Made by a program: the position numbers and the translations under genes | The notes under the pieces: model-generated | What the model saw: the letters and a program-made list of their open reading frames with translations, nothing else | Database searches by the model: none | What the model was told of the DNA's origin: nothing | Shown here: piece by piece, positions 1 to 64,000 of the stretch | How the letters are laid out: the number at the start of each line of letters is the position of its first letter | How positions within the stretch are numbered: position 1 is the first letter of the stretch | Source of the DNA: a bacterium | GTDB lineage: Bacteria > Patescibacteriota > Microgenomatia > Levybacterales > UBA12049 | DNA: 64,000 nucleotides | Assembly: GCA_021813145.1 (NCBI GenBank) | Contig: JAKALS010000003.1 | Location: 6,114 to 70,113 of the forward strand | Reading direction: 5' to 3'

Positions 1-1
1 T

Positions 2-265
2 TTCGGGTTTGCTCTTGGGAGCGGATTCATTACAATAGGCCCACACGATAAAGTACGCGGGAAAAACTTAAATCCGGAAAGAATAATGATTAATTTCGAA
101 AGCGAAAACGTAGAAAAGGAGTTTGAAAGAATAAAAGATTTGGGAGCTAAGGTGATAGCAGAGCCTTATCATCCCGAAAACGACGAAAATTATACCATTG
201 CAACCCTGGAGGACCCGGACGGAAATATTTTCCAATTAAACTCTCCATGGGGTGAAAAAAATTAA
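2..265 (+). CDS. VOC/glyoxalase-family protein, C-terminal part (5' end outside window)
   Basis: Open frame from window start to TAA at 263-265; tail ...TIATLEDPDGNIFQLNSPW typical of VOC fold. Confidence 0.5.
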   Translation, partial: FGFALGSGFITIGPHDKVRGKNLNPERIMINFESENVEKEFERIKDLGAKVIAEPYHPENDENYTIATLEDPDGNIFQLNSPWGEKN

Positions 266-284
266 TGAGAAAAATTGAGAAGGA

Positions 285-1388
285 TTAGCCCAGGTAATCT
301 TTTAACTTATTTCCTCTCGAAGGATGCCTTAATTTCCTCAAAGCTTTTGCTTCTATTTGCCTTATCCTTTCCCTTGTTACGGCGAACATTTTTCCTACCT
401 CCTCCAGGGTTTTTGGCCTTCCGTCTTTGAGCCCGAATCTTTCCTCAAGTACTCTTTTTTCCCTGTCGGAAAGAGTCGAAAGAACCTGTTCCACCTGCTC
501 TTTTAAAAGCTCCCTTGATGCTGTGTCAAAAAGGGTGGGGGCAGAAGTATCGTGAATAAAATCTCCGAGCCTTGAGTCTTCTTCGTCGCCTACCGGAGAC
601 TCCAAACTGGCGGGCTCCTGGGAAATTTTTATTATCTCAAGGGCTTTGTCGGGATCTATATCTAAAGCTTTTGCAACTTCCTCCGGAGTAGGCTCACGCC
701 CCAGCTCCTGCATCAGTTTTCTCGATGCCCTTAAAAATCTGTTTATATTTTCTACCATGTGAACGGGAATTCTTATTGTCCTTGCCTGGTCGGCTATTGC
801 CCTTGTTATGGACTGCCTTATCCACCATGTGGCATAAGTAGAGAATTTATATCCCCTTCTCCAGTCATATTTTTCGACTGCTCTTATAAGTCCCTGATTG
901 CCTTCCTGAATTAAATCCAAAAGCGTAAGTCCTCTTCCCACATATTTTTTTGCAATTGAAACGACAAGCCTTAAGTTTGAGTTAACAAGAGTTTTCTTTG
1001 CTCTCTCGTCACCTTTTTCGATTTTTTTTGCCAATTCTATTTCTTGGTCAAAATTTAAAAGAGGAATTCTTCCTATTTCCTTAAGATACATTCTTACGGG
1101 ATCCGAAACCGTACCTTCCGTTAAAACGGTAAGAGCCTCCAGTTCTTTCTCAAGGTCTTCTATGGGTTTTTCGTTGTCCTGGTCAACGGCAACGGATTCA
1201 AAGACATCAACATCGGACTTCATGAGCTTGTCGTAAAGTTCGTCAAGTTCACCTATATGCTCCTCGGGATGCGGGAAAATACCAAGAATTTCTTCCTGAG
1301 TTATATAACCCCTTTTTTTTGCCGAGGAAACGATATCCTGTAGAATATTTGGCATTTTTTGCTTCATAGGACCTGTATATTTTACCAC
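285..1388 (-). CDS. rpoD: RNA polymerase sigma-70 factor RpoD
   Basis: Regions 2-4 recognisable ([49 protein letters not shown]); follows dnaG as in the conserved dnaG-rpoD operon. Confidence 0.93.
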
Positions 1389-1409
1389 TTAAGGGGAATA
1401 ATTAAAACC

Positions 1410-3194
1410 CTAAGACTGTTTACTGCGGGGCAAAAGAGCAGTTAATCTTTCGAATTCTTTATTCAGCCTTAAAAGCTCTTCTTCATTTTCGCTATTTTTT
1501 TCAAGGTCTTTTGATATTACTTTAAGTTTTTCCCTAAGATTAATGACAAAAAGTTCGCTCCCGGCTTTTTTTATCTCCTGATAGTACTGTTCTTCGCCAA
1601 ACTCCGAAAGCGGTAACAGACTGCAGGTATCGAATGACACTTCAAGTTCTTTAGGCAATCCTGCCGCAATTTTTTTTGCGCTTATATCTGCCATTTTTGC
1701 AATTTTTGTTATAAATTCAAAGATTTTCTGATAAGACTGGTTTTCGAAAGTGAATTCCGCAAGAGCAACGTTTGCCTCATCGAGAGCCCTGTTTATATCT
1801 TTTGCCTGTATTACCAGGGCCAAAATATACTCTTCAAGCATTTCCCTTCTTTTTCTTTGCGGCGCCGTGGAAGAAACGATTTCCTGGTCTTTTTTTTCCT
1901 TTGGAAATTTTTCGGCTTGCCTTGTCAGGCTGTCAAAAGAAATATCTATTTCTTTGCTCAACTTTTTAAAATAATGTTCTTTTACTATTTCATTCGAAAT
2001 TGAGGAAAAAAGAGGCAATAAATCGTCTGTTATTTTTTTCTTTCCTTCCGCGCTTTTTGTATTATTCTCTTTCGTAAGTTTTTCTATTAAAAAGTCGTAA
2101 ACCCCTATATCTTCTTTTAACGCCTTCTTAAACGAAGCCGGGTCGTTTTTTATCGCCTCGTCCGGATCTTTACCGTCCGGTATAATGACTATTGTAGTAG
2201 CAAGGCCTTTGCCCTCAAGAATAGGAAGGCTCCTTTTTGTAGCTTCAAATCCCGCACTGTCCATATCGAGGCAAAGAGTTACTTTTGGAGTAAATCTTGA
2301 TAAAAGTGCTGCCTGATTTTCGGTTAGAGCGGTTCCTTTTATAGCAATTACATTTTTTATTCCTTCCTTGAAACAGGCTATCGCATCGAATTCGCCTTCG
2401 ACGATAATTGCCTGCTGTAATTTTTTTATCTCCTCTTTTGCGCTATCCATCCCGAAAAAAAGATTCCCTTTATGATAAACGGGTGTTTCCTTTGTATTTA
2501 TATATTTTGAGGTGTCTGAATTGTCGTCAAGAATCCTTCCCGAAAAACCTACAACGTTTCCCCTATGGTCCGTTAACGGGAACATCAATCTTCCCCTGAA
2601 AAAATCGACCGTTCTTCCCGAAAGCTCCAGGGAAAGCCCCGAAGAATACAAATCCTGCTTTTTATAACCTTTCTTTTTTATAAGATAAGAGGATAAGGCG
2701 GAGCCCGACTCGGGAGAATAACCCAAAGAAAAAGTTTCTATAAGTTTCTCAGATATTTTTCTTTTATCCGTGAGGTACGAAAGCGCTTTTTTCCCCAGCG
2801 GATGTTTTAACAAAACATACTGATAAAATTTTAAAGCCTGCCTGTTTAAGCGGTAAATTTTTTCTTTCTCCGAATAAGCTTCGTTATCGAACCTGTAGTT
2901 TTTCAGTTCCACTCCTGCCTTTTTAGCCAGAGTCCTTAATGCCTCCGGAAATTCCATATTCTCGTATTCCATTAAAAACGAAAATGCGTCTCCGCCTTTC
3001 TGGCAGCCGAAACAATGCCATATCTGCCTTTCGGGAGAAACCATAAAAGAAGGCGATTTTTCGTTATGAAAAGGACAATTTGCCCTATAATTTCTGCCCG
3101 CTTTTTTTAGCGGGATATATTCCGATATTAAGGAAACTATATCTAATTTATCCCGGATTTCCGAAGCCTGGTCCATTTGGCTGTATTGTAGCAC
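1410..3194 (-). CDS. dnaG: DNA primase DnaG
   Basis: CHC2 zinc finger (CPFHNEKSPSFMV...WHCFGCQKGGD), TOPRIM region (IVEGEFDAIA); upstream of rpoD. Confidence 0.93.
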   Translation of the reverse strand: MLQYSQMDQASEIRDKLDIVSLISEYIPLKKAGRNYRANCPFHNEKSPSFMVSPERQIWHCFGCQKGGDAFSFLMEYENMEFPEALRTLAKKAGVELKNYRFDNEAYSEKEKIYRLNRQALKFYQYVLLKHPLGKKALSYLTDKRKISEKLIETFSLGYSPESGSALSSYLIKKKGYKKQDLYSSGLSLELSGRTVDFFRGRLMFPLTDHRGNVVGFSGRILDDNSDTSKYINTKETPVYHKGNLFFGMDSAKEEIKKLQQAIIVEGEFDAIACFKEGIKNVIAIKGTALTENQAALLSRFTPKVTLCLDMDSAGFEATKRSLPILEGKGLATTIVIIPDGKDPDEAIKNDPASFKKALKEDIGVYDFLIEKLTKENNTKSAEGKKKITDDLLPLFSSISNEIVKEHYFKKLSKEIDISFDSLTRQAEKFPKEKKDQEIVSSTAPQRKRREMLEEYILALVIQAKDINRALDEANVALAEFTFENQSYQKIFEFITKIAKMADISAKKIAAGLPKELEVSFDTCSLLPLSEFGEEQYYQEIKKAGSELFVINLREKLKVISKDLEKNSENEEELLRLNKEFERLTALLPRSKQS

Positions 3195-3294
3195 AAATTG
3201 TTTCGCTAAAATTTCAGATTTTTAATTTATATTTAAAAGGAAAAATGATAAATGCTCTGTTGCTTTTAGTAACTATAAAGGTTACAATGCCTAA

Positions 3295-5334
<2,040 letters not shown>

Positions 5335-5338
<4 letters not shown>

Positions 5339-6687
5339 ATGACTCTCTAATCTCAATTTCTACACTTGACGGAAGATACGGGGAACAATTAAAAGAACTT
5401 TCGGAATATGTTTCGGAATATTCCCTGATAAAATTACGTGTTTTAATAGAAACAGAATATATTATTGCTTTGTCCGACAAAAAAATAATAAGAGGGCTTT
5501 CAAAAAAAGAAAAAAATTATCTTAGAAATTTATCTTCCGATTTTTCACTAAAAGATGCGATAGAGGTAAAAAAAATCGAACGGGATACGATAAACGATGT
5601 AAAATCTGTGGAAATTTATCTGAGGAAAATATTCCTAAAAACCTCGTTAAAAGATACAGTCGAGTATATACATTTCGGCCTCACATCGGATGACATAAAC
5701 AATATTGCATTCAGGCTTATGGTAAAAATATCTACTTCAAAAGTCATAATACCCATTTTAAAAAAAATTTTAAAGGACTTGGATATTTCGGCAAAAAAAT
5801 ATAAAAAAATTGTAATTTTAGCAAGGACACACGGTCAGCCGGCGGTACCGACTACTTTCGGTAAAGAATTTGCAGTCTTCAGAAACCGGCTCAACAAAGA
5901 GATAATAAATCTTAAAAACCAAAAATTGTCGGGAAAGCTAAACGGAGCCGTAGGAAATTTCAATTCTCTGTATTTTGTTTACCCTACCATAAACTGGACA
6001 ACTTTCTCAAAAGAATTTATTTCGTCTTTCGGATTAACTCCCAATTTGGTTACGACACAAATAAATCCATTCGAGGATGTCATAAGCCTTTTTCAAAATC
6101 TTCAAAGAATAAACGGGGTTCTCCTGGATTTCGACCAAGACATGTGGAGGTATATAAGCGACGCCTGGTTAAAATACAAGGTGGCAGAAAAAGAAATAGG
6201 CTCTTCTACTATGCCGCAAAAACTCAACCCTATAAATTTCGAGAACTCGGAGGGAAATTTAGTTCTTGGCAACGGGTTAATGCAGACAATGATAGATAAG
6301 CTTTATTTATCTAGATTACAAAGAGACCTTTCCAATAGCACTGTAATAAGAAACCTGGGAAGTGTTTTTGGGTACTGCCTGTTGGGATACAAAAATTGCT
6401 TATCGGGTATTACAAAAATCGATATAAACTCCCGGCAAATAGAAATTGATTTAAATAAAGACTGGTCTATTTTAACCGAGGCCCTCCAAACATATCTTAG
6501 AAAAATAGGATTCGAAAATTCATATTATTTTGTCTCAAAATTATCCAAAGGCTCAAAATTAGACCGTGATTCGTGGATAGAAATAATAAAAAATCTTCCA
6601 ATAAATAAAACTCATAAAGATATTCTTTTAACGTTAACCCCCAAAAATTACATAGGCCTCGCAGAAAAGCTAGCGGACATGGATTAA
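5335..6687 (+). CDS. purB: adenylosuccinate lyase
   Basis: HFGLTSDDINN and RTHGQPAVPTTFGKEF signature; SSTMPQKLNP catalytic loop. Confidence 0.9.
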
Positions 6688-6699
6688 CGTCGCACAATA

Positions 6700-7282
6700 T
6701 TTTCTGGTATTATTTTTAAAACCAGAAATTCCCTATTGACAGAATTAAAGTTTTTTCAATAAACTGGCAATAAGGGATGGCGCTACCAAAAGAAGCTTTA
6801 GATACTGCTCGCCAACCGGAACTCTCTTCCGGTTCTTTTTCGCCCCGACAAAAAAACCCGGAAGCAGAATTATACCAATCCGAATTTTTAAGAAGAGTTG
6901 CACATCTATACGATAACGATAGCGGTGTTGCCAGAAGAGGAATTCCATTAGTCGACAATAAAGGCCGTGTACGAGGAGGAACAGGCGGAAATGCCAGAAC
7001 GGCAACCTCCGAAGAAATCCGTTACTTTTTGGAAAACGGCGAACATCATCCTCTTGACGAACAGGAGTTATTGTCGGTCAGACAACTGGAAAGACAAGAA
7101 CGAGGATTTTCGGTACCGGAACGAAGAGTTATAACAGACTTCAGAAGCGGAAAAAGAGAAACGGCAAGCAGAAGAAGAATGCTAAATCACCATAGAGAGC
7201 GCGGAGGAAGAAGTCCCCAAAATCAGGGCGGAAGAAGATAAATTCTTACAAGAATTTAATAATCTGCTGTTATAATGAGTTA
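6700..7282. other. GC-elevated intergenic region with hairpin (6687-6720) and TTGACA at 6746; candidate structured RNA or degenerate/foreign small gene
   Basis: Composition differs from flanking AT-rich genes. The only long ORF (6777-7241, 154 aa) is Arg/Gly/Glu-rich low-complexity with antisense ORFs overlapping it. Confidence 0.3.
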
Positions 7283-7942
7283 ATGGAAAATATTTATTGG
7301 TTTGGGCACTCAAGTTTTTCTTTTATCGACAAGAGCGGAAACAGAATATATTATGTTGACCCGTTTGATCTGAGGCCGCAAACTCTTGAAAAAGCAGACA
7401 TTGTTTTTATTACCCATGCCCATCCCGACCATTTTTCCCCTTCGGACATAGAAAAAATTATAAAGGATGACACCGTTATTGTTGCACCTGCGGATATCCT
7501 TGAGAAAATAGATATTCCAAACGAGAGAAAAATCACGGTATTACCTAATAAGAATTACGAAGTTAAAGAGTTTAAATTCAAAACCATCCCCGCATACAAC
7601 AATCATCCCGATAAGTTGCAATTTCATCCTAGAGAAAATAACTGGGTCGGATATATTTTTGAGTTAAACGGAAAAAAGATTTACCATGCGGGAGACACGG
7701 ACTTTATTCCCGAAATGAAAGATCTTGCGGATTTAAAGCTTTTTGTAGCAATGCTTCCGATCGGAGGCCACTATACAATGGACGAAAAAGAAGCCGCGGC
7801 CGCTGCAAACGCCATAAAAGCAGAATTTACAATTCCCATGCACTACAGAAGAAATGTCGGAGACAGATATCCGGAGGTGGAAGAAAACTTCAAGAAACTT
7901 GTCACCGAATCTAGGGTTGCAATACTCGAGGAGTTAAAGTAA
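7283..7942 (+). CDS. metallo-beta-lactamase-fold hydrolase
   Basis: ITHAHPDHF (HxHxDH) zinc-binding motif, second His/Asp motifs downstream. Confidence 0.75.
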
Positions 7943-8980
7943 TTTTTGCTGATTATTCTCTTTTGGCAAAGCCATTCCGAAATGTTTATAAGCCAAAGGG
8001 GTTGCCACTCTTCCTCTTGTTGTCTTTTTAATAAATCCTATTTGCAAAAGATAAGGCTCTATTACTTCTTCTATCGTTCCTATGTCTTCGCTTATCGTAG
8101 AAGCAATCGTTTCTATCCCGACCGGACCCCCGTTATGTTTTTCTATAATCGATTTTAAATATCTGACATCCGAAGAGTCCAGCCCTACCGAATCGACCTC
8201 AAGCATATCCAGGGCGTCTTTTATAAGGTCTTTCGTCAGTTTTCCTTCTCCTTTTACCTGTGCATAATCCCTGGCCCTTTTTAACAATTTAAGGGCAATT
8301 CTCGGAGTACCCCTTGCTCTTCTTGAAATTTCTACAATTGATTCTTTATCTACAGGGACTTTCAATTTTGCGGCAGCTTTTTCTATTATTTCTTCAAGTT
8401 CTCTTGGCTCATAAAAAGAAAGTCTATGCACTACTCCGAACCTGTCGCGAAGAGGAGCCGATAAAAGTCCTATTCTTGTTGTTGCGCCTATTATCGTAAA
8501 TTGCGGCAAGTCCATTCTCAGGGTTCTTGCGCTAGGCCCCTTGCCCAAAATTATGTCCAGGGCATAATCCTCCATTGCCGGGTAAAGGGTTTCCTCCACC
8601 ACCTTATTCAGCCTATGGATTTCGTCTATAAAAAGAATGTCTCCTTTTTCAAGATTTGTAAGAATAGAAGCTAAGTCCCCTGCCCTTTCTATTGCCGGGC
8701 CGGAAGTTATTCTTATATTAACCCCCATTTCTTTTGCTATTAAATGGGAAAGCGTTGTCTTACCAAGGCCGGGAGGACCATAAAGAAGGATATGCTCTAT
8801 TGACTCGTTTCTTTTTTTTGCGGCCGAAATCGCAATCCTCAAAGACTCTTTTACTTTTTCCTGTCCATAAAACTCTTTCCAATCATTTGCCCGAAGAGAA
8901 GTAAATAAAACTTCCTCTTCCGGACTCTCGTTCTCTATTTTTGATTTTTGATTTTTGATTTTTGATTTTCCTTCTGCCAT
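7934..8980 (-). CDS. ruvB: Holliday junction branch migration ATPase RuvB
   Basis: [13 protein letters not shown] Walker [12 protein letters not shown] Walker B, sensor and winged-helix regions; N-terminal [11 protein letters not shown] extension encoded by a 7-nt tandem repeat. Confidence 0.93.
8936..8969. repeat. 7-nt tandem repeat (tttttga)x4 inside ruvB 5' coding region
   Basis: Direct reading: ctatttttgatttttgatttttgatttttgattttcc. Confidence 0.9.
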
Positions 8981-8989
8981 ATCTTGAAA

Positions 8990-9565
8990 CTACCGGGATA
9001 AGTTTTTTAACGCCAGCCTTATCTTATCTTCTGTTTTCAGCCCCTGTGTTTTTATTTCCCTTAGCGCTTTTTGGGCTTCGGGAGTCGAAAAACCGAAATT
9101 TTTAAGAGCCGCAATAACTTCATTGTTCTCAAGCTGCTCTTTACCAGACAAATCTATATCTGCTGTCCCGCCCATTTTATTTTTTAGCTCAATTATGATT
9201 CTTTGTGCATTTTTTGTTCCGAGCCTTGGGACGGAAGTGAAAAAAGATACATCTCCTCCGACAAGGGCATCCGTTATCTGCTCCCTTGTTCCGACGGAAA
9301 ATATATTGAGCGCTGTCCTCGGCCCGATTCCCGAAACCGAAATAAGTTTTTCAAAAAGCTTAAGATCTAAGGCCTCTTCAAATCCAAACAACTCCAAAGC
9401 ATCTTCCCGCACATATGTATATGTAAAAAGCTTTATTTTTTCTTTTGGGGAGAGCTTGGCAAAAAGGCTGTCATAGAGAAGAACTCTATATCCCACACCG
9501 TTAACGTCTATAATCGCGTAAGGTCTGTCGAGGATTTCTATTGTTCCGTTAAGAGAGCCTATCAT
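8990..9565 (-). CDS. ruvA: Holliday junction DNA helicase subunit RuvA
   Basis: MIGSLNGTI... OB-fold N-terminus, HhH pairs (GIGPRTALNI), C-terminal RuvB-interaction domain; ruvA-ruvB adjacency. Confidence 0.88.
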   Translation of the reverse strand: MIGSLNGTIEILDRPYAIIDVNGVGYRVLLYDSLFAKLSPKEKIKLFTYTYVREDALELFGFEEALDLKLFEKLISVSGIGPRTALNIFSVGTREQITDALVGGDVSFFTSVPRLGTKNAQRIIIELKNKMGGTADIDLSGKEQLENNEVIAALKNFGFSTPEAQKALREIKTQGLKTEDKIRLALKNLSR

Positions 9566-9654
9566 AAAGCTAGTTCTTGGTTCCTAGTTACTTGGTGCCC
9601 AGGTGCTAATATGAGGATTATAGCACACTCAAAATTTCCGATTTTAATTTCTAA

Positions 9655-10137
9655 TTAAGAACGCTCACTCCTTACAGAGAAGGCGTGACAGACTGCAATG
9701 GCCAGAGCATCGGCGGTGTCATCGGGCCTTGGAACGGAATCGAGCTTTAAAATTGTTTTTACCATTTTTCCCACCTGGTCTTTTTCCGCTCTTCCGTAAC
9801 CGGTTACCGCAATTTTTACCTGGAGCGGTGTGTAAATAGAAACTTTAAGTTTTTTTTCCGCTGCGGTTAACAAAACAACCCCCCGTGCCTGACCTACGGT
9901 AAATGCGGTTTTTGCATTTGTGTTAAAAAAAAGTTCTTCTATTGCCATGGATTCCGGCTTATTTTTTTCAATTATTTTTAAGAGCTCCCGATGTATTAAA
10001 GAAAGTCTTTCCTCTACTTTTAATTCCGTCGAAGTTTCTATACACCCGTAATTTCGGGTTTTGAGGTTTGAATTTTGAGTTTCAATTACCCCCCATCCGC
10101 ATCTTCCTATTCCCGGATCTATCCCAAGTATCGTCAT
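9655..10137 (-). CDS. ruvC: crossover junction endodeoxyribonuclease RuvC
   Basis: ILGIDPGIGRCGWGVI N-terminal catalytic Asp motif, C-terminal DAADALAIAVCH; ORF extends to 10170 but likely starts at the internal Met. Confidence 0.85.
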   Translation of the reverse strand: MTILGIDPGIGRCGWGVIETQNSNLKTRNYGCIETSTELKVEERLSLIHRELLKIIEKNKPESMAIEELFFNTNAKTAFTVGQARGVVLLTAAEKKLKVSIYTPLQVKIAVTGYGRAEKDQVGKMVKTILKLDSVPRPDDTADALAIAVCHAFSVRSERS

Positions 10138-10256
10138 AGCGAATAGATAATAACACAAATAAAATCCCAATTCCTAAATCCCAAACACACTAAAAATTAG
10201 AAATCAGAAATTGGAATACTTGTATTCATAATTCTTTTCCTGTAAAATATCAATTT

Positions 10257-10970
10257 ATGAAGCGGGAAAAACTTAAGGTTGAAAAACGAAAAGTTTTGGG
10301 CAAACAGGTTAAAAAATTGAGGCAGGAAGGGATTCTTCCCGCAAATGTTTACGGCGGAGATATAAAATCCACTGCCGTACAGCTTCCCCTTAAAGAATTC
10401 AGCTCTGTTTATAAAGAAGTTGGAGAAACAGGGCTTATTGACCTGGATTTGGAAGGAAAACTTATCCCCGTTCTTATCCACAACGTTAACGAAGACTACA
10501 GAAAAGGAATTTTACACGCCGATTTCTTCCAGGTAAACCTTAAAGAAAAAGTAAGAACGGCGGTACCTCTGGAGGTTGTCGGAGAGCCCAAAGCCGAAAC
10601 CGATAAAGTAGGTCTATTGATGAATATTATTTCCGAAGTGGAAGTCGAAGCTCTTCCCGAAGATCTTCCCGAACACATAGAGGTCAACGTAGAACCTCTT
10701 GCGGCAGTTGATGAACAAATAACGGTAGCGGACCTTAAAGTTCCTCAGGGAGTAACAGTTTTAACAGACGGCGAGCAGGTCGTCGCAAAAATCGGGGAAC
10801 TTGTAAGCAAAGAAGCTCAAGAACAGGCTGCGGAAGAAGCTGCAGCTGCCGAAGCGGCATCCGCCGAAGCGGGAGCCGAAGCCCCGGCCGAAGGAGAAGT
10901 GCCTCAAGAGGAGGCGCAGCAGCCTGCCGAAGCGGGAGCCGAAGCACCAAAAGAAGAAAACCAGGGTTAA
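10257..10970 (+). CDS. rplY: 50S ribosomal protein L25 (Ctc form) with Ala/Glu-rich C-terminal tail
   Basis: N-terminus MKREKLKVEKRKVLGKQVKKLRQEGILPANVYGG typical of L25/Ctc; low-complexity AEEAAAAEAASAEAGAEAPAEGE tail. Confidence 0.85.
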   Translation: MKREKLKVEKRKVLGKQVKKLRQEGILPANVYGGDIKSTAVQLPLKEFSSVYKEVGETGLIDLDLEGKLIPVLIHNVNEDYRKGILHADFFQVNLKEKVRTAVPLEVVGEPKAETDKVGLLMNIISEVEVEALPEDLPEHIEVNVEPLAAVDEQITVADLKVPQGVTVLTDGEQVVAKIGELVSKEAQEQAAEEAAAAEAASAEAGAEAPAEGEVPQEEAQQPAEAGAEAPKEENQG

Positions 10971-11438
10971 TTATTCCCCCTCAAGCTGTTTTTTTAACGC
11001 CAATGCCTCCCCGTAGTTTGGATCTATATATAACGCCTTCTGAAGATAATTCACGCTTGAGCGAAGATCTCCCAGCTCAAATTCTCTGACTGCAATTTGA
11101 AAATAAACCTCTTTATAGTTTGGGTATTTTTGAGCAAAGGATTTCCATATATTTGCTTCCGAAACTATTTTTTGCCTTTTAGCCTCAATTGTTTGTTCTT
11201 TTAAGTAGTTTTTATAAAGATTTACAGAAGCCAGCATAATAAATGCTAAAAGGGTTAAAAAAACAAAAAAAATGGACATCTTTTTCAAGGGCTCTGCCAG
11301 GCCTGTAAAAAAGGGCTTTTCGGGAATAAATCGGGAATTCCTCGGGAATTTCCCTTTTACTTCCTGTTTTTTAACCGCAGGCTTTATGGAACTGTTTTTC
11401 TTTTGGTTTTTTAAGGGTTTTGTTCCTTTAAACTTCAT
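10971..11438 (-). CDS. membrane-anchored TPR-like protein
   Basis: One TM helix (IFFVFLTLLAFIMLASV) plus TPR-like C-terminus (LQKALYIDPNYGEALALKKQL). Confidence 0.5.
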   Translation of the reverse strand: MKFKGTKPLKNQKKNSSIKPAVKKQEVKGKFPRNSRFIPEKPFFTGLAEPLKKMSIFFVFLTLLAFIMLASVNLYKNYLKEQTIEAKRQKIVSEANIWKSFAQKYPNYKEVYFQIAVREFELGDLRSSVNYLQKALYIDPNYGEALALKKQLEGE

Positions 11439-11442
11439 ACTT

Positions 11443-13620
11443 TTACTCCAAAGAAGGCCATTTGCTTATTATTAAATCCTCTTCCCCGCCGTAGAGCAAG
11501 TCATATATCTCCTCCGTTACAAAAGGCATAAAGGGATGCAGCAGTTTTAATAGAATTAAAAATGAAGATGTTAATACATCAAATGTATGTCGGGAGGCGT
11601 CATCATTGTTGTTTAAAGATTTTTTTGACTCTTCAATGTATATATCGGCAAATTCGTGCCATGCAAAATCATATAGATTTTGTGCGGAATGATTAAAATC
11701 ATAATTATTCAAAAGCCTAGTAATTTCCGCCGTTATCTTCTCTGTTTTTTCGATCATTGATCTATCGCTTTGCCACATATCTTTCTCCCCGTGTTTCTTT
11801 GATAAAACACGCAATTCTTGTATTGACAGTTCTGCAACCTTTAATTCCTTTTCATTTTTTTGAAACTCGATAAAGCGTGCCATATTCCATAATTTATTCG
11901 TAAATTTTCGCATCGCTTCAAGTTTGGGATAAGACAAGGACTGGTCATTGCCAAGGGCTGTTCCGTAAACAAGGGCAAATCTTACGGCATCCGCCCCGTA
12001 CTGGTCAACGAGCTCAAGGGGATTTATTACATTTCCCTTGCTCTTGCTCATTTTTTTACCCAAGGGGTCATTTACCAGTCCATGTAAGACTACATCTTTA
12101 AAGGGAATTTGCTTTTTTATATCCTTAACCCCCTCTTTTTCCTGAATATAAATCCCAAGCATTACCATTCTTGCCACCCACCACCTTAATATGTCATATC
12201 CCGTCTCCATAACGCTCGTCGGGTAATATTCGAGACCCCCCGTTGTTTTAAGCGTTGCGTAGGGCCACTGTCCGGAAGAAAACCACGTGTCAAAAGTATC
12301 GCTATCCTGAACCATTTTTCCCGAACATTTCCCGCATTTTTCCCGAGGTTCCCCTTCCGTTACCTCCCATTCCCCACAATTCTCACACTTATAAGCAGGA
12401 ATTCTTATCCCCCAAATAATCTGCCTTGAAATGTTCCAGTCCCTTATTCCTTCCAAAAATTGGAGATAAAGCTTATTAAAATTTTCGGGGTAAATTCTAA
12501 TATCCTTATTTTTAACTGTTTCCATTGCTTTTCTTGCCAAAGGCTCCATTTTTACGAACCACTGCTCCATCGGAAGCGGCTCTATCGGGTTTTTGCATTT
12601 ATAACAGACTCCGATTCTGTGTACGTAATTTTCATCGATATGGTCTATCAGACCTTTTTTCTGCATTTCGTCAACTACCGCTTTTCTCGCCTGCCTTACG
12701 TACAAGCCCTCAAATTTGCCCGCTTTTTCATTCATTTTGCCGTCAAAATTTATTACCTGTACCATAGGAAGATTATGCCTTTGTCCTGCCTCGAAATCGT
12801 TAAAATCGTGAGCAGGGGTTATTTTTACAACGCCTGTTCCGAATTCCGGGTCTACCATCTTATCCGCTATAACTTTAATTTTTGCTTTTCCCAAAACCGT
12901 TTCTATTTCAATTTCTTTTCCTATATATTTTTTATACCTTTTGTCGTCGGGATTAACCGCAATAGCAGTATCGCCAAACTTCGTTTCGGGCCTTGTCGTT
13001 GCCAAAACAAGCGGCCCGTATTTAATGTAATAAAGAGGATTTTTTCTTTCTTCGTAAAGAACCTCAAGGTCGGAAAAGCCGGTTCCGTCAAAAGTACAAT
13101 AATTTACAAGTCTTTTTTGCCTGTAGACGAGGCCGTCGTCATATAACCATTTAAAAGTTTTATAGACAATTTTTATTATATCCTCGTCGAGGGTAAATTT
13201 TTTCTTTTCCCAGTCAAGAGAAAACCCCAGTCTTCTTAGCTGATCTTCCATTCCCTTCCGGTTATTTTGAACGTAATCCATTATCATTTCGTAGAGCTCT
13301 TCCCTTTCATAGTCAAAACGCGATTTGCCTTTTTCCTGAAGTTTTTTCTCATAAACGAATTGGGTTTCAAACCCGGCATGATCTGCTCCGGGAAGCCAAA
13401 GAGTTTTTTTGCCCAACATTCTGTTAAACCTTGTGAGTATATCTTCTATAACATACATCGCGTGGCCGAAGTGAAGCGGAGCATTTGCGTTTGGAGGAGG
13501 TAAAATTATCGAGAATTTTTCCCTGTTCCCGAACCTTTCCCTGGGGTTAAAATATCCTTTTTCTTCCCAATTTTTATAAATTCTTTCCTCGACGCTTTTA
13601 TTATTATAGACTTTATCCAT
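11443..13620 (-). CDS. valS: valyl-tRNA synthetase (short form lacking C-terminal coiled coil)
   Basis: PPPNANAPLHFGHA HIGH region followed by TLWLPGADHAGFETQ (matches the ValRS pattern ...LW..G.DHAGIATQ), KMSKSKGNV. Confidence 0.85.
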   Translation of the reverse strand: MDKVYNNKSVEERIYKNWEEKGYFNPRERFGNREKFSIILPPPNANAPLHFGHAMYVIEDILTRFNRMLGKKTLWLPGADHAGFETQFVYEKKLQEKGKSRFDYEREELYEMIMDYVQNNRKGMEDQLRRLGFSLDWEKKKFTLDEDIIKIVYKTFKWLYDDGLVYRQKRLVNYCTFDGTGFSDLEVLYEERKNPLYYIKYGPLVLATTRPETKFGDTAIAVNPDDKRYKKYIGKEIEIETVLGKAKIKVIADKMVDPEFGTGVVKITPAHDFNDFEAGQRHNLPMVQVINFDGKMNEKAGKFEGLYVRQARKAVVDEMQKKGLIDHIDENYVHRIGVCYKCKNPIEPLPMEQWFVKMEPLARKAMETVKNKDIRIYPENFNKLYLQFLEGIRDWNISRQIIWGIRIPAYKCENCGEWEVTEGEPREKCGKCSGKMVQDSDTFDTWFSSGQWPYATLKTTGGLEYYPTSVMETGYDILRWWVARMVMLGIYIQEKEGVKDIKKQIPFKDVVLHGLVNDPLGKKMSKSKGNVINPLELVDQYGADAVRFALVYGTALGNDQSLSYPKLEAMRKFTNKLWNMARFIEFQKNEKELKVAELSIQELRVLSKKHGEKDMWQSDRSMIEKTEKITAEITRLLNNYDFNHSAQNLYDFAWHEFADIYIEESKKSLNNNDDASRHTFDVLTSSFLILLKLLHPFMPFVTEEIYDLLYGGEEDLIISKWPSLE

Positions 13621-13651
13621 CAGCTTATTCTAACATAGCCTCAAAAAGGGT

Positions 13652-14995
13652 TCAAACGGATTCTATAAGCTTATAGCCTCTTGTTTTTATTGTTTGTATC
13701 TCAAAATTGCCGTTTTGGTTCTTAAGTTTAAGCCTGAGTCTTCCCATAAGTTTGTCTATTGCCCAGTCCGATACCCCTGTTTCCTGTTCCTGGGGCCATA
13801 CGATTTCTATGATTTTTTCTCTTTCGCAAATTTGGTTGAGGTTGTCTTTTAAACAATTAAAAAGCAAAAGTTCTTTCTTACTAAGCTCCGAATATCCTTC
13901 TTTTTGCTCTTCCTTCTCCCTCTCTTTTACATGATATTCGAAAAGCTGATTAAAAATTTTAAAAATTTTTCCTTCTTCTTTTATAAACCCGCTGTTTAAT
14001 AGGTATTCCGCTTTTTTCTTATCCTCTTTCGTAAGTTTTTCCCTTTTTACAATTTTTAAGAGTATTGCCTGCTCGTCTTTGTTGAGGTTTTCCCAAAGCT
14101 CCTCGGACTGAAGCCTTATCCCTTCATCTGCCACAAGGTATTCAAAAAGTTTATTTTTGTCCTTTTTATCCGCTCCTTTTTCGTGAAGGAGTATAAGGGC
14201 AAGCTGTAAGTATCTGAAGTGCCCGTTGGAAAAGTCCAAAAGATAGTCCTCTATTTCATCTCCCAGTGTCACATCATATCTTCTCTTATAAGTATTTAAA
14301 ATTATCCTTTGGTCCGTTTTTTCCGCGGGTTTTATATACAACTTTCTGTATCCGACCAAAAGGGCCGCGTGCTGGAAAACGTCGGGAAAAATTCTTTCAA
14401 AAGGCAAAAAACTGGTAAACACATAAGAGAGCTGGTGATGAGTAGCATCCCTAAGCCCGGCAAGATTTGCAAAAAATTCCGGTGTAACCGATCCGATCAG
14501 CCTGTCGAACCTGATTAAAAAAAGGGTCGGTAAATATCCCTGATCAATTATTTTTTTTATGGAAAGCCTTACGCTGTCTAAAGTAAAAAATAAATCCTGA
14601 AGCTGAATGCTCTCCAAAAAAAGCTCGTTTATCTCTTTTTTTACAAAAGGGTTCATGGAAGACGCTTCAACTGCATCAACTATCCTTTTTAACGTAAGAG
14701 TCCAAAATGGCTGTATCTCGCTCTCGACTAAATCGTTAAGGTCCACGGGAATAAAAAAATGCTTCCCCCTTCCCTTTACGTATGTATCTTGAATTTCCCG
14801 TTTTCCGATAAAAAAATTAAGAAAATTACTTATACCCACCCTTTTTATCCCGAGAAGAACTACGGAGTGCCTGTGTTTTATGTGTGCTCCTAAATCTTCG
14901 GAGTCATTTTTTCTAAAAGTTACGGGGTAATTTGCTGTTCCAATCGATTTGTCCATGGTTTCCCCTATTTTAGATGTATCAAAAACTTTTATCAA
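13652..14995 (-). CDS. NTPase-like domain fused to C-terminal OmpR/PhoB-type winged-helix DNA-binding domain (paralog of 33609-34937)
   Basis: Deviant P-loop VVLLGIKRVGISNFLNFF; C-terminus VSDWAIDKLMGRLRLKL...IQTIKTRGYKLI resembles trans_reg_C. Confidence 0.6.
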   Translation of the reverse strand: MIKVFDTSKIGETMDKSIGTANYPVTFRKNDSEDLGAHIKHRHSVVLLGIKRVGISNFLNFFIGKREIQDTYVKGRGKHFFIPVDLNDLVESEIQPFWTLTLKRIVDAVEASSMNPFVKKEINELFLESIQLQDLFFTLDSVRLSIKKIIDQGYLPTLFLIRFDRLIGSVTPEFFANLAGLRDATHHQLSYVFTSFLPFERIFPDVFQHAALLVGYRKLYIKPAEKTDQRIILNTYKRRYDVTLGDEIEDYLLDFSNGHFRYLQLALILLHEKGADKKDKNKLFEYLVADEGIRLQSEELWENLNKDEQAILLKIVKREKLTKEDKKKAEYLLNSGFIKEEGKIFKIFNQLFEYHVKEREKEEQKEGYSELSKKELLLFNCLKDNLNQICEREKIIEIVWPQEQETGVSDWAIDKLMGRLRLKLKNQNGNFEIQTIKTRGYKLIESV

Positions 14996-14999
14996 TAAC

Positions 15000-15487
15000 G
15001 ATTTGTCAGGTTTTTGTCAAAAAAGAGTCTGTTCGCGGTCAAGCTGGTACAAAAAAATAAGGATATATTAATTTTATGAAAAGAGTGGAAATTGAAACAC
15101 CGGGAGATTATTTAGGACACTGGGGAGACAATTCTTTTGCCAATAGCCTTGCGGCAGACAGGGCCTCCTTAAGGCCTTACTCAGAAAGAGATCCTAAAAT
15201 GCTTAAAAGTGAAGAAAGGCAAAGTCCTACAGAAATAGCGATAAGAGGAGGTGATAAAAAATGAAAGAACTGGATTTTCATGAGGGGCTTGGCCCCCATA
15301 CAACAACGTCAAAAGTACAGTTTGTTCCGGGAAGACCGGACCTAAATAGAGCAGAGGCGGAAAGAGCATCAATAGTCGAGGTGGATGGAAGACCGGCCCT
15401 GGACAGAGCTATAACGGTTAGGGGAAGAGAGGTTCCCGTCTATATTCACGGGCAAGTCCAGCAAAGCTAATCTGCTATAATTCCCCC
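15000..15487. ncRNA. candidate structured RNA in GC-elevated divergent intergenic region (identity unresolved; not confirmed as RNase P, SRP or 6S)
   Basis: 490-bp ORF-poor region between divergent genes with locally raised G+C and hairpins (GGCCTccttaAGGCC; CCGGgaagaCCGG). Loose resemblance to RNase P CR-II (GGCGGAAAGAGCA), but the P4 pairing test fails. Confidence 0.3.
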
Positions 15488-16105
15488 ATGGCTGACAGAA
15501 AAACCGCTTACGTTATTTTTAATCTGTTAAAAAAGAGATACCCAGATGCAAAAATTTCTTTAACCTATTCAAACAACTTTGAGCTTCTTGTCTGCGTAAT
15601 GCTTTCCGCACAAACCACGGATGCACAGGTAAATAAAATTACCCCCTGCTTATTCAAGAAATATAAAGGCAAAAATGAAACGGAAGAAATTGAAAATTTT
15701 GCAAATGCCAAATTAGAAGTACTCGAAAAAGACATAAATGCAATAGGGTTGTACCGGGTAAAAGCCAAAAATATCAAAGCTGCTGCACGGGTTATTCTAA
15801 AAAAATTTCAAGGTAGAATTCCAAAAACAATGGATGAAATACTAACCCTTCCCGGAGTAGGAAGAAAAACCGGAAACGTAGTTCTTTTTAACGCTTTTGG
15901 AGAAATAGAAGGGATAGCGGTAGATACTCATGTAAGAAGACAGGCAAAAGATTTGGGATTAACAAAAAATAATGACCCATTAAAAATAGAAAAAGATTTA
16001 ATGGAATTGTTCGATAAAAAAGATTGGCCGAAAATTACTTCCCTTTTGATCGCCTACGGAAGAGATATTAGGAAAAATAAGAAAAAAAGATTACTTTTTA
16101 ACTAA
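15488..16105 (+). CDS. nth: endonuclease III-like HhH-GPD DNA glycosylase (no C-terminal Fe-S Cys cluster visible)
   Basis: LPGVGRKTGNVVL helix-hairpin-helix motif, VMLSAQTTDAQVNK, catalytic Asp (AVDTHV) region. Confidence 0.85.
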   Translation: MADRKTAYVIFNLLKKRYPDAKISLTYSNNFELLVCVMLSAQTTDAQVNKITPCLFKKYKGKNETEEIENFANAKLEVLEKDINAIGLYRVKAKNIKAAARVILKKFQGRIPKTMDEILTLPGVGRKTGNVVLFNAFGEIEGIAVDTHVRRQAKDLGLTKNNDPLKIEKDLMELFDKKDWPKITSLLIAYGRDIRKNKKKRLLFN

Positions 16106-18763
16106 ATCTACGCTTATTTCTTTGTCGCTGTTTAAATTTGTGGAATAAACGAGCCTGCTATCTCCCGCCTGACCGTCGGTTGTGGAAATGATTTTATACG
16201 AAGAGGGATATGTAAGAGAAAAATCGAAGGGATAAGTGTCTGTACCCGGCTGTTTAAATACTTTAAGATCATAGGTGATTTCGGGAGAAGAAACTTGGAC
16301 TTGTTCGGGCATAGAATAATCAAGCTCTATTGTCTGCAGTGAATTTACGGGAACTATAGTCAAAAATCCGTATATGGTTTTGCCGTCCTGGTTATAGCTC
16401 TCCACCTCAAGCCCGCCCGGGGGGACAAAATTAGTATTTTCATATACCTGGGGATTTGTAACCGCGTTAACAATTTTTTGAGATTGTCCGTTTATTTTAA
16501 TTTCCGAAACCGTCGCGCCCAGAGGAAGAATAAACCTCAGATAATCCTTGTAGATGCCGCCCGGCCAGATATTATCCGTATTTGTATTTTTATAAGCAAC
16601 CGTTATGCTTCCCTCCACGTTTCCCTTATCGTCTATATTAACTACCTCTGATTCGCTTCTTCTTATAAAATAATTATCCTTGTTGATCCCTAAGTTTGCC
16701 TCATTGATTCCGATAAAATCGTTTACCGCCGTAGGGCTTTGTTTCCTGTCATCCCAGATAGCCGAGGACCATCCGTTAACGGTAAAAAGGTTCTGTATGC
16801 TTGAATTGTCAAAAGCAAAAAGAATGTGCTTTTGGGAAAGGGAATCCCCCACCGCTTTTGCCAGAGCAAGATAAGAAATGCCTTTTTGTGAAGAAATTTT
16901 GTTTTCCATAGCGTTTAAAAGAGCTCTCAAAAAATCTTTTTTTTGGGTCGAACCCGGAAAAAAATTTTTTTCGGCATGAGACTCGGTCAACTGAAAAACA
17001 TTATCCGCATTTACAGTCTGTTTATATTCCGGAACGTAAATGTTCCCCATGGCAGACAAAATATTTTTTACAAAACTCAAATCTACGCCTATTACTCCAT
17101 TTACCATTTCGCCTTTTTCGATGTTTAAAAAGTTCGCAGCCTGTGCCGCAGAATCGACAAAATTAACATTAAAATTGCTGTCCCTAAGATACCAGTCTTT
17201 GGATGCCATATATCTTCTTATTGCGAAAGGCGGCTCGATATGTCCCTTAAGCTGACCGTCTGCATCATATACGTCATAAATTTTAAAGCTTGTTATCCTC
17301 CCGTTATCAAGAGCGAGAATCCCGTAAGAGCCTATAAATCCCCCTCCGGGCCTTAATTCCATATTGTTTTGAAATAAAACCATGTATGTTCTTTTTCCGT
17401 TATACCCCAAAACATCCGGCCATATGCTTATCGTATTTGAAGCAAACTGAACCAATGGATCTATTTTTTCCGTAAGGCCGGAAAAGTCTTGGCCTTGGGC
17501 TTTTTCTTTTTCAAATATAACAATTGCGTTTTTTAAATTATTCGACGCATCCGTAAAATTGGACGATGCCTGAGAAGGACTGCTTTTTAAGGCAGCCATT
17601 AAATATTTCGACGCTTCGATAAGATAAATTCCGGCAGTTGAAAGATTTTTTCCCATACCGACATCGTTGTTTATCCCTGAAAAGATATTGGGTTGTCCTA
17701 TCAGCTGTCCCTGCGAGTAAAGAATAATTGATCCTCCCTGAGCTAATGCAAAGAGCTTATTCGAATAGATAACGTCTTTTTCTGCCTCGGGTAATTTGCC
17801 TTTGTCTATAGAGTTTTTTGCGGACTCTAAGTATCTTAAGCCAAGGTAGGAAAATCCGAGGGTTGTTATAAGCGGAAGCAAAAGAAAAAAACCGATACAA
17901 AAAACAAGCCAAAGAAAAGGAAGAAAAAACCGTCCTCTTTTTTCTTTTTCCATTTTAATAGCCTCCGGGACAACAGGATTATCCTTAAGCTCAATCTTTT
18001 TTACCCTCTCCTCCAGAGGATAATTTTCAAAAAAATAAACCCCTTCGGGATAAAAGACATAATTGTCTTGTTTGACTTTTTTTTCTTTTATAAAATCTAT
18101 AGAAACGGATGGATTGTGTTTTTGTATCATGTGGGCAAGGGTAATGTTTGCTACCCCGTGTTTTGGAAAAAGATAAAACAGGTTTCTTGAATTGGCTTCG
18201 CCAAAAACAGCCTCAAATATCCCCGTGACTAAGTCTTCGGCGAAAATAGGAAAAGAGAGTCCCGTACCGTCTCCGGGGATCGTAATTTTTCCCGTATTTT
18301 CAGCTTCATATATAAATTTATTGATAACCGTTTCCCGATCATAAATTATGTCCTTAAAAAATACGTCCCCGAAAATTATTACCTTCACGCTCGGATAGGC
18401 ACTCATTAGCCCCCGCACATATATCTGGCTCATGTTATCTATATGTGTTGCAAACAAAAATACCCCTTTATCCGACTGTGCCTTTTTTACAAAACTCGGT
18501 AGGGAGTCTTTGGTTGACTTTGTTTTGTCGTCCACAACAAAAATATATGAGTAAGTATTATCGGGGATTGTTGGTATTTTTTTAAAAAATGGAATATGAA
18601 CAACGTTGTCCGTTGTTGACGGTTGTTTTTGACTGACAAAAACAACAAGGGATTCATCCTTTAGCCGTTTTACAAGTAAATCCCCTATTATCCCTACCCT
18701 GTCTACTATTAAAATTGGGCTTTCCTCGTTCTTTTGGGAAGTAATAAAAGAAGATCTTGCCAC
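16091..18763 (-). CDS. large bitopic membrane protein: cytoplasmic Rossmann-like N-terminal domain, one TM, ~600-aa extracytoplasmic domain (DUF4012-like)
   Basis: N-terminus ILIVDRVGIIGDLLV; central TM FFLPFLWLVFCIGFFLLLPLITTLGF; long Asn/Ser/Gly-rich C-terminal domain. Confidence 0.5.
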   Translation of the reverse strand: MARSSFITSQKNEESPILIVDRVGIIGDLLVKRLKDESLVVFVSQKQPSTTDNVVHIPFFKKIPTIPDNTYSYIFVVDDKTKSTKDSLPSFVKKAQSDKGVFLFATHIDNMSQIYVRGLMSAYPSVKVIIFGDVFFKDIIYDRETVINKFIYEAENTGKITIPGDGTGLSFPIFAEDLVTGIFEAVFGEANSRNLFYLFPKHGVANITLAHMIQKHNPSVSIDFIKEKKVKQDNYVFYPEGVYFFENYPLEERVKKIELKDNPVVPEAIKMEKEKRGRFFLPFLWLVFCIGFFLLLPLITTLGFSYLGLRYLESAKNSIDKGKLPEAEKDVIYSNKLFALAQGGSIILYSQGQLIGQPNIFSGINNDVGMGKNLSTAGIYLIEASKYLMAALKSSPSQASSNFTDASNNLKNAIVIFEKEKAQGQDFSGLTEKIDPLVQFASNTISIWPDVLGYNGKRTYMVLFQNNMELRPGGGFIGSYGILALDNGRITSFKIYDVYDADGQLKGHIEPPFAIRRYMASKDWYLRDSNFNVNFVDSAAQAANFLNIEKGEMVNGVIGVDLSFVKNILSAMGNIYVPEYKQTVNADNVFQLTESHAEKNFFPGSTQKKDFLRALLNAMENKISSQKGISYLALAKAVGDSLSQKHILFAFDNSSIQNLFTVNGWSSAIWDDRKQSPTAVNDFIGINEANLGINKDNYFIRRSESEVVNIDDKGNVEGSITVAYKNTNTDNIWPGGIYKDYLRFILPLGATVSEIKINGQSQKIVNAVTNPQVYENTNFVPPGGLEVESYNQDGKTIYGFLTIVPVNSLQTIELDYSMPEQVQVSSPEITYDLKVFKQPGTDTYPFDFSLTYPSSYKIISTTDGQAGDSRLVYSTNLNSDKEISVDLVKK

Positions 18764-18781
18764 AAATTAATTGTAGGAACT

Positions 18782-19201
18782 CTAGATGAGGTTGTCCAGA
18801 GCTAAATTCACCAACTCGTCGGCTTTTTTATTGGATTCTCTTGGAACATGATGCCATTCAATGGGAACTTCCACCTTAGAGATTTTTTCCTTAACGGTAT
18901 AAATAAGTTCTCTTATGTGCTCCGTTTTAACTTTGTATACTCCTATTATCTGGGAATAAACAAGCTGGGAGTCGAGATTAAAGATTATTTTTGAAATCTT
19001 TAAGCCTTGCTTATTTGCTATAACCCAGTTCAAGGCTTCAATAACCGCCAAATATTCCGCCACATTGTTCGTGGTATTTCCTATTCTTTTTCCTATTCCC
19101 GCAAGTTTTTTTCCGCTATTATCCGCTATGTAAACACCCAGCGCTGCGGGACCCGGATTTCCCCTTGCTCCTCCATCTGTATTTATATGTATTTCATTCA
19201 T
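18782..19201 (-). CDS. rnhA: ribonuclease HI
   Basis: INTDGGARGNPGPAALGVYI and NNVAEYLAVIEAL catalytic DEDD motifs. Confidence 0.88.
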   Translation of the reverse strand: MNEIHINTDGGARGNPGPAALGVYIADNSGKKLAGIGKRIGNTTNNVAEYLAVIEALNWVIANKQGLKISKIIFNLDSQLVYSQIIGVYKVKTEHIRELIYTVKEKISKVEVPIEWHHVPRESNKKADELVNLALDNLI

Positions 19202-20444
19202 TTTCTCGTTCCTTTTCTAAAAAAATTTTAATAGAAAATACTTTAAATGCCAATAGGACAAAAACTCCCCCCTCCGAAAGCCCCGTAATAACCGCGGACG
19301 CAAAATAAGAATATTGAGGAATAAAAATAAGATTCAATAAAATGTTTAATATTGTAGAGACACCGTAAACCCACGCCAGAAACTTCTGTTCTTTTAAGGC
19401 AATAAGTATCCACTGTAAAAAACTCGTTAAAAAGAAAAGTGGAACAGAAAGAAGAAGTATCCTAAAGGGCACTATTGCCGGAAGATAGTCCGATTTTATT
19501 AAAGATAAAAGGGGAGACAAAAACCAAAAAGGAACAACGACAAAAAAGGAAAACCCCAGGAAAATTAAAAAATAATGCGAAGTTATATTGAAGAATTTTT
19601 TAGTGTCGTTTTTGTTTGAAAGAAGGAACGGGTATAAAGAATTTGAAAGAAAAAGCGGAAGGGACAGTATAAAATCAAAAAACTTATAAGAGAGACCGTA
19701 TATTCCTACATCCCTTGTCGGCCTTAAGACAGAAAGCAAAAACATGTCTGCGCGGAAATATATTAAATTAAAAATTAGCATTAAGCCTATTGGGAATGCG
19801 GCAACAATAATTTTTTTTGAAAATTTGAAATCAAAGTCAACGGGAAACACCTTATTCCTTACATAACAAAGCGAAAGGCCGGCAGTGATAAAACTGCTAA
19901 ACGCGTAAGAAAACAATATAAACAGAAGGGGCATTTTAAAATAAACTAAAACTGTTATAAGTAAAAAATTAAACAGTGAACCCGAAACAGTCGAAAGAAA
20001 ATAAGGGAAATAATTAAGCCTTTTTTGAAAAAGTCCCCCCGTTGAATTAATTATCGACTGACTGAGTATGGAAAACGAATAAATAAAAATTCCCATCCTC
20101 ACAAGAGGAGAAAACCCAAGACCGGTCAGATTGTTAAATGGAAGAAAATAAGCGATTCCATTTGAAGCAACTAAAACAAAAAGTGCAATTACTACTCTTA
20201 AATAAAAAATCTTTTTAAAGTTTTCGTACTTATCGTTCTCCACCTGAAGATAAATAGCGTTAAGGCCCAAATCAACAAATAAATAAAATAGGGCGACAAA
20301 AGCTGTGGCTTTTGTAAAGTCGCCATAGCCCACAACCCCAAAACTACGGGCAATAATGACAGTAATTGCAAAACCAAGAAACGCGGTTATTGATTTGGCA
20401 AGAGTCTGATAAAACGTGTTTTTTGCCACTACAGAGTGGAACAT
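19194..20444 (-). CDS. polysaccharide/oligosaccharide flippase (Wzx/MOP-superfamily-like)
   Basis: ~12 predicted TM helices with an architecture typical of lipid-linked oligosaccharide flippases; adjacent to a ligase-like gene. Confidence 0.6.
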   Translation of the reverse strand: MFHSVVAKNTFYQTLAKSITAFLGFAITVIIARSFGVVGYGDFTKATAFVALFYLFVDLGLNAIYLQVENDKYENFKKIFYLRVVIALFVLVASNGIAYFLPFNNLTGLGFSPLVRMGIFIYSFSILSQSIINSTGGLFQKRLNYFPYFLSTVSGSLFNFLLITVLVYFKMPLLFILFSYAFSSFITAGLSLCYVRNKVFPVDFDFKFSKKIIVAAFPIGLMLIFNLIYFRADMFLLSVLRPTRDVGIYGLSYKFFDFILSLPLFLSNSLYPFLLSNKNDTKKFFNITSHYFLIFLGFSFFVVVPFWFLSPLLSLIKSDYLPAIVPFRILLLSVPLFFLTSFLQWILIALKEQKFLAWVYGVSTILNILLNLIFIPQYSYFASAVITGLSEGGVFVLLAFKVFSIKIFLEKERENE

Positions 20445-20459
20445 AAAATTATATTACCA

Positions 20460-21806
20460 CTATCCGATTTTTTTTGTAGAAGAAAGAAACGCTCCCATTG
20501 TCAGGGAAAAAAGTATTTGTCCCTGCTGAAGGGTAAAAAAATAATGGTCAAATAAACCGAGGGCGATTATTCCGGAAAACAGAATCAGAAGTTTTTTTTG
20601 TTTTCTAATTTTTAGAAAAACATAAACTACAAATCCGGATAAATATAAAAATCCAGGTATCCCCAATTCCGATAATGCCAAAAGAAAAATGTTATGGACC
20701 GGCTGGAGATAAAAAGATTGTTTTTGTTTTTTTTCAATTGACGGGAGATTAATTAAAAAATTATTCAAACCCGTACCGAACAGGGGATTATTGCCATACA
20801 TTTCCAATGAATCGTTAACCAGTTGTTCCCGCTGGACAAGGCTTTCATCGGAAAAGGAGGTCTGCGCAAATCTTTGAAAAACGGGAATGGTAAAAAAAGA
20901 TAGAACAATAAAGATCAAAATTAAAAATAAAAATACATAATTTATTTTTTTTAAAAAACCGATTCGCGTTTTTTTCCAAAAAAGAAAAATCAAATAAGAT
21001 AAAGCCGAACAGGCCCATACAAAAATTACAATCCTTGAAAGAGTTGCAAAAAGAGCAATTGTTCCGATTGCTAAAATTAGCCAAAGAAATAATTTTTTAA
21101 ATTTAATTTCGATTCGAGGAAAAATTAACAAAAGAGAATAAAGAGAAATGTATAAATAGGCAGCAAGAACATTGGGGTGGGGAAATGTACCATAAGGCCT
21201 GAGGACAAGTTGCCCATTTAGAGTTGCATCGGCAACTCCGGGGGTCTGAGAGTTAAATGATCTTTCTCCAAAAAAATAAAAAATTCCGTTTAACGACGAC
21301 TGACTAACATACTGCGCCAGCGAAAGTAATGATTCAAATAAAACCCCTGCAAAAATAGTCGAAAAAATAATCTTTTTATTCAGGTTTCTAAAATTTTTCG
21401 CGGTATAAAAAAATAAAATCAAAAACTCAAGAAGCTTAACCAATCCGTAAAGGCCGCTTCCGGGACTCTTTGACAAAGAAATACCTAAAATTAAAAATAA
21501 AAAGAGGGACAAAAATAAAAAAATTTTTATATTAAATTTAATTTTTATTTTCTTCCGGCTCTCAAAAATCCAAAAAAAACATAAAAAAATAATTATGAGA
21601 TCCGTAAAATAAAAAGTGGGGGAAAGGTAGTCTACCCTTACTCCGTAAACAAAAGAAAAATCTGGCCAAAAATGTTTACCAAGCTGTGTTGGCAAAAACA
21701 GAATGAGAAGATAAAAAAATATACGGGAAGGCCTATTCTTTTGGTTTAATAACCAAGACTCTGTCTTTACCTTCTCCGATAGATTCCGAAACAACCTCTT
21801 GGTCAT
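20460..21806 (-). CDS. O-antigen ligase-like (Wzy_C/WaaL family) polytopic membrane protein
   Basis: Multi-TM protein with a large loop between late TMs; sits next to the flippase. Confidence 0.55.
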   Translation of the reverse strand: MTKRLFRNLSEKVKTESWLLNQKNRPSRIFFYLLILFLPTQLGKHFWPDFSFVYGVRVDYLSPTFYFTDLIIIFLCFFWIFESRKKIKIKFNIKIFLFLSLFLFLILGISLSKSPGSGLYGLVKLLEFLILFFYTAKNFRNLNKKIIFSTIFAGVLFESLLSLAQYVSQSSLNGIFYFFGERSFNSQTPGVADATLNGQLVLRPYGTFPHPNVLAAYLYISLYSLLLIFPRIEIKFKKLFLWLILAIGTIALFATLSRIVIFVWACSALSYLIFLFWKKTRIGFLKKINYVFLFLILIFIVLSFFTIPVFQRFAQTSFSDESLVQREQLVNDSLEMYGNNPLFGTGLNNFLINLPSIEKKQKQSFYLQPVHNIFLLALSELGIPGFLYLSGFVVYVFLKIRKQKKLLILFSGIIALGLFDHYFFTLQQGQILFSLTMGAFLSSTKKIG

Positions 21807-22188
21807 CTTGCAGTAATAAATGGACTACTCTTCTTTCCCAAGACTTCAAATCCGAAAGATATATCTCTTTATTTTGACTCAAGGCTTTTTCTTTTGTTTC
21901 AAGCGCCAGATTTTTAAGCCACTCTTCTCTTTTTTTCTTGTATTCTCCTATCTCTACGGAAACTCTTTTAAATTCTCCCGTTTGTTTTGAGAAGCACAAA
22001 GATAAAATAAGCTGAAGGGACTCGAGAGTGTCTCCATGGTAGCCGATGACTATTCCGCTGTCCTGTGTATTGAGGTTTATATCTATAGAGTCTTCACTTT
22101 GGGCAATTTCAAAGTCGCCCTCTATTCCCAAAAGCCCGAAAAGTTTTTTTGCAATGTCATGAATTTTTTTATTTTCTTTTTCCGCCAT
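21733..22188 (-). CDS. jag: Jag/KhpB-like RNA-binding protein (KH + R3H)
   Basis: IVIGYHGDTLESLQLILS (KH-like) and LSDLKSWERRVVHLLLQDDQEVVSESIGEG (R3H); downstream of yidC. The ORF-track start at 22254 overlaps yidC, so the real start is probably MAEKENKK at ~22188. Confidence 0.75.
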   Translation of the reverse strand: MAEKENKKIHDIAKKLFGLLGIEGDFEIAQSEDSIDINLNTQDSGIVIGYHGDTLESLQLILSLCFSKQTGEFKRVSVEIGEYKKKREEWLKNLALETKEKALSQNKEIYLSDLKSWERRVVHLLLQDDQEVVSESIGEGKDRVLVIKPKE

Positions 22189-22996
22189 ATATTTTATTAA
22201 CCCATTCTTCCAGACCGCCCAGTCCCGAAATTTTGTATTGCTGTATGATACCAAAAATCGTAAAAGTATTCCAGTATAAAGAAAGGCCTATCGGAAACGT
22301 ATAGGAAAAGAACCCTATCATCAGAGGAAAGATATAAAGGGATTGCGACTGAAAAGCAGTTGCAAAATCATCGTTTTTCTTTTTCTCTACGTCTTTTATT
22401 AACTCTTCCGGTTGGGGAGGTTGAGCAAAAAGCATTTTTGATTGAATAAACTGAAAAAGGGCCGTAAGAAGGGGTATTAAAAGGATCAGGGGACCGACCG
22501 TTGAAAGAAGTTGGGAAGGATTGCTTCCCAGAGAAACGCCAAAAAAATTAGGGTCCCATGGCTTACTAATTTTAAGAAAATTAAAATAAACTACTTTATT
22601 AATAATCGCCGGAGTCAAATGAACTATTTGTTGAAGCGTTCCATATAAGGCCCAAATAATGGGGAGCTGGACAAGAACAGGAAGACACCCGGCAGCGGGA
22701 TTGACCCCGTGTTCTTTATAAAGCTTCATTGTTTCCTGTTGGAGCATTTTTGCGTCATTTTTATGCTTCTCTTTAAGTTTTGCAAGGTGCGGGTTTAGTT
22801 CCTGCATTTTCTTTGAAGCCTTAAGCTGTGAAGTGGTCAGGGGATATAAAATAAATCTTATTATCACCGTTACTATTATTATTGAAAAACCCAAAGCATA
22901 AGGAATTCCGGCGAGGAACAAAACCTTATAAACTCCGACCAGAATATTTAACATCGGCCAGATAAAAACTTCGTTGAAAAATGAGGGATTTGTCAT
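22169..22996 (-). CDS. yidC: membrane protein insertase YidC (short, monoderm-type)
   Basis: Five-TM Oxa1/YidC core with a conserved amphipathic region; rnpA-yidD-yidC-jag synteny. Confidence 0.85.
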   Translation of the reverse strand: MTNPSFFNEVFIWPMLNILVGVYKVLFLAGIPYALGFSIIIVTVIIRFILYPLTTSQLKASKKMQELNPHLAKLKEKHKNDAKMLQQETMKLYKEHGVNPAAGCLPVLVQLPIIWALYGTLQQIVHLTPAIINKVVYFNFLKISKPWDPNFFGVSLGSNPSQLLSTVGPLILLIPLLTALFQFIQSKMLFAQPPQPEELIKDVEKKKNDDFATAFQSQSLYIFPLMIGFFSYTFPIGLSLYWNTFTIFGIIQQYKISGLGGLEEWVNKIYGGKRK

Positions 22997-23208
22997 ATTG
23001 CGGGTTCTTTATAAAAAGGCTGGCATTTTAAAAGCCTTATAACGGCCATTTTTCCGCCTTCTATAATTCCTTTCTCTTTTATTGATATTTTTGCATACTC
23101 AGAGCATGTTGGATAAAACCTGCAGCTCCCTTTAAGCCCCAGGTTAAAAAGGGCAACGGCTATTATTTTTTGATAGAAATTGATTAAAGTCAAAATTATT
23201 TTTTTCAT
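22993..23208 (-). CDS. yidD: membrane protein insertion efficiency factor YidD
   Basis: GSCRFYPTCSEYAKISIKEKGIIEG signature. Confidence 0.88.
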   Translation of the reverse strand: MKKIILTLINFYQKIIAVALFNLGLKGSCRFYPTCSEYAKISIKEKGIIEGGKMAVIRLLKCQPFYKEPAI

Positions 23209-23528
23209 TCAAGTAAATTTTGTTTTTTTAATAAACCGTAAACTTCTTCGCAAATCCTCGACGTTTCTTTTCGAATCGCTTCTTTTTTTATTATAAAAAG
23301 AAAATCGGTTCCCGTTTTTATTTCCCCTATTTGTTTTTCTATGCAGCTTCTTATTTGCCTTTTGATCCTGTTCCTTAAAACTGCGTTTTTTTCCGTTTTT
23401 TTAGAAACCTGAAAAGCAAACCTTGAGACCCCCGTTCTGTTTTTTGCCGTTTTTAATACAAAAAATGGAGTTGACCAGTTTTTCTCAAATCTTGTCTTCT
23501 CCAAAAGGCGGTTTTCTTTTTTAAGCAT
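23205..23528 (-). CDS. rnpA: ribonuclease P protein component
   Basis: FAFQVSKKTEKNAVLRNRIKRQIR RNR motif region; rpmH-rnpA synteny. Confidence 0.88.
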   Translation of the reverse strand: MLKKENRLLEKTRFEKNWSTPFFVLKTAKNRTGVSRFAFQVSKKTEKNAVLRNRIKRQIRSCIEKQIGEIKTGTDFLFIIKKEAIRKETSRICEEVYGLLKKQNLLE

Positions 23529-23532
23529 TAAC

Positions 23533-23673
23533 TAAATAGTTATTCTTTTTCTGTTTTTGGCGATTCTCCTTTTAAGAACCTTTTTCCCGCCGTTTGTTTT
23601 TACCCTGGACAAAAATCCGTGCTTTCTTTTTCTTTTTAGCTTTTTAAGCTTTCTGAATTTTTCCATTGCCATA
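23533..23673 (-). CDS. rpmH: 50S ribosomal protein L34 (not in ORF track; <60 aa)
   Basis: Hand translation of minus strand: MAMEKFRKLKKLKRKRKHGFLSRVKTNGGKKVLKRRIAKNRKRITI; matches L34 consensus ...KR.HGFR.R..T..G..VL.RRRAKGRKRL. Confidence 0.85.
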
Positions 23674-23752
23674 AGTATAGCAAAATCGGCATGCTTTTAA
23701 AAGACTTTGCTTTGGGCAAAAAAAGAGATCTAGTTGTATATACTTTCTCATC

Positions 23753-23781
23753 TTGACAAAAAGTTATCCACATTATTAAAC
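23753..23781 (+). promoter_or_regulatory. candidate dnaA promoter (-35 TTGACA 23753-23758, weak -10 TATTAA ~23774-23779) with perfect DnaA box TTATCCACA (23764-23772) in the spacer
   Basis: Direct reading, 17-45 nt upstream of the dnaA ATG (23796); implies autoregulation and oriC proximity. Confidence 0.6.
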
Positions 23782-23795
23782 TGCACTTTACCAAT

Positions 23796-25139
23796 ATGGA
23801 CAAAAACAAAGAGGTTTGGGATGAAATATTGGGCGAAATAGAACTCGAAGTCTCTAGGGCAAACTTTCTGACCTTATTTAAAAGAACAGCGCTTTTATCT
23901 TCCCAAGACGGAGTTTTAACGATCGCCGCTCCTTCGATTATGATAATTGACCTTCTGCAGCGAAGGTTTTTCGACATAATTAAAAAGTCCGTCGATAAAC
24001 ACGTGGGGGAGGGGACCGAAATAATTTTTGTTCCAAAAACTTCTCCCGCGGAAGAACTAAGGGCCTCGGGTCCTCTTTTTGAAACAAGCGAAAAAACAGA
24101 AGCAATCGTCGGACACCTTCCGAGGGTGAGGCCGGATTTTACCTTTGCCAATCTTGCTGTTTCTTCCACAAACCAACTGGCATATGTAAGCGCAACAACC
24201 GTCGCAAAAAAACCCGGCGTTACCTATAACCCGTTGTTTATTTACGGACCCACGGGTGTTGGAAAAACGCATTTAATGCAGGCGATAGCGAACGAGGTTT
24301 ATCAGAAAAATGCAGACAGAAAAATCATCTATATTACAAGCGAGGAGTTCACAAACGAAGTCGTTGACGCAATAAGAACAAATAGCACCGCGCAGATGAA
24401 AAGAAGATTCAGAAACACAGACCTTCTCATAATCGACGACATACAGTTCGTAGCGGGGAAAGAAAAAGTTCAAGAAGAGCTTTTCCACACATTTAACATT
24501 CTCGTAGACAACGGGTCCCAAATCGTACTCTCGTCCGACAGGCCTCCTGCAGAAATAAAAAAAGTCGAAAAGAGGCTTATGTCCAGGTTCTCGGGCGGTC
24601 TTACCGTAGACATTGAGGCGCCCGATTTTGAACTAAGAACAGCAATCCTTCTTATAAAAGCGAAAAAATATGGGTTCAATCTTTCAATGGAAGTAGCAAA
24701 AACAATTGCGGAAAAAGAGCAGGACGCAAGAAGCCTTGAGGGGGCGCTTTTGAGAATAATGACGGAGGCCGAAGCGAAGGGGGTTCTTATAGACAGCTCT
24801 CTTGCTCAAACCGTTTTGGAGGGGAAAAGCGCCAAAAAAACCTATCACCCCGACGACATAATAAACAACGTCTGCGCTTACTATAAAATAAAACCGACTC
24901 AAATTAAAAGCCAAAAAAGAGACGCTTCTTTGGTAAGGGCCAGGCAAATAGCGATGTATGTCCTTAAAAAAGACCTGGACTTAACTTATGTTGAAATAGG
25001 AAACATGCTTGGAGGCAGGGACCACACAACGGTTATGCATGGTGTGGAAAAAGTGGAAAAAATGATAGAAACAAACGGTCTGGGACAGGAAATTTTGGGG
25101 ATAAAAAATTATGACAGTGGAAAACTTGCGGACTATTAA
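23796..25139 (+). CDS. dnaA: chromosomal replication initiator protein DnaA
   Basis: GPTGVGKTHLMQAIAN Walker A, LLIIDDIQF Walker B, C-terminal DNA-binding helix-turn-helix (IGNMLGGRDHTTVMH). Confidence 0.95.
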   Translation: MDKNKEVWDEILGEIELEVSRANFLTLFKRTALLSSQDGVLTIAAPSIMIIDLLQRRFFDIIKKSVDKHVGEGTEIIFVPKTSPAEELRASGPLFETSEKTEAIVGHLPRVRPDFTFANLAVSSTNQLAYVSATTVAKKPGVTYNPLFIYGPTGVGKTHLMQAIANEVYQKNADRKIIYITSEEFTNEVVDAIRTNSTAQMKRRFRNTDLLIIDDIQFVAGKEKVQEELFHTFNILVDNGSQIVLSSDRPPAEIKKVEKRLMSRFSGGLTVDIEAPDFELRTAILLIKAKKYGFNLSMEVAKTIAEKEQDARSLEGALLRIMTEAEAKGVLIDSSLAQTVLEGKSAKKTYHPDDIINNVCAYYKIKPTQIKSQKRDASLVRARQIAMYVLKKDLDLTYVEIGNMLGGRDHTTVMHGVEKVEKMIETNGLGQEILGIKNYDSGKLADY

Positions 25140-25264
25140 ACCGTTTTGTTTTTACACTTATTTTCAACAAAGTTATCCCCCCGTTATCAGCATTTTTTTA
25201 GGCTGTCTCCCTTGCTTTTTTCCACTTTTCAAGATAAACTACAACAACAACAAAAGAAATACTT

Positions 25265-26374
25265 ATGATAGTTACTCTTTTAACGGATAATTTAAGGGCA
25301 AAGCTTTCATTCTTAAACCACGCTGTTTCTCCAAACAGCCAACTGGAAATTCTTTCAAACTTCTTCCTAAAAGCGTCAAAAGGAAAACTAACCGTTAGCG
25401 CAACGGATCTTGAAATAGGCCTTTCGTCTTCCGTTCCGGCAAACGTGGAGGAGGAAGGGGAGACAACGGTTCCCGCAAAGACATTTTTTGATTTGATAAA
25501 CAACATAACGGAGGAAAAAATAACCCTAAAAACAAAGGGGACAAACCTGGAGTTGACGGGCAAAAAAATAAAGATGCTTTTTCAGACAATGCCCCCGGAG
25601 GAGTTCCCAAAGCTTTACGAAGAAAAAGGCGAAGAGGCGGCGGTTTTAAAAAAGGAACTGCTTTTAAAGGACTTTAACAAGGTTGTTTTTTCTGCAAGCG
25701 CGGATAGCTCAAGGCCTGCGCTGTCGGGGGTTTTGGTAAGAAAAGAAAAAGAAGGGTTTTTGATAGTTGCAACAGACGGGTACAGGCTATCTCTAAAAAA
25801 GAACGTCGCCTTCGAAACAAAAAAAGAAACAGGCATAGAAAGCCTTCTGTTGCCGGCAAGGGTAATTAGAGAACTGTTGTCTATAAAACAGGACGAAGAT
25901 ATACGTCTTAATGTTTCAGAAAAAAGCAACCAGGCGGTTTTTACACAGGGGGAAACGGTTTTGGTCGGAAGATTAATAGAAGCGGAATATCCTAACTACG
26001 AAAAAATAATCCCCACGGGTTTTGATACGAAAACGGGCTTTGATAGGGAAGAGATGCATAAAGCAGTGAAAATATGCTCTGTTTTTGCAAGAGAAACCGC
26101 AAATATAGTAAAACTCTCTTTAAAAAAAGACAAAATTGTTGTTTCGGCAAACACCCCAAGCGTAGGCGAGGACACGGTAGAGGTTGAAGCAAAAACAACG
26201 GGGGAGGAAAACGAAATAGCCTTTAACGGCAAGTATCTCCTAGACTTCCTCTCGAACACGGAAGAAGAGGAGGTTGTTTTTGAAATGTCTGGACCCCTTA
26301 ACGCCGGAGTTTTTAAACTCTCGGGCGACGACTCCTTTTTACATCTCATAATGCCCATCAGGGTGCAGGGTTAG
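25265..26374 (+). CDS. dnaN: DNA polymerase III beta sliding clamp
   Basis: dnaA-dnaN synteny; three-domain beta-clamp pattern, N-terminus MIVTLLTDNLRAKLSFLNHAVS. Confidence 0.9.
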   Translation: MIVTLLTDNLRAKLSFLNHAVSPNSQLEILSNFFLKASKGKLTVSATDLEIGLSSSVPANVEEEGETTVPAKTFFDLINNITEEKITLKTKGTNLELTGKKIKMLFQTMPPEEFPKLYEEKGEEAAVLKKELLLKDFNKVVFSASADSSRPALSGVLVRKEKEGFLIVATDGYRLSLKKNVAFETKKETGIESLLLPARVIRELLSIKQDEDIRLNVSEKSNQAVFTQGETVLVGRLIEAEYPNYEKIIPTGFDTKTGFDREEMHKAVKICSVFARETANIVKLSLKKDKIVVSANTPSVGEDTVEVEAKTTGEENEIAFNGKYLLDFLSNTEEEEVVFEMSGPLNAGVFKLSGDDSFLHLIMPIRVQG

Positions 26375-27364
26375 TTACTGTGCGGGTTGGGGGAAAGAAA
26401 CATTCCCGAAAATATTGTTTTCCATCCAGTTATAGGTGTTGGGGCATTGGGTTGGGAAGTTTGTTAGGGGAGTTGCTCCAAAAGGAAAATCTCTCCCCGG
26501 AGTGTTATAAAAAACAGTATCGGCTACGGCTTCGGCAAAGGACTCGGCTTGTCCTGTCCCGGCAATTCCACTTAAGTACGGATAGCTTTTTAAAAATCCG
26601 TCCACATAGCAACCCGCATCCTTGGACAGATAAGAGTTATAGGGAAAAGAACTCCAAAGAGCGCCATTTGCTATTCCTATAACGTGTCCCGTTTCGTGAA
26701 CCAGGGAAAATTTTTGCTCTTGAACAGAGCAGGACTCAAAACCCGTAAGACTTATATACATAACCCCATTTGTTTCATATGTCGAACCCCTGGCGTTTTG
26801 GCAACTGCTAAATGTTAGTAAAAGATGTATGGTTCCGGCTTTCTGCATAAGGCTTTTGTATTTGGCAGACCTAAAAGGAACAGCCAGGCCATTATACAGG
26901 TTAACAAGATAATTTAGATTAGAAGTATCGGATACGGCAACATTAAAGTCGCTTTTAAGCCTAGAGACCACGTTGGAGGCGGTAACAGCACCCCCCGGGG
27001 GAGTTGAAGACGTGGGTCCCGGGCTGTTGTTGGGGGAACCGCTGGTAGAGGGAGAGGCGCTGGTTAAATCCCCTCCGTTAACGGCGCTGGGGCTAACCAT
27101 GGAAACAATCATTACAACAAAAACTAAAACTCCTACTGAGATTAATAATAAAACAATCGCCGGGAGCCCTAGGGATCCGCATGCTGCGACAGCGCCTTCT
27201 TCGATGCCTTTTTTTGCAGCCTGTTTACCGAGTTGCTTCAAAACCTGCTTTCCAAGATATTTTCCTGCTTTTACCGAGTTTTTGGCATTGTTTAGTTTGT
27301 TGTACCCGGAGTTTATGTAGTCAACGGCTCCTTGGTTTTGCTGTTTTCCGTTGTTTTCGTCCAT
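26375..27364 (-). CDS. membrane-anchored zincin-like metallopeptidase (HExxH), last gene of the T4SS-like operon
   Basis: N-in TM helix (LPAIVLLLISVGVLVFVVMIV), Ser/Pro/Gly-rich linker, HETGHVIG motif. Confidence 0.55.
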   Translation of the reverse strand: MDENNGKQQNQGAVDYINSGYNKLNNAKNSVKAGKYLGKQVLKQLGKQAAKKGIEEGAVAACGSLGLPAIVLLLISVGVLVFVVMIVSMVSPSAVNGGDLTSASPSTSGSPNNSPGPTSSTPPGGAVTASNVVSRLKSDFNVAVSDTSNLNYLVNLYNGLAVPFRSAKYKSLMQKAGTIHLLLTFSSCQNARGSTYETNGVMYISLTGFESCSVQEQKFSLVHETGHVIGIANGALWSSFPYNSYLSKDAGCYVDGFLKSYPYLSGIAGTGQAESFAEAVADTVFYNTPGRDFPFGATPLTNFPTQCPNTYNWMENNIFGNVSFPQPAQ

Positions 27365-27381
27365 ATTTTAATAATAGCAAA

Positions 27382-29331
27382 TTAGGATAAACCGGGTTGA
27401 TTTTGCCCATTGCCCTGTCCGGGCAGCGGAGAAGTAGTAGTCGGATTCTCGGTGCCTACCGTCTCTTGTGTCATCGTAGGGCTTTGTGGGGGTACGCTTG
27501 ATGCGGTCCTCAAAGAAGAATTTTGTTCCTGCATTTTTAACAACTCCTGGGGATTCGATGTAATAAGGGTGTGTTCAAACGGAGCCGCAATAACCTTCAT
27601 CGCCACATGGCTTTGCCCCGCGAAAAACAGCCCTTCTCCGATGTCGGCCGAAAGCAAAAGTTCTTTTTCTCCCTCCGACAGATAGAATATCTGGGAAACC
27701 AAATCAACCTCGGACGGGCTTTGTTTTAAAAGCATCTGTATGGAGGAGTTGGAAAGAATTGCCTTCCCGTAATCGGTTGAAAGAAAATCCTGAACATCCT
27801 GGGTTGCGGTCGTTAGGGCAAGATAATATTTTCTCGATCTTTTTGCAACGCTATAAACAAAAGAGGCGGAATCGGGATACTTCATTACATACCAGGCCTC
27901 GTCCAGAATCAACAGTCTTTTTTTAAGGGTTTTTCTTACCCTTGTCCATACAAAATCCAATATTATGTGCATTGCGACAGGCCTTAATTCCTCTTCAAGC
28001 GCTTTTATGTTAAAAACCGTTAAGGGATTTTTAATGTCAAAATTAGACTGTTGGTTAAATATTCCGCTTAAGCTTCCTTTAATAAACTTCTCAAGTCTTA
28101 GCGCAAGCTCTCTTGCGGACGGGTCTTCCATTCCAAGAAGCACCTTGTATAAATCCTCCATTAAAGGGGGTTGATTTTTTTGTGTTTGGGGGTCAGCGGT
28201 AATCCCTTTTTGCCTATACGTCTCAACAAGCGCCCTGTCTAAAATTGCATCATGGGCGGCGTCCAAATCTCCCATTATTATTCTTAAAAGTCCGTGCAGG
28301 GACAAAATTTTAAGCCCTAACTCGTTTTCCCCTTCTTCGTAAAGCCCCGACATATCAAAGGGATTAATTCTCACGGGATCGGAAGGGGTAAAGGATACGT
28401 GCTCTCCCCCTAATGTTTTTGAAAGATTTTCATATTCCCCTTCGGGATCTATTATTATTACCTCGGTCCCGAACATAAACTGTCTCATCGCCTCAAGTTT
28501 TATAAGGTATGATTTTCCCGCTCCGGATTTTCCTAAGACCACTTCGTTTGCGTTTTCCAGGGAATAACGGTCAAAAATTATAAGAGAACCGTTTTGTTCG
28601 TTTACCCCGTACATGACGCCCTTGTCCTGGGCAAGAGTGGCCGAAGTAAACGGAAAAGTTGAGGCAAGAGAAGTTGTGTCCATGTTCCTCGTTATAAAGA
28701 GCCTATCCTGTGCAATCGGAACGGTTGATTTAAACCCGTCTTCCATTTGAAGGGTTGCGGTTTTTGAAAGCATCAGAATGGACCCAAGTGTGGTGCTAAG
28801 TCTTTTTGAAGCTTCGTCAAGATCTTTTACGCTTTCCGCGGAAAGCGTAATGTAAAGACTGAATTGAAAGAACCTCTCTACGCCTTTTGCCAGTTCTTCT
28901 TGTACTGCAAGCGCGTCGTCCAAAGAAGCTTTTACTTTAGGGTCTACGAGCTGGCCTTCTTCTATCTGCGATGAAATGGTGGCCTCCATTTCCGCTATTT
29001 TTCTTCTTAAATCCGATAAGACATCGGGGGAGGAAGTAGGATAAATAAACATAGAAATATTCATGGAATGGTCAAAATCAATAAGAGGCTGTAGCCAATT
29101 TGGCGAAACAAACCTCGGATACCCAACAACAAAAGAAGTTTTATAAAAATCTTCGCCTACTCTTATAAAATGGAAATCTACCTCTATTGAGGAAGGGGCT
29201 ATTACGTCGGTTAAAGAGACCATTCCTTTTTCGAGTTTTCCCATTGACGTTTTTTGCACCGGTCGGGGCGCTGTTTTTTGCTCTTGCGGTGCTGCCGTTT
29301 GCTGTTTTTGTTTTTTTCCGAATAAGCTCAT
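27382..29331 (-). CDS. virB4: VirB4/TrbE/TraC-family conjugative-type ATPase
   Basis: Walker A GKSGAGKS; Walker B LLILDEAW (DEAW is a hallmark of VirB4); size and N-terminal membrane-associated region. Confidence 0.85.
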   Translation of the reverse strand: MSLFGKKQKQQTAAPQEQKTAPRPVQKTSMGKLEKGMVSLTDVIAPSSIEVDFHFIRVGEDFYKTSFVVGYPRFVSPNWLQPLIDFDHSMNISMFIYPTSSPDVLSDLRRKIAEMEATISSQIEEGQLVDPKVKASLDDALAVQEELAKGVERFFQFSLYITLSAESVKDLDEASKRLSTTLGSILMLSKTATLQMEDGFKSTVPIAQDRLFITRNMDTTSLASTFPFTSATLAQDKGVMYGVNEQNGSLIIFDRYSLENANEVVLGKSGAGKSYLIKLEAMRQFMFGTEVIIIDPEGEYENLSKTLGGEHVSFTPSDPVRINPFDMSGLYEEGENELGLKILSLHGLLRIIMGDLDAAHDAILDRALVETYRQKGITADPQTQKNQPPLMEDLYKVLLGMEDPSARELALRLEKFIKGSLSGIFNQQSNFDIKNPLTVFNIKALEEELRPVAMHIILDFVWTRVRKTLKKRLLILDEAWYVMKYPDSASFVYSVAKRSRKYYLALTTATQDVQDFLSTDYGKAILSNSSIQMLLKQSPSEVDLVSQIFYLSEGEKELLLSADIGEGLFFAGQSHVAMKVIAAPFEHTLITSNPQELLKMQEQNSSLRTASSVPPQSPTMTQETVGTENPTTTSPLPGQGNGQNQPGLS

Positions 29332-29996
29332 TGGCTTTCCCTCCCTTTAACAACAGGAGTATTGATGTTGTCCTCGGCTTGCCCTGTTTCTATAGAGCTT
29401 TCGTTGTATATTTCGTAAAAAAGCTTTACCAGTTCTTCTTTTCCTAGGGTTTTTGCTTTAAGGTTTAGTCTTGAAAGTTGTGAGTGAAGAGACTCCGCTT
29501 TTGAATGGAGCGCTGTTTTTGCCGACTGGGCGAAGGAAGCCGCGTCAAAAGACTTTTTGTTTACGCTTGCAGCGGCAGCGCCCGCTCCCTTTTCAAGATA
29601 AGAAAAAGGTAAAACAATATAGAATTTTTTGTCCAAAACGGTATTCACCTTCACGAGCTCCTGAACAAAATCCCTGTAGAGTCTTATTTGCTCGGCAAGC
29701 ATCTGGTTCTGCGTTTTTTTTGCTTCATTTTCTAATAACTTTAAATAAGAGGAAATATCAAGTTTTTTGCTTCTAATGAGGATTTGTATAGGGAAAGACA
29801 GCGAATTCAGAAGCGCAGCGTAGGAGTAAATTTTAGAATCCTGTTCTTCTGCCGATAAAAGGGCAAAATTTGTTGCCGTGACTTCTATTACAAGACAAGC
29901 GTTTCCTCCTGTTAAAATTACTACATCATCAACGATATCCTGTATTTCGGTAAACTTTTGCGTTGTCGCGTTGATTTTTCGGGCAGTTTTGGCCAT
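29328..29996 (-). CDS. T4SS-associated hypothetical protein
   Basis: Co-oriented and translationally coupled (overlapping stop/start) with virB4; no recognisable motif. Confidence 0.4.
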   Translation of the reverse strand: MAKTARKINATTQKFTEIQDIVDDVVILTGGNACLVIEVTATNFALLSAEEQDSKIYSYAALLNSLSFPIQILIRSKKLDISSYLKLLENEAKKTQNQMLAEQIRLYRDFVQELVKVNTVLDKKFYIVLPFSYLEKGAGAAAASVNKKSFDAASFAQSAKTALHSKAESLHSQLSRLNLKAKTLGKEELVKLFYEIYNESSIETGQAEDNINTPVVKGRESQ

Positions 29997-31258
29997 TAGT
30001 TAAAAAGAGACCTCCTTAACTCTTCTCTTGTGTCTACGGAAATAACTTCTATGGGAAGAATAATCTGGCCTGTTGCGCTAAACTCTATTACATCAAACTT
30101 GTTCTCTCCCTTGGAGTCCTCAAATTCAATGGTATATGTGCCGTTCGTTATGGGGGTGGCAGAGGCAAATTGCCCAAGCGGATTAGTTTTAAATGCTCTT
30201 ACGGGATTCCCTTCGGCATCTTTTACCTCAACCAGAATATTTTGCAAGGGGTTCCCTCTCGGGTCCTTTACTATTCCCGTTACGATATTGGGAAACTCCG
30301 GCGCCAAGGGAAGGCCGACGCTTTTTCCCAGGTTTTGGGGGATACTTCTTACGTTCCTCGTTTCCTTTACCGGTTCCTGCGCAACTGAAGGCGTGTAAAC
30401 AGTCTCCCTGTTTGCGGTTAATTGTTTTTGTAAAAGTTCTATCTGTTTTTCAAGTTCCTGTTTTTGTTTTGCGGTTTCGGAAAGCATCGTTTCAAGCTCC
30501 ATTACTTTTTTGTGTGCTTCCGTATACTCTGTGGAGTTTATCTTTGACGTCTCGGCGGCTTTTGCTTCTGCAAGCTCCTGCTGAAGAATGAGAGTCTCTC
30601 TTTTTAGGGTTTCTTCTTCGTCCGAAGGTTTTTCTTCTTCTTGTTGCTGCCCTTGCTCCACCGGTATTTGTACTTGCGACGCGGCCGGAAGTTGTGTTGG
30701 TGGCTGCTGTTGTCCGGGAACGGGTACGTTTGCAAAAGCATGGGCGGGAGGAGCCTGTGGAATGGGATTTGTCTGCGTCTGTCCAGAATACATATTGCTT
30801 AAGGATTCAAAAAAAACCATTTCTTTTTGGTCTAACTGATTTTTTGGCCTCTTTGGAAGAGAATTTAGGTATGATTTTAATTCTTCACCCGAGAGAGAAG
30901 TAGTTTCTTTTTGGGGAACAAGCTTGGCGGAGCTTTTTTTAACCGGTTTTATATCTTCCCATAACTGGCCGCCGGTTTTTTGGTAAACAAATTGGGTCGG
31001 AGAAAAAATTGCTTTAATAAAATTTTCAAACATTAAATCCATGGGCCTTCCCTCTATCGGTAAAAAAGCCATTCCTACGCCTAAAAATATGGAAGTGACG
31101 GCAAGGGGAAGTTTTATAAGCATAAAAAAGGGGCTTGCGAACAAAAGCCAACCAAGTACAATTCCGCCTGCCAGATAGGCAAATTGTTTTATGGTCATAT
31201 CGCCGATCAGTTTAAACTGAAAGCCCGTTATGTCCTGTGGTATCGGATGATTTTCCAT
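29996..31258 (-). CDS. T4SS-associated membrane protein (VirB3-like N-terminal TM hairpin, coiled-coil and Gln/Pro-rich linker, C-terminal beta domain)
   Basis: Two N-terminal TM helices (FAYLAGGIVLGWLLFASPFFMLI, LPLAVTSIFLGVGMAFLPI); QQ-rich and heptad region; operon position. Confidence 0.45.
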   Translation of the reverse strand: MENHPIPQDITGFQFKLIGDMTIKQFAYLAGGIVLGWLLFASPFFMLIKLPLAVTSIFLGVGMAFLPIEGRPMDLMFENFIKAIFSPTQFVYQKTGGQLWEDIKPVKKSSAKLVPQKETTSLSGEELKSYLNSLPKRPKNQLDQKEMVFFESLSNMYSGQTQTNPIPQAPPAHAFANVPVPGQQQPPTQLPAASQVQIPVEQGQQQEEEKPSDEEETLKRETLILQQELAEAKAAETSKINSTEYTEAHKKVMELETMLSETAKQKQELEKQIELLQKQLTANRETVYTPSVAQEPVKETRNVRSIPQNLGKSVGLPLAPEFPNIVTGIVKDPRGNPLQNILVEVKDAEGNPVRAFKTNPLGQFASATPITNGTYTIEFEDSKGENKFDVIEFSATGQIILPIEVISVDTREELRRSLFN

Positions 31259-31365
31259 CTCTTAATTGTTATTTAATTGTATTTTCAGCATATAACGTGA
31301 AAAATTGCGTTTCAAGATTATCAAACTGGGTCAAAAAATATTGGAAATGAGGCTATCCGTGAAAA

Positions 31366-31680
31366 TTATGAACAATTTCCAAAACCGAAAGGTTTAGTAA
31401 TACAAGATGTTCCCGTAATTTGAGCTATTATAGCTATAATAGCGCCTGCAAGAAGTATTAGAATAAGCCCCAAAATGGCATAGGTAAGCGTTTTTCTTGC
31501 TCCCTCTACTTGTTTCGGGTCGCCGCCTGACGTTAAAAATTTTATTCCTGCGAAGATTATAAAAAAAACGGCGGTAACTCCGGCTAATCCTATAAGCCAA
31601 AAAACAAGATTATTGAAAACAACAGGAATACAATTTAGTGTTGCAACGCCGTTTTGAACGCAGTCTCCCCAAGGTTGCAT
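31366..31680 (-). CDS. VirB2/TrbC-like pilin paralog 1
   Basis: ~100 aa, helix-SGGD-helix architecture (FAGIKFLTSGGDPKQVEGARKTLTYAILGLILILLAG); Cys-containing N and C tails. Confidence 0.6.
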   Translation of the reverse strand: MQPWGDCVQNGVATLNCIPVVFNNLVFWLIGLAGVTAVFFIIFAGIKFLTSGGDPKQVEGARKTLTYAILGLILILLAGAIIAIIAQITGTSCITKPFGFGNCS

Positions 31681-31720
31681 GAAATAAGCGTAGCAAAAGG
31701 AAAACTAAAAGACAAGTGGG

Positions 31721-32128
31721 TTAACTGCAGGTTGGATTTGTAAGGCTTGGTATGCAGAATTTGCCCGTTAGCGGGTTTGAAATCCCTATAAGCTGGAAAA
31801 CTATATTTATGATGACAAATGCTGTTACGACTATTACTAACCCGATTATAGCTGCAACAATGTGTTTTCTTGCTGCGTCAACTGCCGCCTTATCCCCGCC
31901 CGAAAGAATCCATTTTATTCCTCCATAGATCAAAAAAGCTACCGCTACCAGTACCCCGACGATCAAAAGTAAGGATAAGATAAAAGATGGTATATTCCCA
32001 AGATTAACAGAAGTTGTAGGAGCGTAACCCGTCCCGGGGGCAATTGTAACCGTAATTTGCGCGAACGCATTTGAGGCTGCCAATAAATAGAACGATGCGG
32101 CAGAGATAAAACCCAGTGCTTTTTTCAT
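31721..32128 (-). CDS. VirB2/TrbC-like pilin paralog 2 (with signal peptide)
   Basis: Signal peptide MKKALGFISAASFYLLAASNAFAQ; core IYGGIKWILSGGDKAAVDAARKHIVAAIIGLVIVV; C-terminal CxxxxxxxxCS. Confidence 0.6.
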   Translation of the reverse strand: MKKALGFISAASFYLLAASNAFAQITVTIAPGTGYAPTTSVNLGNIPSFILSLLLIVGVLVAVAFLIYGGIKWILSGGDKAAVDAARKHIVAAIIGLVIVVTAFVIINIVFQLIGISNPLTGKFCIPSLTNPTCS

Positions 32129-32173
32129 TACTCTTTCTTGAGAATATAGTGTTTTTGCTGATTTGTCAAGAGC

Positions 32174-32509
32174 TTAGAACAATTTTCCTACTCCCAATAG
32201 TTGATAGACAAAATTGACAATGGTGCCCGCAAGAACAACGACTATAAGTCCGATTATCGAGAAAATAAGCCTTTGTCTTGCAGCCTGAATTTTTTGTTTG
32301 TCGCCGCCGGACATGGTCCACTGTATTCCGGCATAAATAATAAAAGCCATTGCTAAGACTACTGCGAGTAAAATTAAAATACTGCTCGCAATGGAAATAA
32401 GGGTAGTGCCGGTACTTATTCCGGCATCCGGTACGCCATTGGGCGGGGTGATGGTCACGTTTCCGTTGTTTCCCGGAACAGTTAACGCTAAAAGTTTCAT
32501 ATTATCCAA
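32174..32509 (-). CDS. VirB2/TrbC-like pilin paralog 3
   Basis: Core IYAGIQWTMSGGDKQKIQAARQRLIFSIIGLIVVVLAG. Confidence 0.6.
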   Translation of the reverse strand: MDNMKLLALTVPGNNGNVTITPPNGVPDAGISTGTTLISIASSILILLAVVLAMAFIIYAGIQWTMSGGDKQKIQAARQRLIFSIIGLIVVVLAGTIVNFVYQLLGVGKLF

Positions 32510-33572
32510 AGCCCGGAATGTGTAAAATATTAACCCCTATTATTTCAAGAATAACAAGAGAAAAAATAATAAACAATAGTCCCACTATTGCTGCGGTTAG
32601 TTGTTCCCTCGCTCCTTTTATCGCTTCCGGATTTCCTTGTGAGACCAAAAGCCTGTATCCGGATATTATTATCAGTAAAAGCGCCACTCCCCCCGAGAGG
32701 CTTAATATTAAGCCGAAAAGACTTGTTATAAGACTTTGGGGCTCTGTTCCTAACGTTCCAAGCGCGGTATCAACAGCAGTACAGGATCCTTTTACCGTAG
32801 AACCTAAATGGCAGGGTGAAGGCGGAGATTGATCTTGAGGGTTACCCGCGGAGTTAACCCCTCCCCCGTAAGTATCTACATAAAAAGTTGCATAACATGC
32901 CTGTTTTTCTAACAGGTGGGCGGGAGTGCACCCGTCGTTTATTTGCATATAATATCTTCCCGTTGAAAGCGGAACAAAACCAAATCCAGTACTATTCGTT
33001 AAATCTCTTCTTGTTACACAGCCGTCCCAAACGCTCCCCCCGTTGTTGTCATTAATGCGGATATAAGTGTGTAATTGATCGTCTGGATTGCCTGACGCAA
33101 GGGGACCTGTCATTTTTATTATTATATTATTGGTTGGCGTAAACGATTGGTTTAGGAATGAAATATTGCAACTTGTCCCTCCGCTTCCCGAGCCTGCGCT
33201 CCCAATCGTAAAAACAGGACTGTTGTTGCACAAATTATTTCCCGTGTCCGAAGAAAGAAAAAGCCCCACTTTGTAGGCTCCATTCCCAAAAGTTGAGGGA
33301 ACGGCGGCTGTCACTTTTCCGGAGGAGGCGGAGTAGGGGATTGGAACAGAATACCTAATGGTGTTAGTTCTTATAAAATTACCATTTAGGGAAACATAAT
33401 ATGTGAGATCCTTATTGTTTGCCAGATTCCCGTTTGTATCTATTGTAATTGTCCCGCCGTTATTAATACTGGAAGGACTGACGGAGCAGGCAAAAGAGGC
33501 GTAAGTTTTTTTAGGAAAAAATATTAAAAAAAGCAACAGTCCAAAAAAGACCAAAAGGAAAATTCTTTTCAC
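32502..33572 (-). CDS. secreted Gly/Ser/Asn-rich beta-type domain fused to C-terminal VirB2-like pilin module (candidate minor/tip pilin or adhesin)
   Basis: Signal peptide; C-terminus ISGYRLLVSQGNPEAIKGAREQLTAAIVGLLFIIFSLVIL shares the motif of the three pilins. Confidence 0.5.
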   Translation of the reverse strand: MKRIFLLVFFGLLLFLIFFPKKTYASFACSVSPSSINNGGTITIDTNGNLANNKDLTYYVSLNGNFIRTNTIRYSVPIPYSASSGKVTAAVPSTFGNGAYKVGLFLSSDTGNNLCNNSPVFTIGSAGSGSGGTSCNISFLNQSFTPTNNIIIKMTGPLASGNPDDQLHTYIRINDNNGGSVWDGCVTRRDLTNSTGFGFVPLSTGRYYMQINDGCTPAHLLEKQACYATFYVDTYGGGVNSAGNPQDQSPPSPCHLGSTVKGSCTAVDTALGTLGTEPQSLITSLFGLILSLSGGVALLLIIISGYRLLVSQGNPEAIKGAREQLTAAIVGLLFIIFSLVILEIIGVNILHIPGFG

Positions 33573-33608
33573 ATTTTTATCGTACTCTAATTTTTAAGAA
33601 AAATGCAA

Positions 33609-34937
33609 CTAGGGGGTAAATTTAAAACCACGGCCTTTCACGGTTTGGATATAAACAGGGCTATTCGGGTTGTCTTCAATTTTTTTTCTTAATCTTGATA
33701 TAAGTTGGTCTATTGCCTGTTCGGTTACCCCTGCGGTTGACTGCATTTCTCCCCACACCGCACTTACCACTTCATTTCTTTCTACAACTTTATTCCCGTT
33801 TAATATAAAAAATTTTAAAAGTTTAAACTCCGAAGATGTAAGCTTGTCCGAAAGAACTACTTGGCCTTTTTTTATTTGGTTCGAATTTTTGTCAAAAACT
33901 ATTTTTCCGGTTTCCTCCGAGCGTATCCTTGCGCTATCTTTTAAATAATCCCTTAATAGGGGGATTTGAAGTGAATTATCTTTGACAAGGCCCAATTTTC
34001 TCAGGAATTCAACGTCAATGCTTCCAAAATTTAAAAGCGAAATTTTTGTTTGTTCGTCGGGATTTAGAGCATTCCAAATCGCAAACAATGCACTTCTTAC
34101 GGGCATTTGTTTAAGTAGAAACTCCTTAATCTCTCCGTTAATTTTTTGATTTACAGAAAGCACTGCCTCCAGAGAGTGTCTTGTAAGATTTCCGTGTCCG
34201 CCCGTTAATGAAATTACATCTTCGATAATATTATTTTTTATTTTTTTGCCTGTAATTTTTTCAAGATAGGCTATTCTAAAATTCATTCCCGCCCTGTCAT
34301 AAAGGGTAAGGTAAATAAGCTTCCCGGCTGTAAATTCGTAAAAATCAGAAAAAAATGTCGGCTCAAGGATGTCCTCGATCGGTCTTGAGGAAGAAATTAC
34401 AACAGAAAATCTGTACTTTGCCCTGTTTCTTAAAATCCTAAGATTGGAAAAAAAATCAGGGGACAAAGAAGGAATATGCTCTTCAAACCTGTCCAAAAGA
34501 AAAACAACGGTAAACTCTTTTTCTATAGATAAAAAATCTATTGCTTTTTTTAATCCGTCAAATAAAACAAGCTCGTCATTGGCCTTAAGGCTTTCCTTAA
34601 AGAAGGAATTAATTTTTTCGTATTCGTTGTCCATCCGTCTTTCCCTAAGGGAGTCCAAAAGCCCCAAAAAAATAAATTTAGTTACCTCTAGAATCGTTTT
34701 ATTTTTTATTTCCGAAAAATTTAAAAGGACAAAATGGAACCATTTTTGATTTTCCCCAAGATGTTTTTCTTTTACTTTTTTATTATAGGCAAGAAGCCCC
34801 AAGAGATTTGACCTCCCTACTCCGGGAACCCCTATTATTTGGCAGGAATTCCCCTCCTTAATGAATTCCAATATTTTTTTTATCTCGGAAAATCTCGTGT
34901 CCTCCGGATATAGTGATTCAAAGTGACTGGGTTCCAT
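33609..34937 (-). CDS. NTPase-like domain + C-terminal OmpR/PhoB-type winged-helix regulator; first gene of the T4SS-like operon
   Basis: Deviant P-loop IIGVPGVGRSNLLGLL; C-terminus EVVSAVWGEMQSTAGVTEQAIDQLISRLRKKI...IQTVKGRGFKF; paralog of 13652-14995. Confidence 0.6.
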   Translation of the reverse strand: MEPSHFESLYPEDTRFSEIKKILEFIKEGNSCQIIGVPGVGRSNLLGLLAYNKKVKEKHLGENQKWFHFVLLNFSEIKNKTILEVTKFIFLGLLDSLRERRMDNEYEKINSFFKESLKANDELVLFDGLKKAIDFLSIEKEFTVVFLLDRFEEHIPSLSPDFFSNLRILRNRAKYRFSVVISSSRPIEDILEPTFFSDFYEFTAGKLIYLTLYDRAGMNFRIAYLEKITGKKIKNNIIEDVISLTGGHGNLTRHSLEAVLSVNQKINGEIKEFLLKQMPVRSALFAIWNALNPDEQTKISLLNFGSIDVEFLRKLGLVKDNSLQIPLLRDYLKDSARIRSEETGKIVFDKNSNQIKKGQVVLSDKLTSSEFKLLKFFILNGNKVVERNEVVSAVWGEMQSTAGVTEQAIDQLISRLRKKIEDNPNSPVYIQTVKGRGFKFTP

Positions 34938-35012
34938 GGTTAGTACATTGTAATTTTTTTGTTAGGTAAATATCAAGCAAAGCGAGAAATCTTTTTCTAA
35001 ACTTCGGTTAAT

Positions 35013-37604
35013 ATGACAGAGCAGCAACCAAGACCAATTAATTTGACAAACCAAACCAATCTAAATAGACTGGAAGGTGAAAGGATAATTATGCCTGAGC
35101 CGGGCGGACAGGAGCAGCAGGCTCCGATAACGCCAAGACAAGAAGAGGTAATACAAGAAGCAGTTAATCCGCCGGAAGGAATAGATAGGCCCGCAGAAGA
35201 AGCGGCAGGGATTTCTCCCAGGAGACCTGAACATAGGGAAAGCCATGCGGAAAGAGTGGAAAGAACATTCGAAGAGTTTACGAGAAGCATTCAAACCAAA
35301 GACACTCTTTCCCAGCTTGCAAGCGATACTCCGGATTTTGCAAAAACACCCGAGCTTAAAAAATTTGTAGATGAGCTTGAGCCCGGAGGAGATTTAATAA
35401 GATATTTTGCAGATTTTATTACAAACCCCGAGCAGGATTATGTAGACGAAGAAGGGGCACGCTATAGAATATCTACTGCTTCAAGAAGAGTCCTTTTTGA
35501 ATGGGCGCTTGAAAAAATCATAGGACTTCCCGAACAGGGGTCTCCAGAGGCGAGATATTCGATAGACTCCTTTCAGGCCAGAGAAAACCTTACCCTCCTA
35601 AAAGCCCTTAGCCTTTCCCGCTTTAATAATGAATTCTCAAGGTATATAGGAAGCATGATAGAAATCAGGGAAATGGCCCACGAACTTCGAAGAAACCTGA
35701 CCCAGGGCGATGCCTATAAAGAATTCATGCAGAAGGAGTTAAAGGCTCACGGAATTGATTTTATGAGAAACGAAGTCTCGGGAGTAAAAGACGTAATTTC
35801 ATTATACGAGCTTTTTACGGGTCTTAAGGTTTCGCAAAAAAGGGAATGGTTAAGCGCGGGAGACGTTGAGGATATAGACCACGAAGTTAAAGAGGCAATA
35901 ATGGCTCTTAAAGGAAAAAGCCAGATAAAGCAGGGAGAAAGGCCTTTGACGGATTGGGAAATAGATAGGGCGCTTTCTATAGGGAAAACACTTTTTGCAG
36001 GTACACAAAGGTTTGCAATGTATACCGTTTTGGGCTCTATTCCGACTCAAACGGCGGAAAGAGCAGGCTCGGTCCCTTACGAATATATAGTAAGAACACT
36101 TGCCCCTATTAAAATTACAGCTGCCAGGTATTTTACTTCTGCGGGACAAAGGTATCTTCAAGAAAGGATTCTCGATAATTATAAAAATGGCAAAAAAACG
36201 TCTTCCCTTTTTGGTATTGCCGAAAATTCCTGGGCGATGAACAACTTTAACGCATTTGATGTCGAAAGTCACAGTTGGAGGTCGCAGTTAATGTTTTTAG
36301 GGGATATGAGATTCAGGATAAAAACCGGGGAAGACGCAGAAGGAAACCCTGTTTATAAAGAAGGCAATGTTTTGGAATACTTTAACGACGAGCTGACTAG
36401 GTTGGCAGAGAGCACGGGAGCTGAATATGATCCCGCTTTAGGACTTGAGGGGGGTTCGGATAAAGAATTTTCCAATAACGAAAATGTTGCAGCCCTGGCT
36501 CTGGGGCAAAAACTTTACCTTTCAGTTTTGGGAAAATATTCACCTTTTAGCGAAGAGTTAAAAAGAGGAATATACCGAAAAATTGCAATTTACGATCCTC
36601 TTGCTTTTACTTCTCTTTCTCCCGAAGTGTTAAGCTCTCTTTCTCCCGAGCAAAAAAGAGTTTGGCAGGGAATGGCAATAAAAATGGGAATGGCAAATTC
36701 CATAAGGCTCAGGAAAGAAGGAGAAGAATATTTTGACGAACATGAACATAGGAAAACTTTGGATATAGACAGCCTGAAACAAGAGGCGGGAGAAACATAT
36801 GATTTTTCGACTAAAAAACTTAAAGATGTATCACAGATAAGTGATGACTATAAATATCAGATATTGTCCAAATACTTTTCCGAGGAGTACGGGAATGCAT
36901 TAACCGGAGAAGAGCAAGAGGTTCTAAAAACAATCATAAGAACTTCTTTAAGCGGAGAATTTGTAAATAATGTGGTCTCTGCGGAAAAACCTTTCACTTT
37001 TATAATCGACGATGCCCCCCATGTTGCCTGGAGCAAAACAAGGGACGGAGTTGGGGGTTTGGGAGACGAAAACCTTTTTAGGATTTTGCTTTCGGACCAG
37101 GGCAACCTTGCGGAATCCTGGGGTGCGCTAAACGGTTTGATTGAACATCCTCCGGCCGACCCGTCCAAGGCATTTATAACTTTCGTACAAAAAAGAGCAC
37201 TTGTTACGGGAAGAGGAGAGGCCCAAGGAAAACTGGAGCCGTTTTTAAACGCCTGGTTGGATATGGCTTCTACTTACGACCGTTCTAAATGGATAGGGGC
37301 AATAGAAAAAGCCACAAGGCACCCAAGGTCGGAAATGGAAAAATTTTACAGGGGGAATTATATTTCCATGGATGAACAGGATAAGTCGATATTTTTAGAC
37401 TCATTGGCCCAACAAGGAGCGATCGGGACAAATATAGCGAGAGGGCCTTCACAACTTGAAGAATTGAAGAAAAGAAATAAGGCTTATATTATAGATAACC
37501 TCAGGAGGTCCGCAAGGATGATATTGCTCCTTTTAGGTCCAACGCTGGGAATTCAATTTCTAAAACTTATATTTCCCGATGAGATAACAAAAGGACTTAA
37601 GTAA
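35013..37604 (+). CDS. large acidic hypothetical protein, divergent from the T4SS-like operon
   Basis: 863-aa ORF with no TM segments or recognisable catalytic motifs; true start may be internal. Confidence 0.4.
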   Translation: MTEQQPRPINLTNQTNLNRLEGERIIMPEPGGQEQQAPITPRQEEVIQEAVNPPEGIDRPAEEAAGISPRRPEHRESHAERVERTFEEFTRSIQTKDTLSQLASDTPDFAKTPELKKFVDELEPGGDLIRYFADFITNPEQDYVDEEGARYRISTASRRVLFEWALEKIIGLPEQGSPEARYSIDSFQARENLTLLKALSLSRFNNEFSRYIGSMIEIREMAHELRRNLTQGDAYKEFMQKELKAHGIDFMRNEVSGVKDVISLYELFTGLKVSQKREWLSAGDVEDIDHEVKEAIMALKGKSQIKQGERPLTDWEIDRALSIGKTLFAGTQRFAMYTVLGSIPTQTAERAGSVPYEYIVRTLAPIKITAARYFTSAGQRYLQERILDNYKNGKKTSSLFGIAENSWAMNNFNAFDVESHSWRSQLMFLGDMRFRIKTGEDAEGNPVYKEGNVLEYFNDELTRLAESTGAEYDPALGLEGGSDKEFSNNENVAALALGQKLYLSVLGKYSPFSEELKRGIYRKIAIYDPLAFTSLSPEVLSSLSPEQKRVWQGMAIKMGMANSIRLRKEGEEYFDEHEHRKTLDIDSLKQEAGETYDFSTKKLKDVSQISDDYKYQILSKYFSEEYGNALTGEEQEVLKTIIRTSLSGEFVNNVVSAEKPFTFIIDDAPHVAWSKTRDGVGGLGDENLFRILLSDQGNLAESWGALNGLIEHPPADPSKAFITFVQKRALVTGRGEAQGKLEPFLNAWLDMASTYDRSKWIGAIEKATRHPRSEMEKFYRGNYISMDEQDKSIFLDSLAQQGAIGTNIARGPSQLEELKKRNKAYIIDNLRRSARMILLLLGPTLGIQFLKLIFPDEITKGLK

Positions 37605-39203
37605 TTATCCTCTTCCAAACATTCTACCTATGAAGGCTCGTCCTAATTTTCGCTCGCCATATTCAGGAGGAGCGCCTTTTGTTGCCCCTTCCTTTAGTGC
37701 GATTACCTCTCTTGATGCAGCTATTGTGCCACCCACATTTCTTACTACATTGGTGGGATAGGCGACTCCGGCAGAAACAGCCTGGCCGATTGGACCAAGG
37801 TCAATCTTGGGAGCCTTAAAGGCAGCTTTGGTTATGTTGACAACATGCGGAGTGGTAAAGATAACACCCAGTGCTATTAATGCCCCAACCGTGTTTGTGG
37901 CTCCCGGGTTTCCTATTAAAGGAGGGACAAATTGCCCCGCCTGATAAGAACTTCCAAATGAGTCTATAAACAACTTTCCAATTAAAAACATTGCTATTGT
38001 TACTGGAAATGCCGAAAGATTTCCAAGCATGTCCCTGAGCCATGCGCTGAACCCGACATTAGAAGAGTTACCGGTCCCGGGAATTAAGCCTCCTATTATC
38101 CAAAAAGGCGCAAAAATTACGTCTACAAGAGTGAATATATAAGCAGAAAGAAGCGCAAACCAAAGCCTGAAAAGAGACCACAAAATGGCAACTGTTATAA
38201 CTATAAAAGCAAGTATTCCGCCTACGAATGCGAGTAGTCCGCCTATCACGGCCCCAAGAACTGTTCCCACGGGGTTTGTTAAAAGATCTACAAAACCGTT
38301 TCCGGCAGTTGTCTGGGCAGCTCCTCCATTGGAGAAAAGACTAAGAATGATGTTGGCAATAGAAGTTGAGGCGTTTGTGGCGACACCTAAAATGCCTCCA
38401 TTGTAAGCGTCATTTGCAAAATTAAGCGGTGTAGTGTAAAGATTTGACGTAAGGTGTCCGGCCTGAGCGCTTGCGCTGGCGGAATTTATGATATTAGGGT
38501 CTGCTTGGGTAAGCACATTTATAATAAGATAAATAGCTACCCACATTACATCTACCAACAAACCTGCTATCGCAAAAGAAAAAGTAACAAACAAAATACC
38601 TATTATTAGTTTTGGAATCTGATTTTGAATTGTCATTACGGTTCTGGGGTCGATTTTTATTCTAAGCATTATCGCAAAACCGATGATTATAAAAATCAAT
38701 ACAAAAATTAAATAGACGAGGTTTCTAAATACGATCCAGGCATTCATTAGGGGAGAGAGCTGATCAAATCCGGTTTCTTGTTTTACGGTTGCGGCATAAC
38801 TCGGCTTTGTAATCCCGAAATTGTCCCTTACATAGGCAATGAAGTCGCTTGTATGAACGGGCGGATTAAGAGTCATGGTAATAAGGCTACCCATAACCGC
38901 AATAGCCCCTCCGCTATTCTGGACAAATCCTATTTTTCCCGTTTTTTTGTCAACCCCTAAGCATTGAGCCTTAGGGTTTGAAGGATCAACTCCGGCAAGC
39001 TGGCAGCTTATTGCTGAGAGGGTTTGGATCATTACATTTTGAGTCAATGTATTCATGTTTTGAGGAACATCGCTATTGGTATTGGCATTTAGATAGGGAT
39101 TTGTTTGAGAAGAATCTGATTGGGCAAAGGTTAGGGTTTTAGCAAAAAACAGTCCCGTTATGAGAAGAAGTCCAATAAAAAACAAACGGACAGAGATTTT
39201 CAT
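37605..39203 (-). CDS. VirB6/TrbL-like polytopic membrane protein
   Basis: Signal peptide plus >=6 TM helices with Gly/Ala-rich segments; size and topology typical of VirB6; locus context. Confidence 0.5.
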   Translation of the reverse strand: MKISVRLFFIGLLLITGLFFAKTLTFAQSDSSQTNPYLNANTNSDVPQNMNTLTQNVMIQTLSAISCQLAGVDPSNPKAQCLGVDKKTGKIGFVQNSGGAIAVMGSLITMTLNPPVHTSDFIAYVRDNFGITKPSYAATVKQETGFDQLSPLMNAWIVFRNLVYLIFVLIFIIIGFAIMLRIKIDPRTVMTIQNQIPKLIIGILFVTFSFAIAGLLVDVMWVAIYLIINVLTQADPNIINSASASAQAGHLTSNLYTTPLNFANDAYNGGILGVATNASTSIANIILSLFSNGGAAQTTAGNGFVDLLTNPVGTVLGAVIGGLLAFVGGILAFIVITVAILWSLFRLWFALLSAYIFTLVDVIFAPFWIIGGLIPGTGNSSNVGFSAWLRDMLGNLSAFPVTIAMFLIGKLFIDSFGSSYQAGQFVPPLIGNPGATNTVGALIALGVIFTTPHVVNITKAAFKAPKIDLGPIGQAVSAGVAYPTNVVRNVGGTIAASREVIALKEGATKGAPPEYGERKLGRAFIGRMFGRG

Positions 39204-39317
39204 CCTAAAATCAGTTTGTCCTATTTTGTGGCTTATGTCAAGCGCAGCAGTCGTATTGGCGGAGAGAGGCGGGATTTGGTTCGACTATGCTCACCATAAA
39301 CTTCTCATCCCTTGGTG

Positions 39318-39405
39318 CGGAGGGGGCGGGATTCGAACCCGCGATATCCTTGCGGATATACCTGCTCTCCAAGCAAGCGCACTAGACCAACTATGCGACC
39401 CCTCC
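39318..39405 (-). tRNA. tRNA-Ser (anticodon GGA)
   Basis: Hand fold: acceptor GGAGGGG/CCCCTCC, 3-bp D stem, anticodon loop TTGGAGA, long variable arm with GCAA loop, T-loop TTCGAAT, discriminator G. Confidence 0.85.
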
Positions 39406-39406
39406 A

Positions 39407-39447
39407 AACTAGATGCTAGAAACTAGATACTAGATGTTAGATGTTTC
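39407..39447. repeat. 7-nt tandem repeat (Nctagat)x5 abutting tRNA-Ser and overlapping the nudix 3' end
   Basis: actagatgctagaaactagatactagatgttagatg read directly. Confidence 0.85.
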
Positions 39448-39866
39448 TGAGCCTCTTTCCAGACCTCTTTGTCCGATTTATAGGTTAATCTGTTTTCAAC
39501 TTCTTCCGGTTTTATCCACTCAACATTTTCCATTTCCCAATCATGCTCACTAATGTCTCCCGATAAATATTCCATTAAGTAATAATATACGGTTTTTTTT
39601 ATTTTCTCGCCCTCCAGAACGTACCAATACTGAACAGGACTTAAAGCCTTTATTATTTTACCGCTAACACCTGTTTCTTCTTTTACTTCCCTTACCGCCG
39701 TTTGTTCTTTTCCCTCTCCTTTTATGTGGTCTCCGATAATACCTTTAGGAAAAACCCAACCGTGGTGTTGGGAATGCTGAGACACCAAGATCAGGATTGC
39801 TGATTGCTGATTACTGATTACTGATTTTTTAAATACGACTCCGCCGGCAGAAAATTCAAATCTCAT
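39423..39866 (-). CDS. NUDIX hydrolase
   Basis: Nudix box GEGKEQTAVREVKEETGV; GGVVFKK N-terminal strand. Confidence 0.85.
   Translation of the reverse strand: MRFEFSAGGVVFKKSVISNQQSAILILVSQHSQHHGWVFPKGIIGDHIKGEGKEQTAVREVKEETGVSGKIIKALSPVQYWYVLEGEKIKKTVYYYLMEYLSGDISEHDWEMENVEWIKPEEVENRLTYKSDKEVWKEAQKHLTSSI
39793..39830. repeat. 7-nt tandem repeat (Nctgatt)x5 inside the nudix 5' coding region
   Basis: aggattgctgattgctgattactgattactgatttttt read directly. Confidence 0.85.
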
Positions 39867-39881
39867 AATTCTTACTTACTG

Positions 39882-39968
39882 CGGAGAGGGTGAGATTCGA
39901 ACTCACGGTCGCCTTTCGACGACAGCGGTTTTCGAAACCGCCGCACTAGTCCGCTATGCGACCTCTCC
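39882..39968 (-). tRNA. tRNA-Ser (anticodon CGA)
   Basis: Hand fold: acceptor GGAGAGG/CCTCTCC, anticodon stem GCGGT/ACCGC, loop TTCGAAA, long variable arm, T-loop TTCGAAT, discriminator G. Confidence 0.85.
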
Positions 39969-39973
39969 GTTTG

Positions 39974-40046
39974 CGTGCCCGAGAGGAATCGAACCTCCAA
40001 CCGCCTGGACCGCAACCAAGTGTTCTATCCGTTGAACTACGGGCAC
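39974..40046 (-). tRNA. tRNA-Arg (anticodon GCG; unusual for bacteria)
   Basis: Hand fold: acceptor GTGCCCG/CGGGCAC, D stem GTTC/GAAC, anticodon stem CTTGG/CCAGG, loop TTGCGGT, T-loop TTCGATT. Confidence 0.75.
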
Positions 40047-40088
40047 TTGCAAAGTGTATTTTACTTTATTGGAGGATTCTTAGCAAAC

Positions 40089-40667
40089 CTAAATAGTTCC
40101 TTCGAGGGGAAAATTCCTTGTAAGCCAGTCTGCGGCTTTGTCCATAAAAGTGGGTTTTATATATTCTCGGTAGGGAAGATAAGGCAAAAGTATACTTTTT
40201 ACATGGTCTTCGCTTACATCTCCGAGCGTTATCGTTAGCTCTCCGGGTATAAAAGCATGGGTTCTTATGTGTAAGACCCTGACTCCCTGTCTGTTCCAAA
40301 AATAAAAGTCGTAGAGCTCCTGCCATAAGAAAAAATGGTCTTCTATTGTTACCCCCTCCGTACTTATTCTGAAGTGAAAATCCCTGGGTGGTACGCTTGC
40401 CAGGGCAAAAGCTACAAAGACAAGCGATAAAACAACAAGCATAAGCATATATTGCGAAAAAAGAAAAAGAATAATTTCTACGAAAAGCATAATAAGAAGA
40501 CTCGTTAAATAATATTGTTTTGTCCTTTTTTTAAAAGGTCTTCCCGGGGCCGTCCATGCAAGAAGAGTTTTAACCTGCGGAACTTCTTCGGTTGTTTCTT
40601 TAATTTCCTTTGATGATTCTTTTTGCGGAGTTTCTTTTTTAACTTCAGGTGCTTTTTGGACAGTCAT
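40089..40667 (-). CDS. membrane protein with bacterial PH (bPH_2/YdbT-like) domain
   Basis: Two TM helices followed by FHFRISTEGVTIEDHFFLWQELYDFYFWNRQGVRVLHIRT. Confidence 0.55.
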   Translation of the reverse strand: MTVQKAPEVKKETPQKESSKEIKETTEEVPQVKTLLAWTAPGRPFKKRTKQYYLTSLLIMLFVEIILFLFSQYMLMLVVLSLVFVAFALASVPPRDFHFRISTEGVTIEDHFFLWQELYDFYFWNRQGVRVLHIRTHAFIPGELTITLGDVSEDHVKSILLPYLPYREYIKPTFMDKAADWLTRNFPLEGTI

Positions 40668-40763
40668 AATTTAACTTTATATTAAAGATACCTTTAAGTC
40701 AACGAAAGGAACTTATCTACAGCAGAATGTCCTTGTCGAAGGGCGGATTCGAGTTAGACTCGG

Positions 40764-40850
40764 CGGAGAGGGTGGGATTCGAACCCACGGTGGCATTGCT
40801 GCCACGATGGTTTTCAAGACCATTGCACTAGTCCGCTATGCGACCTCTCC
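40764..40850 (-). tRNA. tRNA-Ser (anticodon TGA)
   Basis: Hand fold: 5' half identical to Ser-CGA; anticodon stem ATGGT/ACCAT, loop CTTGAAA, long variable arm, T-loop TTCGAAT. Confidence 0.85.
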
Positions 40851-40904
40851 TTGCTTGACATTATAGTTTAACTTTGGCTTAAACGCTAGAGTTACGGGGG
40901 TAAT

Positions 40905-42311
40905 TTATCTGCCATTTTTAAGCGGGTTTATAAAATCTATACTTGTAAAAAGTAGTAAAAGTGCAATTATTCCCGCATTTTTTGTTCTGTCTTTCAATTT
41001 TTGAACCTCTGCTATTTTTTTCTTCCTTTCTTCAAATTTGTCATCGGTTTCTCCCTTTTCTTGTTTAGGCGCTTCTGCAAGAATACCGCTTAATGCTTTT
41101 TCCAAATTCCCAACCCTAAAAGCCTCTCTTATGGCGGTTGCATGTTCTGTTGTTATTTTTCCGGAAGAAAGAAGCTCCCAATACTCATTAGTTATTGTAT
41201 CTATACCTTTTCCACCCGTTAGATCAAATAGCATTTGAATCTCTTCAAGAGGAGCTTTTTGAGCTTGAAATCCCGTAAGCCTAAGGCTAACTTCTTCCTT
41301 TTGTTTTTCAAGCTTAAGCCTTAAATCTTCCGCTAAGCCTTCCCGCTCCAGACTTTTATCAATTTCTTCAAGAAGTTTTTTTGTCTCCTCGATGCTCTTA
41401 TTTGCGTTTGCCAGGTTTTGGGCTACTGTTTCGGGATCTATATCCTGTCCGCTTGTTATTATTTTCACAAGGGCTTGTCCGTCTATTACCGTTTTTCCCG
41501 CTGCGATTTCCCGGATTCCGGTCAAACTTTGTATTTGTGACTGCTCTTCCGGCGTTAATTCTTTTCCGTCTTCGGGTTTTGGCATCTGGGAGTCTATAAA
41601 CGCTTCGATATCGGAGCTTGTTATAAAACCGGCAGCTTGAGCTGCTTCTTCTATTGTTTTTTGTGTTTTATCTAAATCTACTCCCTCCCCGAAAAATTGT
41701 TCTTCCGCCCGCTGAGCATTTTCACCGTCCGAGAACTGTGATGCATAATATTCGAAAACTGTTTTTGCAGCTCCTTCAAATTCTCCGGAAATCCTTTCCT
41801 GTTCGGAAGCAACCTGTCCGTCAATAAGCCTGTCTATCGGGATCTCTAGATTTGCGCTGTTGTCCATTGACTGGACAATTCCTATTTCCAAACCGTTTTT
41901 ATTCGCAAAGCCTACAAGCCTTGTTACCCTAATTGTTGTTCCGGAGTCGGTTTTTACAAAAAGGGGTTTTCCTTTTGTTATCTCAATTGTGGTCGGCTTT
42001 TGGGTATTTGGATCTTTGAAGAAACTTCCCTCTCCGTCTCCGAGCGCTTTAGCATCTCCTCTCATCTCAACAAGCTTTTTAAGCACAATTATATGGCCTT
42101 GTCCGTCTGCTTCTAGTTGTTCGTCCGTTTTGGATGTTGCAGCCAAGGTTTCAACAAGCCTTCGGCCTACAATTTCGGCATCTTTTTTAGCTCCATTTAT
42201 CCAGTTTCTTTGTTCTTGTTGTTTTGTTGTTTCTGAAGGGAGTGGAGTAGGAGCTTGTTCTTGGTGGGCTGCCGTTTCGGAAGGAGGCAGCAACGGGCCT
42301 ATTTCACTCAT
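40905..42311 (-). CDS. acidic coiled-coil protein with C-terminal TM anchor (tail-anchored), hypothetical
   Basis: ORF extends to 42389 but probably starts at MSEIGPLL (~42311); C-terminus NAGIIALLLLFTSIDFI. Confidence 0.4.
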   Translation of the reverse strand: MSEIGPLLPPSETAAHQEQAPTPLPSETTKQQEQRNWINGAKKDAEIVGRRLVETLAATSKTDEQLEADGQGHIIVLKKLVEMRGDAKALGDGEGSFFKDPNTQKPTTIEITKGKPLFVKTDSGTTIRVTRLVGFANKNGLEIGIVQSMDNSANLEIPIDRLIDGQVASEQERISGEFEGAAKTVFEYYASQFSDGENAQRAEEQFFGEGVDLDKTQKTIEEAAQAAGFITSSDIEAFIDSQMPKPEDGKELTPEEQSQIQSLTGIREIAAGKTVIDGQALVKIITSGQDIDPETVAQNLANANKSIEETKKLLEEIDKSLEREGLAEDLRLKLEKQKEEVSLRLTGFQAQKAPLEEIQMLFDLTGGKGIDTITNEYWELLSSGKITTEHATAIREAFRVGNLEKALSGILAEAPKQEKGETDDKFEERKKKIAEVQKLKDRTKNAGIIALLLLFTSIDFINPLKNGR

Positions 42312-42359
42312 GAGATTATAGTAGTTGAAATATTTTGTCAAATCAACTAATAATAAATT

Positions 42360-45254
42360 ATGGCCGAGGCAACAGCAGCGGATGTTCATGTTATAACCGA
42401 GAAGGGACGTTCCCCGGTGGAGCCTTCAACTGGATCGCAACCGGCAGTTCAACCGGAGGGTCCGAGAGTCCAGATCCCAAGACACGAAGTGAGAGAAGGT
42501 TTAATGGGACTTCCTGCAATGGGTCCCGGAAATAGGAGCGTAACGGAAGGAGTACGACCCTCGGAAACGGTTGTTCTAAAATCGGAAGTTGTTACGGGTC
42601 TTCAGGATTTTGCTATTGCCTATGCGCAAAAATTAATTGACATGCAGGGTCTTGAGGTTATGGTAGGCGGAAATAAGGTAAATGCCTATGATGCCATGAA
42701 ACGGCAGCAGTCCGCCCTTGGCATCTCCTATTTAGAAGATGAAGCGCTGCTGGCATCTTTTACGGAGGATAATAACGGAAAAAGGCAATTAAAATCTCCC
42801 GATCAGGTAAGGGAAATTATTTCCTCTCATCCGCAAATGATGGAAAATATAATGGTTGTTGCAGAAAGATACGCAAGGGACACGCTGGCTGCCTTAGGGT
42901 TAAGGGCGCAGATGCAAAGACCCGGTTCGAGAACCGACCTCCGTGACGTAGCTGAAATTATTGATTTTCCGACGGACCAGGGAAAAGTGAGAGAAGTTCT
43001 GAATAGGCTAAGCGATGCTTTAAGAAAAAGAGAATCAAGCGGAGGAAGAATCGGGCCTAGAACTTCCCTGCGTGCCGCAATTGAGGACCTTGAGCCGATA
43101 GCCGCAGGAGGAGCAGCTTTTGGTGGCGTATCCGGCTTAATTGTCGGTGGAGCTCTAGGAAGCTTTCCCGGTGCAATAGCAGGAGCGCTTAAAGGAGCGA
43201 CGGCGGGCGCAGCGGGCGGAACAACTCTTGGGGCAACAGTCGGAAGAACATTTAGAGAGGGTCCAAGATTAATATTGACCAAGGACCAAGATATAGCGGG
43301 AGAGGCTGCTAGGGCCGGGGAAGATTTAAGAGCTAAATATTTATTGGATGTGGATCCGATACATCCCGAACGCTCGACGGCAGCGGGAGATGCAAAAAAC
43401 GAGGCTGTTGGAATAATAATGCTTAGATGGGAATATATGGCAAACCTTGGAGTACCAAGAGAAAGAATGGATGCGCTTTCCATAGATTTTTTAAACAATC
43501 CAGATGGTATAAGGCCAGAAGAGTCCAGGCTTAAGCTACAAAACGAAATTTTTCACCGATTTGAAGCGAATGGAGGGATGGCGGGAGGTCTTACTCCCAC
43601 TCAAAGGAGAGACATATATAGAAATTCACAGCAGGAGGCAATAATGGGAAGGTTTGGAGATTATTTTAGAGAAAGACAGCGGGAAGGAAGGGACAGGGGA
43701 CAACTTTTGGCAGATGCAATTACCGCAAGGGGAGAAGGCGGAACAGCTTTAAGATCGAGAATATCAGGAGCCGAGGAAGAACAGCAAAAACTTCAGGCGG
43801 ACAAAGCAAGCCTTGAGGGGAATGGGCAGTCAGTTGCCGGGTATAGGGGTAAAGTAAAAGAAGTAGAAACCGCGAAGTCGGATCTTTCGGAATTGGTAAG
43901 CAGAACGGTTGTTCCCGGTGCTGCCGCTTTTGCATCGGCGGAAGATGCAATAGGCGCAATAGAAAGGACAATTTCCGATACGGGGGGGCCTGCAAATATT
44001 ACAATTTTCCTCGACGGTCGAAGCCATAATATAGGAAATATTGCACAAAGGGAGCAGGCGGCAGATGCCGCTTTCGTAAGCGAACAGACAAGAATTGCAG
44101 GACTTCCTCCTAAAGCTCAGGATAAAGCAATAGAAGCAGCAAATAATATGTATGAGAGGAGAATGAGGCCTATACATGAAGATTCTCAAAAATTAGATCA
44201 GGCAATTTTAAAAATAAAGGAATTAAGTCAAAGGGCAAAAGCCCTGGAGGAGCATGCTTTAGCGTCTCCGGAGGTTACGGCGGGCGCTAAAATAACAGAG
44301 GATATTGCAGCTGCCGAAACAACTCTTACGGGATGGGGTATCCCTCAGACTACAATTGATGCCGGTGATTATGCGGCAATTTTAGCAGCGGTAAATACGC
44401 AGAATGCGGCTAATCCCGCTAACGGTTGGCCGGAAAGTGAAGACCGTGTTGCAGAAAATAGGCTTATGGTAAGAAGAGCAATCGTCCAGGCAAGGGCCAG
44501 AGAAGCAGAAAGGAATGATGCGGCTCTGGGGCCAATGGAAGCAGATTTTAACACTGTCCATGCAAGAGGTATAACAGTTGAACAGTTGACAATTTTAAAT
44601 TTAGACGAACTTGAGAGGAGAAATGTTGCCGCAGGCGCTCCGGTAGCCGGAGCAAGAGCGGAAGCTGAACGAGCCCAGGCTTGGGCAAAAGGAAAACTGA
44701 AATATTTAGAGGATTCCATTAAAGAAGAAAACAGCAGAATTCAAACAGCAGAATCGGCCCAGGCAAGAATTATCAGGAATGTCGATATGGCGACAGAGAT
44801 AGCCCAACTTACAATGGTAAAGGAGATATATGATAACAGAGGCAGAGTTAAATCAAAGGCAGCAGAGGCATACTTTTTGAGTGATCAAAGAGCCGTCCTT
44901 GAGGATGTAGGACACGTTACGGCAGGAAGAGAAGGGTACACGGCTGCGGAACAAGCTTCAAATCTTCCAAGGAACGTGTTGGAAGTTTTAAATATATTAA
45001 CCGATTATCAGAATGCCGCCGATAGAAACGGAGCTTTTCAGCAGATTTGGAAAAATCTGGGCTCTAACCCCGACCTTTTAATGACAAGACTGGAAAATGC
45101 ATTCGGAGTAAGAAGCAGAGATATTGATGCCTTTGCAAGAAGACTCAGGAATCAATTAAGAACAAGGGCTACAGCAGGCTCGGATTTTGGTAGAACGGTT
45201 GGCGAAAATGCCGTAAACGAATTTACTGAATGGGGGCTTAGTATAAGTACATGA
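42360..45254 (+). CDS. large Ala/Arg/Glu-rich hypothetical protein with glycine-zipper hydrophobic segment; compositionally atypical (higher G+C)
   Basis: 964-aa ORF; GGAAFGGVSGLIVGGALGSFPGAIAGALKGATAGAAGG segment; long helical A/E/R/Q-rich C-terminal half. True start uncertain (divergently overlaps 40905-42389). Confidence 0.45.
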   Translation: MAEATAADVHVITEKGRSPVEPSTGSQPAVQPEGPRVQIPRHEVREGLMGLPAMGPGNRSVTEGVRPSETVVLKSEVVTGLQDFAIAYAQKLIDMQGLEVMVGGNKVNAYDAMKRQQSALGISYLEDEALLASFTEDNNGKRQLKSPDQVREIISSHPQMMENIMVVAERYARDTLAALGLRAQMQRPGSRTDLRDVAEIIDFPTDQGKVREVLNRLSDALRKRESSGGRIGPRTSLRAAIEDLEPIAAGGAAFGGVSGLIVGGALGSFPGAIAGALKGATAGAAGGTTLGATVGRTFREGPRLILTKDQDIAGEAARAGEDLRAKYLLDVDPIHPERSTAAGDAKNEAVGIIMLRWEYMANLGVPRERMDALSIDFLNNPDGIRPEESRLKLQNEIFHRFEANGGMAGGLTPTQRRDIYRNSQQEAIMGRFGDYFRERQREGRDRGQLLADAITARGEGGTALRSRISGAEEEQQKLQADKASLEGNGQSVAGYRGKVKEVETAKSDLSELVSRTVVPGAAAFASAEDAIGAIERTISDTGGPANITIFLDGRSHNIGNIAQREQAADAAFVSEQTRIAGLPPKAQDKAIEAANNMYERRMRPIHEDSQKLDQAILKIKELSQRAKALEEHALASPEVTAGAKITEDIAAAETTLTGWGIPQTTIDAGDYAAILAAVNTQNAANPANGWPESEDRVAENRLMVRRAIVQARAREAERNDAALGPMEADFNTVHARGITVEQLTILNLDELERRNVAAGAPVAGARAEAERAQAWAKGKLKYLEDSIKEENSRIQTAESAQARIIRNVDMATEIAQLTMVKEIYDNRGRVKSKAAEAYFLSDQRAVLEDVGHVTAGREGYTAAEQASNLPRNVLEVLNILTDYQNAADRNGAFQQIWKNLGSNPDLLMTRLENAFGVRSRDIDAFARRLRNQLRTRATAGSDFGRTVGENAVNEFTEWGLSIST

Positions 45255-45625
45255 AAAACTTTGACATAAAAACAATAATTAATTTTCTTCCTTTTCCGAG
45301 TGATTTTAAACTCGATCTCTTGGAAAGGTATGAGTCAATGGGCCCGGATGAAAAAGCAAGAACCACGGATTTAATTTGGGAGGCGTTTTATTTAGTTTAT
45401 GACATCAAAATTAGAGAAAATTTTGATAAATTGCTTGCTGAGGTGGATGAAAAAGGAGAAAAACCGGATGAAAAGTTTTATGGGAAAGTTGTTGAAAAGA
45501 CAGATAAAGAAATAGAAGACGCGCTAACAAATTCTTCGGAATCAGTCGATTTAACAGAAGCCCGAAAAAGCATGGAGATGATAATAAAAGAAATTAACGC
45601 GTCTAAGGTTTCCCCAAAGAATTGA
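45251..45625 (+). CDS. small acidic hypothetical protein
   Basis: 124-aa ORF with start overlapping the stop of the upstream gene. Confidence 0.35.
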   Translation: MKNFDIKTIINFLPFPSDFKLDLLERYESMGPDEKARTTDLIWEAFYLVYDIKIRENFDKLLAEVDEKGEKPDEKFYGKVVEKTDKEIEDALTNSSESVDLTEARKSMEMIIKEINASKVSPKN

Positions 45626-47413
45626 TTATCTGCTGGTTCTTAGTGCGTTTATAATAACGGCAACGTCTATCGCTTCCTGCAAAAATGCTCCCCCGATGGG
45701 AGGGACCAAGCCAAAAGAAGCAAAAACCATACCTAAAATACTTAATCCTATTCCGAAAAATATACTTTGTTTTGCTATTGCAATTGTCCTTTTTGCGATA
45801 TTTAAGGATTCGACTACAAGGGAGAAATTTCCTCCCAGAAAAACAATATCGGCAGCTTCCGAGGCTGCGGTTTGTTCTTCGTTTGAAAAAACCATCCCGA
45901 CATCTGCGAGAGCAAGAGCAGGAGCATCGTTTATTCCGTCACCTACCATCGCGGTTACTTTTCCTTCTTTTTTGAGCTTTTGTATTCCTTTTTGTTTGTC
46001 TTCGGGCGTGCACTCGGCATTTATTACAACGTCAAGTCCCAGTTGTTTTACCATTTTTTCAGCAGCTTCTTTTTTATCGCCCGTGAATATATAAAGTTCA
46101 AATCCCCAGCTTTTAAGATTTTGTATTATTGTTTTTGATTCTTGTTTTACCTCGTCTTCAAATCTGAAAACTGCAAGAAGCGTTTTTCCTTCGTATATGC
46201 CTATAGACATTCCTTCTTTGCTTTCAAGTTTTGCCAGTTTGTATCTTTTTCCCTCAACGGTACCCATTATTCCCTGGCCCACCTTTTCTTCTATATTTTC
46301 AGCGTGTATTACTTTGGAGTGCTTATCTTTTGCAAAATTCACTATGGCTTTTGCCAGAGGGTGTAAAGAATTCCTCTCTATAGCCTCAGAAACCGCAAGA
46401 AGGTCAAGGTCTTTTTCTTTACTATTGTTTAGGAATTCAACAACCCTCGGTTTGCCCAATGTGATTGTTCCCGTTTTGTCAAAAATTAGAGCTTTTGCCC
46501 TGGATAATACTTCTACAGCGGCGAGCTTTTTGACAATTATGTTCTTTTTTGACGCCGAATTAACACCGCCTAAAAGAGCTATTGGTGTTGCGATTATTAA
46601 AGGACATGGAGTTGCAATTACCAAGACCGAAAGCGCTCTCGTTAAGTCGAAACCGGAAAATACATAGGCAAAAGCGGTAATGACCAGGGTAATAACGGTA
46701 AAAATACCGCTATATTTGTCGGCCATTCTTATAAAAGGGGATTTTTCATCCTGGGCTTTTTTTACAAGATCGATAATTTTCTTATAGCCGGAATCGGATT
46801 CTGCTTTTGTAACTTTTACTATTATCGCATCACCCACATTTACGGTTCCGCTTCTTATTGGATCTCCTTTTATTTTTTCAACAGTATAGGGTTCTCCGGT
46901 TAAGGAAGATTCGTCGGCAAACCCCGCTTCGGATTCGAGTATTCCGTCAAGGGCTATTACTTCTCCGCGCCGTACCAGTATAAAATCTCCTACCTTGACT
47001 TTTCCTATGCTTATTTTTGCACCGGCTTTTTTGTTTTCCCACAAAACTACCTGGTCCGGAATCCTTTCGGCAAGCTTTGTAAGGGATTTTTTAGCCTGCG
47101 CTATACCGTAATCTTCAAGCGTTCTTCCGCTTTCTATCATCAACGCCAGAATAGCGGCTACTATATACTCTCCTGTTATAAGAGAAACGGCAATTGCAAG
47201 AATAGCTATATAATCAAGAGCAAAATTCTTCTTTAAAAGGCCTTCTATGGATTCTTTTATAAGCCTGAAGCTGCCCAATAAAGTAACAACAACGGCAACT
47301 ACAACGGCAGGAAATTTAAAGCCAAGAAGCTCAAGGGCAATATAGACAAAAATTCCCACTAAAATAACAAGCGGGATTTTAAAAGTTTTGAGCAAGGAGA
47401 TCTTTTTGTTCAT
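45626..47413 (-). CDS. P-type ATPase (P1B-like, PCP transmembrane motif, no N-terminal metal-binding domain)
   Basis: DKTGTIT phosphorylation motif, GDGINDAPAL hinge, TPCPLIIATP in TM6. Confidence 0.8.
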   Translation of the reverse strand: MNKKISLLKTFKIPLVILVGIFVYIALELLGFKFPAVVVAVVVTLLGSFRLIKESIEGLLKKNFALDYIAILAIAVSLITGEYIVAAILALMIESGRTLEDYGIAQAKKSLTKLAERIPDQVVLWENKKAGAKISIGKVKVGDFILVRRGEVIALDGILESEAGFADESSLTGEPYTVEKIKGDPIRSGTVNVGDAIIVKVTKAESDSGYKKIIDLVKKAQDEKSPFIRMADKYSGIFTVITLVITAFAYVFSGFDLTRALSVLVIATPCPLIIATPIALLGGVNSASKKNIIVKKLAAVEVLSRAKALIFDKTGTITLGKPRVVEFLNNSKEKDLDLLAVSEAIERNSLHPLAKAIVNFAKDKHSKVIHAENIEEKVGQGIMGTVEGKRYKLAKLESKEGMSIGIYEGKTLLAVFRFEDEVKQESKTIIQNLKSWGFELYIFTGDKKEAAEKMVKQLGLDVVINAECTPEDKQKGIQKLKKEGKVTAMVGDGINDAPALALADVGMVFSNEEQTAASEAADIVFLGGNFSLVVESLNIAKRTIAIAKQSIFFGIGLSILGMVFASFGLVPPIGGAFLQEAIDVAVIINALRTSR

Positions 47414-47420
47414 TTTGGTG

Positions 47421-47510
47421 CGGAGGAGGTGGGATTCGAACCCACGCGAGCTTTTTAGAGCTCAAGGGTTTAGCAAACCCTCGCAATGGACCTAGCTATG
47501 CGACTCCTCC
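47421..47510 (-). tRNA. tRNA-Ser (anticodon GCT)
   Basis: Hand fold: acceptor GGAGGAG/CTCCTCC, anticodon stem AGGGT/ACCCT, loop TTGCTAA, long variable arm, T-loop TTCGAAT, discriminator G. Confidence 0.85.
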
Positions 47511-47534
47511 TTCTAGGTCCTCCAATTATACCAT

Positions 47535-48101
47535 TTAAAGGTCAAAATCGTATGAGTATATTTTACCCGGTGTGTGTTCAAAAGAGCACATTTCGTCCAC
47601 GGACAAGTGCTCAAAATACCTTCTCATTGGCCTAAGCGAATTTCCGTGAGCGGAAATAAAGACAACGTCGTTTTCTTTAAAGGTAGGAAGAACATCGTTA
47701 AGAAACTCAAGGACTCTTTTTTCCACCATCTGTATGCTTTCGCCTCCGGGCGGTGCAACATCGTAAGAGCGGTGCCAGAGCTTATAAAGTTCGGGATTCT
47801 CTTTTTCTACTTCGTCTTTATTTTTTCCCGTAAGATCTCCATAGTCCCTTTCCTTAATTCTTGCGTCCGTAGTTATTTCTACATTTTTATGCCAGGGGTT
47901 TAATACGAGATCAAGAGTATGCTGCGAGCGGATAAGATCTGACTGGTAAGCTTTTGTGACTTTCTCATTTTTCAGTTTTTCGCCTATACCCTTGGCCTCT
48001 TCCATTCCTTCGGAAGTTAAGTCCGTTTGCCTAAAACCGGAGAAGGTATGTTCTTTATTGTCGAGCGTCTGACCGTGGCGGAATATAAAGATTTTGGCCA
48101 T
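47535..48101 (-). CDS. histidine phosphatase (phosphoglycerate mutase family)
   Basis: MAKIFIFRHGQT RHG catalytic motif at the probable true start; ORF-track N-terminal extension to 48224 is unlikely. Confidence 0.75.
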   Translation of the reverse strand: MAKIFIFRHGQTLDNKEHTFSGFRQTDLTSEGMEEAKGIGEKLKNEKVTKAYQSDLIRSQHTLDLVLNPWHKNVEITTDARIKERDYGDLTGKNKDEVEKENPELYKLWHRSYDVAPPGGESIQMVEKRVLEFLNDVLPTFKENDVVFISAHGNSLRPMRRYFEHLSVDEMCSFEHTPGKIYSYDFDL

Positions 48102-48156
48102 AAAGCCAGTATATAGTATATTGTTTCCAGTATCCAGTATAAGCCAAACCTGGCAC

Positions 48157-48180
48157 GAAAAACCCCGCCTTAGGCGGGGT
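48157..48180 (-). terminator. rho-independent terminator of tmRNA
   Basis: Minus strand CCCCGCC-TAA-GGCGGGG followed by TTTTT immediately 3' of the tmRNA end. Confidence 0.75.
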
Positions 48181-48185
48181 AAGTG

Positions 48186-48555
48186 TGGAGATGTCCGAGA
48201 GTGACTCGGAGTCCAAGAAAACAATTTAAAAAAATTCTACAAGCTTATCCGGTTTATTAAAGTCACCCTGCTTCTTTCCAACCGGAGGGAAACGAAACAA
48301 AGCCAAGGTTTGATAAGTTCAAATAAGGAACAAACCCTTTTCCTTATTGTTCTCCCGGCTAAAGTTATGCCTTAAAAGTTCCACCGAGAAAGAGCTTAAA
48401 AGACAGATCGATAAGCTTAAGCATTTAATGCATAAGCGAATTGACCGCCAGAATATGAATTTCTAGCATTTATATTTTGATTATGTTTTACGGCTGTTAA
48501 TCAAAGCCGGCTTGCGTTTTTTAAAGAGCGAATCTTGTCGATGCGATGCATCCCC
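48186..48555 (-). ncRNA. ssrA: tmRNA (SsrA), ~370 nt
   Basis: Minus strand 5' GGGGAUGCAUCGCAUCGACAAGAUUCGC (cf. GGGGcUGauucuGGAUUCGAC). 3' end is GGAC-UCCGA-GUCACUC-UCGGA-CAUCUCC-A: a T-arm followed by an acceptor strand pairing with GGGGAUG including the G3-U70 wobble and discriminator A. Internal tag-like frame ends ...GGQFAYALNA-UAA. Adjacent smpB and its own terminator. Confidence 0.8.
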
Positions 48556-48599
48556 AATTGCCATGAATTATACCAAAATTGAATTCAAAATGTCAAGTT

Positions 48600-49040
48600 C
48601 TAGCCTCGGCTTCCAAGTTCATGTTCGAGCTCTCTTTGGATATCCTTTTTCTTTATGGACTGCCTTTTTTCATATTTTTTCTTCCCTTTTCCGAGTCCTA
48701 ACTCTACTTTTATAAAGTGGTTTTTTGTATATAGTGAAATAGGTACAACGCTCAGGTTTTCGCCCTCCATTTTGGACTTTAAAGACAGGATTTCTTTTTT
48801 ATGTAACAAAAGTTTTCTTGTTCTTCTCTCGTCGTATCCTTCGGTTCTGGCATTTTGGTAAGGAAAAACTTTAGAGTTTACCAGATATGCCTCGCTTCCT
48901 ATTATTTTTACAAAGCTCCCGCTGATATCTGCCTGTCCGAGCCTTATTGCTTTTACTTCCGAACCCGAAAGGTTTATTCCGGCCTCAAAACGGTTTGTTA
49001 TTTCGTAATCGTAAAATGCTTTTCTGTTTGTTATTTTCAT
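48600..49040 (-). CDS. smpB: SsrA-binding protein SmpB
   Basis: MKITNRKAFYDYEI...GINLSGSEVKAIRLGQADISGSFVKI typical SmpB; C-terminal basic tail. ORF-track extension to 49145 is unlikely. Confidence 0.88.
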   Translation of the reverse strand: MKITNRKAFYDYEITNRFEAGINLSGSEVKAIRLGQADISGSFVKIIGSEAYLVNSKVFPYQNARTEGYDERRTRKLLLHKKEILSLKSKMEGENLSVVPISLYTKNHFIKVELGLGKGKKKYEKRQSIKKKDIQRELEHELGSRG

Positions 49041-49118
49041 ATTTGAGCAACTCAATAATACCACATACTCAAATCTTCCTATTGCTAAAAGGAACTCTTT
49101 TAGATTATAAATATCTAA

Positions 49119-49613
49119 ATGGCATTCCCTGAAGCCCTTATTCATTCAGTCTCCCCGAACGAATACATGGATTTTCAGGTTCTTCTTGAGAACAAAAGAC
49201 AAACGGCTTTGGCTTTTTATCAAAAAAGTGAGTTTCCGGATATCCTCAAAAAAACGGAAGCTTTGCTTAACGGTTCCGTAATAGAGGGAAGGGAGGGCCT
49301 TGGAAGTGAGCTTATTGAAGACCTGGGCTGGCCTCTTTCGCAAGACAGCGTTGTATTCGGATTTTTTTGGGGAACGGACGACAGGTCAAGGGGCGAACAT
49401 TTAGACAGCGCAATAGGAATAGAGGTAATGCCCGACGGTACCATATACGTACACGGAGGCGGAATAGTCCTTGAAGGAAATATTGATGCCGAGGAGAGTT
49501 TTCCTTTTGGGACGTCTGTTCTTCCGCTTTCTTCATGGCGGGGGAACAGGGAGTTGCAGCTTAAAGCTTTTCAAAAAGCGTACGATTCACCGCGGATAAT
49601 TAATCAGGATTAA
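49119..49613 (+). CDS. hypothetical protein
   Basis: 164-aa ORF, no recognised motif. Confidence 0.35.
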   Translation: MAFPEALIHSVSPNEYMDFQVLLENKRQTALAFYQKSEFPDILKKTEALLNGSVIEGREGLGSELIEDLGWPLSQDSVVFGFFWGTDDRSRGEHLDSAIGIEVMPDGTIYVHGGGIVLEGNIDAEESFPFGTSVLPLSSWRGNRELQLKAFQKAYDSPRIINQD

Positions 49614-51443
49614 TTATTTAAGATTAATTTGGTAAACTTTTCCTCCCGAAAGAATATTAATTATTTTGCTTGATTCGAGCACTTCAAAGTCGTTTGCATT
49701 TTTTAGTATCGGTGATTGGTATTGGGCAACATAATTCCCGTTTTTATCCAGAACTACAATTCTTGAGTTTCCCCTGTCCAATACGTAGACATTATTAAAA
49801 TCGGCGGTTGTATAAATTCTTGTGGGAGAAGAGAACGGCTTATCAAGGCCCGAGACGGTAAGATTTTCGGGATTTCCCCTGAGGAATTTTTCCACCGAGC
49901 CGTTTGAAAAAAGAACCCAGATAGAACCGTCTATCGTCATTGCGTCTGCATTTGAAAGGTCAGGAGAAATTCCGCCGAAATAGTTTGTTTTAGTATATCC
50001 CCCCGAAGTTTCAACAAATTTATCTATCTGTTTGTTATCTTTGTCCAAAACATAAATATTTCCATAATAGACACTTAGTCCCCCTATGTTTTTAGGAAGG
50101 TCGGAGGATTTAATTATTACTTTTGCCGTGCCGCCGGAAGAGGAGACTGAGGATAGTCCGTTTGAGTCTATGTAATAAAAGGTATTGTTATCCTGTGCAA
50201 AATAAGAAGCCTGTGGATTTTTGATTTCCAATGATAAGATAGGACTTGTCGAGGCATCGACTTGGCTTGCCGAAGTCGAATTTACTCCCGAAGATGAATT
50301 TAGCGCCAGATTTACTTTTGCAAGAAGGGCAAGTATTTGTTTTTCCTCGGCCGAATTTTTCGGAAATTCTCCTTTTCCGTTTTCAAGCATCGTTTGAGCT
50401 GCTTGAAAACTGTCGTGAGCCAGGCTTTGATTAAGGCTCAGTAAATCTTCCCCTTCGTTGTATTTTTTCTGAGCCTGTGGATAAACTTGGGCGAAAAGAG
50501 CCTGTGTTTTTTGATCGTTCTGTTTTTTTGTGGCAAGATAAATGCTTGCGACAAACACGACTGCAATTATTACGGCAATTGTCAGGAATATCTTCTTGGA
50601 ATGGTTAATGTTATGAATTTTAGGAAGTTTTAAGTTTGAGACGGGTAGGGTAAACGGGAGCTTGAACCTCGAGAAATAAGAAGTCGATTTTACCTCAACG
50701 GGAGCCTGGGGAAAATAATCGTCGCTTTTTGCCGGTTCTTCTTTTTGTTCTTTCTGGTCTTTTTCTTCATCTTTGGTTTTCCCGGATCCATGTTCTTCTC
50801 CTATCGCAGTTTCTTCATCTGCTGTTTCGGTAAGAAGTGCTTTATAAGAAGTAATCACAGCCGCTGCTCCCGACGCTTTTTCGTTCGAGTGAAGCGTTGG
50901 AGCAAGTGTTTCTGCGATTTCACTGGGGGGGAGATGGTCAATCGAGGAAGATATAACTTCGGAAGGGAAAATATCCGCAAATTGAATAGTTTGAAGGACT
51001 ATGACATCGTTGTCTTGTAAAAATCCCGAGGCGGCTTTGATGGAGGAAGAGGGGGCTTCTTCTATGTGAAGAATTGTCCCGTATTTATCCCCTCTTTTTA
51101 TGTCAACTTTCCCTTTGCCTAGAACAAAAGCATAAAATATATTGTTGACGACTGCTCCGATTACGAAAGAGCAAAATATATTTTCCGGGATTTTTTTTGA
51201 GGTTACCAAAACGGCATTTTTAATGGATTCAAGGTCTTTTGTTTCCAAGCTGTAGTATTCTTGTTCCAGCTTGTCGAGTATCTCTTTTCCCAAAATATTC
51301 AAGAGGTCTTTTTCCTCCGTTTCCTCCTGATTTTTTTCAAGTGAAAGAACGGCAAAAAGCTTACCGGCATTGTAAGCCTGGGCCCAGGAATAAAGAGTGG
51401 GAGTTGCTACTATTTTTGCGAATGTTACGTTCGTGTCGGCCAT
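49614..51443 (-). CDS. bitopic membrane protein with cytoplasmic N-terminal domain and extracellular beta-propeller-like (NHL/YVTN-type) repeats
   Basis: TM IFLTIAVIIAVVFVASIYLA; repeated YVLDKDNKQIDKF / YVLDRGNSRIVVLDKNGNYV motifs. Confidence 0.45.
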   Translation of the reverse strand: MADTNVTFAKIVATPTLYSWAQAYNAGKLFAVLSLEKNQEETEEKDLLNILGKEILDKLEQEYYSLETKDLESIKNAVLVTSKKIPENIFCSFVIGAVVNNIFYAFVLGKGKVDIKRGDKYGTILHIEEAPSSSIKAASGFLQDNDVIVLQTIQFADIFPSEVISSSIDHLPPSEIAETLAPTLHSNEKASGAAAVITSYKALLTETADEETAIGEEHGSGKTKDEEKDQKEQKEEPAKSDDYFPQAPVEVKSTSYFSRFKLPFTLPVSNLKLPKIHNINHSKKIFLTIAVIIAVVFVASIYLATKKQNDQKTQALFAQVYPQAQKKYNEGEDLLSLNQSLAHDSFQAAQTMLENGKGEFPKNSAEEKQILALLAKVNLALNSSSGVNSTSASQVDASTSPILSLEIKNPQASYFAQDNNTFYYIDSNGLSSVSSSGGTAKVIIKSSDLPKNIGGLSVYYGNIYVLDKDNKQIDKFVETSGGYTKTNYFGGISPDLSNADAMTIDGSIWVLFSNGSVEKFLRGNPENLTVSGLDKPFSSPTRIYTTADFNNVYVLDRGNSRIVVLDKNGNYVAQYQSPILKNANDFEVLESSKIINILSGGKVYQINLK

Positions 51444-51481
51444 TTTCTATAGTATAACAATTGCTGTCAAAAAAGCAAAAA

Positions 51482-53305
51482 CTATCTTTGCTCAACATTA
51501 AATAAAGGACCTACGATCTGAATATTTGAAGGAGCCCTTAAATCGAAGTAGTTTTTAAAATCCTGGCCGTTTATCGTGACGCTTCCGGCATCGCCCGATA
51601 CATTTACGCTCGTAACGCTTCCCGAGCCAAAATCTGCGGAAACAGAAATATTGCTTACCGAATTAAAAGGCGTTACTCCTCTATTCTGAAGTTCCTGCCT
51701 TACCCTTGATGCATCCCAGGTATCCGTTCCTGCAGGATTGGGTTTGTCCGTCTGGTACAGGTGATTTACCGTACTTGAATCTTTTTCGGCAAGAAGAATA
51801 GCGTTTACGATGTCCGCAACTTCACTGCTTTGAAGCCAGGCTGTTCCGTTGTACTGGCTCCTCGAACCCCAGTCGCAATAAAACCAGGGCGAGCTTTTAT
51901 CATATGCATTGTTTTGCAAGTCGGAAAAGCTCCCAATATTAGAGGACGCGTCTTGGGCAGTTTTCGTGTAGGATGTTGCGGCCCAGCCTATGTCTGCGGA
52001 GGAATGGACGTAGCCTCCATGGGTTGAAGAAAACCAAGCCTTTATAGGAGAGCCTCCGCTTGTCATAACCTGGCCTGCGGTAGCTTTTACCGCTTGGCAC
52101 CAGCCGTCACACGGGTTATCGTGGCCCGTAAGTTTTACCTCCTGACAATGCTGGTCCGCGCAAATAGAGCTTGCTCCGTTGTTGGTTGCGGCCATTACGT
52201 AAGAGCGTGCTGCAATAGCTTGCGCTTCCAGAGCTGCTTGGGGCCAGTTCGCCGGCATTTCGTATACGTGCTGAAGGTATGTTTCAAGGTCCCATGTCTG
52301 GTTTACTGTCTCTCCATAATCGTTTGTCCCTGAGACGGTAATATTGGGGTCACCCAGGTTTGAAATCTGAAAATTTGTGTAATAAGCATTCAGTATATCG
52401 TTATAGCCCTCCCCGGCATTGGCCCTTCCCAGAGCTCCGTATTGGTTGAGTCCTACTCTGTTTGGCACTCCATAAGTGAAGAATCCGAATTTTGTTCCCG
52501 AAAATCCCGGGTCTTTATACGGGCTTATGTCACTCGAGCATCCTCCTCCAAGACCGGCATAAGCGGTCAGCGGGATGTGGAGACCTGCAAGTTTTGCGGC
52601 AATAATTGACTGTTGTATAGAATTTAGCTCGGAGAGTTGCGTCGAAAGAGTCTGCTGATAGGCTTTGGCTTTAGAGATAATGTCATTCAGTTGGGAAGAT
52701 TGCTGGTCAAGGCTCGATTCCAGTGAAGTTAATCTTGCCTGTTCGCTTTGAAGCTCGTTGCTTCTAACCTCCAGATCCTGTATGGATAGGGCTATGTTTG
52801 TAATTATTTCCTTGTCCTGATTTGTTGCGGCTCTCTGGTAAGCCAGGATTTGCGTAAGCTGCGTGGCCGATTGAGCCGATAAAAGAGCCAGAAGCGGAGA
52901 ATTGTAATAGCTTTTGATGTAATAATCGGAAATAGCTTTGTCCAGAATTATTTCTTTCTTTGCTATATCGCTGTACCCCTGGTTTATCTGTTGTTTTTTT
53001 AAGGTCAAATCATTTTGAATGCTAATCAAACTCGACTTTAGACCCTGTATTTGCGTTTGGAGGCTGTTTAATTGTGATTCCAAAGGGGTAGTAGCATTTA
53101 TGGATTCTTGTAGGGCTTGGTTAATACTCGTCGAACACTGATTCAAGAGGTCCTGGCAAGCAGAGCCGAAGCCGTTTGTTCCTCCGCAGGCATTTTGGAT
53201 ATTTGACATATCGCAGCTAGTATTTTGCGCATTTGTTTTAGGCAAGAAAAAAATAAGGCTTGATAAAGCAAATAAAAAAATAAAGAGGAAAAGGATTTTT
53301 TTCAT
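51482..53305 (-). CDS. secreted coiled-coil protein with C-terminal SpoIID/LytB-like domain
   Basis: Signal peptide; ~250-aa Gln/Leu/Ser-rich coiled coil; ALEAQAIAARSYVMAAT...CADQHCQEV resembles the SpoIID signature. Confidence 0.6.
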   Translation of the reverse strand: MKKILFLFIFLFALSSLIFFLPKTNAQNTSCDMSNIQNACGGTNGFGSACQDLLNQCSTSINQALQESINATTPLESQLNSLQTQIQGLKSSLISIQNDLTLKKQQINQGYSDIAKKEIILDKAISDYYIKSYYNSPLLALLSAQSATQLTQILAYQRAATNQDKEIITNIALSIQDLEVRSNELQSEQARLTSLESSLDQQSSQLNDIISKAKAYQQTLSTQLSELNSIQQSIIAAKLAGLHIPLTAYAGLGGGCSSDISPYKDPGFSGTKFGFFTYGVPNRVGLNQYGALGRANAGEGYNDILNAYYTNFQISNLGDPNITVSGTNDYGETVNQTWDLETYLQHVYEMPANWPQAALEAQAIAARSYVMAATNNGASSICADQHCQEVKLTGHDNPCDGWCQAVKATAGQVMTSGGSPIKAWFSSTHGGYVHSSADIGWAATSYTKTAQDASSNIGSFSDLQNNAYDKSSPWFYCDWGSRSQYNGTAWLQSSEVADIVNAILLAEKDSSTVNHLYQTDKPNPAGTDTWDASRVRQELQNRGVTPFNSVSNISVSADFGSGSVTSVNVSGDAGSVTINGQDFKNYFDLRAPSNIQIVGPLFNVEQR

Positions 53306-53374
53306 GCTTTAATATTATACCAGACAGGGGTAGACGGGTTTGTAAGGAATGGGGTTAAATGCTATCATGGGTTT

Positions 53375-53830
53375 ATGAAAATATATCTTGCCTCGGACCA
53401 TGCGGGTTTTTCTTTAAAAGAAGGAATAAAAAGGTTTTTGCTTGAGGGCGGATACGAAGTCGAAGACTTTGGAGCTTTTTCTTACCATAAAGACGACGAC
53501 TACCCCTTGTTTATAGAAAAAGCTGCAGAAAAAGTTTCCCGGGAAGAGGGGTCGTTGGGCATAGTATTTGGGAAATCCGGGACGGGGGAAGAGATTGCGG
53601 CAAATAAGATAAGAAACGTAAGGGCGTTTACGGGAGTTGACAGGGAAAATGTGATTCTTGCAAGGCAGCATAATAACGCAAATGTCCTTTCTTTAGGTTC
53701 GGAGTTTGTAACTTTGGAAAAAGCAAAAGAACTTGTGGGGCTGTTTATCTCAACTCCTTTTTCTAACAAGCCAAGACACATAAGAAGGTTGGATGAAATA
53801 GCACAGATTGAAGAAGAGGAAGAGGCATGA
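53375..53830 (+). CDS. rpiB: ribose-5-phosphate isomerase B
   Basis: MKIYLASDHAGFSLKE, GTGEEIAANK, RQHNNANVLSLG motifs. Confidence 0.88.
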   Translation: MKIYLASDHAGFSLKEGIKRFLLEGGYEVEDFGAFSYHKDDDYPLFIEKAAEKVSREEGSLGIVFGKSGTGEEIAANKIRNVRAFTGVDRENVILARQHNNANVLSLGSEFVTLEKAKELVGLFISTPFSNKPRHIRRLDEIAQIEEEEEA

Positions 53831-54465
53831 GAGAGGTAATACCCGGAATTTTGGAAAAAAACTTTTCAGACGTAGAGAAAAAAATAGATTCCGTTAAAAG
53901 TTTTGCAACAGTTATACATATTGATTTTATTGATAATAAATTCGCCTCAAATCTTACTGTTTTAGACCCCGCTTTTTTTAGAAAATATTCCGGAGAATTT
54001 TTTTTGGAGGCACATTTAATGGTTGATGAACCGATAAATTATTTAGACGGTCTTTCGCGGGCGGGCTTCAAGAGGTTTTTGGGACACATCGAAAAGATGT
54101 CTTCAATTTCGGACTTTGTTGCAAAAGCACAAACTCTTGGAGAAACGGGTTTAGCCCTGGATCTTGAAACAGAGCTCAAGGAGCTTGATATAAGATTCGA
54201 GGATTTGGACGTCGTTCTTTTGATGGGAGTAAAAGCAGGTCTTTCCGGACAGCAGTTCTCCCAAAAAACGCTCGAAAAAATAAAAGCAGTAAGGCAAAAA
54301 ACGGCAATCCCGATAGAAGTTGACGGCGGCATTAACGATAAAACAATAATAGACTGCAAAAAGGCGGGAGCCGATAGGTTTATTTCCACGAGTTTTATCT
54401 TCAATGGGGAACCCCGGAGCCAATACGATAAACTCTTGTCTTTAGTTAATGTACAACAATTTTAG
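53827..54465 (+). CDS. rpe: ribulose-phosphate 3-epimerase family protein
   Basis: HIDFIDNKF, HLMVDEP, VLLMGVKAGLSGQQF, VDGGIN motifs aligned to Rpe. Confidence 0.75.
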   Translation: MREVIPGILEKNFSDVEKKIDSVKSFATVIHIDFIDNKFASNLTVLDPAFFRKYSGEFFLEAHLMVDEPINYLDGLSRAGFKRFLGHIEKMSSISDFVAKAQTLGETGLALDLETELKELDIRFEDLDVVLLMGVKAGLSGQQFSQKTLEKIKAVRQKTAIPIEVDGGINDKTIIDCKKAGADRFISTSFIFNGEPRSQYDKLLSLVNVQQF

Positions 54466-56821
54466 GAGTCGCGCTTGGAGTTGCAATATAGTTGCAGTTT
54501 ACGGAGTTTTCCGTTCCTTTTATAAAAACCTCGGGTTTTCCGTAACAAATTTTTGTGACGATGTCCGACGGAACGGGAAAAGTGGGGTTTGAAACGTTTC
54601 CAAGAAGCATCGACATAATTTTATTCCAAATGGGAGCGGCGCCTGTTATCCCAGAAGCAAGAGTCTGACTCATCGGGCTGTTATCGTTATTTCCCACCCA
54701 CACGGCTACTACATAAGAAGGAGTATATCCAATTGTCCAGTTGTCCCTTTTATTGTCGGTTGTTCCGGTCTTTACCGCTACCGTCTGCCCCGGAATATTG
54801 AGGGGGGAGTTTAATCCGAACTCCCATGCCCTTGCGTTGTTGTCAGAAAGAATACTCGATATTATGTAGGCTACCCCCGGGTCTAAAACCTGGTCTCCCT
54901 GGGGTTCACCTTTTTGATAAAGAACATCGCCCTGATAATCGGTTACTTTTAGTATCGGATTTAAGTCTACTCTTTTACCTTCGTTTGCCAAAGTACCGTA
55001 AACGGTTGCCATATCGGTCATCTTTACATCAGCCGCTCCAAGCGTTAGAGAAAGGCCGTATTGGGAAGGATTTCCCCAGGTAGTTATTCCCATTTTTTTT
55101 GCCATATCGACCATTTTTGCAATTCCTACTTTTTGAAGGGTTTTGACTGCGGGGATATTGAAAGAGTTCGCAAAAGCTATTCTTAGGGGCACATTCCCGT
55201 GAAAAGCTCCGTCGTAATTTACGGGCGTATACGGAGGGATTCCGGGAAAAGTTGTCGGAGAATCGTTGATAATTGTCGCCGCGGTAAAGCCGTTGGAAAG
55301 GGCAGTTGCGTATGTGGCAACTTTTATGGAGGAGCCCGGTTGTCTTAATGCCATAGTAACGTTTACGTTTCCCCCATCCGGGTCGTTGTAATCTTTACTT
55401 CCGACCATTGCGAGGATATCTCCGTTTGCGGGGTCTGTAACAAGAGCGGCCCCGTTGGTCAGGTTAAGGTATTCGTCCGCATCAACCTCGTTTGTTACAA
55501 TATTTTGCGCTTTGTCTTGGATATTTAGATCAAGGCTTGTTACCACATTAAGTCCTCCTTTTTCTACCGCCGCGAGTCCATATTGCTGTATGAGAAGATT
55601 TTTTACATACATCACAAAATGAGGTGCGTGAATCGGTACTGCGGGCGGTAAGAAAACCAGTTTTTCTTCTAAGGCTTGATTTTTCTGCTCTGCTGTTATA
55701 TATCCCTGCTGGTACATAGCTTCAAGGACTTGAGTTTGTCTCTGTTTCCAAAGGTCCGGATTTTCGCCATAAGGAGAGTAAACGGTTGGCTCTTGCGGCA
55801 TTCCCGCTAAAAATGCGGACTGGGCGAGGTCCAAGTCTTTAACGTTTTCCCCAAAATAAGTTTCGGCTGCTGCTTCTACGCCCCATGCGGTTCCTCCATA
55901 TGGAACCTGATTAAAGTACATTTCAAGAATTTGGTTTTTCGTATATATCCTCTCGGCCCATACGGCAAGAACAATCTCTTTTATTTTTCTCTGGATACTT
56001 ACTTCAGGAGTCAAGAGGGTAGATTTTATTAATTGTTGCGTAATGGTTGAGCCTCCTTGAATGGGTTTTCCCGACAAATCGGCGATCGCAGCCCTTATTA
56101 TTCCGTTTATGTCAAACCCCGGATTTTTATAGAAGTCTTTGTCCTCTATTGCTATCGTTGCGTTTATCAGATTTTGAGGAACAGAAGAAAGCGGGACAAG
56201 GGTTCTATTTTCGTTTGCGTATATCTGGTAAAGGAGAACACCGTTTCTGTCGTATATTTTTGTGGTTTGGGCAATTTCCCTTAATGACAATTGTTTGGGA
56301 TTAGGAAGGTCATCTAAGAAAATTACCGCAAGAAGCGGCAGGAAAATAAATATAAAACAAAAGAGAGCGCCAAAGAAAAAATACTTGAATCTTATTCTCA
56401 TAAGATGCGGTTTTTGGTAGATAACAACGGGAGCTTTTTGTTTTTTTAGCCTAATTTTCTTCCCCGCTGTTTTCTTTGGCAAAAAAACCGGAAGTTTGAT
56501 TTTAGGAAAAGACAATCTTATGGGCGGTATTGATATTTTCGGAAGCGAATGGACGCCTATTTTAGGAAAAGAAAATTTTGGTAAATTTAAATTTTTTTTA
56601 CTTTTCGCGTAGACAACCGCTTCCTTACCGAATTTTATTCTTCTTGAAAGCTGTTGACGCCGGACTGTTTTTTTAAAGAATATTTTTTGATATTTAACAA
56701 GGGCTTTAGATTTGAGCAAAAACAAGAGTTTTAAGGGAAGGTTAATGGCCCAAAGAGTCGCATCGCCTATTTTTATCAAAAGGTTTAAAATGAGTACGAC
56801 AAAATCTACTATAAGTCTCAT
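54446..56821 (-). CDS. class A penicillin-binding protein (glycosyltransferase + transpeptidase)
   Basis: GT51 motifs EDKDFYKNPG, QGGSTITQQL; transpeptidase SSIK, SxN, KTGT. Confidence 0.88.
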   Translation of the reverse strand: MRLIVDFVVLILNLLIKIGDATLWAINLPLKLLFLLKSKALVKYQKIFFKKTVRRQQLSRRIKFGKEAVVYAKSKKNLNLPKFSFPKIGVHSLPKISIPPIRLSFPKIKLPVFLPKKTAGKKIRLKKQKAPVVIYQKPHLMRIRFKYFFFGALFCFIFIFLPLLAVIFLDDLPNPKQLSLREIAQTTKIYDRNGVLLYQIYANENRTLVPLSSVPQNLINATIAIEDKDFYKNPGFDINGIIRAAIADLSGKPIQGGSTITQQLIKSTLLTPEVSIQRKIKEIVLAVWAERIYTKNQILEMYFNQVPYGGTAWGVEAAAETYFGENVKDLDLAQSAFLAGMPQEPTVYSPYGENPDLWKQRQTQVLEAMYQQGYITAEQKNQALEEKLVFLPPAVPIHAPHFVMYVKNLLIQQYGLAAVEKGGLNVVTSLDLNIQDKAQNIVTNEVDADEYLNLTNGAALVTDPANGDILAMVGSKDYNDPDGGNVNVTMALRQPGSSIKVATYATALSNGFTAATIINDSPTTFPGIPPYTPVNYDGAFHGNVPLRIAFANSFNIPAVKTLQKVGIAKMVDMAKKMGITTWGNPSQYGLSLTLGAADVKMTDMATVYGTLANEGKRVDLNPILKVTDYQGDVLYQKGEPQGDQVLDPGVAYIISSILSDNNARAWEFGLNSPLNIPGQTVAVKTGTTDNKRDNWTIGYTPSYVVAVWVGNNDNSPMSQTLASGITGAAPIWNKIMSMLLGNVSNPTFPVPSDIVTKICYGKPEVFIKGTENSVNCNYIATPSATPKIVVH

Positions 56822-56929
56822 ATTTTTGAAATAGGCAGAGGGATGGAGGAATTATACTATTGAGACCCAGCTTTGAAAAGAGGCAAAAATTCTAAGACAT
56901 TTTCATTTATTTTAAAAATAAAAAACTGA

Positions 56930-59116
56930 TTAGTGTGACGTAGGAGTTGGAGACGGAGTGGGAGTGGGGTGAGGGCAGGTTAAGCAATATTTGTCTCCCG
57001 TCGGGTCTGTGTATACTGTTTCCTGTTTGCTCTCCAGATTATCGGTCTGTCCCTTAGCGGGAAGATCCTGAGTTGTTTTATCTACCATAGTGGGCCCGCT
57101 TGTGAGAGTTCCATTTTCTTTTTCGGTGCCTTTTATAAAGTATTCAAAACGGGTAGGGCACGAAACGCCTCCTCCTGCCATTGAGGGAAAAAGTCCGGTA
57201 TCCGAGCACACGGATTTTTGGATTATATCGGGAGGTCTGGATTCGGGTTGAGGAGTTTTCCCTTTTAAAAGATAAGACATGATATCATTCCAGATCGGAG
57301 CAGCCCCCGTTATCCCCGAAGCCAGTCCGCTCATCGGACTGTTGTCGTCGTTTCCTACCCAAGCGGCGACAAGGTAGGAAGGAGTATATCCTATCGTCCA
57401 GTTATCCCTAAAATCGTTTGTGGTTCCCGTTTTAACGGATACTACTTGCCCGGGAATTTTAAGCGAAGAATTATCTCCAAACTCCATTACTCTCGCTCCG
57501 TTATCCGCCAGTATGTCAGAAATTATATAGGCTACTCCTTCAGGGATAACTTTTTGTCCGAAAATCGGACTTGGGGGAGGATTATATTGTTCCAGAACTT
57601 TCCCTGTTCTGTCGGTAATTTTAAGAATAGGATGCAAATTGACCCTGTATCCTTCATTTGCAAAGACACCGAAAGCGGTTGCCATATCCGTCATTCTTAC
57701 ATCTGCCCCCCCAAGCGTTAAAGATAAGCCGTAATCCTTGGGGTCGGTAAATGTTGTTATTCCCATCGCGGAAGCTGTTGCTATCATAGATTTTATTCCG
57801 TTTAATTCGAGCATTTTAACGGCGGGTATGTTTATGGAATTTCCCAACGCGTATCTCATTTGGACGATTCCGTGCCATTTATAATCGTAATTATGCGGAC
57901 AATACTGCTTTCCTCCCTGATCGGGAAAACAGATGGGCTCGTCTATAAAACCCGTTGCCGCAGAATATCCCTTCATAAGGCCGACGGCATAGTTTATCGG
58001 CTTTATCGAAGATCCCGGTTGCCTTAATGCTGTCGTAACATTTACGTTTCCGTCTATTGCAGTGTCGAAATAATCCTTGCTTCCTACCATTGCAAGGATT
58101 TCTCCCGTTGCCGGATCGGTAACAAGCGCGGCTCCGTTTGTGACATGGTAGTAGGAGGGGAGCGCGTCGACTTCTTTGGCAACGGAATCCTGGGCATAAT
58201 TTTGAATGTTGGAATCGAGGGTTGTTATTACTTTAAGTCCTCCCTGGTCGACCATTTTTTGTCCGTATTTTGCTATTAAAAGGTCTTTTATGTAAAGAAC
58301 GAAGTGGGGTGCCTCTATAGAGTTTGAAATTTTTTTATAGTTTAGAGTTTCTTTTTCCGCTTGTTGCTCCTGGGTTTTTGTTATATACCCCTGCTGATAC
58401 ATTGCCTGGAGCACCTCTATTTGTCTTTGTTTGCCTAGTTCCGGGTGGGAACCGAATGGCGAAAATTCCGTAGGGGCCTGGGGAAGTCCCGCCAAAAGAG
58501 CACTTTCCGCAAGGTCCAGGTCTTTTGCATGCTTGCCGAAATACGTCTCGGCCGCAGCTTCCACACCATAAGAGGTCCCTCCGTATGGGACCTGGTTAAG
58601 GTACATTTCAAGAATCTGATTTTTTGAGTAGATAAGCTCGGTAGCGTAGGCAAGAATTACTTCCTTTATCTTTCTGGGTATTGTCTGTTCCTGTGTTAAA
58701 AGGCCGTTTTTAACAAGCTGTTGCGTGAGAGTAGATCCTCCCTGTATCTGCTGATGGAAAATAATGGAGAAAGCGGCTCTTGCTATTCCCCTAAAATCCA
58801 CAGCTCCATGGTTATAAAAATTTCTGTCCTCTATTGCTATTGTTGCTTCCTGCATATATTTCGGGATACCCGAAAGAGGAACAAATATCTGGTTTTTTTT
58901 GTCATATATGTTGTATAAAAGTTTTCCGTTTCTGTCATAAATAAGAGTCGATTGAGCCGCAGACGTACTCGCCAGTTTAGTCGGAAGGGGAAGGTCTCTT
59001 AATATCGTAAAGTAGAAAATTATAAAAAAAAGCGCAAGCAGGGAAACAATTATGAGATTATTTCTTAGAAAGTGTTTTCTGAAACTTTCGATGATTTCTT
59101 TCGGGGCTTTTTTCAC
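56930..59116 (-). CDS. class A penicillin-binding protein, paralog
   Basis: EDRNFYNHGAVD, QGGSTLTQQLVKN, SSIKP, KTGTT. Confidence 0.88.
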   Translation of the reverse strand: MKKAPKEIIESFRKHFLRNNLIIVSLLALFFIIFYFTILRDLPLPTKLASTSAAQSTLIYDRNGKLLYNIYDKKNQIFVPLSGIPKYMQEATIAIEDRNFYNHGAVDFRGIARAAFSIIFHQQIQGGSTLTQQLVKNGLLTQEQTIPRKIKEVILAYATELIYSKNQILEMYLNQVPYGGTSYGVEAAAETYFGKHAKDLDLAESALLAGLPQAPTEFSPFGSHPELGKQRQIEVLQAMYQQGYITKTQEQQAEKETLNYKKISNSIEAPHFVLYIKDLLIAKYGQKMVDQGGLKVITTLDSNIQNYAQDSVAKEVDALPSYYHVTNGAALVTDPATGEILAMVGSKDYFDTAIDGNVNVTTALRQPGSSIKPINYAVGLMKGYSAATGFIDEPICFPDQGGKQYCPHNYDYKWHGIVQMRYALGNSINIPAVKMLELNGIKSMIATASAMGITTFTDPKDYGLSLTLGGADVRMTDMATAFGVFANEGYRVNLHPILKITDRTGKVLEQYNPPPSPIFGQKVIPEGVAYIISDILADNGARVMEFGDNSSLKIPGQVVSVKTGTTNDFRDNWTIGYTPSYLVAAWVGNDDNSPMSGLASGITGAAPIWNDIMSYLLKGKTPQPESRPPDIIQKSVCSDTGLFPSMAGGGVSCPTRFEYFIKGTEKENGTLTSGPTMVDKTTQDLPAKGQTDNLESKQETVYTDPTGDKYCLTCPHPTPTPSPTPTSH

Positions 59117-59182
59117 CCACCTATAATACCATTATATTTAGAGACTGACAACTCTTGTTCGGTATTGTTATAATGTTCAAAT

Positions 59183-60211
59183 ATGGATATTAATACTCTT
59201 TTAGGTTCGTTATCGGTAGCAAGCTTCGGGTTGAACTGGGTTGACATTGCAATTATCGTTGTTCTTCTTTTTTATGCTTTCGAAGGTTATGCTCTCGGTT
59301 TTTATGCGGCTCTTTTGGACCTTATAAGTTTTGTCGTTTCGTTTGCACTCGGCCTTTTTTTGTACGGGTATATAGGAAAGTTACTGGTTCATTTTCTTTC
59401 TATGCCTAACGGATTCGCAAATGCAATAGGTTTCTTTATTGTTGCCTTTTTCTCGGAAATACTCATTAATTTTTTGTTGAAACATCTGATTCTTGTTTTT
59501 CCGTTTTTTACACAGTTTCAACAAGTCCAACCTCCTTATATAAAAAGACTTAACAGTTTTTTGGGAATTATTCCTGCTATATTCTCGGGACTTTTGCTCA
59601 TTGCTTTTATCTTGACGATGATCGTCATCCTTCCTCTTTCACCGTTTCTTAAACAGTCCGTCTCGGCGTCAAGAATAGGAAGCGTTCTGGTTACAAACAC
59701 GCAAGGCTTTGCCGGAGACTTAAATGGAGTTTTTGGAGGAGCCGTAAATGAGACTCTGGCGTTTTTAACAGTCGAACCGAAAAGCAACGAAATAGTAAAT
59801 TTAAACTTTAAAACCTCGAACTTTACAATCGATTACAGCGCCGAGAAGAAAATGTTTTCCATGGTAAATCAGGAAAGAACATCAAGAGGAATTCCGGCTC
59901 TTGAAACTTGGAATAAGCTGACAGATGTGGCAAGGGCACATTGCGAAGATATGTTTGAAAGAGGTTATTTTTCACATTACACTCCGGAAGGGCTTTCTCC
60001 TTTTGACAGAATGGCGCAGGCAGATATAACCTTTAATTATGCCGGAGAAAACCTTGCGCTTGCTCCGAATGTAGATTTGGCAATGAAAGGCTTGATGCAA
60101 AGTCCGGGACACAGGGCAAATATACTTTCAACTAATTATCATAGGGTCGGAATAGGCGTAATAGACGGCGGAATTTACGGAGAGATGTTCTGCCAGGAAT
60201 TTACCGATTAA
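59183..60211 (+). CDS. CvpA-family membrane domain fused to C-terminal CAP/SCP (PR-1-like) domain
   Basis: Four TM helices (CvpA-like) then GHRANILSTNYHRVGIGV CAP motif. Confidence 0.6.
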   Translation: MDINTLLGSLSVASFGLNWVDIAIIVVLLFYAFEGYALGFYAALLDLISFVVSFALGLFLYGYIGKLLVHFLSMPNGFANAIGFFIVAFFSEILINFLLKHLILVFPFFTQFQQVQPPYIKRLNSFLGIIPAIFSGLLLIAFILTMIVILPLSPFLKQSVSASRIGSVLVTNTQGFAGDLNGVFGGAVNETLAFLTVEPKSNEIVNLNFKTSNFTIDYSAEKKMFSMVNQERTSRGIPALETWNKLTDVARAHCEDMFERGYFSHYTPEGLSPFDRMAQADITFNYAGENLALAPNVDLAMKGLMQSPGHRANILSTNYHRVGIGVIDGGIYGEMFCQEFTD

Positions 60212-60217
60212 GCTAAA

Positions 60218-61261
60218 ATGAACAATAAACCTAAAACGGTCCAGGATGCCAATCTAAACGGGAAAACAGTTCTTTTAAGAGCCGATCTGGATGTTTCCCT
60301 GGATAAGGGAAAGATTGCCGAAGATATCCGTTTGGAGGCTTCGCTAGATACAATTAATTTTCTTTTAAAACGGTCAAAATCAGTTATAGTAATGGGTCAT
60401 TTAGGCCGCCCGGTGGGAGAAGACAAAAATTTCAGCTTAAGGATTGTAGCACAGTGGTATGCAAATAGATTGGACGGGCAATTAACAGAAATAGAAGCAG
60501 GCGGATTTAAAGGCTGGAAAATCCTGCCGGGTTTAATACTTTTGGAAAACTTACGTTTTTATAAAGAAGAGGAAGAAAATAATGAGGATTTTTCAAAAAA
60601 ACTGTCTTTTTTGGCAGATATTTACGTAAATGACGCGTTTGCTTCTTCCCACAGGGCTCATGCCTCTATTGTCGGGGCCGCTAAATTTCTGCCTCATTTT
60701 TCCGGACTTAGGCTTGAAAAAGAGGTTGAAGAACTTTCCGCCGTTATAAAAGACCCTAAAAGGCCTTTAACGGTAATAATAGGAGGTGCAAAAATAGAAA
60801 CCAAACTTCCCCTTGTCGAGAAAATGCATAAATTTGCGGATTTTGTTTTGGTCGGAGGAGAGCTTTCCGAACAAGATAAGGTGCTTTTAAAGGTAATGCA
60901 CGAAAAAGTAGACAGGATAAAGTCAATTCTTTTGGTCGCAGACCTTATGGAAAGCAAAAAAGAAATAACGGAATATTCTACAGAAAACTTTATACAGGTA
61001 ATAAATAAATCTTCAACAGTTGTCTGGAACGGTCCAATGGGACTTGTTGAAGAAAGGGAATATTCAAAAGAGACCTTAAGGCTTGCACAGGCAATTGTTA
61101 ACTCCCAATCCTATTCAATTGTAGGAGGAGGAGACACAATAGCTTTTTTAAATAAAGAAGACATTTTGGATAAATTCTCTTTTGTTTCGATGGGCGGAGG
61201 AGCAATGCTCGAATTTTTGGCAGGAGAGAATCTCCCCGGAATAGAAGCTCTTCTTTCCTGA
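60218..61261 (+). CDS. pgk: phosphoglycerate kinase (compact form)
   Basis: LNGKTVLLRADLDV N-terminal motif, IIGGAKIETKL, VWNGPMGLVE, GGGDT. Confidence 0.85.
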   Translation: MNNKPKTVQDANLNGKTVLLRADLDVSLDKGKIAEDIRLEASLDTINFLLKRSKSVIVMGHLGRPVGEDKNFSLRIVAQWYANRLDGQLTEIEAGGFKGWKILPGLILLENLRFYKEEEENNEDFSKKLSFLADIYVNDAFASSHRAHASIVGAAKFLPHFSGLRLEKEVEELSAVIKDPKRPLTVIIGGAKIETKLPLVEKMHKFADFVLVGGELSEQDKVLLKVMHEKVDRIKSILLVADLMESKKEITEYSTENFIQVINKSSTVVWNGPMGLVEEREYSKETLRLAQAIVNSQSYSIVGGGDTIAFLNKEDILDKFSFVSMGGGAMLEFLAGENLPGIEALLS

Positions 61262-61287
61262 CTTGACAGCGGTGTTATAATTTTCAA

Positions 61288-61791
61288 ATGTCAATCGAAA
61301 TGCCCCCCGCTTTTCAAGACATCTCTTATTATGAAGCCTTAGGCATTGAAAGAGAAAGAGCGATAGAGCTGAGGAAAAGTCTCGTATTAAGAGTTATAAA
61401 GGCTGCAAGAGAAATTAAAACAGAAGGAGCTTCATTGGGAAGGATAGCCAGCTTTAGTCACATAAGTTCATCCGACGAACAAATACTCAGGCTTTCGGAT
61501 ATCCGCCGGCAATACTCTTTAAATGAAATGGAAAAAATGATGCATATTGTGTCTGTTTCAATGGGTATTTTTGAGTCAGGAGGTCTGTATCCGGAGATAA
61601 GCAGAGCATATTTGGACGAAGATAACTCCTTGTCCAGAACTTCCTCCTCCGACTTATCTTTTAGAGTAAATGTTTTAGGGGATAATCTCGTTTTCCATAG
61701 AAGACACGAGATGGTTCACCAAAGGGATAATAAGTATCAAAGGTTTAAGGAAAAACATATAAGTGTTGATTTCTACCTTACTAAAAATTAA
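61288..61791 (+). CDS. hypothetical protein between pgk and gap
   Basis: 167-aa ORF, no recognised motif. Confidence 0.35.
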   Translation: MSIEMPPAFQDISYYEALGIERERAIELRKSLVLRVIKAAREIKTEGASLGRIASFSHISSSDEQILRLSDIRRQYSLNEMEKMMHIVSVSMGIFESGGLYPEISRAYLDEDNSLSRTSSSDLSFRVNVLGDNLVFHRRHEMVHQRDNKYQRFKEKHISVDFYLTKN

Positions 61792-61805
61792 CACTTGCCC
61801 TCTTT

Positions 61806-62891
61806 TTGCCCGGGTTATATACTTTTAATATGACGCGTGTCGCTATAAACGGATACGGAAGGATAGGAAGGCTTGCCCACAGGGTAATTCTTGAACGCTT
61901 TAATGATGCAATAGATATAGTAGCAATAAACGCAGGTTCTTCGACTGATATCAAGGGTTGGATGTACCTTCTCAAATACGATACCACTTATGGTCCCATT
62001 CTCGATAGGCCTGTTTCCTATCAGGAAGCAGAGGGAAATTCTCCCACAAGCAAACTTTTAGGTTATCTTATGGTGGGGAATTCAAAAATACCTGTCTATT
62101 CCGAAAAAGATCCTACCCTTTTGCCGTGGAAAGACTTGAATGTAGATGTCGTTATAGAATCAACGGGTCATTTTACAACCGAGGAAAAATTAAAAACACA
62201 TATTCAAGCCGGCGCAAAAGCCGCAGTTTTGTCGGCACCCGTAAAGGAAGGGGAAATTCCCACTTACGTTTTATCCGTCAATTCCAAAGACTATCATGGA
62301 GAAAATTTAATAAGTAACGCTTCCTGTACGACAAACTGTATTTCGCCTGTTGCCAAAGTAATGGTCGATACATTCGGAGTAGAAAAAGCCATGATGACTA
62401 CCGTTCACGGATATACTTCGGACCAGAAGCTTCAAGACGGAGGGCATAAAGATTACAGAAGAGCAAGGGCAGCCGCTTTAAATATAATTCCCACATCAAC
62501 GGGTGCAACAATAGCCGCGGCTAAGGCGCTTCCCGAGCTTTCCGGAATTTTTCAGGGCCTTTCCATAAGGGTTCCCGTTCCCGCCGGTTCGCTTTCGGAT
62601 TTTACTTTTCTTTTAAAAAGGGAAACTACAAAAGAAGAGGTAAACAGTATTCTTACAAATGCTTCGAAAAACCCAAATTTTGAAGGAATAATGATGGTAA
62701 CCGAAGATCCTCTTGTTTCAAGTGACATAATAGGAAATCCTTTTTCTGCAATAGTTGATTTATCCCTTACCCAGGTAATGGGAAATATGGTAAAAGTTGT
62801 CGCGTGGTATGATAACGAATACGGATACGCCAACCGCCTTGTCGAGGAGACGATGATGGTCGGTAAAAGTCTTGCCCAAGGCAATTTATGA
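61806..62891 (+). CDS. gap: glyceraldehyde-3-phosphate dehydrogenase
   Basis: VAINGYGRIGR NAD-binding, ASCTTNC active-site Cys, WYDNEYGY. Confidence 0.92.
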   Translation: MPGLYTFNMTRVAINGYGRIGRLAHRVILERFNDAIDIVAINAGSSTDIKGWMYLLKYDTTYGPILDRPVSYQEAEGNSPTSKLLGYLMVGNSKIPVYSEKDPTLLPWKDLNVDVVIESTGHFTTEEKLKTHIQAGAKAAVLSAPVKEGEIPTYVLSVNSKDYHGENLISNASCTTNCISPVAKVMVDTFGVEKAMMTTVHGYTSDQKLQDGGHKDYRRARAAALNIIPTSTGATIAAAKALPELSGIFQGLSIRVPVPAGSLSDFTFLLKRETTKEEVNSILTNASKNPNFEGIMMVTEDPLVSSDIIGNPFSAIVDLSLTQVMGNMVKVVAWYDNEYGYANRLVEETMMVGKSLAQGNL

Positions 62892-63475
62892 AATCCCCTA
62901 TAAACCTTCCAGGCATTAGCAATATTACTATTTCCGGCAGAATTGGAACCGGTAAAACAACCCTGGCTTTGAAGCTTGGCGAGGTTTTGGGCTGGCAGGT
63001 TTTGGACGGAGGCAAACTCTTCAGAAAAATAACCCAGGAGCTTGGCCAAAGTATTATAGATACCAATCAAAGACCGGATAAGTTCGACCTTGAATACGAG
63101 GAAATGGTCAAGAAACTTTTAAGAAACAAGAAACATCAGATAGTGCAAAGCCATCTGGCCGGTTTTGACGCCCAGGGAATAGAGGGAGTTTTTAAAATTC
63201 TTGTCATGTGCCGCGACGAACATGGAAATGATAAGGCCGATATAAGGATAGACAGGCTAATGAATAGAGACAGTGCCACTTTGGAAAAAGCAAAATATGA
63301 AATACTCGAGCGGGAGAAACAAAATCTGGAGAAATTCAGAAGATTATACGCCAATAACGATAAGAACTGGGTTTATTGGAATGAAAAATATTATGACTTA
63401 ATCATAAACACTTATTCGAATAACCAAGATCAGGCACTCAAAATCGTTTTGGATAACATAGGCCTTAAGAAGTAA
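62888..63475 (+). CDS. P-loop kinase, cytidylate-kinase-like
   Basis: ITISGRIGTGKTTLALKL Walker A; LDGGKLFRKI; NMP-kinase size. Confidence 0.55.
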   Translation: MKSPINLPGISNITISGRIGTGKTTLALKLGEVLGWQVLDGGKLFRKITQELGQSIIDTNQRPDKFDLEYEEMVKKLLRNKKHQIVQSHLAGFDAQGIEGVFKILVMCRDEHGNDKADIRIDRLMNRDSATLEKAKYEILEREKQNLEKFRRLYANNDKNWVYWNEKYYDLIINTYSNNQDQALKIVLDNIGLKK

Positions 63476-63539
63476 TATATTTCTTTACTAAAGGTGTATA
63501 ATACTCTTTAAATTGCATTTGGAAGGAGACTGTTAGATA

Positions 63540-64000
63540 TGAAGGTTTCGGATATCATGTCAACACAGGTAGACTTCGTTACCACAGACGCCTCTGTCAG
63601 GGACATCTCACGGCTCATTTTCGGACGCGGAATAAACGGGGTTCCGGTTGTTAAAAAAAGAAAAGTCGTGGGTTTTATTACGGAAAAAGATATATTGGCA
63701 AAGTTTTATCCCACAATGGAGGAGTACATGGAGGACCCCGTTCATACCAGCGATTTCGAAAGCCTGGAGAAAAAAATTCCTTCGATTTTAAATATTACGG
63801 CCGATAAGATAATGAGCAAAAAACCTACGACGGTTTTTGCAGACACTCCTCTTTTAAGGGCCCACTCAGTAATGCTTCTTAAAAAAATAGGAAGACTTCC
63901 GGTTGTAGATAAAAAAGGAAACCTAATAGGTATCGTTTCGAAAGGGGATATCTTTAGGGGCGTGGTAGGAGATAAATTAAACATAGAGGTAGACGAAGAG
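63540..64000 (+). CDS. CBS-pair domain protein (3' end outside window)
   Basis: Hand translation MKVSDIMSTQVDFVTTDASVRDISRLIFGRGINGVPVV... two CBS motifs; no stop before window end. Confidence 0.7.

Follow-up and report, generated by a model that had tools for sequence, protein, structure and literature searches.

The question raised by this locus is whether an RNA gene located beside smpB, with a T-loop and a tag end that both depart from the familiar pattern, represents a functional transfer-messenger RNA (tmRNA) gene, and whether those departures are peculiar to this gene or shared by its lineage. The window, i.e. the whole 64,000-nt stretch of DNA that was analysed, very probably carries an ssrA (tmRNA) gene that is functional in its host, an uncultured Levybacteria-like bacterium of the CPR (Patescibacteria); the function is deduced from conservation.

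Identification of an ssrA gene adjacent to smpB

The following features, given in coordinates of the window, define the gene and its immediate surroundings:

48186..48555, minus strand: ssrA, one-piece tmRNA body of 370 nt, with G1 at 48555 and the discriminator A at 48186 (RF00023)
48549..48555, minus strand: 5' strand of the acceptor stem, GGGGAUG, carrying the G3 of the alanine identity pair G3·U70 (7/7 pairs with 48193..48187)
48186..48193, minus strand: CAUCUCC, which forms the 3' side of the acceptor stem and includes U70, followed by the discriminator A at 48186 (sequence and pairing)
48600..49040, minus strand: smpB, encoding the partner protein of the tmRNA, 146 aa (Pfam PF01668 SmpB, E 3.4e-49, residues 3-142)
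48567..48596, minus strand: promoter-like site TTGACA-18 nt-TATAAT with an extended -10 TG (12/12 consensus matches; consensus match only)
48162..48180, minus strand: intrinsic-terminator-like hairpin ACCCCGCC-TAA-GGCGGGGT of eight pairs, seven of them G-C, then TTTTT (consensus match only)

The search with the Rfam tmRNA covariance model (RF00023) that had been suggested in the initial annotation returned a significant match at 48555..48183 on the minus strand (99.8 bits, with the gathering score at 47; E 8.9e-38), extending without truncation over model positions 1-374 of 374 and including the downstream pseudoknot region. A nhmmer profile built from 15 Rfam-called tmRNAs, among which the ssrA of the window itself, detected the gene with an E-value of 6.6e-76. 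Within the single, continuous RF00023 match the layout was shown to be standard (5' acceptor strand, tag, pseudoknots, T arm and 3' acceptor strand), and the T arm comprises an unbroken 17 nt, indicating that it contains no intron. The alignment to RF00023 passed over the T-loop as a local end, and the score is lower than that of the canonical CPR tmRNAs L008 and L072 (160-176 bits). No second tmRNA reaching the Rfam gathering score was found in the 64-kb window.

The two ends of the molecule had been read by hand in the initial annotation, and both readings match the minus-strand sequence exactly: the 5' end reads GGGGAUGCAUCGCAUCGACAAGAUUCGC from 48555 (the read GGGGAUGCAUCGCAUCGACAAG likewise starts at 48555), while the 3' end, GGAC-UCCGA-GUCACUC-UCGGA-CAUCUCC-A, finishes at 48186. 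The proposed acceptor pairing, including G3-U70, forms at all seven positions, and all 47 collected tmRNAs (described below) show an intact acceptor stem that contains G3·U70 and leads into A. At the foot of helix 2, the UCGAC...GGAC junction is present as well. The discriminator was correctly read as A, and as it is followed by CAC, CCA is not encoded, again as had been stated.

The gene lies 45 nt downstream of smpB on the same strand. The promoter-like site follows directly on the stop codon of smpB and leaves 11 nt to G1, a spacing that would give a leader of a few nucleotides for removal by RNase P. The hairpin that had been described as a terminator was located at 48180..48162, where it is indeed followed by a T run. 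An ORF at 47535..48224 (229 aa), which overlaps the 3' end of ssrA and the terminator, was rejected as an artefact of an upstream TTG; the gene downstream of ssrA truly starts with MAKIFIF (at about 48100) and encodes a member of the histidine phosphatase family, branch 1 (Pfam E 3e-39).

Homologous tmRNAs and genomic setting

To collect relatives, the SmpB sequence of the window was searched against one genome per species and then against metagenomes (+80 loci). The closest SmpB relatives (64-89% identity) were encoded by genomes named Levybacteria, Levyibacteriota or simply Patescibacteria. Using Rfam and nhmmer, tmRNA genes were identified in 72 of the collected loci, mostly just downstream of smpB, and 47 unique full-length tmRNAs served as the comparison set. 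The earlier proposal of a tmRNA beside smpB was thus borne out by the covariance model, by the adjacency to smpB and by homologous tmRNAs in related genomes. On the basis of the SmpB relatives and the tmRNAs beside smpB, the window is a segment of the chromosome of a Levybacteria-like CPR bacterium.

The ssrA and smpB genes are neighbours on opposite strands in seven relatives (L001, L099, L079, L093, L008, L119 and L138), indicating that the neighbourhood is retained and the orientation is not. In L003 (MFNZ01000027.1, Levybacteria), which possesses smpB, no tmRNA was found by Rfam or nhmmer within 4 kb on either side. Three loci (L006, L007 and L013) derive from third-party assemblies labelled 'uncultured Gammaproteobacteria'; for L006 and L007 this label appears to be wrong, given their Levybacteria-like SmpB (64-68% identity) and tmRNA. 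For L013, SmpB identity falls to 44%, and the tmRNA is similar to further CPR-like members of the set.

The window also carries rpoD, dnaG, ruvB and dnaA-dnaN. With dnaA (23796-25136, plus strand) followed by dnaN (25265-26371, plus strand), the origin region of chromosome replication probably lies within the window. The minus strand carries a T4SS/conjugation-like cluster (27385-33572), whose products are a P-loop ATPase of the TraG/VirB4-like type (27385-29331), a member of the PrgI family (29999-31258) and a protein with a T4SS pilin domain (32505-33572). All four tRNA-Ser isoacceptors (gga, cga, tga and gct) and one tRNA-Arg(gcg) are located within ~8 kb on the minus strand (39317-40850 and 47420-47510), and five large ORFs (494-964 aa; 35013-37601, 37608-39203, 40908-42389, 42360-45251 and 49617-51443) had no Pfam match at E<=1e-5.

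Tag reading frame and tag ends

The coding part of the gene and the pseudoknot that precedes it were assigned as follows:

48417..48467, minus strand: tag frame ARNSYSGGQFAYALNA, 16 codons, with the resume codon GCU at 48467..48465 and the stop codon UAA at 48419..48417
48477..48509, minus strand: PK1, CGGCU/AGCCG and UUGAUU/AAUCAA, just upstream of the resume codon (Rfam structure line and alignment of relatives)

The resume codon, which the initial annotation had proposed to locate by alignment, was placed at 48467..48465, where RF00023 aligns GCU to the consensus resume codon. The corresponding column opens a tag frame in 47/47 unique tmRNAs, and ARAGORN, when applied to ssrA with a repaired T arm (see below), reported a coding part at 89-139 with an identical peptide, providing an independent placement of the resume codon. 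One stem of PK1 is marked in the structure annotation that accompanies the Rfam alignment, and in the alignment of relatives G-C is replaced by A-U within CGGCU/AGCCG in L002, L004, L046 and L007. The internal frame quoted earlier was therefore read correctly, though not all of it is tag: only its last 16 codons are, and the upstream residues LTAVKHNQNIN are the in-frame translation of PK1 and of the A-rich spacer.

The tag ends in L-N-A and so lacks the L-A-A end of a ClpXP-type ssrA degron. This end had been singled out as non-canonical, and it is indeed present in the sequence, but it is not peculiar to this gene, as tag ends vary across the lineage. Members of the clade mostly end in AYA or AFA (e.g. 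...FAYAYA, ...NYAFA and ...ALAYA), with further ends including ALSA (L001), ALTA (L006), FAQA and even YAYN or YVN; ALAA was found in L099 only. As read from these predicted tags, LNA is one variant in a tmRNA set that does not obey the LAA rule of Escherichia coli, and the ends AYA, AFA and LNA suggest that the protease involved differs in specificity from ClpX of E. coli, which follows the LAA rule. A survey of the window's 30 largest ORFs revealed no gene for Clp, Lon or FtsH, which for a 64-kb segment says little.

Tag length also varies. In seven relatives (L079, L093, L081, L099, L106, L087 and L006) the tag comprises 29-35 residues, including an inserted segment of helix-like appearance (e.g. 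AGENRIAALKRERDSILAQLFGVRQPALAFAQA), compared with 12-21 residues in most other members of the clade and 27 in L001.

A predicted six-pair T stem closing a five-base loop

The T arm and the region corresponding to the D-loop were assigned as follows:

48194..48210, minus strand: T arm (helix 12), stem UCCGAG/CUCGGA (6 pairs), loop UCACU at 48204..48200 (covariation, RNAalifold)
48537..48548, minus strand: reduced D-loop analogue CAUCGCA, then the conserved UCGAC; a single G where the canonical form has GG

A canonical T-loop combined with GG in the D-loop is a conserved trait of tmRNAs, albeit not a defining one. The canonical T-loop motif (U54, U55, C56, R57 and A58 in a loop of seven bases) and the D-loop GG are both absent from ssrA, and G53-C61, which is usually conserved, is represented by A-U. 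The initial annotation had described GUCACUC as a non-canonical T-loop; the letters are as it reported, yet they are better explained by G54-C60 acting as a sixth pair that closes UCACU. Both of the oddities that it flagged, the T-loop and the LNA end, are real, and both proved to be typical of the lineage and not peculiar to this ssrA. Other arms of the clade include UCGAG-CUCACUG-CUCGA, UCGAG-UUCAUUG-CUCGA, UCCGG-GCCAUUC-CCGGA and GCCGA-GUCACUC-UCGGC.

Covariation of the T arm was examined across 16 distinct arms of the clade, assuming a six-pair stem and a five-base loop. In this register 99% of the cells are paired and compensatory changes occur at all six pairs, although the arm sequences are related, such that few independent changes underlie the covariation and the sixth pair requires at least two or three events. 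The covariation score was not reached by any of 500 shuffles (0/500), slid registers of the arm were at most 49% paired, and RNAalifold independently predicted the six-pair stem. The initial annotation had made its proposal depend on T-arm pairing in homologous genomes, and the compensatory changes in relatives back that pairing. The sixth pair, at tRNA positions 54:60, is U·G in six arms, G-C in five, C-G in four and a mismatch in one. The canonical partnership 54:58 was rejected for the clade, with 31% standard pairs and U:A never occurring.

Position 58 is always C or U, and never A, in the variant arms of the clade. When all 47 tmRNAs were considered, 54:60 was pairable in 24/25 seven-base loops without A58, compared with 0/13 of those with A58; moreover, all 13 tmRNAs with a D-loop GG retain A58, and 28/28 tmRNAs without A58 have no GG. 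The five-base loop of the clade conforms to the consensus U-C-A-Y-N. Retained in the variant are U55-C56-A57, compatible with a U-N-R turn, and the D-loop G equivalent to G19; lost are the pair U54·A58 and the first G of the D-loop, equivalent to G18. By eye, no covariation between the D-loop and the T-loop was seen within the clade, in which the single G and C56 are invariant. The comparison shows that the T arm of this lineage, as predicted from aligned sequences, consists of a six-pair stem and a U-C-A-Y-N loop, which replace the five pairs and seven-base T-loop of the canonical form.

An unlikely alternative is that the tmRNA is functional and its T arm still consists of five pairs and a seven-base loop, in which positions 54 and 60 are complementary without being paired, for example in a T-loop-like fold with other contacts. 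Such a fold would accord with the arm length, which at 17 nt equals that of canonical tmRNAs, with the retention of U55, C56 and A57, and with the continued detection by ARAGORN of three clade members whose loops start with UUCA. It would also accommodate the clade member L006, which has C:A at 54:60, and the six-base loops of L113, L014 and L128, which cannot form the extra pair. However, 54:60 alternates between G-C, C-G and U·G and is paired in 15/16 distinct arms, pairability at this position separates loops without A58 from those with A58 in the counts given above, and a T-loop fold needs U54·A58, whereas clade members with variant loops never have A at 58. The six-pair stem is hence the reading adopted here.

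The loops that fall outside the five-base scheme were found in L113 and L087, both of the clade, and in L014 and L128, both labelled Saccharibacteria. Together with L038 and L156, these form a group of six mostly CPR-like tmRNAs with six-base T-loops (GUCACA, UUCAAC, CUCACU, UUCAAU and UUCAAA), indicating that T-loop length varies within the collection.

Beyond the rarity of the loop, nothing points to a sequencing or assembly error. The identical arm, UCCGA-GUCACUC-UCGGA, is present in an unrelated metagenome contig (L093), and L005 and L002, from other studies, have arms that are nearly identical; an error is effectively refuted by these independent assemblies.

The five tRNAs of the window have canonical UUCGAAU or UUCGAUU loops in GGUUCGAAUCC-type arms, indicating that the change is restricted to the tmRNA.

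Detection by ARAGORN

Applied to the window, ARAGORN reported five tRNAs and no tmRNA. This result was considered as evidence against ssrA and dismissed as a false negative, as detection was restored by introducing a canonical T arm in silico: with the arm replaced by ..GGUUCGAAUCC.., ARAGORN reported a 371-nt gene with the same G1 and an end one base past the discriminator. Neither single T-loop substitutions nor the D-loop GG alone rescued detection. The failure is thus attributable to the non-canonical T-loop/D-loop. Recall was 14/47 unique tmRNAs (most from CPR-like genomes), only three of which belong to the variant clade, and the loops of these three begin with UUCA. Rfam/Infernal, unlike ARAGORN, recovered all tmRNAs. 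Pipelines that rely on ARAGORN only will consequently report Levybacteria-like genomes as lacking a tmRNA, constituting a systematic blind spot in annotation.

The ARAGORN failure, the RF00023 score below that of canonical relatives and the departure from a T-loop motif that has been described as highly conserved (PMC1168896) might be taken to indicate a decaying, non-functional relic, in which T-loop and tag end reflect lost selection. This is very improbable: the architecture is maintained in dozens of independently assembled relatives with compensatory changes at every pair of the T stem, the acceptor stem with G3·U70 and the open tag frame are intact throughout the 47 tmRNAs, an intact smpB adjoins the gene, a consensus promoter and terminator flank it, and the window holds no second tmRNA at the Rfam gathering score. 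With all parts that define a tmRNA present, the gene would be expected to operate by ordinary trans-translation, and it is itself ordinary apart from the T-loop that has been rebuilt across its lineage.

Proposed mechanism and implications

The steps outlined here follow the established biology of the tmRNA family (reviewed in PMC3968760). The gene would be transcribed from its own promoter just past smpB, RNase P would trim the short 5' leader, and the 3' end would be trimmed and receive CCA from the CCA-adding enzyme. Alanyl-tRNA synthetase would recognize G3·U70 and A73 and charge the molecule with alanine, upon which the tmRNA, with SmpB and EF-Tu, would enter stalled ribosomes. Translation would resume at GCU, add (A)ARNSYSGGQFAYALNA and halt at UAA, thereby freeing the ribosome and marking the protein for degradation. 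In the elbow, a plain extended hairpin would take the place of the T-loop motif, with loss of the U54·A58 platform and the intercalating G18, and the elbow may be held by a G19-C56 type contact alone, in which the U-turn presents C56 to the remaining D-loop G.

For a broader reading, taken as a whole, the chances appear evenly divided: an entire CPR lineage (Levybacteria-like and perhaps including some Saccharibacteria-labelled members) may perform trans-translation without the T-loop motif, employing a six-pair stem and UCAYN in its tmRNA while its tRNAs remain canonical, and would thereby have dispensed with the pairing of U54 and A58, with the site at which G18 intercalates and, for the majority of members, with U54 itself.

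The consequences for T-loop modification would be direct, in that a G or C at position 54, the former being present in the ssrA of the window, would preclude m5U54. TruB depends on a canonical T-loop, which renders Psi55 doubtful in the variant. The window's 30 largest ORFs include no TrmA, TrmFO or TruB; for 64 kb this sample says little. If the broader reading is true, the T-loop motif and m5U54 (and probably Psi55) would be dispensable for RNase P processing, CCA addition and alanylation of tmRNA, as well as for EF-Tu/SmpB binding and ribosome transit, constituting a natural experiment. A T-loop that has been replaced in the tmRNA and not in the tRNAs would reveal which parts of the tRNA elbow a tmRNA needs, and the variant T arm offers a defined form for in vitro testing. 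The ssrA of the window moreover points to the presence of trans-translation in a reduced genome.

Comparison with known systems

A sixth T pair has been mentioned before: in a comparative paper from 2005, the tmRNA of Dehalococcoides (D. ethenogenes) was noted to be able to form one (PMC1168896). That remark concerned a single sequence without covariation support, and is compared here by description only. The 2025 tmRNA database (PMC11915505) lists 5252 tmRNA identifications of standard form for 6765 genomes of Patescibacteria. It also describes 111 taxa whose genomes were in the majority tmRNA-less after ARAGORN and BLAST, and for which Rfam hits then supplied candidates; tmRNAs of the kind described here have thus probably been catalogued already. 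A remodelled T arm is not discussed in that paper, nor in PMC4131195 and PMC3968760 (both 2014) or PMC13011429 (2026, on Patescibacteria introns). No description of the variant was found in the papers searched, an absence that is no proof of novelty, and the predicted T arm is best regarded as a modest structural observation that those papers do not describe.

Among the collected sequences, the Saccharibacteria-labelled L040, L014 and L128 share with ssrA the UCAC loop core, the absence of A58 and of the D-loop GG, and the failure to be detected by ARAGORN. L040 also has G-C at 54:60, as in ssrA, whereas L014 and L128 differ in possessing the six-base loop CUCACU. The tags of these tmRNAs (ANLFKKPALAFA) differ from that of ssrA, and the labels of third-party assemblies are unreliable.

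The canonical CPR tmRNAs of Woesebacteria (L008, L138 and L136) resemble ssrA in their phylum-level group, smpB-ssrA neighbourhood, length and low G+C content, and their tags likewise have non-LAA ends (AYLS, LAYA and FAYA). In contrast to ssrA, they possess GGUUCGAUUCC T arms and a D-loop GG, mostly encode CCA, score 160+ bits and are detected by ARAGORN.

Compared with the standard tmRNA (E. coli SsrA), ssrA agrees in the acceptor stem (7 bp, G3·U70, discriminator A), the UCGAC...GGAC junction, PK1 ahead of a GCN resume codon, a short tag with the stop codon in helix 5, a T arm and an adjoining smpB. It differs in its predicted T arm (six pairs and UCAYN, compared with five pairs and UUCRANY), in the absence of U54·A58, in having A-U for G53-C61 and one D-loop G instead of GG, in not encoding CCA, and in a tag of 16 residues that ends in YALNA, compared with ANDENYALAA. 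With these differences, ssrA is a member of the standard tmRNA family.
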